Of a stretch of DNA of 48,273 nt, positions 1 to 48,273 are shown in pieces. The stretch comes from Betaproteobacteria bacterium (GTDB lineage Bacteria > Pseudomonadota > Gammaproteobacteria > Burkholderiales > SG8-41). The stretch spans positions 1 through 48,273 of the forward strand of contig JACQOI010000055.1 of NCBI GenBank assembly GCA_016202615.1. The letters are read 5' to 3'. Numbering within the stretch: position 1 is the first letter of the stretch; every line of letters starts with the position of its first letter. Position numbers and translations under genes: made by a program. The notes under the pieces were generated by a model. That model saw nothing but the letters and a program-made list of their open reading frames with translations. It was not told where the DNA came from and did no database searches.

Positions 1-202
1 CTGTCGGACTTAGCATTTCGAACAGGCTGCTAAAGGCAAAACGGGCTGAAAATTCGACGTGAAGTTCCGCAGGAAGGCTCCATTACACGCACCGACGCAA
101 GTTTGCAGGGTTTTGGTGGCCATTGATTAGTACTTTTTGCTGGATCTTGCAGCCCGTTTTGCTTAAGGAGTTTGTCGGACCGCAAGTCCGACAAACTCCT
201 AG
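1..202 (+). repeat. Composite nested-hairpin intergenic element, copy 1 (left arm cut by window edge)
   Basis: Left arm CTGTCGGACTTAGC...ACAGGCTGCTAAAGGCAAAACGGGCTG (1-48). Right arm CAGCCCGTTTTGCTTAAGGAGTTTGTCGGACCGCAAGTCCGACAAACTCCTAG (150-202). Same architecture as 8358-8556, 25867-26066 and 38542-38653. Confidence 0.8.
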
Positions 203-438
203 TGTCCATAGGGTCGGCTCCTTAAAGTTTTTCCGCTGAGCGCGAATCGAACCAAAGCCGACCTCTTGAGCAAGCAAATACGCTTTGCGGGAGGTTGAAA
301 CGGACGGATCGGCTACCCCCGACGCGTTCATAGGATTTGGCCGGTGCCCAAAATGAAGCGAATTTCAACGAACTATTAATGTCCATCGCGCTGCCTTATA
401 CTAGAGTAATAGGCGCATGTAAGGAAAATCGGAAATAA

Positions 439-560
439 TACTTTGAGCTCGTCGCCACGTCATCCACGTGAATATTAACCTGGCGCTCACACTGCCACCG
501 CGCGGCGATTGAAGCGAATCCGCGCCGCACGTAGTAACAAACGCTAGAACCAAAAGGACG
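439..560 (+). repeat. ~122-bp direct repeat, copy 1 (partner at 12997-13120)
   Basis: TACTTTGAGCTCGTCGCCACGTCATCCACGTGAATATTA...GAATCCGCGCCGCACGTAGTA recurs at 12997 with 4 substitutions in the first 98 nt by my count. ACAAACGCTA and CCAAAAG are also shared after small indels. The repeat runs up to the start codon of the FAH gene at 568. Confidence 0.85.
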
Positions 561-567
561 AAGAATA

Positions 568-1434
568 ATGAAATTTGGACGTTTCGCGCAGCAAGGTCAC
601 ACATTTTTCGGCATAGTCGAAAGCGATGAGGTGACGGAACTCGACGACTCCCCATGGGGCAGCTATCAGGTTACGCGCGATCGTCATCAGGTATCCGCGC
701 TCAAATTCATGGTGCCGTGCATACCGCAAAACTTCTATTGCGCCGGCGTTAACTATGCCGCGCATGTCGAATGGGCCAAGCGCAAGGGCTTGGGCGTCAA
801 GATGCCCGATAAAGCCGACGTAGGATACCGCTCGCCGAACGCGCTTATCGCAAACGGAGATCCCATCGTAATTCCCGTTGATTCGGTGGGACCCGTTCAG
901 TTCGAGGGGGAGCTCGTGGCGGTTATCGGCAAAAAGGCTCGAAACCTGACCGAGGCAGACGCGTTGAGCTGCGTGCTTGGCTTGACGCTTGGAAACGATC
1001 TGAGCGAGCGCAACTGGCAGTCGCAGGACCGTACATTGTGGCGCGCAAAGAACTGCGACTCGTTCAAGCCTATGGGCCCCTTCATCGTTACGGGCCTCGA
1101 TCCGATGAAGCTCACGATTTCCATCAAGGTCAACGGGCGGATAGTGTCAAAGTATGATACCGGGAACATGCTGTTTTCATTGCAGCACTATATCTTCCAG
1201 ATCACTCGTTACATGACGCTGTATCCAGGTGACGTGATTTGGCTCGGCACCGACGGCGCGACCGAGCCCGACCTCAAAGAGGGCGACGTGGTCGAGATCT
1301 GCAACGATGAGATCGGAGTGCTGAGCAATCCGGTGGTGCGCGCAAGTGCCGCGCCTGCAAGCGGACTACGGTCCGCACGAGCACCGGCTGATGAAGCGCT
1401 GCCAGGTCATGGCAGATCGAATCTTCGATCCTGA
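568..1434 (+). CDS. Fumarylacetoacetate hydrolase (FAH) family protein
   Basis: 288-aa ORF with typical FAH-fold segments (FEGELVAVIGKKARN, GLTLGNDLSERNWQ, KNCDSFKPMGP, GDVIWLGTDG). The last ~28 aa (Ala/Arg/Ser-rich) look like a non-conserved tail. Confidence 0.8.
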   Translation: MKFGRFAQQGHTFFGIVESDEVTELDDSPWGSYQVTRDRHQVSALKFMVPCIPQNFYCAGVNYAAHVEWAKRKGLGVKMPDKADVGYRSPNALIANGDPIVIPVDSVGPVQFEGELVAVIGKKARNLTEADALSCVLGLTLGNDLSERNWQSQDRTLWRAKNCDSFKPMGPFIVTGLDPMKLTISIKVNGRIVSKYDTGNMLFSLQHYIFQITRYMTLYPGDVIWLGTDGATEPDLKEGDVVEICNDEIGVLSNPVVRASAAPASGLRSARAPADEALPGHGRSNLRS

Positions 1435-1588
1435 ATTTGTGCGCAAATCGCTCGCGGCTTAGCGGCGGCCTTTCCTTCAACGGAGGTGGACGGAGAGCCC
1501 GACGAAGAAAGGATGGTGAGCGGTTTCCAATGCAATTCAACCCTGAGCTCTGACGAGCGCGTGCGCTCGTCTTTACCACAACTCGACT

Positions 1589-3274
1589 ATGCCAACGCGC
1601 ACCTGGAACGGCCGCACCGCATTTCTGCAATTGCTGATCGATGAAGGCATCACGCATCTTTTTGGCAATCCCGGCACGACCGAACTCGCAATCATGGAGG
1701 CCGTGCCGCATTTCCCTGCGCTCAAGTACGTGCTCGGTCTGCAAGAAGCTATCGTCGTGGGGATGGCTGATGGATACGCGCGTGCTTCCAACAAGCTGAC
1801 CGCGTGCAACCTGCATTCGGCGCCCGGCCTGGGCAATGCGATGGGCGCGCTCTACAACGCGAAATTTTCGGGCTCTCCGCTGCTCGTCACTGCCGGTCAA
1901 TACGAGATCGGATACGGCCTGCAGGAACCGATGCTTTATGAATCGTTGACTCAAATTGCCGAGCCGCTGGTCAAGTGGGCGGTCGAGGTGCCGCGTGTCG
2001 ACGATCTGCCGCGCATCATCCATCGCGCGGCGAAAATAGCGCTCGCTCCGCCCACGGGTCCTGTTTTCATGAGCCTGCCCGGCAATATCCTCGATGATGA
2101 GTCGGAGCTCGAGCTTGGCAGCCCCACGCGCGTCGAGACTCGCGTGAGGCCATCGGACGATGTCATAGAGCGCCTCGCGACACGCTTACTCGCAGCACGC
2201 AACCCGGTAATCATTGCGGGGCGCGAGCTCGCGGATCGCGACGCCTTCGCGGAGGCCGAGAAGCTCGTTGAATCGCTCGGCGCGGCAGTTTATCAAGAGC
2301 CTGTTCCATACAACGCCCGATTCCCCTCCGATCATCCTGCCCACATGGGCGATCTGACGCGCAATCAGCAAAAAGTGCGGGCCACTCTCGCAGAATTCGA
2401 TCTCGTGATTTGTCTCGGCGCCGACTTGCTCCGGATGTCGCCGTATAGCCCGACCGATCCGCTTCCTAACGGTATGTCGGTGATCCATATCACCGAAAGA
2501 GACTGGGAACTCGGCAAGAATTATCCCACGGAATTTGCGATTCGTGCCGACGCAAAGGAAACCTTGCGTGCGGTGTTGACCGCGTTGCGGGCCAAGCGTA
2601 CCGATCAATATGCGGCCCAAGCGAGACAGCGGCTTAGCGCACTGATCGCGCGTAACTGGTCGGCTCAACGGGAAAAGGCACGCAACGAGACACTCCTCAC
2701 GGCTCAAACAACTCCGATCGATCCGCGTTTTCTGATGATGTGTCTCGCCGATTCCTTGCCAGAGGACGTGATCGTAGTCGAGGAAGCGTTGACTGCGGCT
2801 CCAGCTCTGTCGGCTTTTCTGCCAATGCGTGACGCAAAGAGTTTCTACGGCTTGGCGAGCGGAGGTCTCGGATTCGCTTTGCCGGGCGCGATAGGCGTGA
2901 GTCTCGCTCGGCCGGGCCGTCCTGTCGTGGCGGCGATTGGCGACGGCAGTGCGATGTACAGTGTGCAAGCGCTGTGGAGCGCCGCGCATCTCATGCTGCC
3001 TGTCACCTACGTAATAATCAATAATCGCAGCTATCGCATTATCAAAGAACGCCTGGTGTCGATGCGCAACACGGATCGATTCGTCGCAATGGACATGAAT
3101 GACCCTGCAATTGACTTTGTCTCTGTAGCTCGAGGATTGGGGATGGCGGCCCGGCGCGTGAGCGAGCCTGGCGATGTCAACACCGCGCTGCGCGAGGCGA
3201 TCCAAAGCGGCGCCCCGAACCTGGTCGAGGTGATCGTCGCCGATGGGTTCGAAAACAGCCGACGCAGCGCTTGA
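1589..3274 (+). CDS. Thiamine-diphosphate-dependent enzyme, benzoylformate decarboxylase-like
   Basis: 561-aa ORF. The N-terminal FGNPGTTEL...GMADGYARAS...NLHSAPGLGNAMGAL is collinear with my recollection of Pseudomonas putida MdlC. The ThDP-binding motif IGDGSAMYS...NN is near the C-terminus. Confidence 0.8.
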   Translation: MPTRTWNGRTAFLQLLIDEGITHLFGNPGTTELAIMEAVPHFPALKYVLGLQEAIVVGMADGYARASNKLTACNLHSAPGLGNAMGALYNAKFSGSPLLVTAGQYEIGYGLQEPMLYESLTQIAEPLVKWAVEVPRVDDLPRIIHRAAKIALAPPTGPVFMSLPGNILDDESELELGSPTRVETRVRPSDDVIERLATRLLAARNPVIIAGRELADRDAFAEAEKLVESLGAAVYQEPVPYNARFPSDHPAHMGDLTRNQQKVRATLAEFDLVICLGADLLRMSPYSPTDPLPNGMSVIHITERDWELGKNYPTEFAIRADAKETLRAVLTALRAKRTDQYAAQARQRLSALIARNWSAQREKARNETLLTAQTTPIDPRFLMMCLADSLPEDVIVVEEALTAAPALSAFLPMRDAKSFYGLASGGLGFALPGAIGVSLARPGRPVVAAIGDGSAMYSVQALWSAAHLMLPVTYVIINNRSYRIIKERLVSMRNTDRFVAMDMNDPAIDFVSVARGLGMAARRVSEPGDVNTALREAIQSGAPNLVEVIVADGFENSRRSA

Positions 3275-3476
3275 GGCTTTCTTGACGTTGGTCGGCAGGG
3301 AATGATATAACGCGCCTGAGCTCGTCACCTTTTAGTCAACGAACGTTGAAAGAGCTGATCGCATTTTCGAAGACCGTGGCCGGCGGCGTGAGCTTCAGCT
3401 CGGGGGCGCCGGCAACTCGAATCACCTCGCGGGTGAAATGCTGCGGGTCAGGACCGGAGTGAAGGTCGACTGAGCG

Positions 3477-4499
3477 ATGAAGCTCGGCACATTCGCAGTC
3501 AAGACTTCCGTCGGAGAATTCCGCCGCATCGGAGTGGCGACCGCAGCCGGTGTCGTCGACGCTACGGCGGCACGAGTCGCGCTGCTCGAAAAGTCGATGC
3601 CTGCAAGCACCGCGCACCGCGTGGGGGCGGCCCAGGTGCCGCCCGATATGATCGGGCTGCTCGGCGCCGGGCGCATCGCGGTGGAATGGATCGCCGAGGC
3701 CGTCGATGCCGTTGTGGCGAGCGGCGAATCGGCGACGTCCAACGGCCAGACGATCGTGTATCGTGAAGCGGAAATCAAGCTGCTCGCGCCGGTTCCGCGG
3801 CCGCCGGGAATCGCGAACTTCAGCGTCTGGCCCACGCATACCACGAGCGCTGCGGAGAAAGGGTTCGACCTTAAGCCCGCTGAAGAGGCGAGCGGAGTGA
3901 AGCCCTATTGGAAGGGCAATCCCGATACGTTCGTGGGTCCCGGAGCGGTCCTCGAGTTTCCCCCGTATGCCGATGAGCTCGATGTCGAGTGCGAGCTCGT
4001 TTGCATCGTCGGCACCGGCGGCCGCAACCTCGACTGCGCCGCGGCCGAACAAGCGATCGCCGGTTATACGATCGTGAACGACGTCAGCGCGCGCGATATC
4101 CAGCGCATCGAAATGAAGACGGGGCGTGGCCCCGCGAAGGGCAAGGATTTCGATACCGGCAACGTCATGGGGCCGTGGCTGGTCACGCCCGATGAAGTGG
4201 GCGACGTGCGGACGGTCCGCCTCTCGCTGCACGTAAACGGCAAGGAGCTGTCGTCCTCCGATGCGAGCGGCATCCTTTGGGATTTTCCCGAGATGCTCTC
4301 GTACCTCTCGCTCGGGCAGACAATCCACCCGGGCCATGTGATCAGCGCGGGCTGTTATGCAGGCGGCTCGGGGCTTGACCTCAATTACAAGTTCCAGGCG
4401 GGCGATCTCGTCGAGCTGCGCATCTCCAGGATCGGCTCGCTCGTGAACCGGATCGGCGTGCCCGCGCGAGCGCAGCGCGTGACGGTAGCGAAATCATGA
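3477..4499 (+). CDS. Fumarylacetoacetate hydrolase (FAH) family protein
   Basis: 340-aa ORF with FAH C-terminal domain motifs (ECELVCIVG, GYTIVNDVSARD, KGKDFDTGNVMGPW, PGHVISAG). Its stop overlaps the next start codon (ATGA at 4496-4499). Confidence 0.8.
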   Translation: MKLGTFAVKTSVGEFRRIGVATAAGVVDATAARVALLEKSMPASTAHRVGAAQVPPDMIGLLGAGRIAVEWIAEAVDAVVASGESATSNGQTIVYREAEIKLLAPVPRPPGIANFSVWPTHTTSAAEKGFDLKPAEEASGVKPYWKGNPDTFVGPGAVLEFPPYADELDVECELVCIVGTGGRNLDCAAAEQAIAGYTIVNDVSARDIQRIEMKTGRGPAKGKDFDTGNVMGPWLVTPDEVGDVRTVRLSLHVNGKELSSSDASGILWDFPEMLSYLSLGQTIHPGHVISAGCYAGGSGLDLNYKFQAGDLVELRISRIGSLVNRIGVPARAQRVTVAKS

Positions 4500-5698
4500 G
4501 CGCGCTGGCTCGCTGCCTCAATCTCGCAGATGTGCGCGAGCACGCGCGCCGGCGTCTGCCCAAAGGAATTTTTGAGTTTATCGATCGCGGCGCGGAGGAC
4601 GACGAAGCGCTCGCGCACAATCGCGAGGCGTTCCGGCGCATAAAGCTCAAGCCAAAGGTATTGATCGACGTGTCCTCGCGTTCCGCGGAGACGGCGCTGT
4701 TCGGTCGCGCTCACGCCATGCCGATCGCAATCGCACCCACTGGAGCTGCGGGGCTCGTCTGGTACGAAGGCGAATTGGAGCTCGCGCGCGCGGCCGCAGC
4801 TGCGAGAATCCCGTTCACTTTGGCGACGCGCTCGATGACCTCCCTCGAGGACATCGCCGCCAAGGCTGGCGGTACGCTGTGGTTTCAGCTCTACGTTTGG
4901 GCGGAGCGTAAGCTTTCGTTCAAGCTGGTCGAGCGCGCGAATGCGGCAGGTTTCGAAGTGTTGATCGTCACGGTCGACGTGCCTGTCGCGCCCAATCGCG
5001 AGTACAACGGGCGTAACGGGTTCTCGCTGCCCTTTAATCCGACCGTCCGCGCGCTGCTCGACATGCTCGCCCATCCTCATTGGCTGCTCAACGTAATGAG
5101 CCGCTATCTCCTGACTACCGGGATGCCACGCTACGAGAACATGCCTGGCGAGCACAGGGAGCGCATCACCCAGGGCGGCAAACCTCTGACTTCGCTGCGC
5201 GGCGACAATATCATGTGGGACGATATTCAAGAGCTGCGCCGGCGCTGGCCGCGTACCCTGATCGTGAAAGGCATCCTGCGCGCCGAGGACGCAGTTCGTG
5301 CAGTCGCGTGCGGGGCCGATGGAGTCGTGGTCTCGAATCACGGTGGGCGCTGTCTCGACAGCGCCGTCGCGCCGATCGACGTGCTGCCGGAGATCGTCGA
5401 TGCCGTGTCGCCTCGCGCTACCGTGCTATTGGATAGCGGCGTACGCCGGGGTGGCGACATCGTAAAAGCGCTGGCGCTGGGCGCGTCCGCGGTGCTGAGC
5501 GGACGGCCATGTTTATACGGAATGGCGCTTGCCGGTAAGATGGGGGCACAACATGTGCTCGAACTGCTCCGGCAGGAGCTCCTCACGGCTATGGGCCAGG
5601 TCGGATGCCCGACCGTCGCGGATCTCGGGCCGGAAATTGTCGACGGCGCGGCGGCGAAAGCGGCCCGAAGCGCCGAGCAGGTACGGGCATTTGCCTGA
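4496..5698 (+). CDS. FMN-dependent alpha-hydroxy-acid dehydrogenase/oxidase (LldD / mandelate dehydrogenase family)
   Basis: 400-aa ORF with family-typical segments (MPIAIAPTG, WFQLYV, LIVTVDVPVAPNRE, GADGVVVSNHGGR, DSGVRRGGDIVKALALGA). Translationally coupled to the upstream FAH gene. Confidence 0.85.
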   Translation: MSALARCLNLADVREHARRRLPKGIFEFIDRGAEDDEALAHNREAFRRIKLKPKVLIDVSSRSAETALFGRAHAMPIAIAPTGAAGLVWYEGELELARAAAAARIPFTLATRSMTSLEDIAAKAGGTLWFQLYVWAERKLSFKLVERANAAGFEVLIVTVDVPVAPNREYNGRNGFSLPFNPTVRALLDMLAHPHWLLNVMSRYLLTTGMPRYENMPGEHRERITQGGKPLTSLRGDNIMWDDIQELRRRWPRTLIVKGILRAEDAVRAVACGADGVVVSNHGGRCLDSAVAPIDVLPEIVDAVSPRATVLLDSGVRRGGDIVKALALGASAVLSGRPCLYGMALAGKMGAQHVLELLRQELLTAMGQVGCPTVADLGPEIVDGAAAKAARSAEQVRAFA

Positions 5699-5892
5699 TC
5701 ATCGAAAATCAAATTGCGTGGAAATAAAGCGTTGGTGAAAATAGAGCCCAGCGGCGAAACTCCGGGTGCCACGGTGACGGGCGTGGATTTGAGGAAGCCG
5801 CTATCAAGCGCGGATTTCGCCGTCATGCCCCGCAGCCTCGGCAAGCAACATTGTGCAGTCAAACGTGAGTAAGTACCAACCGAGGAATTAAC

Positions 5893-6894
5893 ATGAGAAA
5901 CAAAAAGCAGCGGGTTCATTTATTTCTGGCGGGTGCAATTTTGAGCATTGCTGCGCCGGTGGCCTTGACGCAAACCGCCACCATAAGCGCGGCGCAAGCT
6001 TATCCGAGCAAACCGATCCGGCTGATTGTGCCTTATCCACCTGGTGGCGGCGCAGACATTCTCGCGCGCGCACTTGGGCAGAAACTCACCGAAACCTTCG
6101 GGCAGTCGGTGGTGGTGGACAATCGGGCGGGTGCAACCGGTATTGTGGGTACCGATATCGTTGCGAAAGCAGCGCCTGACGGGTACACACTGATCATGAT
6201 TACGAGCGACCAAACGATCGTCTCGAGCCTTTATGCCAAGCTGCCCTACGATCTGGTGGAGGATTTCGCGCCGGCGACCTTGGCGACTTCGCAGCCGTAC
6301 ATCATGGGCGTCCATCCTTCCGTAGCGGCAAAATCGGTCAAGGAGTTCATCGCCCTGGCCAAATCGAAGCCTGGCCAGTTAAATTACGCCTCGGGCGGAA
6401 ACGGGGGTACGCCCCATCTTGCCGTGGAGCAACTCAAGACTATGGCCGGGATCAACATGGTGCACGTGCCGTACAAGGGCGGAGGCCCCGCCCTTCTGGC
6501 GCTGATCTCGGGCGAGGTCGCGATGCTGTTCAGCAGCCTGCCTTCGACGCTGCCTCAAGTCAAAGCCGCCAAAGTCAGGGCGCTCGCGGTGAGCAGCGCG
6601 AAGCGCTCGCCCGCAGTGCCGGAACTGCCGACGGTGGCCGAATCCGGTGTGCCCGGATTTGCAGTCACCAGCTGGTATGGCATCCTGGCGCCCGCGAAAA
6701 CGCCAAAGCCGATCATTGCCAGACTCCACGCTGAAATCGTCAAGGAGCTGAATACACGGGAGTTTAGAGCGCGGCTTGCGAACGATGGAACCGACGTCGT
6801 GGGCAGCACGCCGCAAGCATTTGCCGATTTCATGAAGGCTGATATTGCCAAATGGGTCAAAGTGATCAAGGCGTCAGGCGTGCGTATGGATTGA
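5893..6894 (+). CDS. Bug family (TctC-like) tripartite tricarboxylate transporter substrate-binding protein
   Basis: 333-aa ORF with a signal peptide, then YPSKPIRLIVPYPPGGGADILAR, VDNRAGA, YKGGGPA and KWVKVIK. A GAGGAA RBS precedes the ATG. Confidence 0.9.
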   Translation: MRNKKQRVHLFLAGAILSIAAPVALTQTATISAAQAYPSKPIRLIVPYPPGGGADILARALGQKLTETFGQSVVVDNRAGATGIVGTDIVAKAAPDGYTLIMITSDQTIVSSLYAKLPYDLVEDFAPATLATSQPYIMGVHPSVAAKSVKEFIALAKSKPGQLNYASGGNGGTPHLAVEQLKTMAGINMVHVPYKGGGPALLALISGEVAMLFSSLPSTLPQVKAAKVRALAVSSAKRSPAVPELPTVAESGVPGFAVTSWYGILAPAKTPKPIIARLHAEIVKELNTREFRARLANDGTDVVGSTPQAFADFMKADIAKWVKVIKASGVRMD

Positions 6895-6939
6895 TAACTT
6901 TTGTTTCAATCGCGATTCATACAGACTGGGAGAATGGTA

Positions 6940-8325
6940 ATGGACGTTACCTCTCAACTCGGCACCTTTGCGGCGGGGCTCACTTATGCCGATCTTCCGC
7001 CCGACGTTCGGGAGCGGTGTCGGATGTCCTTTCTGGATGCGATCGGAATCATGCTCGGCGCTGCCGATTTCGCGAAACGTGACGGCGACCGGTGCCTCGA
7101 GACCTACCTTGAGGGGATGGCGCCGCCGGGCAAAGCGACGGTCCTCGGCTATGGTATCCGGACGACCCCGCTGATGGCGGCCTTCGCCAATGGCACCCTG
7201 ATGGAGGCGCTCGACTGCCAGGACAGCAACATGAAGGCCCTCATGCATAGCGGCAGCTCGGTCATTCCAACGGCGCTGGTGCTCGCAGAGACAAATCCCA
7301 TCACTTGGGCCGACCTCGTTCCCGCCATCATTGCCGGCTACGAGGTCCACACCCGGCTGATGTTGGCTGTTCAGCCGGGGCACTGGTACAAGGGCTTTCA
7401 GGGAACCGGCACCTTCGGCACCTGTGCGGCTGCGACGACCGCCGGCCGGCTGCTGGGTTTCGACGCCCGGCAGATGACCGCCGCGCTCGGGATCTCGGGC
7501 TTCATCATGCCGGTCTCGAACGGAGACAACCAATTCAAGGGTTACAACGTCAAGCCGGTCCACGGCGGCCAAGCCGCCATGTGCGGCCTGTCATCGGCCT
7601 ACATGGCGCAGGCCGGCTACCGTGCCGGCCCTCTGGAGGGAGAACCGCCGCGCCATCACGCGGCCCTCCACATCCTCAGCGATGGTCCCAACCTCGAGCG
7701 GACGCTCGCCGGCCTCAACGAAACTTGGCATACCCGAGACGTGGCTTACAAACCCTACCCGATCGGCCACTTTATCGTCGGGGTGATCGAACTGATCCTG
7801 GACATTCTTGCCGAACGGCGGATCAAGCCGGACGAAGTCGCTTCTGTCGAAGTCACGACCTACAAGGATGCGGTGACATCCACCGGCAAAAAGTACACGA
7901 CCACGCAGAGCAACCACGTTGATGCCCATCTGTCGATCCCCTATTGCGTCGCGGTCACCCTTGCGGATGGGCAAATGACGTCACGCCAGCTCCTCAAGGA
8001 CCGTCTAAGGGATCCGAAGCTGCACGAGCTGGCCTCACGGGTGATTGTGTCCGAAGATCCGACCATGACCAAGGCCTACCCGAATGAATGGCCGGCCAGG
8101 ATCGTCATCCGGCTGCACGGCGACGGATCCATCGAGCGGCAGATCGACAAGGTCAAGTGGTCGCCCCACCGGACCCCGACCTGGGCCGAGCTATCCGAGA
8201 AGTTTCATCTGATGGCCGACCCGATCATCGGCCCCGATCGCGCCACCCGCGCTATCGAAAACGTCGCCAAGCTGAAGGAAGGCAGTACCTTGGCATCCTT
8301 GATAATGACGCTGACGAAGAAATAA
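6940..8325 (+). CDS. MmgE/PrpD family protein (2-methylcitrate dehydratase-like)
   Basis: The ORF track gives 6901-8325 (TTG start). An ATG at 6940 sits about 7 nt after GGGAGA. N-terminal LGTFAAGLTYADLPPDV and the overall length are typical of the MmgE/PrpD fold. Confidence 0.8.
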   Translation: MDVTSQLGTFAAGLTYADLPPDVRERCRMSFLDAIGIMLGAADFAKRDGDRCLETYLEGMAPPGKATVLGYGIRTTPLMAAFANGTLMEALDCQDSNMKALMHSGSSVIPTALVLAETNPITWADLVPAIIAGYEVHTRLMLAVQPGHWYKGFQGTGTFGTCAAATTAGRLLGFDARQMTAALGISGFIMPVSNGDNQFKGYNVKPVHGGQAAMCGLSSAYMAQAGYRAGPLEGEPPRHHAALHILSDGPNLERTLAGLNETWHTRDVAYKPYPIGHFIVGVIELILDILAERRIKPDEVASVEVTTYKDAVTSTGKKYTTTQSNHVDAHLSIPYCVAVTLADGQMTSRQLLKDRLRDPKLHELASRVIVSEDPTMTKAYPNEWPARIVIRLHGDGSIERQIDKVKWSPHRTPTWAELSEKFHLMADPIIGPDRATRAIENVAKLKEGSTLASLIMTLTKK

Positions 8326-8357
8326 GCGAAGCGATGAGGATCGCAACTGAGTTTTCT

Positions 8358-8556
8358 AGCAGCCTGTCGGACTTAACAGTCCGTACAGGCTGCTAAAAGC
8401 AAAACCGGCTGACCATTCATAATAAACTTACTCGAAACGGTCAAATTTGGGGAAAAGCGCCGGCAAATTCGCATATCTGTTATCCTTTTCTGCAATTCTA
8501 CTGGCCCCGGTTTTGCATTAGGAGTTTGTCGGGGCTAAGTCCGACAAACTCCTAGG
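8358..8556 (+). repeat. Composite nested-hairpin intergenic element, copy 2 (full length)
   Basis: Hairpin A is AGCAGCCTGTCGGACT-TAAC-AGTCCG(T)ACAGGCTGCT followed by AAAAGCAAAACCGGCTG. A ~100-nt spacer follows. Then CCCCGGTTTTGCATT and hairpin B, AGGAGTTTGTCGG-GGCTAAGT-CCGACAAACTCCT. Confidence 0.9.
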
Positions 8557-8648
8557 ATGGCTTGAATCGAATAGGGCCGGTCGGGCCTACGATGATGACC
8601 GGCTGGATGCTGAGCTCGCTGCATAATCCATTTTGAGACACGCTCTGC

Positions 8649-8678
8649 TTGACAATAAATCGGAACTGGGGATAGAGT
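8649..8678 (+). promoter_or_regulatory. Possible sigma70-type promoter for the Bug gene at 8772
   Basis: Perfect TTGACA (8649-8654), an 18-nt spacer, then TAGAGT (8673-8678), about 95 nt upstream of the ATG. Sequence match only. Confidence 0.25.
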
Positions 8679-8771
8679 CGAATCGACGAAGTACGCGCAA
8701 CAGAGGTCGGAGGTCGCCTTGGAGGACGAGAGGAATCTGATGCAACTGGAATCAGAACTGGGGGACCAGAC

Positions 8772-9761
8772 ATGACTTGCGGCGCCCGCCTGAGCCACGT
8801 GACGAACATACTCGCCCTGCTTGCGTTTGGCGCCGCTGCCGGCGTCGCGCAGGCCGCCGAACAAGCGTATCCGACCCGCCCCATCCGACTGGTCGTACCG
8901 TTCGCGCCGGGCGGTGGGGTCGACGCACTAGCGCGAAGCATCTCCCCGAAGCTGAGCACCGCCATGGGCCAAACCTGGGTCGTGGACAACCGCGGCGGTG
9001 CCAGCGGCAACCTCGGCGCCGAAATCGTCGCCCGTGCAAATCCGAACGGTTACACAGTGTTGATAGCGGTAGACAGCCAATTCACGGTGAATCCGAGTCT
9101 CTACAAGTTATCGTTCAGCGTCGAAACGGATCTGCAACCCGTCACCATGCTCGCCACGGCCGAGTACATCCTAGTTGTGCATCCGAGCCTACAGGCTACG
9201 ACGTTGAAGGAGTTCGTCGCTCTGGCCAAGCAGAAGCCGGGCGCGCTCAACTACGCATCGGGCGGCGTGGGCACCCCGATTCACCTGGCCGCCGAGTTGC
9301 TGAAAAAGCGCGCCGGGATCGATATAGTGCCCGTCACTTACAAAGGCGGCGGGCCAGCGGCTGCGGCCGTGCTCGCGGGCGAGACCCAGGTGCTGGTCGG
9401 CACCGTCGCCTCGACGATCGCATTCGTCACGGCCGGGCGGCTGCGCGCGCTGGCGACTACCGGAGCCAAGCGCTCCAAGGTGGCGCCGGACCTGCCAACG
9501 GTCGCCGAGTCCGGCTACCCCGGCTTCGAGGCGAGCCTGTGGCTTGCCCTGTTCGTGCCCGGCGCGACGCCGAAAACCATCGCGGAGCGCATCCGCAACG
9601 AGGCGCTCAAGGCGCTACAGCACGCCGACGTGCAGACCGCCATGGCGCGGCAGGGCCAGGAGCCCCAGACCAGCACGCCGGCGGAGCTTGCCGCGCGCAT
9701 CAAGGCGGAGACCGCCATCTGGGCTGGCGTCATCAAGGACGCGGGGATCCGCGTCGAATAG
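8772..9761 (+). CDS. Bug family (TctC-like) substrate-binding protein
   Basis: 329-aa ORF with a signal peptide, YPTRPIRLVVPFAPGGGVDALAR, VDNRGGA, YKGGGPA and IWAGVIKDAGIRVE. Confidence 0.9.
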   Translation: MTCGARLSHVTNILALLAFGAAAGVAQAAEQAYPTRPIRLVVPFAPGGGVDALARSISPKLSTAMGQTWVVDNRGGASGNLGAEIVARANPNGYTVLIAVDSQFTVNPSLYKLSFSVETDLQPVTMLATAEYILVVHPSLQATTLKEFVALAKQKPGALNYASGGVGTPIHLAAELLKKRAGIDIVPVTYKGGGPAAAAVLAGETQVLVGTVASTIAFVTAGRLRALATTGAKRSKVAPDLPTVAESGYPGFEASLWLALFVPGATPKTIAERIRNEALKALQHADVQTAMARQGQEPQTSTPAELAARIKAETAIWAGVIKDAGIRVE

Positions 9762-9931
9762 GCATCGCAAGCAGTCCACCGGGCTGGCCATATTGATTCC
9801 GAAACAACAAGACCATATGCTTGTGCCAAGCGTCGGAGAGTTGCTATTTCAAGTTGCCATTGAGCGCTTCGAGGGCATCAAATGCGGCGTGGAGCGGGCG
9901 AAGCATAAGCTCTGTGATTGCCATCGACGTT

Positions 9932-11335
9932 CTACGAGACCTTTGTCTCGATCGCACGGCTCCAAAGCGATGTGGCCGTCCGTACGTTCTCCAGATTCTC
10001 AAAATTAAAGGCCGCCTCGATCGTCCCGTCAATTTGCTTCGGAGCGAAGATGTCCGCGGCGTAGTGTCGGAACTTCTCCTTCAGCTCTTGGTCAGTTACT
10101 CGACCGTATTCCGACCACTTCTCCAAATCGTGCCCGTCAGCGGTCAACTTGACGCGCGTCTTGAGTGACCACGGAGATAGCGAGGCATCGTTCTCCATGC
10201 TGTGCTTCAGTTCTGCAATCGCGGCTTCGTCCCGCCTGAGCTGAACGTTTTCGGCGATTTTCGTCACGAGAGGGTCATTCAGGGCCGTTGACCACGACCT
10301 CTGGGGGATTCCGGCAACGACTGCGCCTACCTGATACGGCAGACTAAATTGGGCCATGATGTAATTCGTGACCTGAGCCGTTCCGAAAGCTTGCTCTGTG
10401 CCGATAGGCCGCCATATCTCAATTGCCCTAATGGACTGCGGGGCGATCTGGTGATCGGTGACGAGCCGAGCGATGGTGTGCAAGGCTTGTTGGTTGTGCG
10501 TTCCCGCAGGGTACCGTTTGAACTGAGACTCAAGTATCCACCACCGTCTGCCTAGTCCCTCCGTCAGCGCATCCCGGTCGTGAAGCCTCGTTCCCACGGA
10601 GCGGTAGTACCCGTCATTATCGTCCAGAATATTGGGATCTCCGGTAAAGCCTTCGCGAGCCAGCATCGCCGCGCTGAGAGCTGTGGCAGCCATGTTTCCC
10701 ATTAGCGGGCCGTACTTCGACAGGACTACAGTTCCCTTAGCAAAGAACGTCCGATTCGCCGGGGGCGCATGCACTCCTGTCATTGCCAAACAGTTTACAA
10801 TAGCTTCAGGGTCGAGCCCGAGCATTTTCGCTGACGAAGCCGCCGCTCCAAAGATGGTCCAGTGCAAGATCAGCTCATGCGTAAGATCCCGGTTGATTTC
10901 GGGTGGTAGCGCCAGTTTGACTCGTGCAGCTACCTCGAAACCGCATGCGATCGCCTCGAGCACCTGTCTTCCGGAAGCGCCCCGTTCTTCGCCGAGCGCG
11001 AGCGCTGTAAAAATGACGATGCCGGCCAACCCCTGCGACCACAATAAGTTGCTCGTAAGATCCAGCGAGATCGACATTTGCGAATTCGCAAACGCAGCGC
11101 AATACGGCGGCACTTTGTCGCTCATGCCGATAATCGTCGCGTCTCCGCCACCCCGGCCCGCCAACGCAACTCCCGTACGGGCCGCTATGACGCCGCCAGG
11201 GATTCTGTGGGCTGCGACGACCGTGGTCACGGCGTCAAGGATCTGTCGTTTGCACGCGTGCCTAACCTCTTCCGGCAGCTCGCTCCAAGACAGATCGTGA
11301 ACGAATGAGGCTAGACGATGAATAGCGTCAGTCAT
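9932..11335 (-). CDS. MmgE/PrpD family protein
   Basis: 467-aa ORF. The N-terminal LASFVHDLSWSELPEEVRHACKRQILD and the length are typical of the family. It is a paralogue of 6940-8325 and 24441-25838. Confidence 0.8.
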   Translation of the reverse strand: MTDAIHRLASFVHDLSWSELPEEVRHACKRQILDAVTTVVAAHRIPGGVIAARTGVALAGRGGGDATIIGMSDKVPPYCAAFANSQMSISLDLTSNLLWSQGLAGIVIFTALALGEERGASGRQVLEAIACGFEVAARVKLALPPEINRDLTHELILHWTIFGAAASSAKMLGLDPEAIVNCLAMTGVHAPPANRTFFAKGTVVLSKYGPLMGNMAATALSAAMLAREGFTGDPNILDDNDGYYRSVGTRLHDRDALTEGLGRRWWILESQFKRYPAGTHNQQALHTIARLVTDHQIAPQSIRAIEIWRPIGTEQAFGTAQVTNYIMAQFSLPYQVGAVVAGIPQRSWSTALNDPLVTKIAENVQLRRDEAAIAELKHSMENDASLSPWSLKTRVKLTADGHDLEKWSEYGRVTDQELKEKFRHYAADIFAPKQIDGTIEAAFNFENLENVRTATSLWSRAIETKVS

Positions 11336-11558
11336 GGCCTGCTTTTCGGCAAGGGATAGGAAAACCTATCGAGTTTACCCACCCGGCGCGATCCTGTGCA
11401 TGACCGGAACTCCTTCGTAAAGGCGCCGAGACCCGCATCAGGCGCGGATTTAGGCGTCGCGATCGCGTTCATGTGGCGCATCGGGCCTGTACCAGTCGAC
11501 ATGATGACAAATTTTACACCCGATGAACCCGTTCAGGCAAAGCGCAGGCGCGCGGGAG

Positions 11559-11639
11559 CTTCGTCATGCCGGTCTCGAACGGCGACAACCAATTCAAGGG
11601 TTACAACGTCAAGCCGGTACACGGCGGCCACGCCGCCAT
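11559..11639 (+). pseudogene. 81-bp relic of an MmgE/PrpD gene
   Basis: CTTCGTCATGCCGGTCTCGAACGGCGACAACCAATTCAAGGGTTACAACGTCAAGCCGGTACACGGCGGCCACGCCGCCAT matches 7500-7580, inside the PrpD-like CDS, with about 5 substitutions. It has no surrounding ORF and abuts the lactonase stop codon. Confidence 0.85.
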
Positions 11640-11644
11640 TTACG

Positions 11645-12880
11645 TCACAGCTTGACCAGGCCCGCCCAGAACATCGAAGCGTTGCCGACGTCGACATCGG
11701 ACTTGCGGACGTAGGTCAGTTTGCCGTCTGCGCCAATACGAAACACGTCCAAGCTCGCCGGCACGGTGCGCACTGTGCTTCCGTCTTTCACCAGGACTGG
11801 CGACTTATTCGCGGCTATCAGAAGACGCCCGCTCGGGTCGATGGCGAAAGTACGCGGATGCATCCCGCGCGTCTCGACGCGCTGGACCAGCATCGGTTCC
11901 CCTGTGCGCTGGTCGATGGCATACACCACGACGGTATTTTCTCCGCCGCTGAAGACTTTCTTGCCATCGACCTCCGTGGTCGCATCAGCGCGCTCGGCTC
12001 CATATACGAAGCGGCCGCTTGGATGCACGTGGACAGTACCGGCCATCTGGTGCGGACGCACGTTGCCGGGTTCAGCCAGCGTGTCCTTGCTGAACAGCGG
12101 TTCGCTGCTCAACGTATCACCGTTCAGTGCGAAGACGCAAATCTTGTGCTGGCGCTCCAACGAAACGTAGACCCAGGGCTGCGTGGGATGGAAATCCAGA
12201 TGTCGCGGCCCGAAACCGTATCCTCCTCCAGGTGCAATCGAAACTTCGCCGCTGAGCAGTCCATCGTGGTATTTGAAGACCTTCAGCGCGCCCGGCTCTT
12301 CAGGCTTTACGCGGGCGGCGTCGTGACCGCGCGTGGCCAGGATCACCAAGGTGTTGGAAGGTGTAACGCGTATCTGATGCGCGAAAATTCCGAAATCAAG
12401 CGAGCCCGGCTGTTTCACCTCGTCGCCCACAGTGCCGTCGTGGTTGACCCGATGCACAGTGAGATAGCTGGGATTGCTGTAGGCAATCAACGCGTGTTCG
12501 GAGGGTACGTCGGTGGTCATGTGGATCGGGCGATGCCGCAGCGGAACTGGCTCACCGTGCGGCTGCAGCGCGCCCGACGCCGCATCGATGCGAAACGCGC
12601 TTATATGATGCATGTCGCCGGCCGGCCCACTGGCCACCGCCGGACCTCCATCCGGACCCCGGTTGCTAGAAGCCACGTAAAAATACTGCTTTGACGCATG
12701 TTGCCACGCGTACTGTACGCACGCCGGAAGCACCACCGATCCGCGCCTTACGAATGTAGCGCCACCGACATCCACATCGTACTGTACAAGCTCGGGCCCG
12801 ACACTGGCGTAAAGCACCACCCGTGCCCCACTCGTGTGGGCAGAGTTACTCTTAGGCGTGGCAGCGGCATTCTTGGCCAT
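11645..12880 (-). CDS. Lactonase family protein (7-bladed beta-propeller, 6-phosphogluconolactonase-like)
   Basis: 411-aa ORF with repeated propeller-blade-like segments (PRHLDFHPTQPWVYVSLE, VHVHPSGRFVYGAE, PRTFAIDPSGRLLIAAN). Family assignment is from recollection of PF10282-type sequences. Confidence 0.6.
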   Translation of the reverse strand: MAKNAAATPKSNSAHTSGARVVLYASVGPELVQYDVDVGGATFVRRGSVVLPACVQYAWQHASKQYFYVASSNRGPDGGPAVASGPAGDMHHISAFRIDAASGALQPHGEPVPLRHRPIHMTTDVPSEHALIAYSNPSYLTVHRVNHDGTVGDEVKQPGSLDFGIFAHQIRVTPSNTLVILATRGHDAARVKPEEPGALKVFKYHDGLLSGEVSIAPGGGYGFGPRHLDFHPTQPWVYVSLERQHKICVFALNGDTLSSEPLFSKDTLAEPGNVRPHQMAGTVHVHPSGRFVYGAERADATTEVDGKKVFSGGENTVVVYAIDQRTGEPMLVQRVETRGMHPRTFAIDPSGRLLIAANKSPVLVKDGSTVRTVPASLDVFRIGADGKLTYVRKSDVDVGNASMFWAGLVKL

Positions 12881-12996
12881 GACTTCCTCCTGGGTACTGA
12901 TTTTTCCGGGACCGGATGACGATGCAATCCTGCCCTCTCATGAGAAGCATTTGGGGTGAGGGCCGGCGGCAAAATTCAGCTACGTAAAAACCTAAC

Positions 12997-13120
12997 TACT
13001 TTGAGCTCGTCGCCACGTCATCCACGTGAATATTAGCCGGGCGCTCACGCTGCCACCGCGCGGCGATTGAAGCGAATCCGCGCGGCACGTAGTATATGAC
13101 AAACGCTAAAAAGCCAAAAG
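12997..13120 (+). repeat. ~122-bp direct repeat, copy 2 (partner at 439-560)
   Basis: See 439-560. This copy is followed immediately by the terminal AGAAATAG...AATGCGCCCGTTGCC motif of the R repeat family. Confidence 0.85.
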
Positions 13121-13146
13121 AAATAGAGAAAATTAATGCGCCCGTT

Positions 13147-13335
13147 GCCGCATTCGAGAACGCGGTCGATGACCTCGTGTTCCACCGGGCGGCGCAAGCG
13201 CCCTGGACTGCGCAGCTCACCGGCGTGCCGGATCACGCACCGGTAAAGCGGGCTCGCGCGCGGGTTGTTCGGGTGATATGCGCCCCTTGGTGTGCCACCG
13301 CCCCGACATCCGCCGTCTCGTTTGCCGCCCGCCAT
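13147..13335 (-). pseudogene. N-terminal fragment of an IS91-family (Y2 HUH) transposase, zinc-binding-domain region
   Basis: Minus-strand frame reads MAGGKRDGGCRGGGTPRGAYHPNNPRASPLYRCVIRHAGELRSPGRLRRPVEHEVIDRVLECG. This fits my recollection of the IS91-family N-terminus (Y-P-x-x-P-x-x-S/T-x-LY-x-x-V..H......P-x-x-V-x-x-E-x-x-x-x-L-x-CG). Homology stops at CG, where the R-repeat terminus begins. Confidence 0.45.
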
Positions 13336-13373
13336 AGCGGACGAGCTCAGCAGGAGCTTTGCGTGCGCTGTAA

Positions 13374-15131
13374 TTACTGCGCTCTGGTGTTTTTCGCAGC
13401 CGCGAGCTTTTCGTCCCAATCGGCGGGTAACTCGATCTTGCTCGCAACGGCATAACCTATGGGGCCATTCGCGGCAAACACGTAAGCGGTGTTCCGCAGC
13501 GGATCACCGGTTACGGCGACAAGGAAATCGTCCGCCTCCCAGGCGATCGGAACCAGCCGATCGGGATCATCCGACTCGTAATAGAACTTCGGTATATGTC
13601 CGAGCCGGACTTCTTCAGCAAGGTTCCAGACCTTGCGATTCGTCCAGTCCCGCAGAATTCTTTCGAACTGCCAGGCAGGGATGCGAGCCTTCTGGAACAG
13701 AAACTCCTTGACGTCCTGCTTGGACCATCCAGCCGCGGCTATCATCTCGGCGAGCAAGGGGCTCAGGAGAATGAGGGGACGCAGCGCCCCACCCCCGTGC
13801 GACCCGACTGCGAACATGAGCTGCCATGTGTGCTCACGCGTGACGCCATCCGCAACATACGTAAGCAGTTCTTCAGGCGTTGTCCCCGATACCGATGACA
13901 ATGGATTCCCACCACTATAGCGCTGGATCAGGACGGTATTGTCCGAGGACTCGAAGCCCATCCCTACATTGTTGGGCGGCCAACCTATTTTCTTGAGAAC
14001 GTCCTCGTTCTCCGCAAGGACAACACGCCAGGTTCCGCCGTACGTGGCCTTGTCGTTACCGCCGATCAGGAAGCCCGCGACATTGCGCAGATAGAGGCGC
14101 CAGAATCGGCCAATTGATGTGTTCGGAAGTACGCCGTCGCGCAGCACGCCCTGCCCGTAATTGAAGCCCAGTTGCTTGATGATGGGTCCATTGAGAATGA
14201 TGAGCGTGTCGGAGCCCGGCGTACTGCCACTGTGCTCAACCCCGTATTCCGGGTCGAGCATGGCCTGCACCAATGCGACCAGGATGGGCATGTACTCGGG
14301 GCGACATCCGGCCATGACGCCGTTTACGGCGATGCTGCGCACTGTAGCCGCGCGGTTGTCAGGCAATACGATGCCGAGCACTTCAGCGGGCTTTCTGTCG
14401 GTGAACCCGAGAAAAGCCTCTATCTTCGCCTTTGTCGGCGGGACAATCGGCAGGCTGTCACTCCACTGGCGCGTGCGAAAGAACTCGTTGACTTCGTCAT
14501 GGCTGCCGGAAAACACGATTTCGCAGTCGCTGGGTTCGTCATCCTTGCCGAAATGGTCCGCTGCCGTTGCAGTAAGGTTCTGGATCACGCGATCGATCGT
14601 TATGCCCAGAATGTTCTTCTGCAGCACAGCGGTCGCCTGGACGGCGGGATGTCCCGGCAGCAAGGCCAGGGGAAGATCTGGCATGCCCAACCCCATGGAA
14701 CAGGCCGCGGCCTGCCCCATGAAACCTTCTGCCACGATCGAGGAAGACGGGATACCGCCGGCTTCCGCGGCTGCGCTGGCCCGCAACACGGCGGGCGTGC
14801 AGCTCCCTCAGGCGCCTACCGCAGCAATGGCTGCATCGACACCAAGTTCCTTGAATCGAGCCGGCAGCGCGGCAACCACTTCCCGTTCGTCATGTCCATG
14901 AGTGCTGCCGAACTCTTTCCAGCTGACGAACTTCATGTCCTTGAAGCGTGATTTCAATTCCTTTTCCATCCAGGCAAAGATTTCTTCACCCCGATAGAGA
15001 TAGTTCCAGACGAAAGCTATCGTCTTGCCGTCGAACGATTTCAGCCTGGGCGCGAGCGGTTTTGTCCTGACCTGCCGCGGACTTCTCGGCCAGTAGACTT
15101 CATAGTGCCCATCGTTCTCGCGTCCGCTCAT
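13374..15131 (-). CDS. Predicted selenoprotein: UGSC (UxxC) module fused to an uncharacterised AGCRPEYMP domain (585 aa with Sec at TGA 14808-14810)
   Basis: The ORF track splits it into 14808-15131 (…AAIAAVGA + TGA) and 13374-14789 (GTG-initiated). Both are in one frame. The codons between them read U-G-S-C-T-P-A with no other stop, and no RBS precedes the GTG. The same interruption occurs in two paralogues, and a SECIS-like hairpin follows the TGA. Confidence 0.8.
14771..14802 (-). promoter_or_regulatory. SECIS-like recoding hairpin, 5 nt 3' of UGA 14808-14810
   Basis: mRNA is CUGCAC-GCCCGC-[CGUGUU]-GCGGGC-CA-GCGCAG. It has a 6-bp perfect upper stem, a 2-nt bulge, a lower stem with 5 of 6 pairs, and a G/U-containing apical loop. 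Confidence 0.6.
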
Positions 15132-15175
15132 AGAGCTTCTCTAATAACCAGGTGTCGCAACTGATCGCCCGATAC

Positions 15176-16144
15176 TCAATCGGGCTTGATGGCCGCCTCT
15201 TTGATGACTTTTGCCCAGAAGACACGTTGTGCCTTGATGTAGGCGAGAAATTCCGCTGGTGTCACAGACGAGGTGTCGAGCCCTTCTTTCTTGAGTCCGT
15301 CCCTGATACGCGGGGTGGCGAGGACTTTGGTGAGCGTGTCGTAAATCCGGTCTACGGTATTCCTGGGCGTTCCCGCAGGTGCAAGCACGCCCATCCAGGC
15401 GCGAACATCAAATCCGGGATATCCCGCTTCCCGCATGGTCGGGATGTCAGGGGCCTGCGATGAACGATTCGGCCCCGTGACGGCGAGTGCAACAAGCTTG
15501 CCGCTCGCAGCCTGGGGAAGCGATGAAGCGAAACTGCCGAACAGAAGCTGCACCTCGCCGGAGAGGATCGCCAGCGTTGCGGGACCGCCACCCTTGTAGG
15601 GCACGTGAACCAGGTCGATCCCGGCCATTGTCCTGAACACCTCAGCGGCGAGGTGGTTCGGGCTTCCAACGCCCGCGGAGCTATATAAAAAGGGGCTTGA
15701 TTTCGCTCGGGACACCAAGTCTTCAACGGAAGTGGCCCGCACTGACGGATGAACGACCAGCAGGTACTGCGCGGAGCCGATCAGCGTGATTGGCGCGAAA
15801 TCCTTCTCCGGATCAAACGTTATGTCGGTATAGAGGCTCGGGTTAACAACCAGCGCTGAGCTATGCCCGAGGAGCAGCGTGCATCCGTCGCTGGTCGCAC
15901 GAGCAACGATCGCTGTGCCGATGTTTCCCGCAGCGCCTGATCGATTGTCGATGACAATTTGTTGCCCTGTGGCCTCTCCCCAGCGGGGCGCCAGCAGCCG
16001 TGCCAGGGAATCTGCGCCGCCACCCGGCGGGAACGGGACCACCAGTCGAACCGCTTTGCTGCCACACTGCTGCGCGAGCGCCGTACCGGACATAAAGCAC
16101 GTCAGGGAAAAAACAATCACACTGAGAAGAGAATGACTATTCAT
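15176..16144 (-). CDS. Bug family (TctC-like) substrate-binding protein
   Basis: 322-aa ORF with a signal peptide, AVRLVVPFPPGGGADSLAR, IDNRSGAAGN, YKGGGPA and FWAKVIKEAAIKPD. It ends 44 bp upstream of the selenoprotein gene start. Confidence 0.9.
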   Translation of the reverse strand: MNSHSLLSVIVFSLTCFMSGTALAQQCGSKAVRLVVPFPPGGGADSLARLLAPRWGEATGQQIVIDNRSGAAGNIGTAIVARATSDGCTLLLGHSSALVVNPSLYTDITFDPEKDFAPITLIGSAQYLLVVHPSVRATSVEDLVSRAKSSPFLYSSAGVGSPNHLAAEVFRTMAGIDLVHVPYKGGGPATLAILSGEVQLLFGSFASSLPQAASGKLVALAVTGPNRSSQAPDIPTMREAGYPGFDVRAWMGVLAPAGTPRNTVDRIYDTLTKVLATPRIRDGLKKEGLDTSSVTPAEFLAYIKAQRVFWAKVIKEAAIKPD

Positions 16145-16179
16145 TCGCGGACCGTATCACTGAGGTCGAAGCGCGGTGC

Positions 16180-16755
16180 TCAGTCGATCTTAGCACCCGA
16201 ATCGCGCACGACCTTCGCCCATTTGCCGAGATCGGTTTTGAGAAACGCGGCAAACTGCCCGGGAGTGTTGTGTACGGGCTCTGCACCGAGCACCGCCCAG
16301 CGTTCTTTGATTTCGGGAAGCTGCACGATCTTGCTGATTTCCGAATGGAGCCGGTTGATGACCGCCGTTGGCGTGCCGGCCGTCGCCAGTACTCCGTACC
16401 AGACGAAAATCTCGTAGCCGGGCAATCCCGACTCGCCGATCGGCGGCAGCTCGGGCGCTGCCGAAGTGCGCCCCGCACCTGTCGTGCCGAGTGCACGCAG
16501 CTTGCCTGCCTTGACCTGCGGCAGCGCGATCGGCGCGCCGGGAAACATGATCGAAATCTGTCCGCCGAGCAAATCGCTGAATGCATTCGTCACGCCTTTG
16601 TACGGCACGTGCACGAGCTTGACGCGGGCGAGACTGTTGAACATCTCGCCTGCGAGATGCAGCGCGCTGCCATTGCCGGCGGACCCGTAATTAAGCTGCC
16701 CGGGTTTCGATTTTGCGAGCGCAATCAGCTCCTTCACCGATTTGACCGGCAGTAA
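16180..16755 (-). pseudogene. 5'-truncated Bug family gene (C-terminal ~190 codons only)
   Basis: Homology starts at ...LPVKSVKELIALAKSKPGQLNYGSAGNGS, normally around residue 120 of Bug proteins. The signal peptide and the PPGGG segment are missing. The breakpoint carries a 14-bp tandem duplication, CAGTAATCTGGGTC x2, at 16750-16777. Confidence 0.8.
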
Positions 16756-16899
16756 TCTGGGTCCAGTAATCTGGGTCGAAGTAACTTTCCTTGGCACGTG
16801 CGTTGATGCGGATAACCAAATTGCGAGTCGATATCCACATCCATCCTGGCATCGCGCGGCGTGCCAACCGGCGGTGAGGCCGACGACGCGGCACCGTGC

Positions 16900-18639
16900 T
16901 TACCTTCCCAGTTCGACGAGTCTGCGATCCCAGTCTTTCGGGAGCCGGATCTGCTTGCCAACTGGATAGCCGAGCAAGCCGTTATGCGCAAAGACGTACG
17001 CATTGTTGCGCAAGGGATCACCCGTCACCGCAATCATGAAATCTTCTGCTTCCCAAACAATCGGCACCATGCGGTTCGGATCGTCCGACTCGTAGAACAC
17101 CTTCGGTATGTGCCCGAGCCGCACTTCCTCTGCAAGATTCCAAACAGACCTGATGTTCCAATCGTGCAGCATGCGCTCAAACTGCCATGCCGGAATCCGC
17201 GCATGATCGAAAAGATAGCGCTTCAGGTCCGCCTTCGACCAGCCTGTCTTGGCAATCGTCTCCGCGATGATCGGGCTCAACACAACAAGCGGCCGCAGCG
17301 TTCCCGCATGCGGGCCCACCGTAAATATGAGATGCCACGAGGTCTGTTTCAACACCGCATCCGCAACGTAAGGAAGCATCTGTTCTGGCGTGGTGCCGGA
17401 AACTGACGATAATTGGTTGCCCCCGGTGTAGCGTGCGATGGTTACCGTGTTCTCGCCCGCGGAGAAACCCATCTCAACGCTGTTGGATTCCCAGCCAATG
17501 TTATTAAGAACGTCCTCGTTCTCCGCAAGCACCACCCGCCAGGTGTTGCCGTAGGTGGCTTTGTCATTTTTGTGATGTAGGAATCCAGCGACGTTCCGGA
17601 GGTACAGCCGGAAGAACCGGCCCACCGATGTATTGGGCAGAAGGCCGTCGCGCAGAACGCCCTGCGTGTAATTGAAGCCGAGCTGCTTGATGATCGGCCC
17701 GTTCAGGATGATGAGCGTATCACCCCCAGGCGTGTTGCCGCTGTGCTCGACCCCGTATTCTGGGTCGACCATCGCCTCGACCAACGCAACGAGGATCGGC
17801 ATGTACTCGGGGCGGCAGCCCGCCATCACGCCATTCACCGCGATGTTCCAGATGGTTGCGGCGCGGCTGTCAGGCAGAATGATGCCGAGCACCTCGTCGG
17901 GGTTGCGGTCGGTGAAGAGCAGGAACGCCTCGATCTTCCCCCTCGTCGGAGGAACGATCGGCAGCCCGTCGCTCAGCTCGTTCTCGCAGAAATAACGGTT
18001 CACCGCATCGAAGCCGCCCGCAAAAATAATGTCGCGCGCCCCAGGTTCCGGCTTCTCACTCGCCACCGTAGGTGTGCCGGTCAGGTTTGCGATGACCCGT
18101 TCAACGGTGCCTTCGAGAACAGCGCGCATCAGTTCCTCTTTGCTCTGCACGCCGGGGTGGCCCGGCATGCGCGCAATCGGCAGGTTCGGCATGCCGAGCC
18201 CGACGGAAATTGCCGCCGCCTGGCCGATGAAACCTTCTGAAACAAGTGATGACGAAGGAACGCCGGCTGCCTCGCATACTGCACTCGCCCGCAACACGGC
18301 GGGCGTGCAGCTCCCTCAAGAACCCATACCGGAGATGGCGGCGTCCACCCCCAGGTCCTTAAAACGCTGCGGCAGGGATGCGAGGACCTCGCGTTCGTCT
18401 CTGGCGTGCGTGCTGCCGAATTCGCGCCAGCTCACGAAGCGTACATCGGGAAAGCGTGCCTTAAGCCCCTCCTCAAGCCATCCGAAAACTTCGTCGCCGC
18501 GGTACACGAAATCCCACAACTGGGCAACGGTCTTACCCTCTAGCGTTTCGAGCCGCTTCGCTAGACGCGTCAACTGCACTTGCCGCCGACCGCGCGGCCA
18601 CAGCACTTCGTAGTATCCATCGTTGTTCACAGTAGACAT
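16900..18639 (-). CDS. Predicted selenoprotein: UGSC (UxxC) module fused to an AGCRPEYMP domain, paralogue 2 (579 aa with Sec at TGA 18316-18318)
   Basis: ORFs 18316-18639 (…AAISGMGS + TGA) and 16900-18297 are in one frame, joined by U-G-S-C-T-P-A. By eye it is about three quarters identical to 13374-15131 along the whole length. Confidence 0.8.
18279..18310 (-). promoter_or_regulatory. SECIS-like recoding hairpin, 5 nt 3' of UGA 18316-18318
   Basis: mRNA is CUGCAC-GCCCGC-[CGUGUU]-GCGGGC-GA-GUGCAG, giving 12 Watson-Crick pairs with a 2-nt bulge. The 29 nt after the UGA are identical to paralogue 1. Confidence 0.65.
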
Positions 18640-18692
18640 GCCAGCCTCCCATGGTAGTAAGACAGTTTTCCAACGCGCGCATCACCCGCAAC

Positions 18693-19685
18693 TCACTCGG
18701 GTTTGATGTCCGCGTCTTTGATCACTTTGGCCCAGAGCGTTTTTTCGGACTTGATGTATGCGGCAAAGTCCTCCGGCGTACTGCCGGAGGGCTCGAAGCC
18801 CGCTCTCTTGAGAGCCTCCTGCACCTCCGGCATCGAGAGGAGTTTCAGGAGGTCGTGGTTGAGGCGGGTCACGATGGCCTTGGGCGTGCCGGCCGGCGCA
18901 AGCACGCCGTACCAAGCCCGAACGTCGAAGCCCGGCAAGCCCGACTCCTGCATCGTCGGGACGCTCGGAACCTCATGTGAGCGCTTCGGCCCGGTGACCG
19001 CCAGCGCCTTCACGCTTCCCGCTTTCACATGCGGCAGCGATGAGGCGAAACTGCCAAAAAGGATCTTCACCTCTCCAGACAGCACGGCGAGGGCCACGGC
19101 ACCGCCACCCTTGTAGGCAACATGAATTATATCCACGCCGGCCCTGCCTTTGAAAAGCTCCCCCGCGAGGTGATTGGGGCTGCCGATCCCAGGCGACCCA
19201 TAGGGGAACTGACCGGGTTTTGACTTGAGCAGTACGATCAAGTCCTGCAGTGAGTTGGCTTGGACCGAGGAGTGCACCACAAGCAGGTACTGCGCGGATC
19301 CGAGGAACGCGATCGGCGCGAAGTCCTTCTCTGAGTCAAAGGGCAGATTCTTGTACAGGCTGGGGTTGACTACGAGCGGCGTGCTGAATCCCCACAGCAG
19401 CGTGTAGCCGTCGGGCTGCGCCCTCGCCGCGATTCCATAGCCGATGTTACCGGCTGCGCCGGAACGGTTGTCCACGATGACCCGCTGGCCCGCAAGTTCC
19501 GTCAACTTTAGCGCCACGATCCTTGCGAACGTGTCTGTCCCGCCGCCGGGTGGGTAAGCGACGATCAAGCGGATCGGGCGGCTTGGATAGCTCTGGGCAA
19601 CAGCGGTGTTGGCAATTAGGCAAGTTGCTAGGCCAAGTACGGCCGCCACCAGCGCTGCAATGGCCAATACTCGTAATTCATTCAT
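18693..19685 (-). CDS. Bug family (TctC-like) substrate-binding protein
   Basis: The track ORF extends to 19853 through a repeat. A plausible start is the ATG at 19685 (MNELRVLAIAALVAAVLG..., preceded by GGAAGAGGAGGA). The protein has YPSRPIRLIVAYPPGGGTDTFAR, YKGGGAV and LWAKVIKDADIKPE. Confidence 0.85.
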   Translation of the reverse strand: MNELRVLAIAALVAAVLGLATCLIANTAVAQSYPSRPIRLIVAYPPGGGTDTFARIVALKLTELAGQRVIVDNRSGAAGNIGYGIAARAQPDGYTLLWGFSTPLVVNPSLYKNLPFDSEKDFAPIAFLGSAQYLLVVHSSVQANSLQDLIVLLKSKPGQFPYGSPGIGSPNHLAGELFKGRAGVDIIHVAYKGGGAVALAVLSGEVKILFGSFASSLPHVKAGSVKALAVTGPKRSHEVPSVPTMQESGLPGFDVRAWYGVLAPAGTPKAIVTRLNHDLLKLLSMPEVQEALKRAGFEPSGSTPEDFAAYIKSEKTLWAKVIKDADIKPE

Positions 19686-19707
19686 CGCGATTCCTCCTCT
19701 TCCATCG

Positions 19708-19867
19708 AGAAATAGGAAAATCAATGCGCCCGTCGCCGGCGTCCTGTGACTATGCAACGCTGCAGCGATGCCGGATCGGTGCTCGGTGCGCCCGATCGGG
19801 GCTGCCCGCGCGTGCTCCACCGTCCGCGTCCGTCCTGCCCAGGTGCTTTGCAAAGTCGTTGCGGCAA
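19708..19867 (-). repeat. R repeat, copy R1 (160 bp)
   Basis: AGAAATAGGAAAATCAATGCGCCCGTCGCCGGCGTCCTGTGACTATGCAACGCTGCAG...CTTTGCAAAGTCGTTGCGGCAA. By my count it differs from R2 (20403-) by 4 substitutions and one 3-nt indel. It fills the gap between the PNPOx-like gene and the Bug gene. Confidence 0.9.
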
Positions 19868-19898
19868 GTCAGGCGAAGCCGAAAAGCGGACTCGTGGG

Positions 19899-20327
19899 TT
19901 ACGCTTCCCGCTGCATGATCACCTTGCGCGTCTCAATGACTTTGTCCACGCGGATGATGACTGCCGTGCCCTTGCGCTCTGGGTCACGGTCAAGTTCCGC
20001 CTGAACCGTGCGCGCCATGACGGCGTCGCGCAACTCCCCGCTTGGGTGAAGTTCCGCAACGCCCACGAACTTCCAGGTCTTGCGCGCAGCCGGATTCCGG
20101 TAGAGCAGGCATATCTTCGGATTCTCTTTGAGCGCCAGCTCGGTCTGGCCGTGGGACCGTTCCCAGAAAGCGAGGTGCTCGCTGTCCCATACCATCACGC
20201 TCCCCTTGAAAACGACATCGGGTACGCCATTCGCGAGCGCCGTAGCCACCATCACCGGATTCCCGTCCGCAAGCGATGTCGCAAGCATTGCCTTCATCTC
20301 TTCTGTTAGTGCAATCATCCCGTTCAC
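19899..20327 (-). CDS. Pyridoxamine 5'-phosphate oxidase-like FMN-binding family protein
   Basis: 142-aa ORF. Its size and segments (NPVMVATALANGVPDVVFKGS, ICLLYRNPAARKTWKFVG) fit the small split-barrel PNPOx-like family. Assignment is from recollection. Confidence 0.55.
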   Translation of the reverse strand: MNGMIALTEEMKAMLATSLADGNPVMVATALANGVPDVVFKGSVMVWDSEHLAFWERSHGQTELALKENPKICLLYRNPAARKTWKFVGVAELHPSGELRDAVMARTVQAELDRDPERKGTAVIIRVDKVIETRKVIMQREA

Positions 20328-20402
20328 TTTCCTGATCGTTTTCCACGGTGGAAACGCTACGCATGGGTAATGTGCTACAGAATCTTACCCCTGTTGCTAC
20401 AA

Positions 20403-20667
20403 AGAAATAGAAGGAAAATCAATGCGCCCGTCGCCGGCGTCCTGTGACTATGCAACGCTGCAGTGATGCCGGATCGGTGCTCGGCGCGCCCGATCGGGGC
20501 TGCCCGCGTGTGCTCCACCCTCCGCGTCCGTCCTGCCCAGGTGCTTTGCAAAGTCGTTGCGGCAAATTATGCAGTCCCCGGGCGCGCCAAGTCAAACGCA
20601 GGGCGCGCCGCCCTGCGCCCACGTAACCTTGGCACCGGTAGCGAACTCGGTGCTTAGTTGCTCGCTT
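20403..20667 (-). repeat. R repeat, copy R2 (long form)
   Basis: It shares the 160-bp R1 core and a further ~100 bp (GCGGCAAATTATGC.GTCCCCGGGCGCGCCAAGTCAAACGC...CCTTGGCAC.GG.AGCGAACT.GGTGCTT.GTTGC) with R3. It is contiguous with the IS91-like fragment at 20657-20835. Confidence 0.85.
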
Positions 20668-20835
20668 TATCGACCAGAAACTCCAGCACCGCACGCCGAA
20701 AGCCCTCAGCAAGCAGACTTCCCGGCACAGCCGGCAGCGTGACAAAGCGCCCATCGGGCAGCAATGCTCCGTCGGCGGCGAGCACGGGTACGTGCGGGTT
20801 GAAGTTGACGAGAAGGCGCAGTATGCGTCACCTCA
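20657..20835 (-). pseudogene. Internal fragment of an IS91-family (Y2 HUH) transposase
   Basis: Minus frame reads RLLVNFNPHVPVLAADGALLPDGRFVTLPAVPGSLLAEGFRRAVLEFLVDKASN*. This resembles the HUH region of Y2 transposases as I recall it (LNFHPHxHxLVxDGxxxxDGxFxxLP......LxExFRxxVLxxLVxK). The HUH histidines are partly degraded and stops lie on both sides. Confidence 0.5.
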
Positions 20836-20969
20836 TCAAATCATGGTGTCGGCAAGTTGACAATGCCGAGTTGGCTCCTCACCACCGGGTTTACAGCAGA
20901 GATGAAATCTAGAATGGCGAAGATTGGCAAGGTGATCGACGGTGCCGGAATCTGCGAGGAACGAATGCG

Positions 20970-21968
20970 CTAATCCGCGCGTATGCCAGCAGCTTTCACC
21001 ACTTTTGCCCATTTATGAAATTCACTATTAACATAGGCACTGAACTCTGCCGGCGAGCTGCTGACGGCGGGGGCAAGACCACCTGCTGCATACTGTGCCC
21101 TTACATCCGGCAACTTGATTATTCTCGAAATCTCGGCATGTATTTTGTCTATGATTTCCGTGGGCGTTCCGGCGGACGCGAATAAACCGTACCACGCCCG
21201 CACATCAAAGCCGGGAACACCCGCTTCGCTGACAGTGGGGACGTCTGGGATCGATGGGTCGCGTGTATTGGCTGTAATTGCCAGCAATCGCAGTCTTCCC
21301 GTCTTTATGTGTGGCAACACTGGCAGATTGCCCGCAAACATTAGATCGATACGACCAGCCACAAGGTCGACGGTATACTGTGGGCTGCCTCGGTAGGGAA
21401 CATGGACCATGCTCACTGCAGCCATTGATTTAAAAAGCTCGCCAGCCAGGTGAGTGGTCGACCCGGTTCCTCCAGAACCGTAATTGAGCTGTCCGGGTTT
21501 TGCTTTCGCCAAAGCGATCAGTTCTTTCACTGATTTGACGGGTAACGATGGGTGGACAACCAAAATCAAGTACGTCGTTGCGGCGAGGGAGATAGGCGCA
21601 AAATCGCGCAGGGTATCGTACGGGATTTTCTTATAGAGGCTCGCGCTCACCGCGTTAGTGCCGGGCGTCCCGAGCAACAAGTTATAGCCATCGGGCGGCG
21701 ATTTGGCGACGATCTCCGCTCCCAGGAGCCCGCCGGACCCTGCGTGGTTGTCTACGATCACGGGTTGGCCCCATGCCTCCGAAAGCTTGGTTGCAATCGG
21801 CCGTGCAATGACGTCGAGCACGCTGCCTGGAGGAAAAGGGTTGACGATTCTTACGGCCTTTTCCGGGTAGCCTGCGCCAAGACAAGGCAGTGCCGCAAGC
21901 AACGTAAACGCGCAAACCAAGGGTTTAGACGGCATAGCTTTGCACCTTGAGAGGATATTCCCGGACAT
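20970..21968 (-). CDS. Bug family (TctC-like) substrate-binding protein
   Basis: 332-aa ORF (alternative start at M12, 21935) with a signal peptide, AVRIVNPFPPGSVLDVIAR, VDNHAGSGG and KWAKVVKAAGIRAD. Confidence 0.9.
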   Translation of the reverse strand: MSGNILSRCKAMPSKPLVCAFTLLAALPCLGAGYPEKAVRIVNPFPPGSVLDVIARPIATKLSEAWGQPVIVDNHAGSGGLLGAEIVAKSPPDGYNLLLGTPGTNAVSASLYKKIPYDTLRDFAPISLAATTYLILVVHPSLPVKSVKELIALAKAKPGQLNYGSGGTGSTTHLAGELFKSMAAVSMVHVPYRGSPQYTVDLVAGRIDLMFAGNLPVLPHIKTGRLRLLAITANTRDPSIPDVPTVSEAGVPGFDVRAWYGLFASAGTPTEIIDKIHAEISRIIKLPDVRAQYAAGGLAPAVSSSPAEFSAYVNSEFHKWAKVVKAAGIRAD

Positions 21969-22055
21969 CTGTTGGTCGAAGATTCGTCAATCCGAAATAT
22001 CGGACGGGGCGCTCCAAAACAAACCGGACAAAATCGCTAGTCATTTATATAGCAG

Positions 22056-23072
22056 TCAAATTCCCCGAATAATCCGCGTCTGCGGCATCCCCGCTGCGAT
22101 ATAGACATCCTGGGGACCGGGTCCCCCGGCAACCACGACACAGATTTCATCCGGACCACCGGATCGCCACACCGTTTCCGCATCGCCTCGGCCGGCCGCA
22201 CGTGCGGTCGCAACGAAGGCCTTGGGGAAGTAGCTGGCCGGAAGGCGAGCGAGCTCCCACAGTCGCTGCTGGATGTCTCGCTTCGAAAGGCCCTCTTCAT
22301 ATAATGAATGAACATGGTTGACCCCAAGCAGCAGTAGCACGCCGCCGCCGCCAAACATAGGCGGCATGCTGGTCGCAATCTGACGCAGCGTTTCGTCTGC
22401 GCCGACACCGTCCCCACCCGAGATATTGCAGAAGTTGAAAGCCCTAAATACGGTGACGGTGCTGTCCTCGCGCTTGAAGCCCCGATCGACGTGGAACGGC
22501 GTCCAGGGATTCTCTTCTTCGTTTTCACCGCACATATAAGAGTAGCGCAGCGGAGAGCTGAAACTGGATTTGGAGTAAACGCCAGGCAGCGCTCCGCCCA
22601 CGTTCAGCAAGATGAGACGCATGGCGCGGCCTATCGTGGTATTGGCACGCCAGCCAGGGCCGAGGCAACCAATCCCACAGTTGATGTCGAGCTTTCCCCG
22701 CACGGGGCCGTTGACCAGCAGAAAGGGGGCCATAGCGTTAGTGCCGATCTGCAGCGGCTCCAACGGAAACCGCGGATCGCTCAACGCTTCGACGGCCGCG
22801 ATGATGACGGGCATATATTCCGGGCGGCATCCAGCCATGATGGCATTGACAGCAATTGCTTCTACGGTCGCAGGCCCTTTGCGCGGCGGCAAGACACCAA
22901 TGATTTCATTTCCGTCCCGCCCGGATGCTTGGACAAACTGCGCGACGCTCTCGTGAGTGGCCGGGATGATGGGGGCACCATCGGTCCAACCCTGGTCGTA
23001 GGCATGTTCAAAAGCGCACGTGATGAGTTCGGCCACCGAAGCAGCTTCGATATCCATGTAAGGGCGCGTCAC
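22056..23072 (-). CDS. Uncharacterised AGCRPEYMP-domain protein, stand-alone homologue of the C-terminal part of the two fused selenoproteins
   Basis: 338-aa ORF. TDGAPIIPATHESVAQFV...IAVNAIMAGCRPEYMPVIIAAVEAL...LLVNGP aligns with SDSLPIVPPTKAKIEAFL...IAVNGVMAGCRPEYMPILVALVQAM...IILNGP of 13374-15131. It starts 17 bp after the UGSC gene stop. Confidence 0.75.
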   Translation of the reverse strand: MTRPYMDIEAASVAELITCAFEHAYDQGWTDGAPIIPATHESVAQFVQASGRDGNEIIGVLPPRKGPATVEAIAVNAIMAGCRPEYMPVIIAAVEALSDPRFPLEPLQIGTNAMAPFLLVNGPVRGKLDINCGIGCLGPGWRANTTIGRAMRLILLNVGGALPGVYSKSSFSSPLRYSYMCGENEEENPWTPFHVDRGFKREDSTVTVFRAFNFCNISGGDGVGADETLRQIATSMPPMFGGGGVLLLLGVNHVHSLYEEGLSKRDIQQRLWELARLPASYFPKAFVATARAAGRGDAETVWRSGGPDEICVVVAGGPGPQDVYIAAGMPQTRIIRGI

Positions 23073-23089
23073 AGCTCGTTCATCCTTTT

Positions 23090-23752
23090 CTACACCGGAA
23101 TCGATGAGCGAACGATACCCCGGGGCCGAATTTGCTCTTTGGCCATATCCCTGGATCGACGCTCGATTTCGCCTGGCTTAAGCGTAAGCCCGTCAATGAT
23201 CGTGGGCAGCATGGCTTCGACTCGTGCGCGCAGGGCATCAAAGTCAAGCTCGCGAATGGGATTCTTTGTTTCAGCAATAACGATGTAAGGAAATCCCTGC
23301 GTCGACGCCATACGCCGCCCGAACTTGGCAAACGTATCGGTGGCGATCATGACTGTGGGAATGCCGCGTTGTTCCAGCGCCGGCGTAACGTGGCTACACC
23401 ACGTCGTGCATGACCCTCAATCGCCGGTGGCGGTAATGGCGACGTCAACGCGTCGTGCGAGCGCGTCCAGGTGCTCCCGCATCCCGTCGAGCAGCTTTCC
23501 CTCCTTGCTTGCCGGCGCTTCGCGGACCGGTTGTTCCATCACGATTGCTTTCACGCGGTAGCGCTCCTCAAGCAGTGTGCCAAGAACTTTCAGGATGCGC
23601 ACTGCCGATGGACGCCAGTTGGCCACCAGTCCTACCACTTTGTCGTCAAGGCTCGGAGGCCGTGGGGCGAGCGCGTTCGGAGCGCCTTCGTCAAGATAAT
23701 CAGCAAGTGGAGAAACCATTCTCAATTTAAGGTAACCCATAGCACATTCCAT
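23090..23752 (-). CDS. Predicted stand-alone UGSC (UxxC) selenoprotein (220 aa with Sec at TGA 23417-23419)
   Basis: ORFs 23417-23752 (…VAITATGD + TGA) and 23090-23350 are in one frame. The bridging codons read U-G-S-C-T-T-W-C-S-H-V-T-P-A-L-E-Q-R-G-I-P-T-V with no stop. The N-terminal start choice (23752, 23740 or 23719) is uncertain. Confidence 0.75.
23388..23404 (-). promoter_or_regulatory. SECIS-like hairpin, 12 nt 3' of UGA 23417-23419
   Basis: mRNA is ACGUGG-[UGUAG]-CCACGU, a 6-bp perfect stem with a G/U-containing loop. It is shorter than in the other two copies. Confidence 0.45.
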
Positions 23753-23962
23753 TCATGAAAAAGATGACGCCTTTTCGGCCGCGGATCACAGTGAAAACGC
23801 CGACCAGCATTGACTCTTGGCTGCACAGGAGAGAAGCTCGTTTACGATAACACCATCCAAATACACCGCCTTGTAGGGCATTGTCAACTTGCTGTATCGG
23901 GCCAACACATATTGCACTGATGGTGTTTGATTAGGAATTGTAGCGGAGAAAGTAGTTTTGGG

Positions 23963-24224
23963 AGAAATAGGAAAACCAATGCGCCCGTTGCCGGCGTCCT
24001 GTGCCAATGCAACGCTGCAGTGATGCGGGATCGGTGCTCGGTGCGCCCGATGGCGCGCGATTGGGGCTGCCCGCGTGTGCTCCACCGTCCGATCCGCGCT
24101 GCCGGAGCGCTTCGCAACGCCCGTTACGGCAAATTATGCTGTCCCCGGGCGCGCCAAGTCAAACGCGCCCTGCGCTCACGTAGCCTTGGCACGGGCAGCG
24201 AACTTGGTGCTTGGTTGCACGCTT
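23963..24224 (-). repeat. R repeat, copy R3 (long form, more diverged)
   Basis: It has the same start, AGAAATAGGAAAACCAATGCGCCCGTTGCCGGCGTCCTGTG. It carries a 10-nt insertion (GGCGCGCGAT) relative to R1/R2 and other indels. Weak similarity to the R2/IS91 fragment may continue to about 24300. Confidence 0.8.
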
Positions 24225-24318
24225 GGCGCAGGCAGCGCGGCACCGGCGTGCGGCGATGCTTGCTTTGCCCACTCGCCGCGCGCCCGGTTCGAGTAGCCGT
24301 TCAGGCTCATTTTGCGTT

Positions 24319-24423
24319 GGAATCACGCCGCCGCAAGAAGCGAACGCAATCGTGCGCGACGAGACCCCGATGTGGGCCAAAGTGATCAAGACTGTCGGCG
24401 TGAAAGTCGAATCAGACTTTTGA
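24319..24423 (+). pseudogene. 3' relic of a Bug family gene
   Basis: Frame ends ...TPPQEANAIVRDETPMWAKVIKTVGVKVESDF*, matching the conserved Bug C-terminus (TP.EF...I..E...WAKVIK..G.K.E). No upstream Bug homology is present. Confidence 0.6.
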
Positions 24424-24440
24424 GCCTTCGTGCGGGTGAC

Positions 24441-25838
24441 TTATTTCGTAAGGGTCAGCTGAACGAGTGCGTCGGCCCGGTCGTGTTGGTCGAGATCGCG
24501 ACAGGTCGCAATAATCGATTCGAACTGAGCCGCGGGGATCGGTAAGCCTGGAATGACGCCGCGAATGCGGCGCGCCTCCTCCTCGAAGTCCCACATGAAC
24601 TCGCGCCCGGTGGACTGCTTCGTATAGCTTTTCCCATCCTTGGTATAGATCGTGATCCGCGGACCGAAGAGCGTCATGTGGTGCGACGGAATGATCGTCA
24701 CCCGTTTCATAAGATCAAGTACCTCCGGGGGGTCGTCGGCGGCGGTCGGCTTGACCCCGGAGCTCCGCAGCACGGGAAAACCCCGTTTCACGACTCCGTA
24801 CGCGGCGTAGTAGGACGTGCTTCCCGGCGCCCGCGTTAGATCTTCCCTCCGGATCGGGAAAGCGGGGCTCGGGTACTGCGTCTCGAGCCAGTTCACCACG
24901 GCCTCGACGCGATCAACATCTTCATATTTGATGTTGTTCTCCTCGCAAAGCTTCGCCGTCACCTCGACGTGAGCAATGTTGTAGCCGGCAGTCGAGTAGA
25001 TGCGGTAGAGCGTTTCGAGAAAAATCCATGTCTTGCCGAGGTCGGCGGTGATCTTCGCCAGGCTCGTTTTCGTGTCGCCGACAAAGCTGTAGGTAAGCCG
25101 GCCCAGGTTGTTTCCTGCGTACGCGTGATAAAAGCCCGCGTCGCCTTCGAGTACGGTCTCGCCGCCCACGTGCCCCTGCTGCGCCAGCGCGATCGCGAGC
25201 ATGGCATTGCGCGCTGCCGCGCCTTCACGCAGCGCGCGGCCTCCGCTGCGTATCCCTTCGAGGTTGCCTCCCGCCAGGCTCGCGCAGAGCGCGATCGCGC
25301 TGTTCATCTGCTCTTCGGTCAAACGCAGGATCTTCGCGGCCGCTACTGTAGCGCCAAAGATGCCGAACACCGGACCCGCGTGGAAGCCGCGCGACATCAC
25401 CGTCGGAATGAAGTCGGCCGCCATCCGCTCCATGACCTCGTAGCCGGCGGCGATTCCGGTGATGAAGTCGCCGCCCGACGCGCCTGCCGTCTCGGCTGCG
25501 ACGAATGCCGCCGGAATAATGCTCGTGCCCGGGTGGGTCAGCATGCGGAAGGAATCCAGCTTGCCGCCGGCCATTGCCATCTCCGAGTTGGCAAACGCGG
25601 CGCCGCCTCTCGTCACCTTGGCGCCGTTCACCATAATGGTTGCGCCATTGCGCACGCCGGCTTCTTCTTCGCTGATCAGCTTCACGGCCTGCTGCCCGGC
25701 GGGTGATTGAGAGCCGAGGAGCACCGAGGCGAGCCCGTGTAGTGTCACGCCCTTCGCACGATCGATCACTTCGGGCGGAACATCTTCGTAGCGCAGCCCG
25801 ACGGCCCACTGCGCGAGATGACGACTTAGAGATGCCAT
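24441..25838 (-). CDS. MmgE/PrpD family protein
   Basis: 465-aa ORF. The N-terminal LSRHLAQWAVGLRYEDVPPEVIDRAKGVTLHGL and the overall length are typical of the family. Confidence 0.8.
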   Translation of the reverse strand: MASLSRHLAQWAVGLRYEDVPPEVIDRAKGVTLHGLASVLLGSQSPAGQQAVKLISEEEAGVRNGATIMVNGAKVTRGGAAFANSEMAMAGGKLDSFRMLTHPGTSIIPAAFVAAETAGASGGDFITGIAAGYEVMERMAADFIPTVMSRGFHAGPVFGIFGATVAAAKILRLTEEQMNSAIALCASLAGGNLEGIRSGGRALREGAAARNAMLAIALAQQGHVGGETVLEGDAGFYHAYAGNNLGRLTYSFVGDTKTSLAKITADLGKTWIFLETLYRIYSTAGYNIAHVEVTAKLCEENNIKYEDVDRVEAVVNWLETQYPSPAFPIRREDLTRAPGSTSYYAAYGVVKRGFPVLRSSGVKPTAADDPPEVLDLMKRVTIIPSHHMTLFGPRITIYTKDGKSYTKQSTGREFMWDFEEEARRIRGVIPGLPIPAAQFESIIATCRDLDQHDRADALVQLTLTK

Positions 25839-25866
25839 ACGTTTCTCCTTCTTCTTGTTACAGCGA

Positions 25867-26066
25867 CTAGGAGTTTGTCGGACTTAGCACCGACAAACTC
25901 CTAATGCAAAACCGGCCGCGGGCAAAAGGGACAAAAAGATGACCAACGTGCAAATTTACCCTCGCTTTTCTTGCCGTTCGACTGCCGCGGGGGTTTTTGA
26001 TCCGCATATTCGGCCGGTTTTGCTTTTAGCAGCCTGTACGGACTGTTAAGCCCGACAGGCTGCTAG
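25867..26066 (-). repeat. Composite nested-hairpin intergenic element, copy 3 (inverted orientation)
   Basis: Hairpin B (CTAGGAGTTTGTCGGACTTAGCACCGACAAACTCCTAATGCAAAACCGGCC), a spacer, then GGCCGGTTTTGCTTTT and hairpin A (AGCAGCCTGTACGGACTGTTAAGCCCGACAGGCTGCTAG). It overlaps the stop codon of the Bug gene at 26063. Confidence 0.9.
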
Positions 26067-27067
26067 TCAGCAGTAATTTTCGAGTCCTTGACGACCTTGG
26101 ACCATTTGGCGAGATCGGAGCGCATCCGCGTGGCAAGCTCGCCGGGGCTGCTCGCGATCGGAGTAAAGCCTTGCTGTGACAGAACGTCTCTGACGTCAGG
26201 CCGCCGCAGAACGGCAACGACCTCCGCGCTGATTCTTGCCGTAACCTCCTTCGGGGTTCGCGCGGGCACGAGCATCGCGAGCCAGTTCGTGACCTCGAAT
26301 CCGGGTAAACCACTTTCGTGAAGCGTGGGGAGGTCGGGAGCGAAAGAGAGGCGCTCGCGAGTCGTCACGCCTAACGAGCGCAGTTTTCCCGTGCGCACGT
26401 GTGGCAGCACCGTCGGCAGGCCGAGTATCGAAAAATGAGCTTGCCCCGACATCACATCGATCATTGCCGGCGCGCCGCCCTTGTAGTGTACGTAGATGAA
26501 GTTGATGCCGGTCGCTTGTTTCAAAAGTTCAGCCGTCAGGTGACTGGGGGAGCCGCTGCCTGCAGTGGCATAGATCAGATAATCGGGTTTCGCCTTGCCA
26601 AGCCGGATCAGTTCGCTGACCGATCTCGCGGGTATCGCAGGGTGTGTAATGAGGATGCTCGGCAGGCTCGCGCACACCGAGATCGGCGCGAAATCGCGAA
26701 TCGTATCGAAAGGCAAATTCCTGTACAGGTTCGGATTCACCGTAAGCTGACCCGCAGTAGCAAGCAGCCAGGTGTGGCCGTCAGGCAGCGCCCTGGCCGC
26801 AATTTCCATACCGATATTCCCGTTTCCTCCTGCTCGATTGTCGACGATCACTTGTTGGCCGAGAGCTTCGGTCAACTTTGGCGCCATCACTCGCGCCAGT
26901 AGGTCGGTCGGGCCGCCAGAAGCGACCGCGACGATCATGCGGATACTGCGTGTGGGAAAGGACGCAGCGAAACTTTGCGTAAAAGGAAGCGCAGAAACCG
27001 CGCAAAACAGGCACAGGAGGAGCCTTGAACGTGATATGGACAAATGCATAACGCTACGATATTTCAT
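26063..27067 (-). CDS. Bug family (TctC-like) substrate-binding protein
   Basis: The track ORF runs to 27184. A plausible start is the ATG at 27067 (MKYRSVMHLSISRSRLLLCLFCAVSALPF...). The protein has FPTRSIRMIVAVASGGPTDLLAR, VDNRAGGNGN, YKGGAPA and KWSKVVKDSKITAD. Confidence 0.85.
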   Translation of the reverse strand: MKYRSVMHLSISRSRLLLCLFCAVSALPFTQSFAASFPTRSIRMIVAVASGGPTDLLARVMAPKLTEALGQQVIVDNRAGGNGNIGMEIAARALPDGHTWLLATAGQLTVNPNLYRNLPFDTIRDFAPISVCASLPSILITHPAIPARSVSELIRLGKAKPDYLIYATAGSGSPSHLTAELLKQATGINFIYVHYKGGAPAMIDVMSGQAHFSILGLPTVLPHVRTGKLRSLGVTTRERLSFAPDLPTLHESGLPGFEVTNWLAMLVPARTPKEVTARISAEVVAVLRRPDVRDVLSQQGFTPIASSPGELATRMRSDLAKWSKVVKDSKITAD

Positions 27068-27116
27068 TTTTGATTGCGAAATGGAATAACACCGCGTGGC
27101 CTTGCGGTCTTTTCGT

Positions 27117-29051
27117 CTAAGCGAACTCCTCGATGATATCAAGCCTCTGGAGGGTCTCGGGAAACGGAAGGCCCGTCTCGACATCCCAGCCCATCTGGCG
27201 ATAGTATTCGTCGACCATCGCGGGCAGGTAAGGCGCTAGGGTCTTGCCCTTGGAAGGACCGGCAGGTGCCGGCTCCAGGTAACGAGGCGAAACATCAAAC
27301 TCGTCGGACTTGTTGAATCCGCGCCGGGCATAAACGAGGCGCATCAGGTTGGTAACTCGCTCACCGCATAGAAGCGCCTCGTGCGCAGTAAAATCATCCC
27401 AGCCTACCGCTTGCGCCAGAGCCCGGCTGCTCAGACGCATACTGTCCTTCACGCCGACTCCAACGAACATGCACACGCCCAGGCAGTCGTAGAAAAGCTT
27501 GGCAAACTGAGTCAGGCGGACCGCGTCGACCTTCTTGAGGGCCTCCTCTTGCGTGTCGACAACACCAGGCATCACGTTGGAATAGCCCAGCTGAGGCTCG
27601 GGTAGCCAGTCCACTCCCCACCCTTGGTGACTGGGGCCTGTGCCAGCCATCACGTAACCGAATATGGCGCTCCAGAAGGGGCGCCAGTCGTGGATGTTGA
27701 TTCCCGCCCCCTTGACGTGCACCGGGAGGCGGTTGAACTCGTCCACCAGCCCCTTCTCTCCACCCAGCAACGCAGGGGCTGCCTTGAGACCTGCGGCGAG
27801 CTTGCCGCCAAAGCCTTCATGCTTGATCATCTTGTCGATGAGATCCATGGCGGCCTGCCAGTTGCCCCAGGTCAACTCCAGTCCGTCGGTGTCATCCTTG
27901 GTGAGGAATCCCTTGTTGTAGGCTTCAAAGGCCATGCTGATGATGCTGCCAAAGGTACCCGCTTCGACGCCAATGTCGTCGTACAGATCCACCAGTATGA
28001 GTCCGGCATCCGCCTCGGTCACCCCGATCATGGCGGCAGCCCCTTCGTGTTGCTCACCGCCGCCGCAGGTGCTCACGACCATTCCGGCAAATTGCCCATC
28101 GCTGATGTGTACATCATAGGCACACCCGATCTTGCAGTTGTAAGAAGGCTTGGGAACGATGGTCCACCTCTCGCACGCTTCGACAAATCTCGTGGCGAAA
28201 CCATCTCCCCACTCGGGATCCGTCATATTCTTGGCAGCCACGCGGAACCGCTTCCCGAAGCGAACCCCATAGGCCTTGGAGATGCCTCCGTCTTTCAGGC
28301 CCACGGAGGGGGGCGGGACGACGACGGACTTGGCAGGGTCGCTCAGTAACACGTTGCCTTCCCATTCAACTGCCGTATCCACCAACGCCTCCGGTCTAGC
28401 CAGAGCTACCTTGCCGGTACCGCGCACCGCGACGGCCTTCAGCAGTTTGCTGCCCATGATGGCTCCGGGGCTTCCCTTTCCTGCCCCGTGGTTGCGGTCC
28501 GCTTTCACGGACGCCCCCGGAAGCAGGGCCTCCCCGGCAGTTCCTATGCAAGCAACGCTGATATGCTCGTCATCATCGAGTTCGCGCTTGATCAGGCGCT
28601 CGGTTTCCCGGGTCCCTTGCCCCCAAACTCCGCTGGCGTCTCTCAACTCCACTTTCGCATCATCAATCCAGAGGTAGACGGGCTTCGCGGCTTTGCCGGT
28701 GAAGATAATGCCTTCATAGCCGGCGTGCTTCAGGTAGGCTGCCCAGAAGCCATGCCCATGGCCGACACCTGCCGCATAGGGAATGCTGTAATGCAGGCAG
28801 ACCGTTACCCAGTTCGCAGAGCTGGGGGCCGGGGTGCCCGCCAAGGGCCCGGTCATGAATATGAACGGCGCTTCCGGGTCGGTGGGCTTGCCCTTGGCGG
28901 GCATGTGTTTGAGAAGGTAGTAGAGTCCGAGCCCCGCGCCTCCTACATACCGGCGCAGCACGTCCTCGGACGGCAGAGGTTCTTTTCTTATCGTGCCGCG
29001 CGTCAAGTCCACCGACAAAATGTGTGCGCCGTATCCACCTTTGATAGCCAT
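27117..29051 (-). CDS. Aldehyde:ferredoxin oxidoreductase (AOR) family tungsto/molybdopterin enzyme
   Basis: The track ORF runs to 29168. An ATG at 29051 is preceded by GGAGGG and gives MAIKGGYGAHILSVDLTRGTIRKEPLPSEDVLRRYVGGAGLGLYYL, the typical AOR N-terminal domain. At ~644 aa it has both AOR_N-like and AFOR_C-like regions. Confidence 0.8.
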   Translation of the reverse strand: MAIKGGYGAHILSVDLTRGTIRKEPLPSEDVLRRYVGGAGLGLYYLLKHMPAKGKPTDPEAPFIFMTGPLAGTPAPSSANWVTVCLHYSIPYAAGVGHGHGFWAAYLKHAGYEGIIFTGKAAKPVYLWIDDAKVELRDASGVWGQGTRETERLIKRELDDDEHISVACIGTAGEALLPGASVKADRNHGAGKGSPGAIMGSKLLKAVAVRGTGKVALARPEALVDTAVEWEGNVLLSDPAKSVVVPPPSVGLKDGGISKAYGVRFGKRFRVAAKNMTDPEWGDGFATRFVEACERWTIVPKPSYNCKIGCAYDVHISDGQFAGMVVSTCGGGEQHEGAAAMIGVTEADAGLILVDLYDDIGVEAGTFGSIISMAFEAYNKGFLTKDDTDGLELTWGNWQAAMDLIDKMIKHEGFGGKLAAGLKAAPALLGGEKGLVDEFNRLPVHVKGAGINIHDWRPFWSAIFGYVMAGTGPSHQGWGVDWLPEPQLGYSNVMPGVVDTQEEALKKVDAVRLTQFAKLFYDCLGVCMFVGVGVKDSMRLSSRALAQAVGWDDFTAHEALLCGERVTNLMRLVYARRGFNKSDEFDVSPRYLEPAPAGPSKGKTLAPYLPAMVDEYYRQMGWDVETGLPFPETLQRLDIIEEFA

Positions 29052-29170
29052 GGCTTTCCCTCCGGGGGAAGATGATGCTGCAGAAGCTCGAGCAACTGCG
29101 GCCAATTTTACAACATTGTTCAAGGACCGAATTCGCTCGATGCTATCTCGAAAATTCTCAAACGGCAATT

Positions 29171-29202
29171 AACCACAGATAAACGCTGATAAACACGGAT
29201 AG
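29171..29202 (+). repeat. Decamer-type REP-like repeat (ACAGATAAAC GCTGATAAAC ACGGATAGAA)
   Basis: AACCACAGATAAACGCTGATAAACACGGATAG closely matches the reverse complement of 47149-47178 and resembles 47101-47132. Confidence 0.75.
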
Positions 29203-29242
29203 AAAGCCGTTGCAGCGCCTTGGCGACTGTTGTAGATTGCCC

Positions 29243-29296
29243 AGCAGCCTGTCGGACTTAACAGTCCGTACAGGCTGCTAAAAGCAAAACCGGCTG
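29243..29296 (+). repeat. Hairpin-A half of the composite element (solo)
   Basis: AGCAGCCTGTCGGACTTAACAGTCCGTACAGGCTGCTAAAAGCAAAACCGGCTG is identical to the left arm of copy 2. Confidence 0.9.
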
Positions 29297-29332
29297 CCAA
29301 TCGGGAAGGAAACCCATCTGAATCGTTCGAAA

Positions 29333-30301
29333 GTGAGAATCGACGCTCATCACCACGCGATCCCGGAGCGCGTGCTCCACTTGCTCCGCCACGATCCGGT
29401 CTATCGAGTCACCATCGAGGGTGACCTCTTCCTGGGGGGCAACTGGGGCAATTTCAGGCTGGTGCCCTCGTGGGTCGATCCCACGGCCAAACTGGCCCAC
29501 CTGGAGTCCAAGGGTCTAACCGGGGCGGTGGTCTCCGCAGCGCCCAAGCCTCTCTTCTACTACGAGGTCGACGAAAAGGCCGGCGAGGCGATGTGCCGCG
29601 CGACCAACCTCGGGCTGGCGGAGTTTTGCGGCGTCCATCCAGACCGCCTCCGCTGGATGGCCCACGTGCCGATGCAGGCACCCGAGCGGGCCGTCGCCAT
29701 GCTCGACGAGGCCGTGGCCGCAGGCTGCGTCGGCGTCCTGGTCGCCACCTCCATCGCCGGCCGCCGGCTGGACGAGCCCCGCTTCGAGGGCTTCTGGGGC
29801 GCCGTCGAGCGCCTCGGCCTGCCGGTCAACATCCACCCCGGCTATCTGGAGCCCAACCCTTCTCATCTCCCGTACTACCTCGACTCCGTGATCGGCAATC
29901 TGGTCGAGACGACCACTGCGCTCGAGCGCTTGATCTGCGCTCGCGTGTTCGACCGGCATCCGAAGCTGCGGGTCCTCGTCAACCATGCCGGGGGCTTTTT
30001 TCCCTTTGCCGCCGGCCGTCTGCGCCACTCGCGGACCAACCGTCCGGAACTGGCCGAGGCCCCTGAGAATCCCTGGGCCTACCTGCCGCAGATCTGGTTC
30101 GACACCATCACCCACGACGTGGCCGCCCTTCGTTACTTGGTCCAGCGGGTGGGCGTGAGCCAGGTGGTGATGGGCACCGACATGCCCTTCGACGTGGCGC
30201 CGCACGAACCGATGCGCGAGCTGCTGGAGGCCGTTGGCCCCGAGACCGCGAAGGTGATCGCCGAGGACAACCCGGCGGCCCTCTTCGGCTGGAAGGCCTA
30301 G
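29333..30301 (+). CDS. Amidohydrolase_2 family protein (ACMSD-like metal-dependent hydrolase/decarboxylase)
   Basis: 322-aa ORF with an N-terminal MRIDAHHHAIP (HxH metal ligands). Its length and the later H and D residues are consistent with the PF04909-type fold. Confidence 0.75.
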   Translation: MRIDAHHHAIPERVLHLLRHDPVYRVTIEGDLFLGGNWGNFRLVPSWVDPTAKLAHLESKGLTGAVVSAAPKPLFYYEVDEKAGEAMCRATNLGLAEFCGVHPDRLRWMAHVPMQAPERAVAMLDEAVAAGCVGVLVATSIAGRRLDEPRFEGFWGAVERLGLPVNIHPGYLEPNPSHLPYYLDSVIGNLVETTTALERLICARVFDRHPKLRVLVNHAGGFFPFAAGRLRHSRTNRPELAEAPENPWAYLPQIWFDTITHDVAALRYLVQRVGVSQVVMGTDMPFDVAPHEPMRELLEAVGPETAKVIAEDNPAALFGWKA

Positions 30302-30385
30302 GAATTTGTCGGACTTAGCCCCGACAAACTCTTAATGCAAATCTGCGGCCGGTAGAATTGCAGAAGAGGATACCTGCAGCGACGC
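30298..30385 (-). repeat. Hairpin-B half of the composite element plus part of its spacer (solo, inverted)
   Basis: CTAGGAATTTGTCGGACTTAGCCCCGACAAACTCTTAATGCAAATCTGCGGCCGG is followed by GTAGAATTGCAGAAGAGGATA, which matches the reverse complement of 8481-8510. It overlaps the amidohydrolase stop codon. Confidence 0.8.
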
Positions 30386-30488
30386 GACCCACCGGCCCGC
30401 GACCTTTACATCGCGCCGCCACGTCCTCGCCTGCTCTCTGAAACGCCCTCGGCCGGCGTCGGAACCAGGAAAATTCTCCAGGATCGTC

Positions 30489-31685
30489 TCAAACCATGCC
30501 CGCAACAAGGTCTGGAATTTCCTGCCAGGGAACCGCCGTAACGTTCCGGGCAATCTTGAACCGCCGCGGCGTGCGGCAGACAACGATACCTTCGCGCGCC
30601 TTCGGATATTCGGACAGGAAAGTTTGCAGATGCCGCGCGTCCCGCGCGGTCGGCGCTTGGCTCCATTTCACTTCCACCGGCAACCACCTGTCTTCAGCCT
30701 CGACGATCCAGTCGAGTTCCGGTCCGTCGGGATCGCGCCAGAACCGGATCCTCTGGTTGCGCGCCACGTGCCGGGTCGCGCGCAGCAGTTCCAGCCCCAC
30801 GAATTGCTCGAACAGCGAGCCGAGCACGCGGGCGGAGGGACGCGGACCTTCCTCGGCGGCCACCCGGCGCACGCCGAGGTCGAACAGCAGGTAGCGGGGC
30901 GACTTGGTGAGCTTCTTGCGTGTGCGGCTCTCGGACAGGGGCTCGATCCGTTCAGCGATCAGGCAGTCCTCGAGGATTTCATAGTAGCCCGCCACTGTGG
31001 TATGGGGCACGCCGAGTTCCCGGGCAATGCCGCGAAAATGGCTGATGCCGCCGGCTTCGAGCGCCGCGAGTTGTAGAAAACGCGAGAACCTCCCGAGATT
31101 GCGCACCAGCGCCTCAGCACGCACTTCCTCTTCGAGATACAGCGTCGTGTAAGCTCGCAGGTCCTCCTCGCGCGCCGGGTCATCCGCGGCCAGCGCGATG
31201 CCCGGCAAGCTGCCGTACACCAGTGCTTCCTCCAGCCGCCGCGGAACCCTCTCGGCCAGAGACAAGGGGTCCAGACGCAACGGCACGAGGCGGCCCGGCA
31301 ACAGGTTGACGCCCGCACCCCGCCGCAGCTTGCGCGCCGATGAACCCGTAAGAACGAACTTGGCCAGGCGCCGGTCGACCAGGTCCTGTACGACATTTAC
31401 CAGCTCAGGCACGCGCTGCACCTCATCCAGCGCAACCAGCGGCCTGCGGCGGCGTGAGCGCCCGGCGAGCGCCTCCAACTCCGCGCCGAGCAGTTGCGGC
31501 GCCCGCTCGTAACGCTGCCGTACTTCCGGCCGGAGAAAGTTCAACAGCAGATCGGGCTGCAGCGTCGCCAGCAAGGTGGTCTTGCCGGTCTGGCGCGGTC
31601 CGAGCAGCAGGACGGACTTCCCGCGCTCCAGCGCGCCGCGCAGCCGGGACGCCACGATTCGTGACAGGATTTTCATAAGCTCCAT
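30489..31685 (-). CDS. AAA-type ATP-binding protein with DUF4143-like C-terminal region
   Basis: Walker A LLLGPRQTGKTTLL, then YGSLPGI and a C-terminal ...WRDPDGPELDWIVE...PVEVKW typical of the ATPase/DUF4143 family. The track ORF starts at 31820; ATGs at 31685 or 31676 give the usual length. Confidence 0.7.
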   Translation of the reverse strand: MELMKILSRIVASRLRGALERGKSVLLLGPRQTGKTTLLATLQPDLLLNFLRPEVRQRYERAPQLLGAELEALAGRSRRRRPLVALDEVQRVPELVNVVQDLVDRRLAKFVLTGSSARKLRRGAGVNLLPGRLVPLRLDPLSLAERVPRRLEEALVYGSLPGIALAADDPAREEDLRAYTTLYLEEEVRAEALVRNLGRFSRFLQLAALEAGGISHFRGIARELGVPHTTVAGYYEILEDCLIAERIEPLSESRTRKKLTKSPRYLLFDLGVRRVAAEEGPRPSARVLGSLFEQFVGLELLRATRHVARNQRIRFWRDPDGPELDWIVEAEDRWLPVEVKWSQAPTARDARHLQTFLSEYPKAREGIVVCRTPRRFKIARNVTAVPWQEIPDLVAGMV

Positions 31686-32008
31686 TTTCGTCGAATTTGG
31701 AGCCTTGTCAAGCCATTTTTCGGCAATCGGGCGAGTGTCACCCGGACGGATCTGCATTCGCTCCTGTTGCGCCCGCGCGAACCACGCTGCTGCTGACTCG
31801 TTTTCAGTGGCCGGCTTCACCGTGTGCGGTCGTTCTTTTCAAACAGGCTCTTAGCCCAACTTGAGCACTTCGAGACCCATTTTCGCAGGATTCGCGAGGT
31901 GGGGCTATGCAGAATCATGGACTTGTGTTTGGCATGAGGTGCCAAACGGCGTGTAGTGCCGACCTTGCCCCTTGTGTTTTGACCCGGAGTGCGTTGTGAT
32001 GCGCGTCG

Positions 32009-32580
32009 ATGTATTTGCGCTACACGACGAGGAAGAAGGACGGCAAGGTTCATCGCAGCTGGCGCCTGGTGCGCTCGGTGCGCATTGGCCGGCGCGTCGT
32101 TCAACAGACGGTCACGCATCCGGGCGAACTGGATGAAGCCGGACGTCTGCGTGCACGTGCCCTGGCGCGAGCGCTGATCGGGCAGCCCGAGCACGCCGAT
32201 CTGTTTGACGATGGCACGCACGAGCAAGCGGTCGCGGTGCGGCTGAAGGGGGTGCGGGTGGAGAACGGCCGGCAATTCGGTCAGGTGTATTTGGCGCTGG
32301 CCCTGTGGCGCGCCTGCCGGCTTGAACAGCTCGCCGCCGGGCACCTCCCAGCGGGCAAGGAAGAGGTGCCGTGGGAGAAGATGGCGGCGGTGCTGGTCGC
32401 GGCGCGCTTGTGCGAGCCCTCGAGCGAATTGCACATCGCCGAGGACTGGTATCGGCGCACCGCCCTGCGCGATCTGCTGCAGTTGAACGACGCGCTGGTG
32501 AACAAGGATCGGCTGTATCGCGCACTTGACCAATGGCTCCCGCATAAAGCCGCGCTCGAGGCGCACCTGTCCAGACAGGT
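32009..32580 (+). pseudogene. N-terminal ~190 codons of an IS1634-family (IS4-like) transposase, 3'-truncated
   Basis: MYLRYTTRKKDGKVHRSWRLVRSVRIGRRVVQQTV...LCEPSSELHIAEDWYRRTAL...NKDRLYRALD matches my recollection of IS1634-family N-termini. Recognisable similarity ends near AHLSRQ, and full-length proteins are much longer. Confidence 0.6.
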
Positions 32581-32672
32581 ATGCGATTTCACCTTTGCTT
32601 TTAATCACGTTCGAACGATACGCGTGGGTTTCCTTCCGAATTCTCGCTTACTGCCCGCAATCGCCGTTATTG

Positions 32673-33308
32673 CTATTTGCTGCGACCGGCGAGCATCGGT
32701 GCGAGTTCCCGCCAGATATTCTCGAGTATGATCGGCTGGGCCTCGGCGGTCGGATGCAGATTGTCTTCCAGCAGTAATTCACGCTTGCCGGCCACGCCGT
32801 CGAGCAGAAACGGCACCAGCGCGCACCTGAAGCGGCGCGCCAGCGCGACGAACGTCTGCTCGAAATCCCGCGTGTACCGCGGCCCGTAGTTGGGCGGCAT
32901 CTTCATGCCGACCAGCAGCACCCGGCTGCCGGACTTCTGCGCGGCGCGCACGATCGCGGCGAGGTTGTCCCGCATTTGCGCGAGCGGCAGGCCGCGCAGC
33001 CCGTCGTTGGCGCCCAGCGACACGACCACGATGGCTGGCTTGTGAGCGGCCAGTGTCGCGGCGATGCGCGAAGCGCCGCCGCTCGCAGTCTCGCCGCTGA
33101 CGCTCGCGTTCACCACGGTATAATCCAGACGCTTCTGCCGCAGGCGTTCCTGCAACAGCGTGACCCAGCCGTCTTTCTGGTTGATGCCGTAGGCCGCCGA
33201 GAGGCTGTCGCCGTAAACAAGTATCGTCGGGCCGGCATGCGCCAGCCCGCAGCCGAGCAACGCGAGCGTGATCAGAAATTTCCGTAATATGGAGACCAAA
33301 TTACCCAT
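32673..33308 (-). CDS. tesA: SGNH/GDSL arylesterase, acyl-CoA thioesterase I-like
   Basis: Starting at the ATG at 33308 gives MGNLVSILRKFLITLALLGCGLAHA (signal peptide), then ILVYGDSLSAAYG, SLGANDGLRG and NLHPTAEAQ. It is divergent from ybbA-ybbP, as in E. coli. The track ORF's extra N-terminus is antisense to ybbA. Confidence 0.8.
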   Translation of the reverse strand: MGNLVSILRKFLITLALLGCGLAHAGPTILVYGDSLSAAYGINQKDGWVTLLQERLRQKRLDYTVVNASVSGETASGGASRIAATLAAHKPAIVVVSLGANDGLRGLPLAQMRDNLAAIVRAAQKSGSRVLLVGMKMPPNYGPRYTRDFEQTFVALARRFRCALVPFLLDGVAGKRELLLEDNLHPTAEAQPIILENIWRELAPMLAGRSK

Positions 33309-33969
33309 CGTCAGGGTGAACGGACTGTCGAAAGTTGTGCCGGATGGCGCAGACACGCTCGCTATTTTGCAGGATATCGACGTTGAGGTCATGCCCGGCG
33401 AAGCGGTCGCCGTGGTCGGCACCTCGGGCTCGGGCAAGACGACCCTGCTCGGCCTGCTGGCGGGACTGGACACGCCGACCGCGGGCAGCGTCGCCCTCGA
33501 CGGCCACGATGTGTACAGCCTCGACGAGGACGGCCGCGCGGCGTTGCGCTCGAAGCTGCTCGGCTTCGTGTTCCAATCGTTCCATCTGCTGCCGGCGCTC
33601 AACGCGACTGAGAACGTGATGCTGCCGCTCGAGCTCGCGGGCGACCGCGACGCGGCCGCTCACGCCGTGGCGATGCTCGAGCGCGTCGGCCTGGGCAAGC
33701 GGCTGCGGCACTACCCGAAGACCCTCTCGGGCGGCGAGCAGCAACGCGTCGCGCTGGCGCGCGCCTTCGTGATCCGGCCCAAGCTGCTGCTCGCGGACGA
33801 GCCGACGGGTAACCTCGATGCCGCGACCGGCGCGGCCATCATCGACCTCATCTTCGAGCTCAACGCCGAGCGCGGCACGACGCTGATACTGGTCACCCAC
33901 GACGAGATGCTGGCGCGCCGCTGCGGCCGGCTGATACGCCTCTCGGGCGGCCGGATTGAAAATGCTTGA
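33289..33969 (+). CDS. ybbA: ABC transporter ATP-binding protein (YbbA-like)
   Basis: Walker A GTSGSGKTTLL, signature LSGGEQQRVALARA and Walker B LLLADEPTGNLD. Start is the ATG at 33289 or the GTG at 33268. Confidence 0.85.
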   Translation: METKLPIVRVNGLSKVVPDGADTLAILQDIDVEVMPGEAVAVVGTSGSGKTTLLGLLAGLDTPTAGSVALDGHDVYSLDEDGRAALRSKLLGFVFQSFHLLPALNATENVMLPLELAGDRDAAAHAVAMLERVGLGKRLRHYPKTLSGGEQQRVALARAFVIRPKLLLADEPTGNLDAATGAAIIDLIFELNAERGTTLILVTHDEMLARRCGRLIRLSGGRIENA

Positions 33970-36451
33970 ACTGAATATGCTTTCATTGCGGATGCTGCTG
34001 CGCGACTGGCGCGCGGGGGAGTTGCGTATCCTCGCGATCGCACTGGTGGTCGCGGTGGCGAGCGTTACCAGTGTCGGATTTTTCGCCGACCGCGTGCGGC
34101 AGTCGCTCACTCGCGAGGCGCACCAGCTGCTCGGCGCCGACCTGGTGATGGTTGCCGATCACCCGTGGTCCGAAGCCGTGCGCGACGAGATCGCGCGGCG
34201 CGGGCTGCGGCTCGCGCAAAGCGTGGGTTTCATCAGCATGGCACGGGCGCGCGATCAGGCGCAACTGGTTGCGATCAAGGCGGTGTCGGACGGTTACCCG
34301 CTGCGCGGCAAGCTGCGCATTGCCCCCGGCCTCAACCTGCCTGACGAGGAGACCGACCTCGTGCCACCCCGGGGATCGGTGTGGGTGGACGAACGGCTCG
34401 CGCTGGCGCTGGCGCTTGCGGTCGGCGATGTGCTTGAGCTGGGCGATATCAAGCTCGGCGTGGGGGCCATCCTGACACTTGAGCCCGACCGTGGCGCGTC
34501 GTTCTTCAACATTGCACCGCGGCTGCTGATGCACGTGGACGATGTCGCGGCGACGGGCCTGGTGCAGACCGGCAGCCGCGTCTGGTATCACCTGCTCGCG
34601 GCGGGGCAGCGCGAGCAGGTGGAAGCGCTCGAACAATGGGCGGTGTCCGGGCTCGGCCGCGGCGAGTCGCTGCAGAGCCTATCCAACGCGCGCCCGGAAA
34701 TCCGCGCCTCGCTGGAGCGCGCGCACAAGTTCATCGGCCTCACCGCGCTGCTGGCGGTGGTGCTGGCCGCGGTCGCGATCTCGCTCGCCACGCGCCGCTA
34801 CATCCAGCGGCACCTCGATGGCTACGCGGTGATGCGCTGTACGGGCGCCTCGCAACGCCAGTTGTGCGGGCTGTTCGCCGGCGAGTTCGGGGCGCTCGGC
34901 GCGCTGGCCGGCGTTGCCGGCTGCATCGCGGGCTATATCGCCCAGTTCGCAATCGCGTGGCTGGTGGCGGAACTGGTCGCGGTGCCGCTGCCGCAACCTT
35001 CGCTGCTGCCCGCGCTGCAGGGATTCCTGATCGGGCTTGCCTTGCTGCTCGGCTTCGCGCTGCCGCCGCTGTTGCGGCTGAAGAACGTCCCGGCGCTGCG
35101 GGTGATCCGGCGTGACCTCGGGCCGCCGCGCGAAAGCGCACTCGCGGCCTATGGCGCGGGCCTGGCGACCATAGCCGCGCTGCTCGTGTGGCAGGCGGGT
35201 GAGGCGAAACTTGGGTTTATCGTGCTCGGCGGCTTCGGCGCGGCATTTGTGCTGTTCGGCTGCATTGCCTTCGGCGCGCTGCACGCGCTGGGCGGCGCGG
35301 CAGGCGCAGCGGGGCTTACCTGGCGTTATGGCCTCGCCAACCTGAGGCGCCGCGCTCACACCAATACCGTGCAGATCCTGTCGCTGGCGCTCGGGCTCAC
35401 CGCGATCCTGCTCCTTACCTTCACCCGCGGCGACCTGCTGGCGACCTGGAAGGCGAAAATTCCCGCCGACGCGCCGAACCGCTTCATCGTCAACATACAA
35501 CCGGAGCAGCGCACTCTGCTGTTCGAATTCTTCCGCGACCACGGTCTCGCGCTGCCCGAGACCTATCCGATGGTGCGCGGCCGCTGGGTGGCGCACAACG
35601 GCGCGCCGGTCGATGTCGACCAGTACGTGGAACGCGAGCGCAGGCTGGTCGAGCGGGAATTCAACCTTTCCTACATGGACGCAGTGCCGGCTCACAACCG
35701 GATGATTGCGGGCCGCGGCTTCACGCCGCAAGACCTCGCACGCGGTGCGCTGTCGGTCGAGGAGGGCATCGCGCGGTCGCTTGGCTGGAAGCTCGGCGAC
35801 CGCCTGTCCTGGCAGGTGGCCGGCCAGACCTTCAGCGCGCCGATCGTGAACATCCGCAAGCTCGACTGGGATTCGATGCGCGTGAATTTCTTCGTCATCG
35901 CGACGCCGCGGCTGCTCGAGAGCGCGGCCACGAGCTACATCACGAGTTTCCATCTGCCGCAGTCTGAAGCGCAGTTCGCCAACCGCCTGTCGCAGCGCTT
36001 CCCCAACCTGACGGTGGTCGACATGAGCGTTATCCTGCGCCAAGCGCAGAACGTGATGGAGCAGGTGATTCGCGCGGTGCAGCTGGTGTTTTTGTTCGCC
36101 GTCGGCGCGGGCATTCTGGTGCTGTACTCCGCGCTGCTCGCCACCCAGGACGAGCGGGTGCAGGAGGCGGCGGTGATGCGCGCGCTCGGCGCCTCGCGCT
36201 CGCAGGTGCTCGCGGCGCAGCGCGCCGAGTTCATCGCGCTGGGCCTGATCGCGGGACTGCTCGCCGCGGCCGGCGCCACCGCGATCGGCTTCGTCATCGC
36301 CAGCCAGGTGTTTCAGTTTGCGTACCACGTGAACCATTGGGTATGGGCGGCGGGCCCGCTGCTCGGCGTCATGTGCGTGGCAGTGAACATGGTGGCCGGC
36401 GCGCGCGCCGCGCTCAGCCAGCCGCCGATCCTGGCGTTGCGTGAGGTGTGA
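33956..36451 (+). CDS. ybbP: ABC transporter permease with two FtsX-like domains (YbbP-like)
   Basis: 831-aa ORF overlapping the ybbA stop, with multiple hydrophobic segments in two blocks. Synteny is tesA / ybbA / ybbP. Confidence 0.8.
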   Translation: MKMLELNMLSLRMLLRDWRAGELRILAIALVVAVASVTSVGFFADRVRQSLTREAHQLLGADLVMVADHPWSEAVRDEIARRGLRLAQSVGFISMARARDQAQLVAIKAVSDGYPLRGKLRIAPGLNLPDEETDLVPPRGSVWVDERLALALALAVGDVLELGDIKLGVGAILTLEPDRGASFFNIAPRLLMHVDDVAATGLVQTGSRVWYHLLAAGQREQVEALEQWAVSGLGRGESLQSLSNARPEIRASLERAHKFIGLTALLAVVLAAVAISLATRRYIQRHLDGYAVMRCTGASQRQLCGLFAGEFGALGALAGVAGCIAGYIAQFAIAWLVAELVAVPLPQPSLLPALQGFLIGLALLLGFALPPLLRLKNVPALRVIRRDLGPPRESALAAYGAGLATIAALLVWQAGEAKLGFIVLGGFGAAFVLFGCIAFGALHALGGAAGAAGLTWRYGLANLRRRAHTNTVQILSLALGLTAILLLTFTRGDLLATWKAKIPADAPNRFIVNIQPEQRTLLFEFFRDHGLALPETYPMVRGRWVAHNGAPVDVDQYVERERRLVEREFNLSYMDAVPAHNRMIAGRGFTPQDLARGALSVEEGIARSLGWKLGDRLSWQVAGQTFSAPIVNIRKLDWDSMRVNFFVIATPRLLESAATSYITSFHLPQSEAQFANRLSQRFPNLTVVDMSVILRQAQNVMEQVIRAVQLVFLFAVGAGILVLYSALLATQDERVQEAAVMRALGASRSQVLAAQRAEFIALGLIAGLLAAAGATAIGFVIASQVFQFAYHVNHWVWAAGPLLGVMCVAVNMVAGARAALSQPPILALREV

Positions 36452-36492
36452 GGGGTGGGGTGTAAAATGCGGGAACCCGTGTGGGAAGGCGC

Positions 36493-37737
36493 ATGACCGA
36501 ACTCGCGTTGGCACTGACTGTAGTCGTAATCGCGCTGCTCGCGTGGCTTGCGTTTCGCGTCGCGGGGCTGCAACGCCGCCTCGACCAACTGCCGCCGGCG
36601 CTGGGGCAGGGGCTGGAGCAGCAGCACCGCGCGATGCTGCTCGATTTGCACGACGGGCTTGCGAAACAGGGGGACCGCCTCGCCGCCGCGCTCACCGACA
36701 ATTCCGAGCGCTTGCGCAGTTCGACCGCCGGGGAGCTCAAGCAGACACGCGACACGCTGCATGCATTGCAGCTTGCGCTCTCGGAGAGCCTCGGCCAGAA
36801 CCGTGCGGCGATGCTGCAGAAACTAGGCGAGACCGCGCAGGCGCTGACCGGGAAAATCGACGAGCGCCTGGAGCAGATCAGCGGCAAGGTCAGCGAGCGG
36901 CTCGACGAAGGTTTCAAGAAAACCAACGAAACTTTCACCAACGTGATGACGCGGCTGGCGACCATCGACGAGGCGCAGAAGAAGATTGAAATCCTGACCG
37001 GCAGCGTGATCGGCCTGCAGGATCTGCTCGGCGACAAGCGCTCGCGCGGCGCGTTCGGCGAGGTGCAGCTCGAAGCGCTGGTGCGCAACCAGTTGCCCGA
37101 AACGGCGTTTGAATTTCAATATACGTTTTCACGCGGCGTGCGTGCCGACTGCGTACTCAAGCTGCCCGCGCCGACCGGGCTGGTGGCCATCGATTCCAAG
37201 TTTCCGCTGGAAAATTACGAGCGCATGTTTTCCGATGCCGCCGATCGTGCATCTCCAGCCGCTTTCAAGGCGGACGTTCGCAAGCACATAGACGACATCG
37301 CGACAAAATACATTATTCCGGGTGAGACCAGCGACGGGGCAATCATGTTTGTTCCGGCGGAAGCAGTGTTCGCCGAGATTCACGCTCGCCACCGCGATCT
37401 GGTCGAATACGGGCAGAGCAAGCGCGTGTGGATTGCGTCGCCCACCACCTTGATGGCCATCCTTACCACCGCACAGTCCGTGATCAGGAGCGTCGAAACA
37501 CGCAGGCAAATCCATATCATCAAGGAGGAGCTGGGCAAGCTTGGCGCGGACTTCGGTCGCTTCCAGTCGCGCATGGACAACCTCGCGCGTCATATCGAGC
37601 AGGCCAAGAATGACGTTGATGAGGTGCATGTGAGCAGCCGCAAAATCAGCGAGCGCTTCGCGAAGATCGAGCGCGTCGAGCTCGATTCGCCCGAGCAGCC
37701 ACGATTGCGCGCAACGGATCTCGGCAACGAGCAGTGA
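36493..37737 (+). CDS. rmuC: DNA recombination protein RmuC
   Basis: N-terminal TM helix, a long coiled-coil region, then RGAFGEVQLE, VAIDSKFPLENY and MFVPAEAVF, typical of RmuC. The ATG at 36493 lies 4 codons inside the GTG-initiated track ORF. Confidence 0.85.
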   Translation: MTELALALTVVVIALLAWLAFRVAGLQRRLDQLPPALGQGLEQQHRAMLLDLHDGLAKQGDRLAAALTDNSERLRSSTAGELKQTRDTLHALQLALSESLGQNRAAMLQKLGETAQALTGKIDERLEQISGKVSERLDEGFKKTNETFTNVMTRLATIDEAQKKIEILTGSVIGLQDLLGDKRSRGAFGEVQLEALVRNQLPETAFEFQYTFSRGVRADCVLKLPAPTGLVAIDSKFPLENYERMFSDAADRASPAAFKADVRKHIDDIATKYIIPGETSDGAIMFVPAEAVFAEIHARHRDLVEYGQSKRVWIASPTTLMAILTTAQSVIRSVETRRQIHIIKEELGKLGADFGRFQSRMDNLARHIEQAKNDVDEVHVSSRKISERFAKIERVELDSPEQPRLRATDLGNEQ

Positions 37738-37749
37738 CGCGGCGCGTTC

Positions 37750-38517
37750 ATGTGGGGAGCATTCAAGCGTTGGCGGCGTGCGCGCATCATTGCCCGGGCG
37801 CCGCTCGATCCGGTGCTGTGGCGGCAAACGCTGAAGCGCCTGCCGTTTCTGCGCGGCCTGTCGCCTGCCGAGCGCGAGGGTTTGCGCCAGGCGGTAATCC
37901 TGTTTCTGCACCAGAAATCCATCCACGGCGCGGCGGGACTCGAGCTCGATGCAGGGATGCGGTTGCTGATCGCGGCGCAGGCCTGCATCCTGATACTCAA
38001 TCTCGACGTCGATTACTACCGCGGCTGGGTCGAGGTCATCGTCTACCCCGACGAGTTCGTGCCTGAAACCGAATACACCGACGAGGCCGGCGTGGTGCAT
38101 ACGGAACGCGAGCCGCACACCGGCGAAGCCTGGCTGCAAGGCCCGGTGATCCTGTCGTGGGCCGACGTCGCTCCGTCGGCCGACGGCGTCAACGTCGTGA
38201 TCCATGAATTCGCGCACAAGCTCGACATGCTGAACGGCGATGCCAACGGCTTTCCGCCGCTGCACGACGGCATGAGCCGCGAGGCGTGGTCGCAGGCGTT
38301 CGGCAGCGCGTATGCCGATTTCTGCCGCCGGGTCGACGCCGGTGAAGAAGAGCTCGCGATCGACCCCTACGCCGCCGAAAGTCCGGGGGAGTTCTTCGCC
38401 GTGATGAGCGAGGCATTCTTTGAAATGCCGCATGCCGTGAGCGGTCTTTACCCGCGGGTCTACGACCAGTTGCGGCTGTTTTACCGGCAGGATCCTGCGG
38501 TGCGCGTGGCGATGTAA
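37750..38517 (+). CDS. mtfA: M90-family zinc metallopeptidase MtfA-like
   Basis: 255-aa ORF with HEFAHKLD (HExxH) and a downstream EFFAVMSEAFF motif. Confidence 0.8.
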   Translation: MWGAFKRWRRARIIARAPLDPVLWRQTLKRLPFLRGLSPAEREGLRQAVILFLHQKSIHGAAGLELDAGMRLLIAAQACILILNLDVDYYRGWVEVIVYPDEFVPETEYTDEAGVVHTEREPHTGEAWLQGPVILSWADVAPSADGVNVVIHEFAHKLDMLNGDANGFPPLHDGMSREAWSQAFGSAYADFCRRVDAGEEELAIDPYAAESPGEFFAVMSEAFFEMPHAVSGLYPRVYDQLRLFYRQDPAVRVAM

Positions 38518-38541
38518 TTTCCGCGCGTAATCGGTTAAGCT

Positions 38542-38653
38542 AGCAGCCTGTCGGACTTAACAGTCCGCACGGGCTGCTAAAAGCAAAACCGGCTGACTAT
38601 GCAAAATAAACTCATTAGGAGTTTGTCGGGGCTAAGTCCGACAAACTCCTAGG
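38542..38653 (+). repeat. Composite nested-hairpin element, copy 5 (short form; spacer largely deleted)
   Basis: AGCAGCCTGTCGGACTTAACAGTCCGCACGGGCTGCTAAAAGCAAAACCGGCTGACTATGCAAAATAAACTCATTAGGAGTTTGTCGGGGCTAAGTCCGACAAACTCCTAGG. Confidence 0.9.
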
Positions 38654-38679
38654 CAACCGATGCGATTTCCCATCCGCCC

Positions 38680-41070
38680 GTGTTGAAACAGCTCGCTTTT
38701 ACCAAATCCAGACACGCGCTGACCGTCGGCTTTGGCGCGCTGCTGGTGCTGATCATCGTCGTCACGCTGCTCGGCATCTCCCGCATCTACACCATCAATC
38801 AGCGCATCGAGGCGCTGGTCTACGAGCAGAACTTCAAATCCGAACTGCTGGCCACGCTGCTGACGGTCAGCCAGCAACGGCAACAGATCATGTACCAGCT
38901 GTTCAGCGCGCGCGATGCCGCCCAACGCAACGACGCGTATCAAAAATATCAGGCGCTGGTCGGACCGTTATTCGCGACGCTCGACCGGCTGGAAGACATG
39001 GAGATGACCGAATCGGAGCGCGCCGCCGTCAATCAGGCGCTTGGCTCAGCCGCGCGCTCGCAGGAAGTGCGCGACCGCGTGGTCGCTCTGCTCATGCAGG
39101 ACAACGCTGCCGGCGCGGCCGAACTATTGTTGCAGCAGGGGCTGTCGGCGCAGGACCGCTTTCAGGAATCGCTTAACCGCCTGATCGACTCGAAGCGCAC
39201 CGCGGCGGTCGAGGCGGTGTCGCAAGCAAGCCTGGCGATGCGGGAAGCGTGGCTGCTGGTGGCGCTGGTGGGGATTCTGGTGCTGGTTCTGGGCGGCTGG
39301 GTTGCGAGTGCGGTGATCCGCCAGATCGTGCGCAGCCAAGATGCGCTGCACCGCGAAAAAGAGCTGGCGCAGGTGACGTTGCATTCGATCGGCGACGGCG
39401 TGATTACCACCGATGCCAATGGCCTCATCGACTACCTGAACCCGGTGGCCGAGCAATATACGGGCTGGAGCGGCGCTGACGCCAGAGGCCAGCCGCTGGG
39501 TGTCGTTTATCGCGTGCTCGATGAGCATACCGGCAAACCGGTCCCGCACCCGGGTGGCAACTCGACCGGTGCGCACGGCACGCACGGCATCACGGTCAGG
39601 CTGCTCGGCCGCAGCGGCAACGCGTGCGCAGTCCGCGATTCGTCCTCGCCGATACACAACAGCGAGGGCAACCTGGTCGGCTGGGTGGTGGTGTTCCACG
39701 ACGTGAGCCAGATCGAGGAAATGGCGCAGCAGTTGACCTGGCAGGCGAGCCACGATCCGCTGACCGGGCTCGTCAACCGGCGCGAATTCGAGCGCCGGCT
39801 TGCCGATCTGATCGATGCGGCGCGCAACGACAACAAGCAGCATGCGCTGATGTACATGGACCTCGATAATTTCAAGATCGTCAATGATACCTGCGGCCAC
39901 ACCGCCGGCGACGAGCTGCTGCGCCAGCTCACCACCGTGATGCAGGCCAGGATGCGCGGCAGCGACACGCTGGCGCGGATCGGCGGCGACGAGTTCGGCG
40001 TGCTGCTCGAGTCATGCCCGCTCGATCAGGCGGTGCGCATCGCGAACGGCATGCGCGAAGCGGTGCGCGATTTCCGCTTTGTCTGGGAGGACAAGACTTT
40101 CGGCGTCGGCGCCAGCGCCGGCCTGGTTGCGATCGACGGCGTGAACAGCGCCAGCCGCGTGCTCGCCACCGCCGATGCGGTTTGCTACGAGGCGAAGAGC
40201 AAGGGGCGCGACCGCGTCCAGGTCTACCGCCCGAAAGACGGCGCAAGCGGCGAGCACGACGGCGAGCTGCAGATGGTCTCGCAGATCAATCATGCGTTCG
40301 AGCTCGGCAATTTCCGGCTTTACCGCCAGAAAATCATCGCGCTCGGCGCCGCCGACCGCGACGCGCCGCATTACGAAGTTCTGGTGCGCATGGTCGACCG
40401 CGCCGGCAGCCTGATTCCGCCCAGCGGCTTCATGCCCGCCGCCGAACGCTACAACCTGCTGTCCTCGATCGAGCGCTGGGTGATCAGTTCGCTGGTCGAG
40501 TTCCTGCACCGGCAATACGAGAGCGGCGCGATCGCGCATGAGAAAACGGCATTCACCAGCGCGTTCTACGCCGTCAACCTGTCGGGCGTCAGCATCAACG
40601 ACAACAGCTTCACCGATTTCCTGGGCAAGCTGCTGACGCGCTTCAACCTGCCGCGCGGGCTGCTGTGCTTCGAGGTCACCGAGACCACCGCGATCTCGAA
40701 TCTGACCAAGGCGGCGCAGCTGATGCACGACCTGAAGGCAATGGGCTGCCGTTTCGCACTCGATGATTTCGGCATCGGCATGTCCTCGTTCGCCTATCTC
40801 AAGTATTTGCCGGTGGATTACATCAAGATCGACGGCGTATTCGTGCGCGACATGGCGACTGACCCGATGGACCACGCCATCGTCGAGGCGATCAACCGCA
40901 TCGCGCACATCCTCGGCCTGAAAACGGTCGCCGAGTTCGTCGAGGAAGAAACCACGCTTGAGCGGCTGCGCGCGATCGGTGTTGATTACGCACAGGGCTA
41001 CTTTGTCGCCAAGCCCGAAGCAATTGCAAAAAGCGCGGATACCGAGCACGCGGTGCTTGAATCGGCGTAG
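38680..41070 (+). CDS. Membrane sensor protein with PAS, GGDEF and EAL domains (c-di-GMP turnover)
   Basis: 796-aa GTG-initiated ORF. It has an N-terminal TM segment and helical sensor region, a second TM segment, a PAS-like segment (HSIGDGVITTD), RIGGDEFGVLL (GGDEF), and EAL-domain motifs (FEVTET, DDFGIGMSSFAYLK). Confidence 0.85.
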   Translation: MLKQLAFTKSRHALTVGFGALLVLIIVVTLLGISRIYTINQRIEALVYEQNFKSELLATLLTVSQQRQQIMYQLFSARDAAQRNDAYQKYQALVGPLFATLDRLEDMEMTESERAAVNQALGSAARSQEVRDRVVALLMQDNAAGAAELLLQQGLSAQDRFQESLNRLIDSKRTAAVEAVSQASLAMREAWLLVALVGILVLVLGGWVASAVIRQIVRSQDALHREKELAQVTLHSIGDGVITTDANGLIDYLNPVAEQYTGWSGADARGQPLGVVYRVLDEHTGKPVPHPGGNSTGAHGTHGITVRLLGRSGNACAVRDSSSPIHNSEGNLVGWVVVFHDVSQIEEMAQQLTWQASHDPLTGLVNRREFERRLADLIDAARNDNKQHALMYMDLDNFKIVNDTCGHTAGDELLRQLTTVMQARMRGSDTLARIGGDEFGVLLESCPLDQAVRIANGMREAVRDFRFVWEDKTFGVGASAGLVAIDGVNSASRVLATADAVCYEAKSKGRDRVQVYRPKDGASGEHDGELQMVSQINHAFELGNFRLYRQKIIALGAADRDAPHYEVLVRMVDRAGSLIPPSGFMPAAERYNLLSSIERWVISSLVEFLHRQYESGAIAHEKTAFTSAFYAVNLSGVSINDNSFTDFLGKLLTRFNLPRGLLCFEVTETTAISNLTKAAQLMHDLKAMGCRFALDDFGIGMSSFAYLKYLPVDYIKIDGVFVRDMATDPMDHAIVEAINRIAHILGLKTVAEFVEEETTLERLRAIGVDYAQGYFVAKPEAIAKSADTEHAVLESA

Positions 41071-41204
41071 CAGCAACACGACGCCGCCGACTGTCTCATT
41101 CCACTTGACAACTTCCCGGGATCGAAGTAAGTAGTGCTGTGCCTGTCGACATCACGCCGGCAGGGTTGCTCGGCGGATGTGACACTCGTCCTGTCATCCA
41201 GAAC

Positions 41205-41323
41205 GGCGGGGACATGTTCTCTCTTTCGCGGCGTGCACCGGGCAGGCGACGGAAGGTCCGGCGAGAGGTTAGTTCGGGCGGTACGAATCGAGACCAGGAG
41301 GGAAACGTGGACAAGCTTATCAT
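41205..41323 (+). repeat. Direct repeat copy A (partner 45250-45382), covering a capA-like 3' relic, a leader, the RBS, the GTG and the first 6 codons
   Basis: CATCCAGAACGGCGGGGACATGTTCTCTCTTTCGCGGCGTGCACCGGGCAGGCGACGGAAGG...AGGAGGGAAACGTGGACAAGCTTATCAT aligns with 45250-45382. By eye this is roughly 80% identity with small indels. Confidence 0.85.
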
Positions 41324-42185
41324 TACTTGTGCTGGTAACGAGCGAGTCTATTATCAGGACTTGCCAGGTGTGCCGAAAGGCGCCGAGGGCATCGCCGAAT
41401 CGATGCGCGCGGCGTATGAGGAGGGGGCGGCGGTGGCTCACCTGCATGGGCCGCACGGCGGCCTCATCGGGAAGCAGATGGCCCCGTTTCTGGACGCGGA
41501 AGACTGGCGGAAAGAGACGCGCATGGTCATGGACCGCTCGCCGATCATCATCCAGCACGGCGTCGCGGCCGCGCCCTTCGAGCAACGGGTGAAGAAGATG
41601 CAGCTCGGTGCCGAGAAGCCCGAGATGATCTCGGTCTGCCTGTCGGGACACGACTACCATCGCGACGGCCGCGACTATTACATCGGCCACGTGCGCGACG
41701 AGATGGTGCAGTACGCGAAGGCGTGCAAGCAATACGGGGTCAAGCCGGAGTTCGAGGTATTCCACCTCGGCGCCGTCTGGAACGTTGAGTGGCTGATTGA
41801 AAAGGGACTCGTTGATCCGCCTTGCTGGCTGACGCTGTTCGTCGGCGTCCGCGGCGGCGTGTGGACGCCACCGACGGTCGAGGAAGTCCTGCACCGCGTC
41901 AAGAACCTCCCCAAGGGCGTGAACTGGCAAGTGGCGGTGTGGGGGGGGCCGAGGGGCACAGCCACGTGCAGCGTGCAGACGTCGCTGCTCACGCTGGCTA
42001 TCATGCTCGGCGGCCATGTCCGCTTGGGGATCGAAGATAACCCCTATTACACCGACGGCGTTCCCGCGCAGAGCAATGCGCAGCAGGTCGCGCGCATCGC
42101 GCGGGTCGCGCGCGATCTCGGTCGGGAGATCGCGACGCCGGACGAAGCGCGGCAGATCATCGGCCTGCCTCTGCGGAAAAAGTGA
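41307..42185 (+). CDS. BKACE family enzyme (3-keto-5-aminohexanoate cleavage enzyme-like, DUF849)
   Basis: A GTG at 41307 follows AGGAGGGAAAC and gives VDKLIITCAGNE..., then AVAHLHGP and VRLGIEDN, typical of BKACE. The upstream part of the track ORF (from 41139) is repeat-derived. Confidence 0.75.
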   Translation: MDKLIITCAGNERVYYQDLPGVPKGAEGIAESMRAAYEEGAAVAHLHGPHGGLIGKQMAPFLDAEDWRKETRMVMDRSPIIIQHGVAAAPFEQRVKKMQLGAEKPEMISVCLSGHDYHRDGRDYYIGHVRDEMVQYAKACKQYGVKPEFEVFHLGAVWNVEWLIEKGLVDPPCWLTLFVGVRGGVWTPPTVEEVLHRVKNLPKGVNWQVAVWGGPRGTATCSVQTSLLTLAIMLGGHVRLGIEDNPYYTDGVPAQSNAQQVARIARVARDLGREIATPDEARQIIGLPLRKK

Positions 42186-42233
42186 GTCCGACGGCGCCGC
42201 AAGGATCAGGGAGCTGACGAGAGAGCCCGTTCC

Positions 42234-42719
42234 ATGGATAGGCGCGCCGACCTATTCGTCGCCGTTCTCGTTCTGGCGTTCAGCGTGCTGTATTTCCTCG
42301 CTGCCTCGAAGTTCGGAGATACCGGCCGGGAGCCGCTGGGCGAAGGCAGCCTGCCCCGGCTCCTCGCCGTCATCATGGCCATGGGGAGTGGCTGGGTAAT
42401 TTTCCGTCGTCTCTCCACTTGGCGGCGCCAGTGGGATCACCGGGTCCCGAGCGAGGTCGAGCAAGACGACGACCCGAATTATCCCGTGTCACCCGTGCGT
42501 CCACTCCTGATGGTCGGCGTTGCCTTGGGTTACGTCGTGATGCTCCCGACAATCGGCATTGTCGTGAGCACGCCGTTGGCCGTCATGGTGGGGATGCGGC
42601 TTTGGGGCGTGCGCGAGTGGCGCACCCTGTTGCCCGTCGCCCTCGGCCTCACGCTGGCGATCTACGGTCTGTTCGCCGGTTTCCTGGAAGTGCTGCTTCC
42701 CCTGTGGCCGGCGTTCTGA
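42234..42719 (+). CDS. tctB: Tripartite tricarboxylate transporter small membrane subunit TctB
   Basis: 161-aa ORF with four hydrophobic segments, immediately upstream of tctA. Confidence 0.75.
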   Translation: MDRRADLFVAVLVLAFSVLYFLAASKFGDTGREPLGEGSLPRLLAVIMAMGSGWVIFRRLSTWRRQWDHRVPSEVEQDDDPNYPVSPVRPLLMVGVALGYVVMLPTIGIVVSTPLAVMVGMRLWGVREWRTLLPVALGLTLAIYGLFAGFLEVLLPLWPAF

Positions 42720-42742
42720 CTCCATTGTCCGTAAGGTGACAA

Positions 42743-44257
42743 GTGGAAGGCCTGATCGGCGTTGCGGTCAGCGGGGTCGTCGCGGCGATCCAGCCCCTCC
42801 CGCTGGCCTTGATCTCACTGGGCGTGATCATCGGCATTGTCGTGGGGGCGCTGCCCGGGCTCTCGTCCCTCACCGCGATGGCCGTCCTGATACCGATCAC
42901 CTTCGGCATGGAGCCCGCGAACGCCGTGTTCTTTTTCATGGGCATCATCATCGGCGGCCAGTTCGGCAACAGCCTGCCCGCGGTTCTCATCGGCACGCCC
43001 GGGACTCCCGCTTCCATCATGTCCGCGGTCGAGGGGTACGAGTTTCAGAAGCGTGGGGAGGGGGGCAAGGCGCTCGGGCTCTCGCTGGTGTCTTCGACAT
43101 TCGGGCAGTTGCTGAGCGGGATCGGCTTCGTACTACTCGTGATCCCCCTCGCCGATTTCTCCGTCCGGTTCCTCTTCCCGGAGATTTTCGCCTTGTCGGT
43201 TCTGGGGCTCACGACGGCGGCCACGCTCACCGGGCGGAGTCCGGTAAAGGGCATCGTCGCCGCCGCATTCGGCATTGCCCTGACGACCATCGGTCCCGAT
43301 CCGGTGACGAGTCGACCGCGGTTCAGCTTCGGTTATCTCGAACTGGAGGTCGGACTCGACGTCGTGAGCATGATCGTCGGCATCCTGGTCGTCAGTGAGC
43401 TCATTCACGCCTCCCGTCAGTCCTTCAGCTGGCCGGAAGGACAGCGGGCCACGGGGCGCATTCTGCCCACGCTCTCGGAGCTGAAGAAGGCTTCGGGACC
43501 CATGGGCCTGGGCACGGTGATTGGGTTCTTCATCGGGGCCCTGCCGGGGGCAGGTGCGAGCGTCGCCCATTTCGTCGCCTACGGTCAGGCCAAGCTGTTC
43601 TCCCGCCACCCCGAGCGCTTCGGCAAAGGCTCCATGGAGGGGTTCGTCGCCGCCGATGCCGCGAACAACGCCAGTTCGGGCGGGGAATTAACCCCGACGC
43701 TCGGGTTGGGGATCCCGGGGGGGCCGGGCATGGTGCTCGTTCTGGTCGTGCTGCTCATCCATGGGATCACGCCTGGTCCGGGCCTCCTCCAGTCGGCTCC
43801 CGGCGTTCTGGAGGCGGCCGTCGGAGGCCTGCTTGTCGGCACCGTGGCGATGTTTGTGTTCGGCTATCTGTCCATCCGCCCCGCCGTCTACTTGTTCTCG
43901 GTTTCACGCCCGGCGGTGTACGTGGGCGCGCTCGTGATCTCCCTCATCGGCATTTATTCGCTGCGGTCGAGCTCCTTCGACGTGTACGTGAGCCTCATCG
44001 CTGGAACGGTCGGGTACTTCATGCGACGCTATGGGTACCCGGTGGCGCCGACGGCGCTCGCCCTTATCCTGGGAGGCCTCATCGAGGAAAACCTGCGGCG
44101 CGGTCTCGTCATGACGTACGGAAGCTTCGCGGTCTTCTTCACCCGTCCCGCCGTTGTCGTCATCTTGGCCTTGGCGGGTATTGTCCTGCTCCAGCCTGCC
44201 GTCACCTCCTACCTGCGCAAACGACGGAGGACCGCCGCGCCTCGCCGCGCCCCATAA
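42743..44257 (+). CDS. tctA: Tripartite tricarboxylate transporter large permease TctA
   Basis: 504-aa polytopic ORF with GALPGLSSLTAMAVLIP, GTPGTPAS, GALPGAGASVAHFVAY and GIPGGPG, typical of TctA. Confidence 0.85.
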   Translation: MEGLIGVAVSGVVAAIQPLPLALISLGVIIGIVVGALPGLSSLTAMAVLIPITFGMEPANAVFFFMGIIIGGQFGNSLPAVLIGTPGTPASIMSAVEGYEFQKRGEGGKALGLSLVSSTFGQLLSGIGFVLLVIPLADFSVRFLFPEIFALSVLGLTTAATLTGRSPVKGIVAAAFGIALTTIGPDPVTSRPRFSFGYLELEVGLDVVSMIVGILVVSELIHASRQSFSWPEGQRATGRILPTLSELKKASGPMGLGTVIGFFIGALPGAGASVAHFVAYGQAKLFSRHPERFGKGSMEGFVAADAANNASSGGELTPTLGLGIPGGPGMVLVLVVLLIHGITPGPGLLQSAPGVLEAAVGGLLVGTVAMFVFGYLSIRPAVYLFSVSRPAVYVGALVISLIGIYSLRSSSFDVYVSLIAGTVGYFMRRYGYPVAPTALALILGGLIEENLRRGLVMTYGSFAVFFTRPAVVVILALAGIVLLQPAVTSYLRKRRRTAAPRRAP

Positions 44258-44302
44258 GTCAATCGGCGTTTCGGCGGACCGCGGCGTACAGAGGAAACAA
44301 CG

Positions 44303-45328
44303 ATGAAACCCAAGGAGATCACCTTGCTGGCATTCGGGGATGTCTGCTTACAGCGTCCTGACCCCCAGAATGCCTTTCGTCAGGTCAGAGACCTGTTCCA
44401 TCAAGCCGACATCGTCTTCTGCAACCTGGAGTCGACCCTGTGCAGCCCTGACACGCCTCCCACCCCGTTCCTGCGGATCATTCACCTCCGATCGGACCCG
44501 GAGATGGTACACGCCCTGGTCGACGCCGGTATCGACATAGTCTCGCTGGCGAACACCCATACGATGGATTACGGTCCCGCTGGCCTCCTGCAAACGATGC
44601 AGACGCTGGACCAACACGGCATTCGGTACGTCGGGGCGGGGCGCACGATCGCGGAAGCGCGCACTCCCGTCGTCCTCGACCTCAAGGACACACGCATCGC
44701 CTTCCTCGGCTACCACACCTACGATCAGTTCGCCGCCGCCGCGTCGGAGGTATCTCCCGGACAGGCGATGGTACGCATCGGCGCCTTCCTTCCACCTCCT
44801 CACGTGTTCCGCGAGGAGGTGAGCCAGATGCAGCAGGATATTCGTGAGGCTGAGAAGCAGGCGGACGTCGTGATCGTGTCGTGGCATTGGGGGCAATCGA
44901 TGACCAGCCAGCTTGCCGTTCACCAACCGTACCTCGGCCATCTCGCCATCGATGCGGGCGCCGATGTCGTGCTGGGACACCACGCCCACGTGCTGCAGGG
45001 GATCGAGCTGTATCGAGGGAAGCCCATCTGCTACAGCCTCGGCAATTTCGTCATGGACCGGGGCGCGCCGATGTCCATGGAAGCGCTGGTCGTGAAGTGC
45101 GTCATCGCCGACAAGCGCATCCGTCGCCTGTCGTTCCTGCCGTCCGAAGGCACCCGCATGGGAGAGGCCCGCATCCTGCCCCGGGCGGAGGCGGGGGCGA
45201 CGTTCCGCGAGATGCGCGCGCTTTGTGCCGAGGTCCGCACGCGCTTCTCCATCCAGAACGGCGAGGGCGTGTTCTCCCTCTCGCGGCGCGCGCCGGGCAG
45301 GCGACGGAAAGTTTCGGCGAGAGCATAA
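44303..45328 (+). CDS. CapA/PGA_cap family metallophosphatase-like protein
   Basis: 341-aa ORF with LLAFGDV, NLESTL, VSLANTHTMDYG, VSWHWG and GHHAHVLQGIE...YSLGNFV, as in CapA-family proteins. The last ~25 codons run into direct repeat copy B. Confidence 0.7.
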   Translation: MKPKEITLLAFGDVCLQRPDPQNAFRQVRDLFHQADIVFCNLESTLCSPDTPPTPFLRIIHLRSDPEMVHALVDAGIDIVSLANTHTMDYGPAGLLQTMQTLDQHGIRYVGAGRTIAEARTPVVLDLKDTRIAFLGYHTYDQFAAAASEVSPGQAMVRIGAFLPPPHVFREEVSQMQQDIREAEKQADVVIVSWHWGQSMTSQLAVHQPYLGHLAIDAGADVVLGHHAHVLQGIELYRGKPICYSLGNFVMDRGAPMSMEALVVKCVIADKRIRRLSFLPSEGTRMGEARILPRAEAGATFREMRALCAEVRTRFSIQNGEGVFSLSRRAPGRRRKVSARA

Positions 45329-45382
45329 TTCGGGTAGTATGAATCGTAACCAATAGGAGGGAAACGTGGACAAACTCATCAT
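45250..45382 (+). repeat. Direct repeat copy B (partner 41205-41323)
   Basis: See 41205-41323. This copy spans the 3' end of the capA-like gene, the intergenic leader, AGGAGGGAAAC, the GTG and the codons for DKLII of the tctC-like gene. Confidence 0.85.
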
Positions 45383-46469
45383 CAAGAGGGGCTCAACGGC
45401 GGGAGGGTTGGTCATAAACGCACGGAATAAGATCTTTCGGTCGGCGGCGGCCCTGTTGGCGTTCCTAATGCTTGCGGTCGCGTCCACGGTCGTGACCGCC
45501 GCCACTGCCCCGGAAGCCCGGCCGACGTGGGGCCCTGACAACAAGCTCCAGCGGTTACCCGACGGTTTTCCGTCCGGCCCGATTACTATCTGGAACGCAT
45601 TTCCTCCGGGACATGAGGACGATGTCTACGCGAGAGTGATGGCCAAAGCCGCGGAGGGCCACTCTCCCGTACCCCTGGTCGTCCGGAGCAAGTCGGCGGG
45701 GCCGCGGTTGTGGTGGGAGACGCTCGACTACTTCAAGACCCTTCCCAACGGCACAGACGGCCATCATGTCGAGGTCGCGGTGTTCGCCGCCGTCCCGATC
45801 CGGCTTCGCACCGTCGGGGGCGGTGACTGGACGCTTAAAGAGACACTGAAGGGGACGGTCGTGATGACCGAGGAGGAGTCGCTGCCCTTGGCTTCCATGT
45901 CCGACGCTCCCTGGAAGGATCTCGACGGAATGATTCGGTGGGCCAAGGCCAACCCCGGCAAGCTGCGGATCGCCACGTCAGCGATCGGCAGTTCTGTGCA
46001 CCTGAACGCGGAGATGCTGGCGGCGGCCAGAGGGTTCACGTTCGTGGCGCTGCCTCACAAAGGGACCGCCCTGGGGCTCGCGACTATGCTCGGCGGGGGG
46101 GCGGAGGCGGTCACTGCCAACATCGGCCCTGTCCTGCCCCATGTCCAGGCCGGGAAAGTGAGGATCCTGCTCCAGTGGGGGAAGGGAACGGCGGTGTTCA
46201 AAGGCGCACCGACAACCGAGGCCTTGGGGCTCTTCGCCGTGCCCACCACGCGGGGACTGCTGACCTATCCTGATGCCCCCGCCGCGCACATTGCGTGGCT
46301 GACCGCGCTGTTCGAAAAAGCGGCGGCGGCCGCCTCCTACGAGGCGCGCCTGACCAGCCTTGGCCTCAGCCGGCGCATAATGGGGCCGCAGGAGACCGCC
46401 CGCTACATGTTGGAGCTAGACAGCAGGGTGGCGCCGTTCATCGAAAAATTGGGGCTGGCCAAGAAGTAG
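45366..46469 (+). CDS. tctC: Divergent TctC/Bug-like substrate-binding protein
   Basis: 367-aa GTG-initiated ORF with a hydrophobic signal-like segment (AAALLAFLMLAVASTVVTAATA) and Bug-like blocks (SAIGSSVHLNAEML, LPHKGTA). It is more divergent than the other Bug copies. Its first 6 codons duplicate the BKACE start. Confidence 0.6.
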   Translation: MDKLIIKRGSTAGGLVINARNKIFRSAAALLAFLMLAVASTVVTAATAPEARPTWGPDNKLQRLPDGFPSGPITIWNAFPPGHEDDVYARVMAKAAEGHSPVPLVVRSKSAGPRLWWETLDYFKTLPNGTDGHHVEVAVFAAVPIRLRTVGGGDWTLKETLKGTVVMTEEESLPLASMSDAPWKDLDGMIRWAKANPGKLRIATSAIGSSVHLNAEMLAAARGFTFVALPHKGTALGLATMLGGGAEAVTANIGPVLPHVQAGKVRILLQWGKGTAVFKGAPTTEALGLFAVPTTRGLLTYPDAPAAHIAWLTALFEKAAAAASYEARLTSLGLSRRIMGPQETARYMLELDSRVAPFIEKLGLAKK

Positions 46470-46504
46470 CCCGCCCCACGCCAGAACCGCAAGGAAATTC
46501 TGGG

Positions 46505-47086
46505 TTAACGCAGTTTCTCGAGTGCTGCGAGTTCTTCCGGTGTGTTGATGTTGCTGAATGCTTCTGCCTCATCGTCGAACGCGACTTCGGTCACACGCAG
46601 TGTCGCATACCAAGCGTCGATCTTGCGCCCGCCGCCGGCGAGAAACCGCGTCAGATGCGGCAGCAGGTCGCGCTGGCACAGGCAGAACACCGGGTGCGGC
46701 TGGTCGCCGGTTCTCGCGACCGCGAGCTGCGCTTGTCGTGTCCGCAAGGCGGCGCGCAGCCGTGCGACGAGATCAACGGGCAAAAAAGGCGAATCGCACG
46801 GCACGGTTGCAACCAGCGGATGGCTGGCCGCGCCGAGTCCGCAGTGCAATCCCGCGAGAGGACCGGCGTATCCGCCGATCTCGTCGGCTATCACACGATG
46901 GCCGAAGCCGGCGTAAACGTCGAGGTTCTGGTTGGCGTTGATCAGCAGTTCGTCGACTTGTGGCGCGAAGCGCTCGATTACCCACTCGATCATCGGTTTG
47001 CCGCGCAGTTCGCGCAAGCCCTTGTCGATGCCGCCCATGCGCCGGCCCTGGCCGCCGGCGAGGATTACTCCCGTGATTCTTTCCAT
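46505..47086 (-). CDS. mobA: Molybdenum cofactor guanylyltransferase
   Basis: 193-aa ORF with an N-terminal GVILAGGQGRRMGGIDKGL and PCDSPFLP, typical of MobA. Confidence 0.85.
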   Translation of the reverse strand: MERITGVILAGGQGRRMGGIDKGLRELRGKPMIEWVIERFAPQVDELLINANQNLDVYAGFGHRVIADEIGGYAGPLAGLHCGLGAASHPLVATVPCDSPFLPVDLVARLRAALRTRQAQLAVARTGDQPHPVFCLCQRDLLPHLTRFLAGGGRKIDAWYATLRVTEVAFDDEAEAFSNINTPEELAALEKLR

Positions 47087-47100
47087 CAGAAAAAGCAGGT

Positions 47101-47178
47101 AACCGCGGATGAACGCAGATAAACGCCGATAGGGCGATGGGGAAAATTATCCGTGTTCATCTGTGTTTATCTGTGGTT
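47101..47178. repeat. Inverted pair of decamer-type REP-like repeats (potential long hairpin)
   Basis: AACCGCGGATGAACGCAGATAAACGCCGAT (47101-47130) and ATCCGTGTTCATCTGTGTTTATCTGTGGTT (47149-47178) are imperfect reverse complements. The right arm supplies the last codons of fdhD. They are related to 29171-29202. Confidence 0.75.
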
Positions 47179-48002
47179 TCCATCGATTGTTCGCGTTTGA
47201 AGCGATGCGCTCCCGTGAAAAGAAGGTAGTGCTTTCCCGTGGCGCGGCCGAGCATCGTGATGCCGACCTTTTGCGCGATTTCGTAGCCCATCTGCGTCAG
47301 CCCCGAGCGCGACACCAGGATCGGGATTCCCATTTGCGCGCACTTGATCACCATTTCGGAGGTGAGCCTGCCGGTGGTGTAGAAGACCTTGTCGGCGCCA
47401 TCGATGCGGTCGAGCCACATCTGCCCGGCGATCGCGTCGACCGCGTTGTGGCGGCCGACGTCCTCGATAAAAATCAGAATCTCCGAGCCTTTGGCGAGCG
47501 CACAGCCGTGCACGGCCCCCGCTTGCTTGTAGATCGTTTCGTGGCGCCGCACGCTGTCGATCAAACCATAGAACGCCGCTTCGGAGATGGACACGTCGTC
47601 CGGCAGCCCGATCGACTCGATCTCGTCCATCAGCTCGCCGAATACCGTGCCCTGGCCGCAGCCGGTGGTCACCGTGCGTTTTTCCATGCGGCCATCGAGA
47701 TCGGCAAGCCCGCTGCGCGTGGTAACGACAACGGAGTCGACCTCCCAGTCGACCTGCACTGCGAGGATTTCCTCGATGCTGTTGACCAGGCGCTGGTTGC
47801 GCAGGTAGCCGAGCGCGAGCGCCTCGGGCGCTGCGCCGAGCGTCATCAGGGTCACGATTTCGCGCTTGTCGACGTAGAGCGTAAGCGGATGCTCGCCGGC
47901 GATTTCGGTCGGCAGTACTTCGCCGCGCTCGTTGCGCGCCTCGACGGTGAACGTCAGCGGGCGGCTGGCGCGGGTAAGCTGCGGGCGGTAGGGTTTGTCC
48001 AT
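47157..48002 (-). CDS. fdhD: Formate dehydrogenase accessory sulfurtransferase FdhD
   Basis: 281-aa ORF with TTGCGQGTVFG, DVGRHNAVD and SGRLTSEMV, typical of FdhD. Confidence 0.85.
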   Translation of the reverse strand: MDKPYRPQLTRASRPLTFTVEARNERGEVLPTEIAGEHPLTLYVDKREIVTLMTLGAAPEALALGYLRNQRLVNSIEEILAVQVDWEVDSVVVTTRSGLADLDGRMEKRTVTTGCGQGTVFGELMDEIESIGLPDDVSISEAAFYGLIDSVRRHETIYKQAGAVHGCALAKGSEILIFIEDVGRHNAVDAIAGQMWLDRIDGADKVFYTTGRLTSEMVIKCAQMGIPILVSRSGLTQMGYEIAQKVGITMLGRATGKHYLLFTGAHRFKREQSMETTDKHR

Positions 48003-48017
48003 TTGCTGGGGAGCGAT

Positions 48018-48134
48018 CAGCGGTCAGCGGTAAGCCAGTAAGCGGTAAGCGGTAGCGGTGAGCAGCGAGTAGGAAGCACGGAAGCTATGAGGAGATGGAT
48101 TTACCGCTCACCGCTCACGGCTTACCGCTCACCC
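48018..48134. repeat. Imperfect inverted repeat built from GCGGTAA/GCGGTGA heptads
   Basis: CAGCGGTCAGCGGTAAGCCAGTAAGCGGTAAGCGGTAGCGGTGAGC (left) pairs with TTTACCGCTCACCGCTCACGGCTTACCGCTCACCC (right). It lies between the moaA stop and the fdhD start. Confidence 0.7.
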
Positions 48135-48273
48135 TCCTATGTACGACATCTCGATTTTCTGCAAGCGCGCGGTTTCGGCGGTGCGGATCTCGGAATAACG
48201 GTCGCCGCGCTGGCGCCACACGGCGTCGATCGCATGGGAAATGTCGTCGTCGGAGGCGCCGCCGCGCAGCAGC
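48129..48273 (-). CDS. moaA: GTP 3',8-cyclase MoaA, 3' end only (partial at window edge)
   Basis: Minus frame reads ...[47 protein letters not shown]. The C-terminal MSxIGG double-glycine tail is characteristic of MoaA. It is not in the ORF track because it is partial. Confidence 0.6.

Follow-up and report, generated by a model that had tools for sequence, protein, structure and literature searches.

Three UGSC-family genes interrupted by an in-frame UGA in a groundwater betaproteobacterium: probable selenoproteins paired with an uncatalogued domain

The UGSC family of selenoproteins has been catalogued since 2007, and its function is uncharacterised (PMC1976440, PMC2398784, PMC13188914). In the Global Ocean Sampling data, 255 UGSC forms with selenocysteine (Sec) stood against 21 with cysteine (PMC2398784), and a fusion of UGSC with an unnamed domain was described from these data in 2008 as 'UGSC/Unknown_1' (PMC2398784, Fig. 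S1A). Most bacterial selenoproteins with a U-x-x-C motif are thiol oxidoreductases (PMC2398784, PMC13188914). In PrdB from Clostridioides difficile, a reductase selenoprotein of the Stickland selenoprotein-B type, Sec151 is the catalytic nucleophile, and the U151C variant is inactive (PMC11229817).

We analysed a window of 48,273 nucleotides on a groundwater betaproteobacterial contig from a metagenome-assembled genome (MAG; GCA_016202615.1, JACQOI010000055.1). A previous, sequence-only reading had described three pairs of open reading frames on the minus strand, each split by an in-frame TGA, and all three were found with exactly the coordinates, the TGA codons and the bridging peptides that it had given. 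Straight read-through translation reveals one in-frame stop per locus, which is TGA each time. Locus 1 (13374..15131, minus strand) is a complete read-through gene of 585 residues, in which a UGSC module (residues 11-168, approximately) is fused to an uncatalogued C-terminal domain, the C-domain (residues 200-585, approximately); the protein aligns end-to-end with full-length homologues that carry Cys at the Sec position. Its predicted Sec codon (14808..14810, minus strand) lies in the motif A-U-G-S-C within the peptide VGA-U-GSCTPAVLRA. Locus 2 (16900..18639, minus strand) encodes the same fusion in 579 residues, with the predicted Sec codon at 18316..18318 (minus strand; motif S-U-G-S-C, peptide MGS-U-GSCTPAVLRA). 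The two loci are tandem paralogues, duplicated with a period of about 3.5 kb (repeats D2, D3 and D9).

The third locus (23090..23752, minus strand) has a different architecture. Judged from its sequence and its relatives, it is a stand-alone UGSC selenoprotein gene of up to 220 residues, in which the predicted Sec codon (23417..23419, minus strand) lies in the motif D-U-G-S-C and the peptide TGD-U-GSCTTWCSH. Relatives begin M-L-S-P-L-P-V-Y-L-D-E, which makes Met12 at 23719 its probable true start. The partner is the next gene (22056..23072, minus strand), a stand-alone C-domain of 338 residues (333 as annotated) whose homologue makes up the C-terminal two thirds of the products of loci 1 and 2. 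The earlier description of three paralogues of one broken gene was thus right about the TGA in all three but had omitted this partner gene, which makes locus 3 a split form rather than a ~580-residue fusion. Several copies in one stretch, which the same reading had considered unusual, turn out to be nothing out of the ordinary in this lineage: on related contigs, fusion copies are found next to split ones, and a further paralogue, HY525_04800, is found on another contig of the same MAG.

Genes for TctC/Bug-family solute receptors lie 45 nt upstream of locus 1 (15176..16144, minus strand; PF03401, 198 bits), 54 nt upstream of locus 2 (18693..19853, minus strand; 231 bits) and 88 nt downstream of the locus 3 partner gene (20970..21968, minus strand; 232 bits). 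These adjacent genes do not form one orthologous group, and their proximity is weak evidence because TctC genes are very abundant in these genomes. A truncated TctC fragment at 16180-16797 indicates some gene decay nearby. The neighbours of the UGSC genes are catabolic, comprising genes for MmgE/PrpD, a CoA-transferase, an acyl-CoA dehydrogenase and TauD besides the TctC receptors, and not stress genes.

All three products match both UGSC profiles, Pfam PF24696 ('UGSC') and NCBIfam NF041046, and the name 'UGSC family (seleno)protein' that the sequence-only reading had given is correct. PF24696, which has a gathering cutoff of 25 bits, scores 92.5 bits for locus 1, 95.8 for locus 2 and 135 for locus 3. 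With NF041046, the scores of 47.8, 46.4 and 103.9 bits lie below the equivalog cutoff of 125 bits, which is exceeded by the related protein P0138 (131.9 bits). On these profile scores, the window proteins are family members by Pfam, yet fall outside NCBI's strict equivalog. They share with the published family the U-G-S-C motif, the domain and the prevalence of Sec over Cys forms. Not every family member has the redox motif; it is missing entirely from a few. The fusion in loci 1 and 2 resembles 'UGSC/Unknown_1' in joining a UGSC module to a conserved domain with a conserved Cys, and Unknown_1, matched by its description only, is likely the C-domain of these loci; the C-domain family differs in comprising 6,829 clusters at 50% identity and in occurring also as a separate adjacent gene. 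The family has already been described, and this fusion probably has been as well. What we add is the flavodoxin-like fold, the remote kinship to PrdB/GrdB, the constant pairing with the C-domain and the thioredoxin-reductase-like (TrxR-like) neighbour.

The codon at the interruption is strongly conserved. Within the fusion subfamily, the column holds TGA at 85 of 86 sites, 81 of them from the genomes of 80 other species, and in the split subfamily it is TGA in all 67 metagenomic relatives of locus 3; neither TAA nor TAG occurs in the 152 sites of the two subfamilies. The sequence-only reading had proposed looking for orthologues with CGSC and for homologues with ordinary stops at this position; the former were found and the latter were not. 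Full-length homologues have Cys at the Sec column in 11 of 11 cases, and Cys is also present there in P0138, in a Natrinema protein and in about 20 of the best 150 family representatives, which contain C-G-x-C; by comparison, 79 of these 150 begin immediately past the TGA. Between loci 1 and 2, synonymous sites are saturated (pS 0.70-0.88), whereas pN is 0.20-0.27, on both sides of the TGA. By this measure, the two genes are old paralogues under purifying selection on either side of the interruption.

These data bear on the idea that the three genes are pseudogenes, or that the TGAs are assembly or sequencing errors. It draws some appeal from the metagenomic origin of the assembly and from the truncated TctC fragment close by. 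In contrast, three diverged paralogues share this codon at one column, as do 149 sites in related loci from other genomes and metagenomes, pN is far below pS on either side, and the genes contain no further stops or frameshifts. The TGA counts and the pN/pS values effectively refute this idea, which we regard as next to impossible; they likewise uphold the earlier argument that nonsense mutations would very rarely strike the same column by chance.

A SECIS-type element, for which the sequence-only reading had proposed a search after each TGA, was indeed found in the form of a hairpin that is retained across relatives, including at synonymous sites. In locus 1, the hairpin (14771..14802, minus strand) spans positions 9-40 counted from the U of the UGA and has a stem of 11-12 bp, a 2-nt bulge and the loop CGUGUU; its energy of -16.4 kcal/mol ranks 7th of 576 windows of the same length in the gene. 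That of locus 2 (18279..18310, minus strand) has a 12-bp stem, a 2-nt bulge, the same loop and an energy of -20.3 kcal/mol (rank 3 of 570), and that of locus 3 (23385..23407, minus strand) has the stem GACGUGG/CCACGUU, the loop UGUAG with G23 and U24, and an energy of -10.4 kcal/mol (rank 7 of 558). All three are thus among the best 1.2% of windows. The distance from the UGA to the start of the hairpin is 8 nt in fusions and 14 nt in the split form, and the loop contains GU. In the fusion subfamily, the proportion of paired cells is 94.6%, whereas slid controls reach 23-54%; a compensatory change from G-C to A-U is seen in three sequences. Codons +6, +7 and +9 are each represented by a single codon in 83 of 83 sequences, whereas the majority codon at equally invariant flanking residues accounts for 51-69%. 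The split subfamily has its own hairpin, whose core GACGTGGTGTAGCCACGTC is unchanged in 51 distinct relatives. Because the sequence hardly varies, covariation is sparse, and the structural case therefore rests mainly on the conservation of synonymous sites.

The E. coli fdhF-type SECIS is a hairpin within the coding sequence, a few nucleotides past the UGA, whose apical loop contains a G and a U some 22-25 nt from the UGA. The hairpins described here likewise follow the UGA shortly within the coding sequence and have G and U in the apical loop, which in the split subfamily are exactly G23 and U24. They differ in stem sequence, in that no bulged U was identified, and, in the fusion type, in the 2-nt bulge on the 3' side. 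A search against Rfam returned no SECIS match. Placed directly downstream of the UGA and with G/U in the apical loop, the hairpins are predicted SECIS elements.

The MAG is currently annotated as if the TGAs were real stops, so that each locus would yield a peptide of about 107 residues and a separate downstream protein starting from GTG or ATG. Gene callers agree with the deposited annotation in listing the downstream frames as separate 'hypothetical proteins' (P0001, P0139), and most database entries are proteins of about 465 residues that begin just past the TGA. However, no purine-rich Shine-Dalgarno sequence precedes the assumed starts at 14789, 18297 and 23350, as had been noted previously: each GTG (14789, 18297) is preceded by gcacgcccgcc and the ATG (23350) by cattcccacagtc. 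Moreover, both GTG codons sit within the conserved hairpin, the 152 sites are always TGA and never TAA or TAG, and natural Cys forms are single continuous proteins. The predicted flavodoxin-like domain (see below) spans the TGA site, so that termination would halve one domain. We consider real termination highly improbable; the genes are real but mis-annotated.

It is also conceivable that the UGA is read through without Sec, as Trp, Gly or Cys by a suppressor tRNA or under a code reassigned genome-wide. Two sequences, P0121 and P0122, show 'W' at the locus 3 Sec column, and none of selA, selB, selC and selD was found within the window. The 'W' entries, however, come from short contigs to which the gene caller had applied another genetic code. 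TGA terminates 12 of the 29 Pfam-supported genes in the window (TAG 10, TAA 7), from which it follows that the genetic code here is standard. Homologues carry Cys, the sulfur analogue of Sec, in the U/C-x-x-C motif, and the SECIS-type hairpin lies at the canonical distance. In relatives, furthermore, Sec machinery adjoins the UGSC genes: 10 of the 80 related loci contain selB (TIGR00475, 404 bits, cutoff 242) at a distance of up to 6 kb, and in five of these it forms the immediate end of the UGSC gene cluster, and next to it is a probable selA, identified by sequence motifs only. Read-through by another amino acid is therefore extremely improbable in our judgement. Taken together, the sequence data make it very probable that the window contains three intact minus-strand genes of the UGSC family, in each of which one UGA is recoded to Sec through the bacterial SelB/SECIS route.

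Structure models (pLDDT 86 and 90) gave Foldseek matches to flavodoxin-like proteins with TM scores of 0.45-0.54. In these models, the module adopts a flavodoxin-like alpha/beta fold, in which the Sec follows a beta-strand and precedes the N-terminus of a helix, and the U/C-G-S-C motif is placed at this strand-to-helix junction in all three. The published assignment of the family fold is, in contrast, 'likely Trx-like'. We rejected a thioredoxin fold: a Foldseek search with a model of pLDDT 89.6 returned flavodoxin-like alpha/beta/alpha domains and no thioredoxin-fold protein among the best 50.

A loose resemblance to GrdB/PrdB-type subunits had been proposed earlier. The resemblance appears real, in that five of five UGSC domains give matches, centred on the Sec, to the PrdB, GrdB, GrdF or GrdH models (TIGR04483, TIGR01917, TIGR01918), but it is remote, since all of these are sub-threshold (E 2.8e-5 to 0.04; best score 23.7 bits against family cutoffs of 65-602). 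The U falls at a constant column, about 149 of the PrdB model (4/4) and about 347 of the GrdB model (3/3), as placed from sub-threshold matches. PF07355 did not match the UGSC proteins even at E values up to 10. Together, this forms a weak but consistent indication of a distant relationship between the Sec module and the PrdB/GrdB reductase selenoproteins. Both groups have Sec in U-x-x-C and a second protein or domain as partner. The grd operons also hold a thioredoxin-reductase-type gene, and a gene of this type lies near UGSC genes in relatives. The differences are considerable: UGSC scores are far under the family cutoffs, no neighbour or fused domain matches the pyruvoyl proenzyme partner (PrdA/GrdE), and the hosts are mostly uncultured groundwater or soil Proteobacteria and a few cultured non-clostridial genera rather than Stickland-fermenting clostridia. 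In addition, natural Cys forms of UGSC exist, whereas the Cys variant of PrdB is inactive.

The UGSC module (about 170 residues) is always paired with the C-domain (about 340-380 residues), either fused to it or as the next gene. Among split loci, 50 of 50 have a C-domain gene immediately downstream of the UGSC gene, and the same pair is present in haloarchaea. Stand-alone C-domain proteins share 28-31% identity with locus 2. The domain has no match in Pfam, NCBIfam or PDB and no detectable relative of known function. It contains the invariant motif AVN-x-(V/I)-M-A-G-C-R-P-E-Y-M-P, including an invariant Cys, besides several invariant Arg, Lys, Asn and Glu residues, and this set of residues looks like a substrate pocket. 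In 12 of the 80 related loci, and also in L001, a TrxR-like gene (TIGR01292, 221 bits) lies immediately beside the UGSC gene and is transcribed from the same strand; in a thirteenth (L019), it is one called open reading frame away. The stop and start of the two genes often overlap. No such neighbour was found in the window or in split-type loci.

By analogy, we tentatively propose that the UGSC pair may act as a selenol- or thiol-dependent reductase organised like the Stickland selenoprotein-B enzymes (PrdB/GrdB). The C-domain would bind the substrate, probably an imported organic acid, and the Sec would serve as nucleophile or reductant. The Cys of U-x-x-C could then resolve the intermediate to form a selenenylsulfide, and the centre would be re-reduced by NAD(P)H and a TrxR-like flavoprotein, for which many relatives have a dedicated neighbour; for the window loci, this step would presumably fall to the housekeeping system. 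The selenoproteins might instead not be small-molecule reductases of this type but a thiol-disulfide, peroxide or other stress-defence oxidoreductase, a metalloid-handling protein, or a non-redox nucleophile such as an isomerase or hydrolase. The thiol-oxidoreductase activity of most bacterial U-x-x-C selenoproteins (PMC2398784, PMC13188914) speaks for such a role, as do the sub-threshold PrdB/GrdB matches, the missing pyruvoyl partner and the members without a redox motif, and a TrxR-like partner would equally suit a generic disulfide reductase. In contrast, the predicted fold is not thioredoxin-like, the module always comes together with a large conserved domain whose invariant residues look like a substrate pocket, and the neighbours are catabolic rather than stress genes; we think such a role somewhat unlikely.

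In its broadest and more doubtful form, our proposal is that UGSC and the C-domain make up a very widespread two-part reductase, found mainly in Proteobacteria outside the Stickland-fermenting clostridia and, in Cys form, in haloarchaea. As an evolutionary cousin of the Stickland selenoprotein-B reductases, it would rely on the C-domain, with its invariant Cys, for the substrate-activating role of PrdA/GrdE, and on a dedicated TrxR-like flavoprotein for electrons. If true, this would assign a function to a selenoprotein family that ranks among the most abundant in the environment, and a new enzyme family with at least 6,800 sequence clusters would be defined.

Three loci on the minus strand each appear in the ORF list as two ORFs in the same frame (locus 1, 14808-15131 and 13374-14789; locus 2, 18316-18639 and 16900-18297; locus 3, 23417-23752 and 23090-23350). 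Read-through translation gave a single in-frame stop per locus and was otherwise uninterrupted in all three, and our analysis reproduced both the coordinates and the TGA identity of the interruptions reported in the sequence-only reading. The TGA codons lie at 14808-14810 (locus 1, motif A-U-G-S-C), 18316-18318 (locus 2, S-U-G-S-C) and 23417-23419 (locus 3, D-U-G-S-C), all on the minus strand, U denoting selenocysteine (Sec). The downstream starts assumed in the ORF list do lack a Shine-Dalgarno sequence, as that reading had also stated, and two of them, the GTG codons of loci 1 and 2, fall within a conserved hairpin described below. Loci 1 and 2 are taken in by a tandem duplication of about 3.5 kb and are, by sequence, old paralogues. 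Between them, pS is saturated (0.70-0.88) whereas pN is only 0.20-0.27, on both sides of the TGA, so the N-terminal pieces are genuinely coding and as constrained as the remainder of the genes. Ordinary stops in the window comprise 12 TGA, 10 TAG and 7 TAA, a mixture that indicates the standard genetic code. The true terminators of the three selenoprotein genes are TAA (13374-13376), TAA (16900-16902) and TAG (23090-23092), with no TGA among them (n = 3); elsewhere in the window TGA is the most frequent stop.

With U written as C, the three products match the Pfam family PF24696 'UGSC' with 92-135 bits (gathering cutoff 25). The RefSeq name given in the sequence-only reading, 'UGSC family (seleno)protein', indeed exists as NCBIfam NF041046, which loci 1-3 match with 46-104 bits, below its cutoff of 125. 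The family is thus already catalogued and no new kind of object: it is among the selenoprotein families best represented in the Global Ocean Sampling data (255 Sec forms, 21 Cys forms), and the same data yielded a 'UGSC/Unknown_1' fusion (PMC2398784), so that the fusion form was probably reported in 2008. Reviews from 2022 and 2026 still give UGSC as uncharacterised, and our literature search found no functional study of the family.

Relatives were collected in a species-level scan with one genome per species. This yielded at least 546 loci, of which the best 80, carrying 81 sites, were analysed. TGA occupies the Sec column in 81 of these 81 sites, and in the subfamily of locus 3 it does so in all 67 metagenomic relatives with a recognisable motif; neither TAA nor TAG was found there in the 81 fusion-type sites or the 67 split-type relatives. 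A search for CGSC orthologues, suggested by the sequence-only reading, recovered Cys forms: Cys stands at the Sec column in 11 of 11 full-length homologues (about 585 aa), in the database protein P0138 and in one haloarchaeal homologue. Of the 150 top-ranking family representatives, C-G-x-C is present in about 20, and 79 begin right after the TGA. Most relatives (loci L003-L082) have a Cys directly before Sec (C-U-G-S-C), a position held by Ser, Ala or Asp in the window genes; this Cys could form part of a three-residue redox relay across most of the family. Five full-length members (P0263, P0315, P0346, P0378 and P0381) are entirely without a U/C-x-x-C motif. Many records of close relatives (66-70% protein identity) are MAG contigs titled 'Bordetella parapertussis', 'Streptomyces' or 'Dehalococcoidia' (L014, L015, L035-L037 and others; L009, L011, L018 and L050; L016, L017, L023 and L029), titles that look unreliable for contigs of betaproteobacterial type.

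Searches of Rfam gave no SECIS or other relevant RNA family, either at gathering thresholds or with E up to 10 over 13000-24000; comparative analysis was used instead. The hairpin of the fusion subfamily, to which loci 1 and 2 belong, spans nucleotides 9-40 (the U of UGA being nucleotide 1); its 12-bp stem has a 2-nt bulge and carries the loop CGUGUU. Pairing holds in 94.6% of cells over 77 distinct sequences and drops to 23-54% in controls with slid 3' partners. In three sequences a compensatory change from G-C to A-U also changes Ala to Val; covariation is otherwise sparse because the sequence barely varies. Codons +6, +7 and +9 (Ala, Val and Arg) are each represented by a single codon in 83 of 83 fusion-type sequences, and nearby Gly, Glu and Pro residues that are equally invariant have a majority codon in just 51-69%. 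For a putative fusion-type SECIS, this synonymous conservation is the stronger argument than covariation. The split subfamily (locus 3) has a different hairpin, with the stem GACGUGG/CCACGUC and the loop UGUAG, which shows no variation in 51 distinct sequences; its loop contains G23 and U24, the positions important in the E. coli fdhF element. A third stem type lies at the same place in the distant TGA forms of Paracoccus versutus and Acidovorax sp. T1, where one position of the 3' arm is C or U and stays paired (G-C versus G-U). The hairpins of loci 1, 2 and 3 have energies of -16.4, -20.3 and -10.4 kcal/mol; ranked within its own gene against windows of equal length, they come 7th of 576, 3rd of 570 and 7th of 558. 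When the 63 nt that follow each TGA were folded, the z-scores were unremarkable (-0.2 to -0.7), and the signal is clear only with minimal hairpins and relatives.

No selA, selB, selC or selD lies within the 48-kb window. Among the best 80 of the at least 546 loci, 10 have within 6 kb of the UGSC gene a gene that we assign as a bona fide selB from its TIGR00475 match (404 bits, cutoff 242); the chance expectation for a single-copy gene to be so close is well below 1% of loci. In five of the 10 it is the final gene of the UGSC cluster, one related locus shows the order selB, thioredoxin reductase (TrxR)-like gene, UGSC, and a SelA-like gene adjoins selB in a related locus. The selenoprotein reading of loci 1-3 is as secure as sequence analysis of the window and its relatives allows.

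Structure models were made for natural Cys homologues, P0002 and P0138. The model of P0138, a stand-alone Cys form (pLDDT 89.6), is a parallel beta/alpha sandwich with the redox motif between a strand and the N-terminus of a helix. Foldseek matched it to flavodoxin-like domains (query-normalised TM 0.45-0.54) and returned no thioredoxin fold; the modelled Sec module is therefore flavodoxin-like, and the published guess of a Trx-like fold for UGSC is unsupported. All five UGSC modules searched gave weak matches (E 2.8e-5 to 0.15) to PrdB, GrdB, GrdF, GrdH or the TIGR01918 superfamily, spanning Sec in every case. In these weak alignments U falls at about column 149 of the PrdB model (four of four) and about column 347 of GrdB (three of three); the catalytic Sec of C. 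difficile PrdB is at position 151 (PMC11229817). The matches support the loose resemblance to GrdB/PrdB-type subunits proposed earlier, as remote homology of the UGSC module to PrdB/GrdB; membership in that family is unsupported.

In loci 1 and 2 the UGSC module (about residues 11-187) is joined to a domain at the C-terminus (about 380 aa), termed here the C-domain. Locus 3 comprises the module only, and the next gene (22056-23072, minus strand) encodes the same C-domain. Stand-alone C-domain proteins share 28-31% identity with locus 2 and the motif A-V-N-x-(V/I)-M-A-G-C-R-P-E-Y-M-P, whose Cys is invariant. Every split-type locus that has enough sequence (50 of 50) has a C-domain gene directly downstream on the same strand, and haloarchaea have a Cys-form UGSC and C-domain pair annotated side by side. 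The pairing is obligate in arrangement, and the module would never work alone. The C-domain had no Pfam or NCBIfam match with E up to 10; profile and single-sequence searches of the PDB returned nothing for the fusion, the module or the C-domain, and Foldseek of the fusion model (pLDDT 86, pTM 0.88) gave no significant match for this domain. Its family comprises 6,829 clusters at 50% identity (E up to 1e-3) in stand-alone, fused and tandem-duplicated forms. Six members of about 710 aa (P0276, P0334, P0335, P0342, P0351 and P0373) match the C-domain profile in two separate places and lack a UGSC motif, a pattern suggestive of a tandem C-domain. A role for the C-domain as a PrdA-like pyruvoyl proenzyme, with cleavage at Gly-Cys, is speculation only, and we found no evidence for it.

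A TctC/Bug solute receptor gene flanks each UGSC locus on the same strand, at gaps of 45 nt (locus 1), 54 nt (locus 2) and 88 nt (partner gene of locus 3), and MmgE/PrpD, lactonase, PNPOx-like and aldehyde:ferredoxin oxidoreductase genes are nearby. TctC is also the most frequent neighbour among relatives (45/80 fusion loci and 25/80 split loci), and MmgE/PrpD stands beside the split form in 25/80. Further recurrent neighbours are CoA-transferase-like ORFs, named by a family-library check, and acyl-CoA-dehydrogenase-like and TauD-like ORFs, named by sequence inspection only. When UGSC-adjacent TctC receptors were examined as one orthologous group, the result was mostly negative. Because these genomes hold TctC genes in very large numbers, and those adjacent to UGSC do not appear to form one group, we give the TctC link little weight. 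The window itself has seven full TctC genes (5893-6894, 8772-9761, 15176-16144, 18693-19853, 20970-21968, 26063-27184 and 45366-46469) and one fragment, versus a single TctA membrane component (42743-44257), an excess that represents the 'orphan Bug receptor' expansion characterising some Betaproteobacteria. The fragment (16180-16797, minus strand), which separates locus 2 from the next full-length TctC gene, covers only profile positions 85-272 of 274 and is probably a truncated leftover of the tandem duplication.

Three MmgE/PrpD-family genes lie at 6901-8325, 9932-11335 and 24441-25838. The gene at 27117-29168 (minus strand; AFOR_N, AFOR_C) of this betaproteobacterial MAG belongs to the aldehyde:ferredoxin oxidoreductases, which are tungsten or molybdenum pterin enzymes, and its ORF and the next TctC ORF share 68 nt. 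At the window edge, 47157-48002 (minus strand) encodes an FdhD/NarQ sulfurtransferase; FdhD serves formate dehydrogenase, often a selenoprotein. The cut ORF upstream (48003-48273) ends in MSYIGG, a putative MoaD/ThiS-like C-terminus. Gaps around the UGSC and TctC genes are occupied by a 161-nt intergenic repeat (19714-19874, 20412-20572 and 23969-24129, the latter two 96% and 66% identical to the first) and a linked 45-nt repeat (20555-20599 and 24122-24166). Two short REP-like palindromic intergenic families occur in either orientation across the window, one at 1-55, 8356-8428, 26003-26069, 29241-29313 and 38540-38612, the other at 8518-8561, 25867-25910, 30298-30341 and 38615-38658. Dispersed repeats of 98 nt (439-536 and 12997-13094, 96% identity) and 87 nt (7499-7585 and 11558-11644, 93%) are also present, the latter a piece of an MmgE/PrpD gene copied into the spacer beside the lactonase gene.

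Far more specific than the TctC link is that to the TrxR-like gene, which has a CATC motif and matches TIGR01292 with 221 bits (below the cutoff of 343). In 12 of the best 80 of at least 546 species-level loci, and also in L001, a locus of the Cys form, it is an immediate neighbour on the same strand, frequently with overlapping stop and start, and in a thirteenth locus, L019, it is one called ORF away. We tentatively propose, at rather less than an even chance, that the UGSC module and C-domain together are a selenol/thiol-dependent reductase. The C-domain would bind the substrate, Sec would attack or reduce it, the Cys of U-x-x-C would resolve the intermediate to a selenenylsulfide, and a TrxR-type flavoprotein would recycle the redox centre with NAD(P)H. 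As the chief alternative function, the pair may be a generic oxidoreductase acting on thiols, peroxides or metalloids, or a non-redox nucleophile.

The triplication, which had seemed unusual, is not: multiple copies per genome are normal in this lineage, where related contigs carry fusion and split copies together, and the same groundwater Betaproteobacteria MAG has at least one further UGSC paralogue. TGA-form genes are known in cultured bacteria, Paracoccus versutus UW1 and Acidovorax sp. T1. In the latter, a fusion at 5986-7515 of the conjugative IncP plasmid p2-T1 (L168), annotated only for the 96 aa before the TGA, is flanked by IS1071 and IS91 transposases and has TctC receptor, FAD oxidoreductase and isocitrate lyase/PEP mutase family genes as neighbours, a setting which suggests that the UGSC gene moves within mobile catabolic islands.

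The deposited MAG annotation cuts the window genes into hypothetical proteins HY525_02575 and HY525_02600, and thousands of related entries are likewise split at the Sec codon; their correct annotation is as UGSC selenoproteins. Besides this correction, the analysis offers a sharper picture of one of the most abundant selenoproteins of environmental metagenomes, and narrows the question of its function to testable statements: a flavodoxin-like module remotely related to PrdB/GrdB, a fixed partner domain with an invariant Cys, and recurrent TrxR-like and selB/selA neighbours, in a family whose TGA forms occur in tractable cultured bacteria.

Follow-up and report, generated by a model that had tools for sequence, protein, structure and literature searches.

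The analysed window, a contig of 48,273 nucleotides, carries three paralogous genes on its minus strand, each of which contains an in-frame UGA codon that is followed by a hairpin. Paralogue 1 (P1; 13374..15131) and paralogue 2 (P2; 16900..18639) encode fusions of a UGSC domain with a C-terminal domain, here called domain X. They are found on the same strand at a distance of 3.5 kb from each other, and read-through of the UGA yields proteins of 585 and 579 amino acids, respectively. Paralogue 3 (P3; 23090..23752) encodes a standalone UGSC protein of 220 amino acids when the UGA is read through. Its partner is the gene X3 (22056..23072, minus strand), the product of which is homologous to the C-terminal domain of P1 and P2 (35% identity, E 5e-42), and the gene order of P3 and X3 recurs at 74 of the 80 orthologous loci. 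The UGA codons are found at 14808..14810 (P1), 18316..18318 (P2) and 23417..23419 (P3), and they are predicted to encode selenocysteine (Sec) as residues U108, U108 and U112. The UGA and hairpin coordinates of the original prediction were verified for all three genes on the minus strand.

UGA codons within the UGSC domain

The three translation products matched the Pfam family PF24696 (UGSC) with scores of 92.5, 95.8 and 135 bits for P1, P2 and P3, compared to a gathering cut-off of 25 (E 4e-26, 4e-27 and 3.9e-39). The matches span the U-G-S-C motif, the U of which is encoded by the UGA in all three cases, and thus the UGA is situated in a continuous frame inside a single Pfam domain (residues 11-168/187). 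The best NCBIfam match was NF041046, "UGSC family (seleno)protein". Its equivalog cut-off of 125 bits was not reached by P1 (47.8 bits), P2 (46.4 bits) or P3 (103.9 bits), indicating that the three proteins belong to divergent related subfamilies and not to the equivalog itself. In thirteen full-length homologues the motif is CGSC in place of the UGA-GSC of the window, and the DNA at the Sec-equivalent codon is TGT or TGC; the UGA codons of P1 and P2 align with this cysteine. TGA terminates 14 of the 31 genes of the contig as an ordinary stop codon, and thus it is not globally reassigned.

Orthologues were collected by peptide patterns outside of the hairpin, and therefore the conservation of the hairpin that is described below is not an artefact of the collection. 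TGA was present at the Sec position in 82 of 82 orthologues of the fused type and at 80 of 80 orthologous loci of the standalone type, i.e., it occupied the Cys-equivalent codon of the UxxC motif in all 162 cases. The fused-type orthologues (57-66% protein identity) span Beta-, Alpha- and Gammaproteobacteria, Chloroflexi and Acidobacteria, at least five lineages, and one of the genes (L071) is present in the cultured Steroidobacter flavus CGMCC 1.10759.

A UGSC-containing selenoprotein family, including a "UGSC/Unknown_1" fusion, has already been published (PLoS Genet 2008, PMC2398784; NAR 2007, PMC1976440). The genes of the window resemble it in having a U-G-S-C motif with a UGA-encoded U, in Sec forms that are far commoner than Cys forms, and in a fusion with a conserved, functionally uncharacterised domain that carries a conserved Cys. 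Domain X of P1 and P2 is a candidate for the "Unknown_1" of the fusion outlined in 2008 (PMC2398784). It had no sequence match in Pfam, NCBIfam or the PDB, and a Foldseek comparison of its confident AlphaFold model (pLDDT 85.9) with the PDB yielded no hit at E <= 0.001. Genes for TctC binding proteins and a thioredoxin-reductase-like gene are often located near UGSC or domain X genes. A fourth match to the pattern TGA-GGN-WSN-TGY, at 46159 on the plus strand, was attributed to chance, as it is out of frame in a TctC gene and its frame is full of stop codons.

The public annotation of the contig splits the genes at two of the three UGA codons. P1 and P2 are called only downstream of the UGA, as separate "hypothetical proteins" (P0001 and P0012) that start with a GTG 18 nt after it. 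This is also common in the databases: of the 120 best relatives (out of more than 3,500), about 100 are annotated as products of about 465 amino acids with the same cut. Together with the normal usage of TGA as a stop codon on the contig, this annotation would fit a true stop between two separate genes, with the hairpin serving in translational coupling, re-initiation or attenuation. However, the frame is continuous, the UGA lies within one domain, full-length homologues with Cys exist as single chains, and the TGA is retained in every one of the 162 orthologues at the position of the Cys. In addition, the selenoprotein family has been published (PMC2398784 and PMC1976440). A true stop codon is thus regarded as very improbable. 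Read-through of the UGA would restore selenoproteins of 585 and 579 amino acids from the two "hypothetical" products.

Structure of the hairpins and comparison with known SECIS elements

In the following, nucleotides of the hairpins are numbered with the U of the UGA as nt 1. The predicted SECIS hairpin of P1 (14771..14802, minus strand) extends from C9 to G40. Its lower stem (nt 9-14 with 35-40, CUGCAC with GCGCAG) contains a single A13·C36 mismatch, and it is followed by a bulge of 2 nt (CA) and an upper stem (nt 15-20 with 27-32, GCCCGC with GCGGGC; 14796-14779) that is closed by the loop CGUGUU (14790-14785). The predicted hairpin of P2 (18279..18310, minus strand) has the same loop and a bulge of 2 nt; its stem of 12 bp is perfect, including the lower stem (GUGCAG), and its upper stem is at 18304-18287. 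This hairpin appears in the minimum-free-energy structure. For P3 a shorter hairpin had been proposed at 23388-23404, with ACGUGG and CCACGU enclosing the loop UGUAG. This core could be confirmed, and one more pair can be added, G15·U33 (23405/23387), so that the predicted SECIS hairpin (23387..23405, minus strand) has a stem of 7 bp (nt 15-21 with 27-33) and a loop that contains G23 and U24. The additional pair is G·U in P3, while it is G-C in 80 of 81 sequences. The hairpins of P1 and P2 begin 5 nt after the UGA with the lower stem, and the upper stem begins 11 nt after the UGA in all three genes.

The hairpins were compared with bacterial SECIS elements from the literature. In the summary of bSECISearch (Zhang and Gladyshev, 2005) in PMC13188914, the consensus is described as an apical loop 16-37 nt after the UGA, with a G at loop position 1 or 2 that is followed by G or U. 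The distance from the UGA to the loop is 17 nt in P1 and P2 and 18 nt in P3, and the loops of the window are small (5-6 nt) and have a G at position 2 and then a U. No difference was found among these criteria, which were compared by description.

The similarity to the E. coli fdhF SECIS, which had also been pointed out, is found in the spacing. According to PMC8659212, the upper stem-loop of fdhF begins 11 nt behind the UGA, at nt 15, and its loop has a G-U at about nt 23-24. Both types of hairpins in the window share the start of the upper stem; the loop G23 U24 is matched exactly by P3, while P1 and P2 have G22 U23. As in fdhF and fdnG of E. coli, the hairpins are part of the coding region and follow the UGA directly, and an optional lower helix that reaches toward the UGA is another common feature (PMC8659212). 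In contrast, the bulged U17 of fdhF is missing from the upper stems of the window, which are uninterrupted G+C-rich helices of 6 and 7 bp, the sequences are unrelated to fdhF and fdnG, and P3 is devoid of a conserved lower stem.

Although they would belong to the same class of elements as the bacterial SECIS families in Rfam, neither of the two types is included in a curated model. The comparison with covariance models that had been suggested thus gave a negative result: the whole window yielded no match to bacterial SECIS at the gathering score, and 91-nt pieces yielded none even at E <= 10. A covariance model of the fused type (R1) scored 65.8 bits for the hairpin of P1 and 74.4 bits for that of P2. 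It failed to find the site of P3; the two hairpins are separate sequence classes. They have only three features in common, namely a stem from nt 15, a G+C-rich helix of 6-7 bp, and a loop of the form N-G-U-R. In both types G15 opens the upper stem, and not a single indel was found across 165 sequences.

Purifying selection at the RNA level

The original prediction had noted that P1 and P2 agree in all of the 29 nt after the UGA amid many synonymous differences, and had taken this as a sign of selection on the RNA. The identity was confirmed. Together with the UGA, these 29 nt are the longest stretch of identity in the gene pair (32 nt; the next longest has 23 nt), compared to an overall nucleotide identity of 66% and to 43% identical codons among the synonymous codons of the whole gene. 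A run of at least 10 identical codons anywhere in the P1/P2 gene was obtained in 204 of 20,000 label shuffles, and the probability of such a run at the UGA site in particular is about 5e-4.

The analysis of the synonymous sites drew on distinct orthologous sequences, 83 for the fused type and 71 for the standalone one. In the fused type the wobble bases 15-30 nt after the UGA were nearly invariant and belonged to rare codons, while the flanking wobble bases were free. The synonymous entropy was 0-0.44 bits at codons +4 to +9, compared to 0.9-1.9 bits in the flanks. The Leu codon UUG had a frequency of 0.91 (0.13 gene-wide) and the Arg codon CGG one of 1.0 (0.19 gene-wide). In the lower stem the Ser codon AGU (0.80 versus 0.07) and the Ala codon GCA (0.59 versus 0.09) were enriched, which produces the pairs A13-U36 and U10-A39. 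In the standalone type the entropy was only 0-0.11 bits at codons +4 to +10, a core of 21 nt was invariant, and AGC was the only Ser codon (1.0 versus 0.08) and UGU the only Cys codon (1.0 versus 0.5). The wobble bases of the loops, i.e., the unpaired C21 and G24 of the fused type and U24 of the standalone type, were invariant in 84 fused and 81 standalone sequences.

Genes with a Cys codon instead of UGA served as a control. Seven distinct genes of this type encode GSCTPAV[ILVM]RAS, and their wobble bases 15, 18, 21, 27 and 30 vary. The hairpin was present in the minimum-free-energy fold of none of the seven sequences, and they scored 26-32 bits with the covariance model, compared to 66-74 bits for the sites of P1 and P2. 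Selection on the RNA had been proposed, and the frozen synonymous sites of the hairpin, the varying flanks and the Cys-type genes without a hairpin together revealed that it is strong, purifying and specific for the UGA-containing genes. The suppression of synonymous changes and the contrast between Sec and Cys genes are the main support for the hairpins.

The control also bears on the question whether the hairpin is formed by chance from preferred codons of an essential redox motif, GSCTPAVLRA. The peptide after the U is highly conserved, and in most stem pairs a wobble base faces a base that is fixed as the first or second of its codon, so that constraints on the protein contribute to the sequence conservation. 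However, the Cys-type homologues have retained the same peptide and have lost the hairpin, and the fixed codons UUG, CGG, AGU, GCA and AGC are not preferred, but rare. Moreover, three fused-type sequences (L024, L030 and L048) have retained the stem by a double change, G15>A and C32>U, at the cost of an exchange of Ala by Val. Protein or codon-usage constraints as the sole cause are therefore considered very unlikely.

An even smaller chance is given to a recent duplication or gene conversion as the source of the identical 29 nt, in which case the hairpin would be incidental. P1 and P2 are indeed neighbours, and an isolated conserved patch resembles a conversion tract. Yet the identical nucleotides have been kept in 82 orthologues of several phyla, which are not near-identical copies and in which the flanking synonymous sites are saturated. 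The remainder of P1 and P2 is merely 66% identical, and the hairpin of P3 is different and nevertheless equally frozen. Judged from the orthologous sequences, the identity of P1 and P2 after the UGA is an example of family-wide conservation and is not special to these two copies.

Folding and covariation contributed less. For the 60 nt downstream of each UGA, the folding energy was not better than that of dinucleotide shuffles (z = 0.10, -0.84 and 0.17 for the three sites), so that the proposed folding check did not lend support; this test is uninformative in such G+C-rich coding sequence (60% G+C). The originally predicted structure was paired in 94.9% of the cells, compared to 22-54% with slid partners. 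In the standalone type all seven pairs were present in the minimum-free-energy fold of 63 of 64 sequences, and in the fused type 24 of 83 sequences favoured a different fold in the 60-nt context. The alignment of orthologues, which had been suggested as a further check, verified that the stem is conserved in both types, but the expected compensatory changes were few. Changes on both sides were confined to two pairs of the fused type, 9-40 (CG>UA) and 15-32 (GC>AU), with three sequences each, and probably each represents a single event. The observed number of double-change cells was reached in 5 of 500 shuffles. The standalone stem did not vary at all. With so little variation in the upper stem, the support from compensatory changes is weak.

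Two alternative pairings were rejected. RNAalifold proposed another register for the lower stem (11-36 and 12-35), which was dropped in favour of the original one because the rare codon AGU (U36) fits A13-U36, while a partner of G11 at position 36 would favour C. A lower stem of the standalone type around the UGA (nt -8 to -3 with 35 to 40) was paired in only 33 and 45 of 70 sequences, respectively, at the two variable positions, and no covariation was observed.

Predicted role in selenocysteine insertion

Taken together, the three hairpins are very probably bacterial SECIS elements inside the coding regions of UGSC-family selenoprotein genes, as far as can be concluded from sequences. By analogy with E. 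coli and the bacterial consensus, the upper stem-loop, 11 nt after the UGA and with G-U at loop positions 2-3, would be bound by the C-terminal domain of SelB as the ribosome approaches. SelB would bring GTP and selenocysteyl-tRNA(Sec), and the tRNA would thereby be tethered to the A site on arrival of the UGA, with insertion of Sec instead of termination by release factor 2. The expected outcome would be the proteins of 585, 579 and 220 amino acids with a U-G-S-C redox motif. A search of the 48-kb contig, to which it was confined, yielded no tRNA(Sec), selA, selB or selD, and in this model selA, selB, selC and selD would be encoded elsewhere in the genome.

Stable hairpins 3′ of stop codons are able to promote read-through in other systems, and the Sec machinery is not on this contig; a selenium-free read-through by a near-cognate Trp or Cys tRNA, with a hairpin that merely pauses the ribosome, would agree with both. 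It was given next to no weight, since the invariance of the unpaired loop wobble bases C21, G24 and U24 argues for a sequence-specific recognition rather than for mere stability, and since the spacing and the loop G-U fit the SelB-dependent consensus as outlined in PMC13188914 and PMC8659212.

With the SECIS interpretation, the hairpins are a well-supported but ordinary case in a known selenoprotein family, the fusion form of which was included in the 2008 report (PMC2398784), and the current understanding of Sec decoding is unchanged by them. They are frozen nucleotide for nucleotide, including loop bases and rare codons, over at least five lineages, from which two further ideas might follow. 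The UGSC-X module might have been transferred horizontally together with a "universal" SECIS that is accepted by very different SelB proteins, or the peptide T-P-A-V-L-R, which is conserved downstream of the UxxC, might be dictated by the RNA requirement and not by protein chemistry. Furthermore, the UGSC domain, the Cys-containing domain X, TctC and the thioredoxin-reductase-like protein could form an uncharacterised selenium-dependent reductase system. Taken as one reading, in which the hairpins exceed routine SECIS elements, these ideas seem rather unlikely.

The presence of two unrelated SECIS elements on one contig allows a compact guess at the SelB requirements of this organism. The fused type has the hairpin consensus ACGCCCGCCGUGUUGCGGGC and the standalone type has ACGACGUGGUGUAGCCACGUC, neither of which is matched by an Rfam model, and a covariance model built from both would permit the automatic recognition of the large UGSC family.

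UGSC genes with an in-frame UGA

Three paralogous genes, P1 (15131-13374), P2 (18639-16900) and P3 (23752-23090), are encoded on the minus strand, and each frame contains a single in-frame UGA (14810-14808, 18318-18316 and 23419-23417, respectively), at which a U-G-S-C motif opens. Read-through of the UGA yields proteins of 585, 579 and 220 residues. All three match the UGSC family of Pfam (PF24696, E values from 4e-26 to 4e-39), and the matched domain spans the UGA. The top NCBIfam match was NF041046, 'UGSC family (seleno)protein', with 48 (P1), 46 (P2) and 104 bits (P3), whereas an equivalog must reach 125 bits. UGSC-containing proteins have been described as a selenoprotein family without an assigned function (PMC1976440). 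According to a study of the GOS metagenome (PMC2398784), they are among the most abundant selenoproteins there, with 255 Sec versus 21 Cys forms, and a 'UGSC/Unknown_1' fusion was already described in 2008. In the public annotation of the contig, which belongs to a Betaproteobacteria metagenome-assembled genome, only the post-UGA parts of P1 and P2 are called, both on the minus strand and as 'hypothetical protein' (HY525_02555, 13374-14789, 471 aa; HY525_02575, 16900-18297, 465 aa). About 100 of the best 120 listed database relatives are likewise cut, at roughly 465 aa.

In 13 full-length homologues CGSC was found in place of U-G-S-C, and the respective codon was TGT or TGC at the DNA level. 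Orthologues of the fused type, in which the UGSC domain is followed by a domain X (P1, P2), and of the standalone type (P3) were retrieved with peptide patterns that did not overlap with the hairpins. The fused-type scan covered a single genome for each species and retrieved 82 fused genes in 80 loci, which belonged to Beta-, Alpha- and Gammaproteobacteria (among them the cultured Steroidobacter flavus), Chloroflexi/Dehalococcoidia and Acidobacteria. The Cys-equivalent codon was TGA in all 82 genes, and likewise in all of the 80 standalone-type loci that were retrieved from metagenomes. These results contradict the view that the UGA is a true stop between two genes, because the PF24696 domain extends across it, the Cys homologues are single-chain proteins and TGA is kept in 162 of 162 orthologues. 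As TGA is also the stop codon of 14 of the 31 family-supported genes on the contig, the genetic code is standard. A fourth match to TGA-GGN-WSN-TGY, at 46159, was out of frame and was rejected as a chance match.

Several additional observations were made on these genes. In the fused-type orthologues a Cys codon directly before the UGA was UGU in 70% of cases, compared to 13% gene-wide, which may reflect an influence of the neighbouring codon on Sec decoding or on termination; in the window this codon is GCC (Ala, 14811-14813, P1) or TCT (Ser, 18319-18321, P2), not Cys. Residues 101-138 of P3 (23300-23450), around the Sec site, showed a weak match to the D-proline reductase selenoprotein PrdB (TIGR04483, E 3.5e-4), a sequence similarity that hints at a distant kinship of the UGSC domain with the UxxC region of PrdB/GrdB. 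Two fused copies within about 3 kb were also present in the orthologous loci L039 (114, 3863) and L056 (488, 3307), and thus tandem UGSC-X paralogues are recurrent.

Hairpin geometry

With the U of the UGA as nt 1, the hairpin of P1 and P2 (14771-14802 and 18279-18310) consists of a lower stem (nt 9-14/35-40), a 2-nt bulge, an upper stem (nt 15-20/27-32) and the loop CGUGUU. The P1 stem contains a single A13.C36 mismatch, while the P2 stem is perfect. The P3 hairpin (23388-23404) is ACGUGG-[UGUAG]-CCACGU, and its stem can be lengthened by G15.U33. Every position stated in the original prediction proved correct, and the identity of the 29 nt past the UGA between P1 and P2 that it described was also found. 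Together with the UGA these form a run of 32 nt, the longest identical run in this gene pair, followed by one of 23 nt. Overall, P1 and P2 share 66% of their nucleotides, and only 43% of their synonymous codons are identical. Runs of at least 10 identical codons, at any place in the gene, arose in 204 of 20000 shuffles. The folding energy after the UGA was by itself not above chance (z = 0.10, -0.84 and 0.17 for P1, P2 and P3).

The bacterial SECIS consensus has a small apical loop 16-37 nt past the UGA, with a G in loop position 1 or 2, often followed by G/U (PMC13188914). The loops C-G-U-G-U-U (P1, P2) and U-G-U-A-G (P3), at distances of 17 and 18 nt, fit this consensus. In the fdhF element of E. 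coli, to which the hairpins had been likened, the essential upper stem-loop comprises nt 15-31, starts 11 nt from the UGA and has a bulged U17 and the loop bases G23 U24 (PMC8659212). The likeness was borne out by the upper stem, which opens at G15 in both hairpin types, and by the loop, where G23 U24 recurs exactly in P3 and P1/P2 have G22 U23; in contrast, the bulged U is absent from both types. No Rfam family was matched, neither at the gathering score in the whole window nor at E <= 10 in 91-nt pieces. A covariance model of the fused type did not detect the P3 site, and thus the contig holds two sequence-unrelated classes of candidate SECIS elements, which have in common only the stem start, a G+C-rich helix of 6-7 bp and the loop N-G-U-R.

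Selection on the RNA sequence

In an alignment of 84 fused-type sequences (83 distinct), the wobble bases of the hairpin were nearly or completely fixed (nt 15 G 78, nt 18 C 80, nt 21 C 84, nt 24 G 84, nt 27 G 84, nt 30 G 84), and variation was free at wobble nt 6, 9, 33, 42 and further on. In the flanks the synonymous entropy was 0.9-1.9 bits, but it fell to 0-0.44 bits over codons +4 to +9. The unpaired wobble bases of the loop were invariant, which indicates sequence-specific recognition and makes it unlikely that a stable hairpin simply drives Sec-independent read-through. Rare codons were among those fixed, UUG (Leu) having a frequency of 0.91 in the hairpin compared to 0.13 gene-wide and CGG (Arg) one of 1.0 compared to 0.19. 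In the 81 standalone-type sequences (71 distinct) nt 13-33, which form the core ACGACGUGGUGUAGCCACGUC, were essentially invariant, with AGC (Ser) at 1.0 versus 0.08 gene-wide and UGU (Cys) at 1.0 versus 0.5, and all seven pairs were present in the minimum-free-energy structure of 63 of 64 sequences.

The decisive control was provided by seven distinct genes of the Cys-type, i.e., with a Cys codon instead of the UGA, which encode the same peptide, GSCTPAV[I/L/V/M]RAS. In contrast to the Sec-type genes, three or four different nucleotides were found at each of the wobble nt 15, 18, 21, 27 and 30, and the hairpin was present in none of the seven minimum-free-energy folds. When scored with a covariance model of the Sec-type alignment, the Cys-type genes reached 26-32 bits, compared to 65.8 (P1) and 74.4 bits (P2). 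The frozen nucleotides therefore track the UGA, not the protein or the codon preference. A constraint from protein or codon usage alone is excluded by this control and by the fixation of rare codons. Gene conversion between P1 and P2 as the source of their identical stretch is excluded, because the same nucleotides are conserved across phyla.

Codon use in the 3' arm bears on the register of the fused-type lower stem: AGU (Ser, 0.80 versus 0.07) and GCA (Ala, 0.59 versus 0.09) were enriched there and GCC (Ala) was depleted (3/71). The pairs A13-U36 and U10-A/G39 require such a bias, which favours the originally predicted register and disfavours the alternative one of RNAalifold. Paired cells amounted to 94.9% in the former, versus 22-54% when the partners were slid by 1-3 nt. 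Compensatory changes, for which a search had been proposed, did occur, but they were scarce: pair 9-40 had changed from CG>UA in three sequences and pair 15-32 from GC>AU in three. The latter is notable because the pair is kept at the expense of an Ala>Val substitution.

Taken together, the Sec/Cys pairing, the hairpin geometry and the RNA-level selection support the original interpretation, and the hairpins are bona fide candidate SECIS elements of a known selenoprotein family, ordinary in kind and without a new mechanism. Standard bacterial Sec insertion is the most likely mechanism. By analogy, SelB.GTP.Sec-tRNA(Sec) would bind the upper stem-loop, and Sec would be delivered once the UGA, 11 nt upstream of the stem-loop, enters the A site; in the fused type, the advancing ribosome would melt the lower stem. 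SelB binding, selenium incorporation and the presence of sel genes are presumed, and no sel genes were found on the 48-kb contig. The hairpins are useful for the correction of annotations and for building a detection model.

Domain X and the gene neighbourhood

The C-terminal domain X of P1 (13374-14530) and P2 (16900-18040, both minus strand) comprises about 390 residues and has an invariant Cys in NGVMAGCRPEYMP. A separate X gene (23072-22056, minus strand) follows P3, and its product is 35% identical to the fused X; of 80 standalone-type loci, 74 have an X gene after the UGSC gene. Domain X is probably the 'Unknown_1' of the 2008 GOS paper (PMC2398784). Searches of Pfam, NCBIfam and PDB sequences gave no match for it. 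The Cys-type homologue P0003 has an AlphaFold model (pLDDT 85.9), for which Foldseek returned no PDB match at E <= 0.001; only local sub-threshold likeness to flavodoxin-like domains and to others of the alpha/beta (Rossmann) type was found, the covered part of the model not being given.

A gene for a thioredoxin-reductase-like protein (Pyr_redox_2, about 305 aa) adjoins seven of eight Cys-type genes (L161-L168) and, among the Sec-type fused genes (L001-L080), 24 of 80; neither the window nor the surroundings of standalone-type genes contain one. This protein is a possible reductant of the U/C-G-S-C motif, and the neighbourhood of UGSC and X suggests a redox module. Eight frames for TctC, the binding protein of tripartite tricarboxylate transporters (5893-6894, 8772-9761, 15176-16144, 16180-16797, 18693-19853, 20970-21968, 26063-27184, 45366-46469), and one for TctA (42743-44257) are interleaved with the UGSC genes in the window. 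Elsewhere, a TctC gene is no more than 3 kb away in 42 of 80 loci of the fused type and in 32 of 80 of the standalone type. The TctC frame 16180-16797 (minus strand) covers only positions 85-272 of the 274 profile positions, with too little space before the P2 stop for a full-length gene, and it is probably a truncated remnant. Two putative genes between TctC genes, 19990-20364 (124 aa) and 20419-20754 (111 aa, both minus strand), had no Pfam or NCBIfam match. The neighbourhood also contains three MmgE/PrpD-family paralogues (6901-8325, 9932-11335, 24441-25838) and a gene for a tungsten-type aldehyde:ferredoxin oxidoreductase (27117-29168). The frame of the latter and the next TctC frame overlap by 68 nt as listed, and thus the start codon of either frame has probably been miscalled.

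Follow-up and report, generated by a model that had tools for sequence, protein, structure and literature searches.

The window analysed here, a stretch of 48,273 nucleotides from a Betaproteobacteria bacterium (assembly GCA_016202615.1, contig JACQOI010000055.1), carries a stand-alone gene for a UGSC selenoprotein, followed by a gene for a 338-amino acid protein that we refer to as domain X, and two further genes in which the same two parts are joined in one reading frame (Table 1). The TAG stop of the UGSC gene reaches to 23090 and the X ORF opens with a GTG at 23072, so that 17 bp separate the two, and the coordinates and frames that an earlier note on this DNA had given for the pair were confirmed. 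In the NCBI annotation, X begins at an ATG five codons in and is a 333-aa 'hypothetical protein' (HY525_02600). The note had also described homologues of both proteins fused into single polypeptides, and PF24696 and BLASTP searches agree. Indeed, each fusion contains a single read-through TGA, as codon 108, and has an N-terminal match to PF24696 (E about 4e-26 to 4e-27), while the C-terminal domains show 35% identity to the 338-aa X ORF (BLASTP E 2e-41). A six-frame HMM scan of the window picked up three domains of each kind, UGSC and X, and no more. Of the 585-aa fusion only a 471-aa 3′ fragment is publicly annotated (HY525_02555), and of the 579-aa fusion only the 465-aa part past the TGA (HY525_02575); in public data, Sec-type UGSC genes and fusions are nearly all mis-annotated as two or three fragments.

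Table 1. Features of the UGSC-X region, in positions of the window.
Feature	Position	Strand	Basis and remarks
UGSC-X fusion selenoprotein (fusion 1), 585 aa	13374..15131	(-)	Sec108 codon 14808-14810; X Cys276 codon 14304-14306
TctC/Bug solute-binding protein, upstream of fusion 1	15176..16144	(-)	PF03401 E 2.9e-58
UGSC-X fusion selenoprotein (fusion 2), 579 aa	16900..18639	(-)	Sec108 codon 18316-18318; X Cys275 codon 17815-17817
TctC/Bug solute-binding protein, upstream of fusion 2	18693..19853	(-)	PF03401 E 2e-68
TctC/Bug periplasmic solute-binding protein, directly 3′ of X	20970..21968	(-)	PF03401 E 1.1e-68
Domain-X gene, 338 aa, candidate partner	22056..23072	(-)	translation; 17 bp 3′ of the UGSC gene
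Cys82 codon of X, A-G-C-R-P-E-Y-M-P motif	22827..22829	(-)	sequence
Stand-alone UGSC selenoprotein gene, 220 aa, Sec at residue 112	23090..23752	(-)	translation; Pfam PF24696 E 3.9e-39
SECIS-like hairpin, 14-32 nt after first base of UGA, apical loop GUA	23387..23405	(-)	RNAfold
In-frame TGA read as Sec (U of UGSC; ATGD-U-GSC)	23417..23419	(-)	frame open on both sides
MmgE/PrpD-family gene, upstream of the UGSC-X pair	24441..25838	(-)	PF03972 E 1.3e-44

The stand-alone protein scores 135 bits against PF24696 and the fusions 92-96 bits (cut-off 25), whereas with the NCBIfam equivalog NF041046 the three score 103.9, 47.8 and 46.4 bits, under the cut-off of 125. The window proteins are thus members of the Pfam family that fall outside NCBI's narrower equivalog. 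All three copies have the codons TGA-GGN-AGC/TCA-TGC, and when we aligned the homologues of related loci, the Sec column held TGA in 71 of 72 copies and a Cys codon (TGY) in one. The motif itself reads UGSC in 65 of these copies, UGSS in three, UGGC in two, and UGAC and CGSC in one each. Since the GOS counts likewise give 255 Sec against 21 Cys homologues (PMC2398784), the retention of Sec is the pattern of a catalytically indispensable residue. The hairpin after the UGA starts about 15-17 nt past it and has GU in the apical loop. Folded as a single sequence, the post-UGA region gave non-significant z-scores, and the hairpin becomes evident only by comparative analysis: the 26 homologues compared share a 6-bp consensus stem with compensatory changes in four pairs, one stem pair being GC in 14 and CG in 12 of them. 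Neither a tRNA-Sec nor any Rfam family was found within the window.

Domain X belongs to a large family, of more than 4187 homologues of the 338-aa protein, every one named 'hypothetical', and at least 6117 clusters at 50% identity. Searches of Pfam, NCBIfam and PDB sequences with the window protein returned no match, 67 diverse members compared with Pfam and NCBIfam at E up to 1 hit no family, GrdE and PrdA included, and neither phmmer nor a 101-sequence profile found a match among PDB sequences; the earlier statement that this second domain belongs to no known family is thereby borne out. The blocks said to be shared by the three window copies are real by alignment (D-G-L/A-P-I-I/V-P-P/A-T, IAVN-x-x-MAGCRPEYMP, a T-containing block and L/I-x-NGP). 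To call the Cys of AGCRPEYMP invariant was too strong, for in 157 diverse domains residue 82 is Cys in 150 (96%), Ala in five and Ile in one; it is kept in 91 of the 92 X domains of the locus set described below, and the motif takes the family-wide form A-G-C-x-P-E-Y-x-P. Strict conservation across the 157 domains is seen at G122 and E183 (100%) and at G81, N144, R149 and W190 (at least 99%). In the AF2 model of the 338-aa protein (pLDDT 84.9, pTM 0.87), Cys82 is placed in a short turn between two helices, at a helix N-terminus. The Ala82 and Ile82 variants keep all other conserved residues. Ala82 is present in about 3% of X domains, some of which are still fused to UGSC, and this counts against the enzyme proposed below.

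We examined the company that X keeps in a set of 81 loci (92 X domains, 770 kb), taken from one-genome-per-species contigs of many phyla. A UGSC gene or domain on the same strand adjoins or is fused to 74 of the 92 X domains, with UGSC leading in 39 cases and X in 35. Where a UGSC was present, its strand was that of the nearest X in 76 of 76 cases and it lay within 300 nt in 71 of them, with a median envelope gap of 92 nt, an association much closer than chance would produce. Adjacency or fusion was seen in Betaproteobacteria, Dehalococcoidia/Chloroflexota, Methylomirabilota/Rokubacteria and Binatia, as well as in Deltaproteobacteria, Entotheonella, Ktedonobacteria and a cultured Robertmurraya. 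Among the best 150 representative X clusters at 50% identity there are 65 UGSC fusions, and fusions occur in both orders, UGSC first (L006, L017 with three copies, L057, L079, L070, L074, L061b) and X first (L061a, P0314/P0333/P0362). About 12 of the 92 X genes (about 13%), for example in a Poribacteria clade, have no UGSC within 5 kb, so that X may work without UGSC or with a distant copy. Clustering of all ORFs in the 81 loci revealed no third general partner besides UGSC, and no common alternative partner in the loci that lack it. The coupling holds over at least eight phyla while the remaining neighbours vary, and the link extends far past the source genome. X is neither a well-characterised family commonly found apart from UGSC nor confined in its association to this genome, the two outcomes that the note had named as speaking against its reading of split and fused arrangements as a two-component unit, and that reading is strongly supported by the wide sampling of loci, with its two gene orders and two fusion orders. 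We are highly confident that UGSC and X form one functional unit and, because UGSC is nearly always beside or fused to the X family, they are very probably one two-part redox enzyme. A natural, full-length Cys-type fusion from outside the window (P0242) gave an AF2 model with a pLDDT of 88.6 and a pTM of 0.90, from which we read a two-domain body whose packing is predicted with confidence.

The genes around the pair speak of organic acids. The order UGSC-X-TctC of the window recurs in L001, L086-L088 and L079, and MmgE/PrpD is a recurrent neighbour, adjoining in L001, L003, L006, L019, L057 and L073. More broadly, the context is one of organic-acid catabolism and transport (TctC, TRAP, MmgE/PrpD, family III CoA-transferase, enoyl-CoA hydratase), together with an FMN hydroxy-acid dehydrogenase, a PrpR-like activator and, identified by eye, a putative LLM flavin monooxygenase. 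In at least four contexts (L084, L085/L090/L091, L089 and L074), a gene for a thioredoxin reductase (TrxR)-like protein of 305-308 aa lies 16-45 nt directly 3′ of long-type fusions. The protein matches TIGR01292 (thioredoxin-disulfide reductase) end to end at E about 1e-74, with CASC where TrxR has CATC. No such gene was found in the window or in most short-type loci. The clostridial grd operons likewise carry trxB. The hosts of UGSC-X are mostly aerobic or facultative heterotrophs (Burkholderiales, SAR202-like Dehalococcoidia, Rokubacteria), unlike the Stickland fermenters.

In the AF2 model of P0242, the UGSC part has the order beta-alpha-beta-alpha-beta-(U)-alpha-beta-alpha-beta-alpha, and its Foldseek matches are flavodoxin-like (azoreductase 3u7i, the flavodoxin domain of flavorubredoxin 4d02, SIS/RpiB). 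Zhang and Gladyshev had taken UGSC as thiol-oxidoreductase-like in 2008 and guessed at a thioredoxin-like fold (PMC2398784); the modelled fold is flavodoxin-like and not that of a thioredoxin. The same report described a 'UGSC/Unknown_1' fusion whose unknown domain has a conserved Cys and also stands alone in aquatic organisms (PMC2398784). X, compared with Unknown_1 by description only, has the same features, being fused to UGSC, bearing a conserved Cys and occurring on its own as well. Unknown_1 is probably domain X, and the UGSC-X link is therefore not wholly new; to the 2008 report (PMC2398784) we add the near-obligate adjacency, the reverse-order fusions, the TrxR-like neighbour and the kinship with GrdB and PrdB.

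This kinship appeared when 35 diverse UGSC sequences were compared with NCBIfam models: 19 matched GrdB TIGR01917 (best E 3.5e-6), 11 GrdH, 10 TIGR01918, nine GrdF and eight PrdB (best E 5.5e-5). Sec112 aligns near model positions 149 (PrdB) and 347 (GrdB), within about 2-3 positions of PrdB U151 and GrdB ~U350 (Sec positions from PMC11229817). The matches of the window UGSC to the selenoprotein B models are local, at about 13-20 bits against cut-offs of 300-600, and fall outside full-length membership; Pfam GRDB gave no match to UGSC at E up to 0.1. Judged by these alignments, UGSC and the Sec segment of glycine- and proline-reductase selenoprotein B are remote homologues. Like Grd/Prd protein B, UGSC-X would be a two-component selenoenzyme with a small Sec subunit bearing U-x-x-C, in which Sec is essentially irreplaceable (the PrdB variant U151C is inactive, PMC11229817), and it has a thioredoxin-reductase-type gene in some operons and, as proposed here, small carboxylates for substrates. 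The differences are as clear. No pyruvoyl-type partner (GrdE/G/I, PrdA) was found among the window neighbours and X is no sequence kin of GrdE or PrdA, so that the substrate-activation chemistry of Grd/Prd is not simply transferable. No GrdA, GrdC/D, PrdC or PrdH genes were seen among UGSC-X neighbours, covalent fusion of UGSC and X is frequent whereas Grd/Prd modules are not so fused, and the hosts differ as stated above.

We propose that UGSC and X are the two halves of one two-component Sec-dependent reductase. UGSC would be a small flavodoxin-like alpha/beta module of common stock with the Sec segment of GrdB/F/H and PrdB (of the glycine, sarcosine, betaine and D-proline reductases), its Sec lying in the loop that follows a beta-strand and its motif Cys at the N-terminal end of the next helix, a pair that could cycle through a selenenylsulfide. 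X, of about 340 aa, would be the substrate-binding and catalytic module, with a pocket formed by the near-invariant polar residues D31, T69, N144, R149, N157, E183 and E185 and with Cys82 communicating with the Sec centre. A carboxylate imported by the neighbouring TctC, TRAP or ABC systems would be bound by X; the selenolate would then attack or reduce it; the Se-adduct would be resolved to Se-S by the motif Cys or, in UGSS variants, by Cys82; and a thiol-disulfide system, in several lineages the dedicated TrxR-like flavoprotein encoded directly downstream, would re-reduce the centre. The physical and genetic coupling of the two parts, the signals for decoding Sec, the remote kinship with GrdB/PrdB and the pattern of conservation are what our data show; net reduction, contact between Sec and substrate, and the identity of the substrate are what we infer in this cycle. 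A net reduction, with a thiol/TrxR-type system as the source of reductant, seems likely to us, while direct action of Sec on the substrate is a possibility that we put somewhat short of even, and the proposal as a whole with it. Cys82 may plausibly act together with the Sec-x-x-Cys centre: the UGSS clade (L005, L041, L045), which has lost the motif Cys, keeps Cys82 in X, and the sole locus with Ala82 (L021) keeps the UGSC motif. Weighing against the proposal are the local, low-scoring nature of the GrdB/PrdB matches, the lack of similarity of X to the pyruvoyl partners, the X genes with no UGSC nearby, the Ala82 variants, the absence of a TrxR-like gene from the window and most short-type loci, and the mostly aerobic hosts. 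At its boldest, the proposal would make UGSC-X a previously unrecognised class of Sec-dependent reductase, which we hold to be less likely than not, made of a Sec module akin to selenoprotein B and a partner without detectable relatives, with its own TrxR-like donor in some lineages, that would carry out reductive cleavage or reduction of imported organic acids in aerobic heterotrophs of soil, groundwater and ocean.

The same observations could be arranged with the Sec away from the substrate. X might be a self-sufficient 1-Cys enzyme in the manner of MsrA/B, ArsC or 1-Cys peroxiredoxin, its Cys82 a nucleophile oxidised at each turnover, and UGSC a dedicated selenol redoxin that is recycled by the TrxR-like enzyme or by cellular thiols and never meets the substrate. 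Redoxin-enzyme modules (Trx or Grx with Prx, MsrA/B or ArsC; AhpF-AhpC) do look much like this: a small U/C-x-x-C module lies beside or is fused to an enzyme that carries a Cys, whichever of the two comes first, the operon may include a TrxR/AhpF-like flavoprotein of its own, as the TrxR-like gene does directly 3′ in several lineages, and the redoxin is sometimes absent, as UGSC is near some 13% of X genes. The 96% conservation of Cys82, its modelled position at a helix N-terminus and the view of UGSC as thiol-oxidoreductase-like (PMC2398784) agree with this too. However, the Ala82 and Ile82 variants, with their other conserved residues intact and some of them UGSC-fused, are hard to square with Cys82 as sole catalytic residue; redoxin-type families are far richer in Cys (Trx-like 1 has 321 Sec against 7880 Cys, PMC2398784), the opposite of the UGSC ratio in GOS and here; UGSC is flavodoxin-like rather than thioredoxin-like and is kin to GrdB/PrdB, whose Sec attacks the substrate; and X is unrelated to known thiol-dependent reductases. 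We consider a 1-Cys X rather doubtful. Kinship with selenoprotein B could instead suggest a miniature Grd/Prd protein B, in which X is a pyruvoyl pro-enzyme like PrdA or GrdE, cut between Gly81 and Cys82 so that Cys82 becomes an N-terminal pyruvoyl; an amine substrate bound there as an imine would then be attacked by the selenolate of UGSC. Reductase-class pyruvoyl enzymes do use a Cys precursor, and their processing needs the Sec subunit (PMC11229817). Gly81 is near-invariant (99%) and the rare Ala82 variants would parallel GrdI of betaine reductase, which is unprocessed. Yet the 67 diverse X proteins show no similarity to GrdE/PrdA models at E up to 1, Cys82 is modelled between two helices whereas known pyruvoyl enzymes are cleaved in beta-turns, no PrdH-like maturation gene was noticed, and some lineages have X without UGSC, all of which makes a pyruvoyl X improbable.

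Two redox-neutral readings fare worse. In one, a metal or Fe-S cluster has Sec, the motif Cys and Cys82 for its ligands, X being a hydro-lyase acting on hydroxy- or amino-dicarboxylates, like class I fumarate/tartrate dehydratase, and UGSC its cluster-bearing small subunit. The alpha domain of class I (Fe-S) fumarate hydratase/L-tartrate dehydratase, enzymes whose two parts are separate subunits or fused and whose substrates are dicarboxylates, is the best PDB structural neighbour of X, albeit a weak one. In Foldseek searches of the PDB with X, class I Fe-S fumarate hydratases alone gave matches with E under 1e-3, but with TM-scores of 0.24-0.26 and an rmsd of about 17 A (L. major 6uqn: E 1.9e-4, probability 0.84, TM-score 0.24, rmsd 16.7 A); the M. 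jannaschii FH alpha subunit 7xky_A recurs with the fusion model at E 0.011. MmgE/PrpD dehydratase-family genes are among the neighbours, which would suit such a reaction. As a candidate family for X, class I fumarate/tartrate hydro-lyase was rejected at the sequence level, since hhalign against E. coli TtdA/FumA-N gave a probability of 0.2% and no Pfam Fumerase match was obtained. X has one conserved Cys, not the three that ligate the cluster, the UGSS and Ala82 variants would each lose a putative ligand, and the TrxR-like partner favours thiol/selenol redox cycling; a cluster enzyme is thus very improbable. The chances are just as slim for a two-base isomerase or racemase, with Sec and Cys82 as opposing acid and base on a carboxylate, as in the Cys-Cys Asp/Glu racemases and maleate isomerase. 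Such an enzyme would account for one conserved Cys in X and one Sec in UGSC, for the carboxylate context with its MR/MLE and MmgE/PrpD neighbours, the latter family having an epimerase among its members, and for conserved Arg, Asn and Glu residues of X that suit carboxylate binding. Against it stand the lack of fold or sequence similarity to known racemase or isomerase superfamilies, the U-x-x-C spacing and TrxR-like neighbour, which favour a dithiol/selenenylsulfide cycle, and again the Ala82 variants. That the two genes merely hitch-hike together in catabolic islands, their fusions being artefacts of TGA read-through, we find scarcely credible. Both do lie in paralogue-rich catabolic regions and six-frame segments read through TGA could make in-frame neighbours look fused, but Cys-type fusions without TGA are called as full-length genes (P0241-P0254, P0285), the X-UGSC fusion L061a has no stop between its domains, homologues have Cys at the position of the TGA, after which comes a covarying hairpin, and the coupling persists over at least eight phyla while other neighbours vary.

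In ocean metagenomes, about 7-8% of all selenoprotein genes encode UGSC proteins (PMC2398784, PMC9402790), and their function is still listed as unknown in reviews up to 2026 (PMC13188914). Through the association described here, what was an orphan motif becomes a defined enzyme system open to testing, with UGSC bound almost obligatorily to a single large family that has no name. If UGSC-X is indeed a new class of Sec-dependent reductase, that would account for the rank of UGSC as one of the four most abundant selenoprotein families of aquatic metagenomes. A cultured host exists in Robertmurraya sp. 2P01SA, where the fusion lies in a PrpR-regulated operon, and natural Cys-type fusions are available that are expressible in E. 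coli.

In an HMM scan of the window, the selenocysteine (Sec)-bearing UGSC module and the domain we call X, typified by the 338-aa ORF, were found exactly three times each, as one pair of separate genes and two fusions. All of these genes lie where the earlier note had placed them, and the sequence blocks that it had picked out in the second domain align across all three copies. In both fusions UGSC (PF24696, E about 1e-26) forms the N-terminal domain, and the C-terminal domain shares 35% identity with the 338-aa protein (BLASTP E 2e-41), which is itself 100% identical to the database entry "hypothetical protein HY525_02600".

Coordinates of the features discussed in the window and in related loci of other genomes (L numbers)
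Feature	Location	Strand	Remarks
Stand-alone UGSC gene	window, 23090-23752	-	220 aa; in-frame TGA (ATGD-U-GSCTTW); PF24696 E 3.9e-39
X gene	window, GTG 23072 to 22056	-	338 aa; 17 bp beyond UGSC TAG ending at 23090
UGSC-X fusion	window, 13374-15131	-	585 aa; single TGA read through at residue 108
UGSC-X fusion	window, 16900-18639	-	579 aa; single TGA read through at residue 108
TctC-family ORF	window, 16180-16797	-	covers profile positions 85-272 only
Short ORF upstream of it	window, 16691-16894		not TctC-like
Small ORF	window, 19899-20327	-	between UGSC/X units
Small ORF	window, 20419-20754	-	between UGSC/X units
Small ORF	window, 23786-24085	-	between UGSC/X units
Aldehyde:ferredoxin oxidoreductase	window, 27117-29168	-	tungsten-type; AFOR_N + AFOR_C
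TrxR-like gene	L084, 8800-9717		
TrxR-like gene	L085, 8378-9301		
TrxR-like gene	L089, 6418-7344		
TrxR-like gene	L074, ~6122-6880		
Three tandem UGSC-X fusions	L017, 4349-9855		
Mirrored UGSC-X-X-UGSC gene quartet	L003, 4329-7589		
Robertmurraya locus	L057, NZ_CP154845.1, 3219601-3230587		Robertmurraya sp. 2P01SA chromosome

At least 588 X loci were found when one genome per species was scanned by pattern; the best 80 of them were examined together with one metagenome locus. They come from Betaproteobacteria, Dehalococcoidia and other Chloroflexota, Methylomirabilota/Rokubacteria, Binatia, Poribacteria, Deltaproteobacteria, Entotheonella, Ktedonobacteraceae and the cultured Robertmurraya sp. 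2P01SA. When iterated HMMs were run on translations reading through TGA, UGSC was immediately upstream of, or fused N-terminally to, 39 of 92 X domains, immediately downstream or fused C-terminally in 35, and not adjacent in 18; three of these last lie at contig ends, two are second X copies right behind a fusion, and two more have UGSC about 1-1.4 kb away. Over the 770 kb examined, all 76 UGSC domains share the strand of the nearest X, 71 of them within 300 nt (median gap 92 nt), and no UGSC was found elsewhere in the flanks. Chance adjacency is excluded. The link from which the earlier note had argued for a two-component unit, with a co-occurrence analysis as its check, proves general across phyla (74/92 X domains adjacent or fused), and we are highly confident that the two domains work as a single functional unit.

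Genuine fusions occur in either order. Those with UGSC first include the tandem copies of L017 and natural full-length proteins with Cys in place of Sec (database proteins P0241-P0254 and P0285), and those with X first are found in L061a and in P0314, P0333 and P0362, the latter three truncated at the Sec codon. Among the best 150 representative clusters, 77 are X alone, 61 UGSC-X, 3 X-UGSC, 8 X-X tandems and 1 UGSC-X-X; proteins with repeated X include P0299, P0301-P0304 and P0306 (~710-740 aa) and P0424 (1254 aa). A mirrored gene quartet was also observed in L003. The X genes without UGSC form small clades nested among UGSC-linked ones. UGSC is missing within 5 kb in Poribacteria (L034, L046, L050, L053, L055, L062) and Rokubacteria (L043, L056, L066); the poribacterial X is shorter (~316 aa) and keeps Cys82, the Cys of the AGCRPEYMP motif. 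No alternative neighbour is common to the UGSC-less loci examined.

The TGA codons in the window are genuine Sec codons. In 71 of 72 homologous UGSC domains from other genomes TGA likewise occupies this position, the one exception having Cys, and the reading frame is kept on either side. A conserved hairpin with GU in its apical loop begins about 15-17 nt 3′ of the UGA; it covaries, with compensatory changes in four of its six consensus pairs and one pair being GC in 14 sequences and CG in 12, though single-sequence folding energies by themselves were not significant. The single CGSC case comes from a MAG labelled Methanobacteriaceae (L060), and the motif also occurs as UGGC (L006, L061a) and UGAC (L061b). 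Public gene calls end at the TGA, so that the stand-alone UGSC appears in databases as two pieces, while the 585-aa and 579-aa selenoproteins are represented there by 3′ fragments, HY525_02555 (471 aa) and HY525_02575 (465 aa) respectively. Database entries for Sec-type homologues are mis-annotated in this way almost without exception, and their lengths cluster at ~415-470 aa. No tRNA gene, and hence no tRNA-Sec, was found on the 48-kb contig, where no Rfam family reached the gathering threshold either; genes for the Sec machinery must lie in another part of the genome.

The earlier note had been unable to assign the second domain to a family, and this was borne out: neither the window protein nor 67 diverse stand-alone members matched Pfam-A or NCBIfam (E up to 1), and PDB sequences gave nothing with a single sequence or a 101-sequence profile. 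Yet the family is large: at 90% identity more than 4000 clusters were matched, each bearing the name "hypothetical protein", and at 50% identity 6117 (E up to 1e-3), 1807 of them with E up to 1e-30. Over 157 diverse domains G122 and E183 are 100% conserved, G81, N144, R149 and W190 at least 99%, and D31-G32-x-P34...P38, T69, A74, A80, C82, P84, P88, P123 and E185 at least 91%; there is no conserved His. The motif described as invariant is so within this genome, whereas family-wide it reads A-G-C-x-P-E-Y-x-P. A confident AlphaFold2 model of X (pLDDT 84.9, pTM 0.87) had class I Fe-S fumarate hydratases as its sole PDB neighbours below E 1e-3 (E 1.9e-4), and the M. jannaschii alpha subunit weakly recurred in the fusion-model search. 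However, the superposition is poor (TM 0.24, rmsd 16.7 Å), profile comparison with E. coli TtdA/FumA-N gave a 0.2% probability, and the three cluster Cys of these enzymes are missing from X; we therefore regard X as a family to which no relatives can be assigned.

For UGSC, a thioredoxin-like fold was guessed in 2008 (PMC2398784). The confident AF2 model of the Cys-type fusion P0242 (pLDDT 88.6, pTM 0.90) predicts the order beta-alpha-beta-alpha-beta-(Sec)-alpha-beta-alpha-beta-alpha, with strand 98-104 leading into the loop that has the Sec position and helix 109-122 carrying the motif Cys at its N-terminus, and its UGSC domain has flavodoxin-like proteins, not thioredoxins, as PDB neighbours. 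We also compared 35 diverse UGSC sequences with models of selenoprotein B, the Sec subunit of glycine, sarcosine, betaine (Grd) and D-proline (Prd) reductases. Matches fell in the Sec-bearing region, Sec aligned on Sec, for GrdB (19 sequences, best E 3.5e-6), GrdH (11), TIGR01918 (10), GrdF (9) and PrdB (8, best E 5.5e-5). Because the scores are far under the family cut-offs and Pfam GRDB did not match, UGSC is a remote relative rather than a member.

We think it probable that the UGSC-X unit brings about a net reduction for which a thiol/TrxR-type system supplies the reducing power. In no fewer than four distinct contexts (L084; L085, L090 and L091; L089; L074), a long-type fusion, of the kind that the window has twice, is followed within 16-45 nt by the gene for a 305-308-aa TrxR-like flavoprotein. 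It matches TIGR01292 (thioredoxin-disulfide reductase) end to end (E about 1e-74, under the equivalog cut-off), with CASC at the TrxR active-site position, and is a candidate dedicated electron donor; its gene was not found in the window or in the TctC-type contexts L092 and L093. As to mechanism, the reading we tentatively prefer is that a carboxylate substrate would be held in a pocket of X and acted on directly by the UGSC selenolate, whereupon the motif Cys or Cys82 would resolve the adduct to a selenenylsulfide and the selenium centre would be re-reduced. This would resemble Grd/Prd "protein B", with a non-homologous partner in place of theirs.

The main rival, in which UGSC merely serves X, a 1-Cys enzyme, as its dedicated selenol redoxin, would explain the X genes without UGSC. 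We consider it somewhat less likely than our preferred mechanism; it poorly fits the ancestry shared with GrdB/PrdB, the Sec:Cys ratio and the Ala82 variants. Sec is almost never replaced in UGSC (kept in 71/72), and GOS data held 255 Sec against 21 Cys forms (PMC2398784); such retention is like that of PrdB, in which U151C is inactive (PMC11229817), and unlike the pattern of redoxin-type selenoproteins. The sole Ala82 locus retains UGSC, and in a UGSS clade (L005, L041, L045) Sec is kept and the motif Cys is Ser, while the partner X retains Cys82. In this small sample the variants fit two alternative resolving thiols for one selenium centre. A pyruvoyl proenzyme (X), a metal/Fe-S hydro-lyase or a two-base isomerase (UGSC-X) are possible but weakly supported readings.

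Knowledge of UGSC-containing proteins dates from 2005-2008. One paper (PMC2398784) gave a brief account of a "UGSC/Unknown_1" fusion that has a conserved Cys, Unknown_1 being, by its description, probably X, and UGSC is still given as functionally uncharacterised in reviews up to 2026 (PMC13188914). New here are the finding that UGSC and X are coupled near-obligately and bidirectionally across phyla, how large and how anonymous the X family is, the variants with UGSS or Ala82 and the TrxR-like operon partner, along with a predicted flavodoxin-like UGSC fold and the relationship of UGSC to GrdB/PrdB at the sequence level. Natural Cys-type fusions and the cultured Robertmurraya offer tractable starting points, and L057 a possible experimental system. 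This Bacillaceae isolate has a Sec-type UGSC-X fusion in an operon that reads PrpR-like sigma-54 activator, enoyl-CoA hydratase, MmgE/PrpD, fusion, TRAP DctM transporter, DUF6282, NAD-binding oxidoreductase and Ldh_2.

The genes around UGSC and X invariably serve the uptake and catabolism of organic acids, and the set varies: TctC, TRAP, ABC, MmgE/PrpD, family III CoA-transferase, enoyl-CoA hydratase, FMN hydroxy-acid dehydrogenase, NHL propeller and luciferase-like monooxygenase (identified by eye for cluster 3, with a precomputed Bac_luciferase assignment in L089), with Ldh_2 and the PrpR-like activator in Robertmurraya. The window (61.6% G+C) is itself a paralogue-rich catabolic island, with at least nine TctC/Bug periplasmic binding proteins, four MmgE/PrpD-family genes, one 7-bladed lactonase and one Amidohydro_2 enzyme. 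Aldehyde:ferredoxin oxidoreductase is best known in anaerobes and archaea; here its gene adjoins TctC and Amidohydro_2 genes, unusual company in a Betaproteobacteria MAG. Of the small ORFs between the UGSC/X units, the 142-aa one encodes a PNPOx-like FMN-binding split-barrel protein; for those of 111 and 99 aa, putative genes, neither Pfam nor NCBIfam gave a match. The partial TctC-family gene is probably 5′-truncated or frameshifted, or reflects an assembly error at that point.
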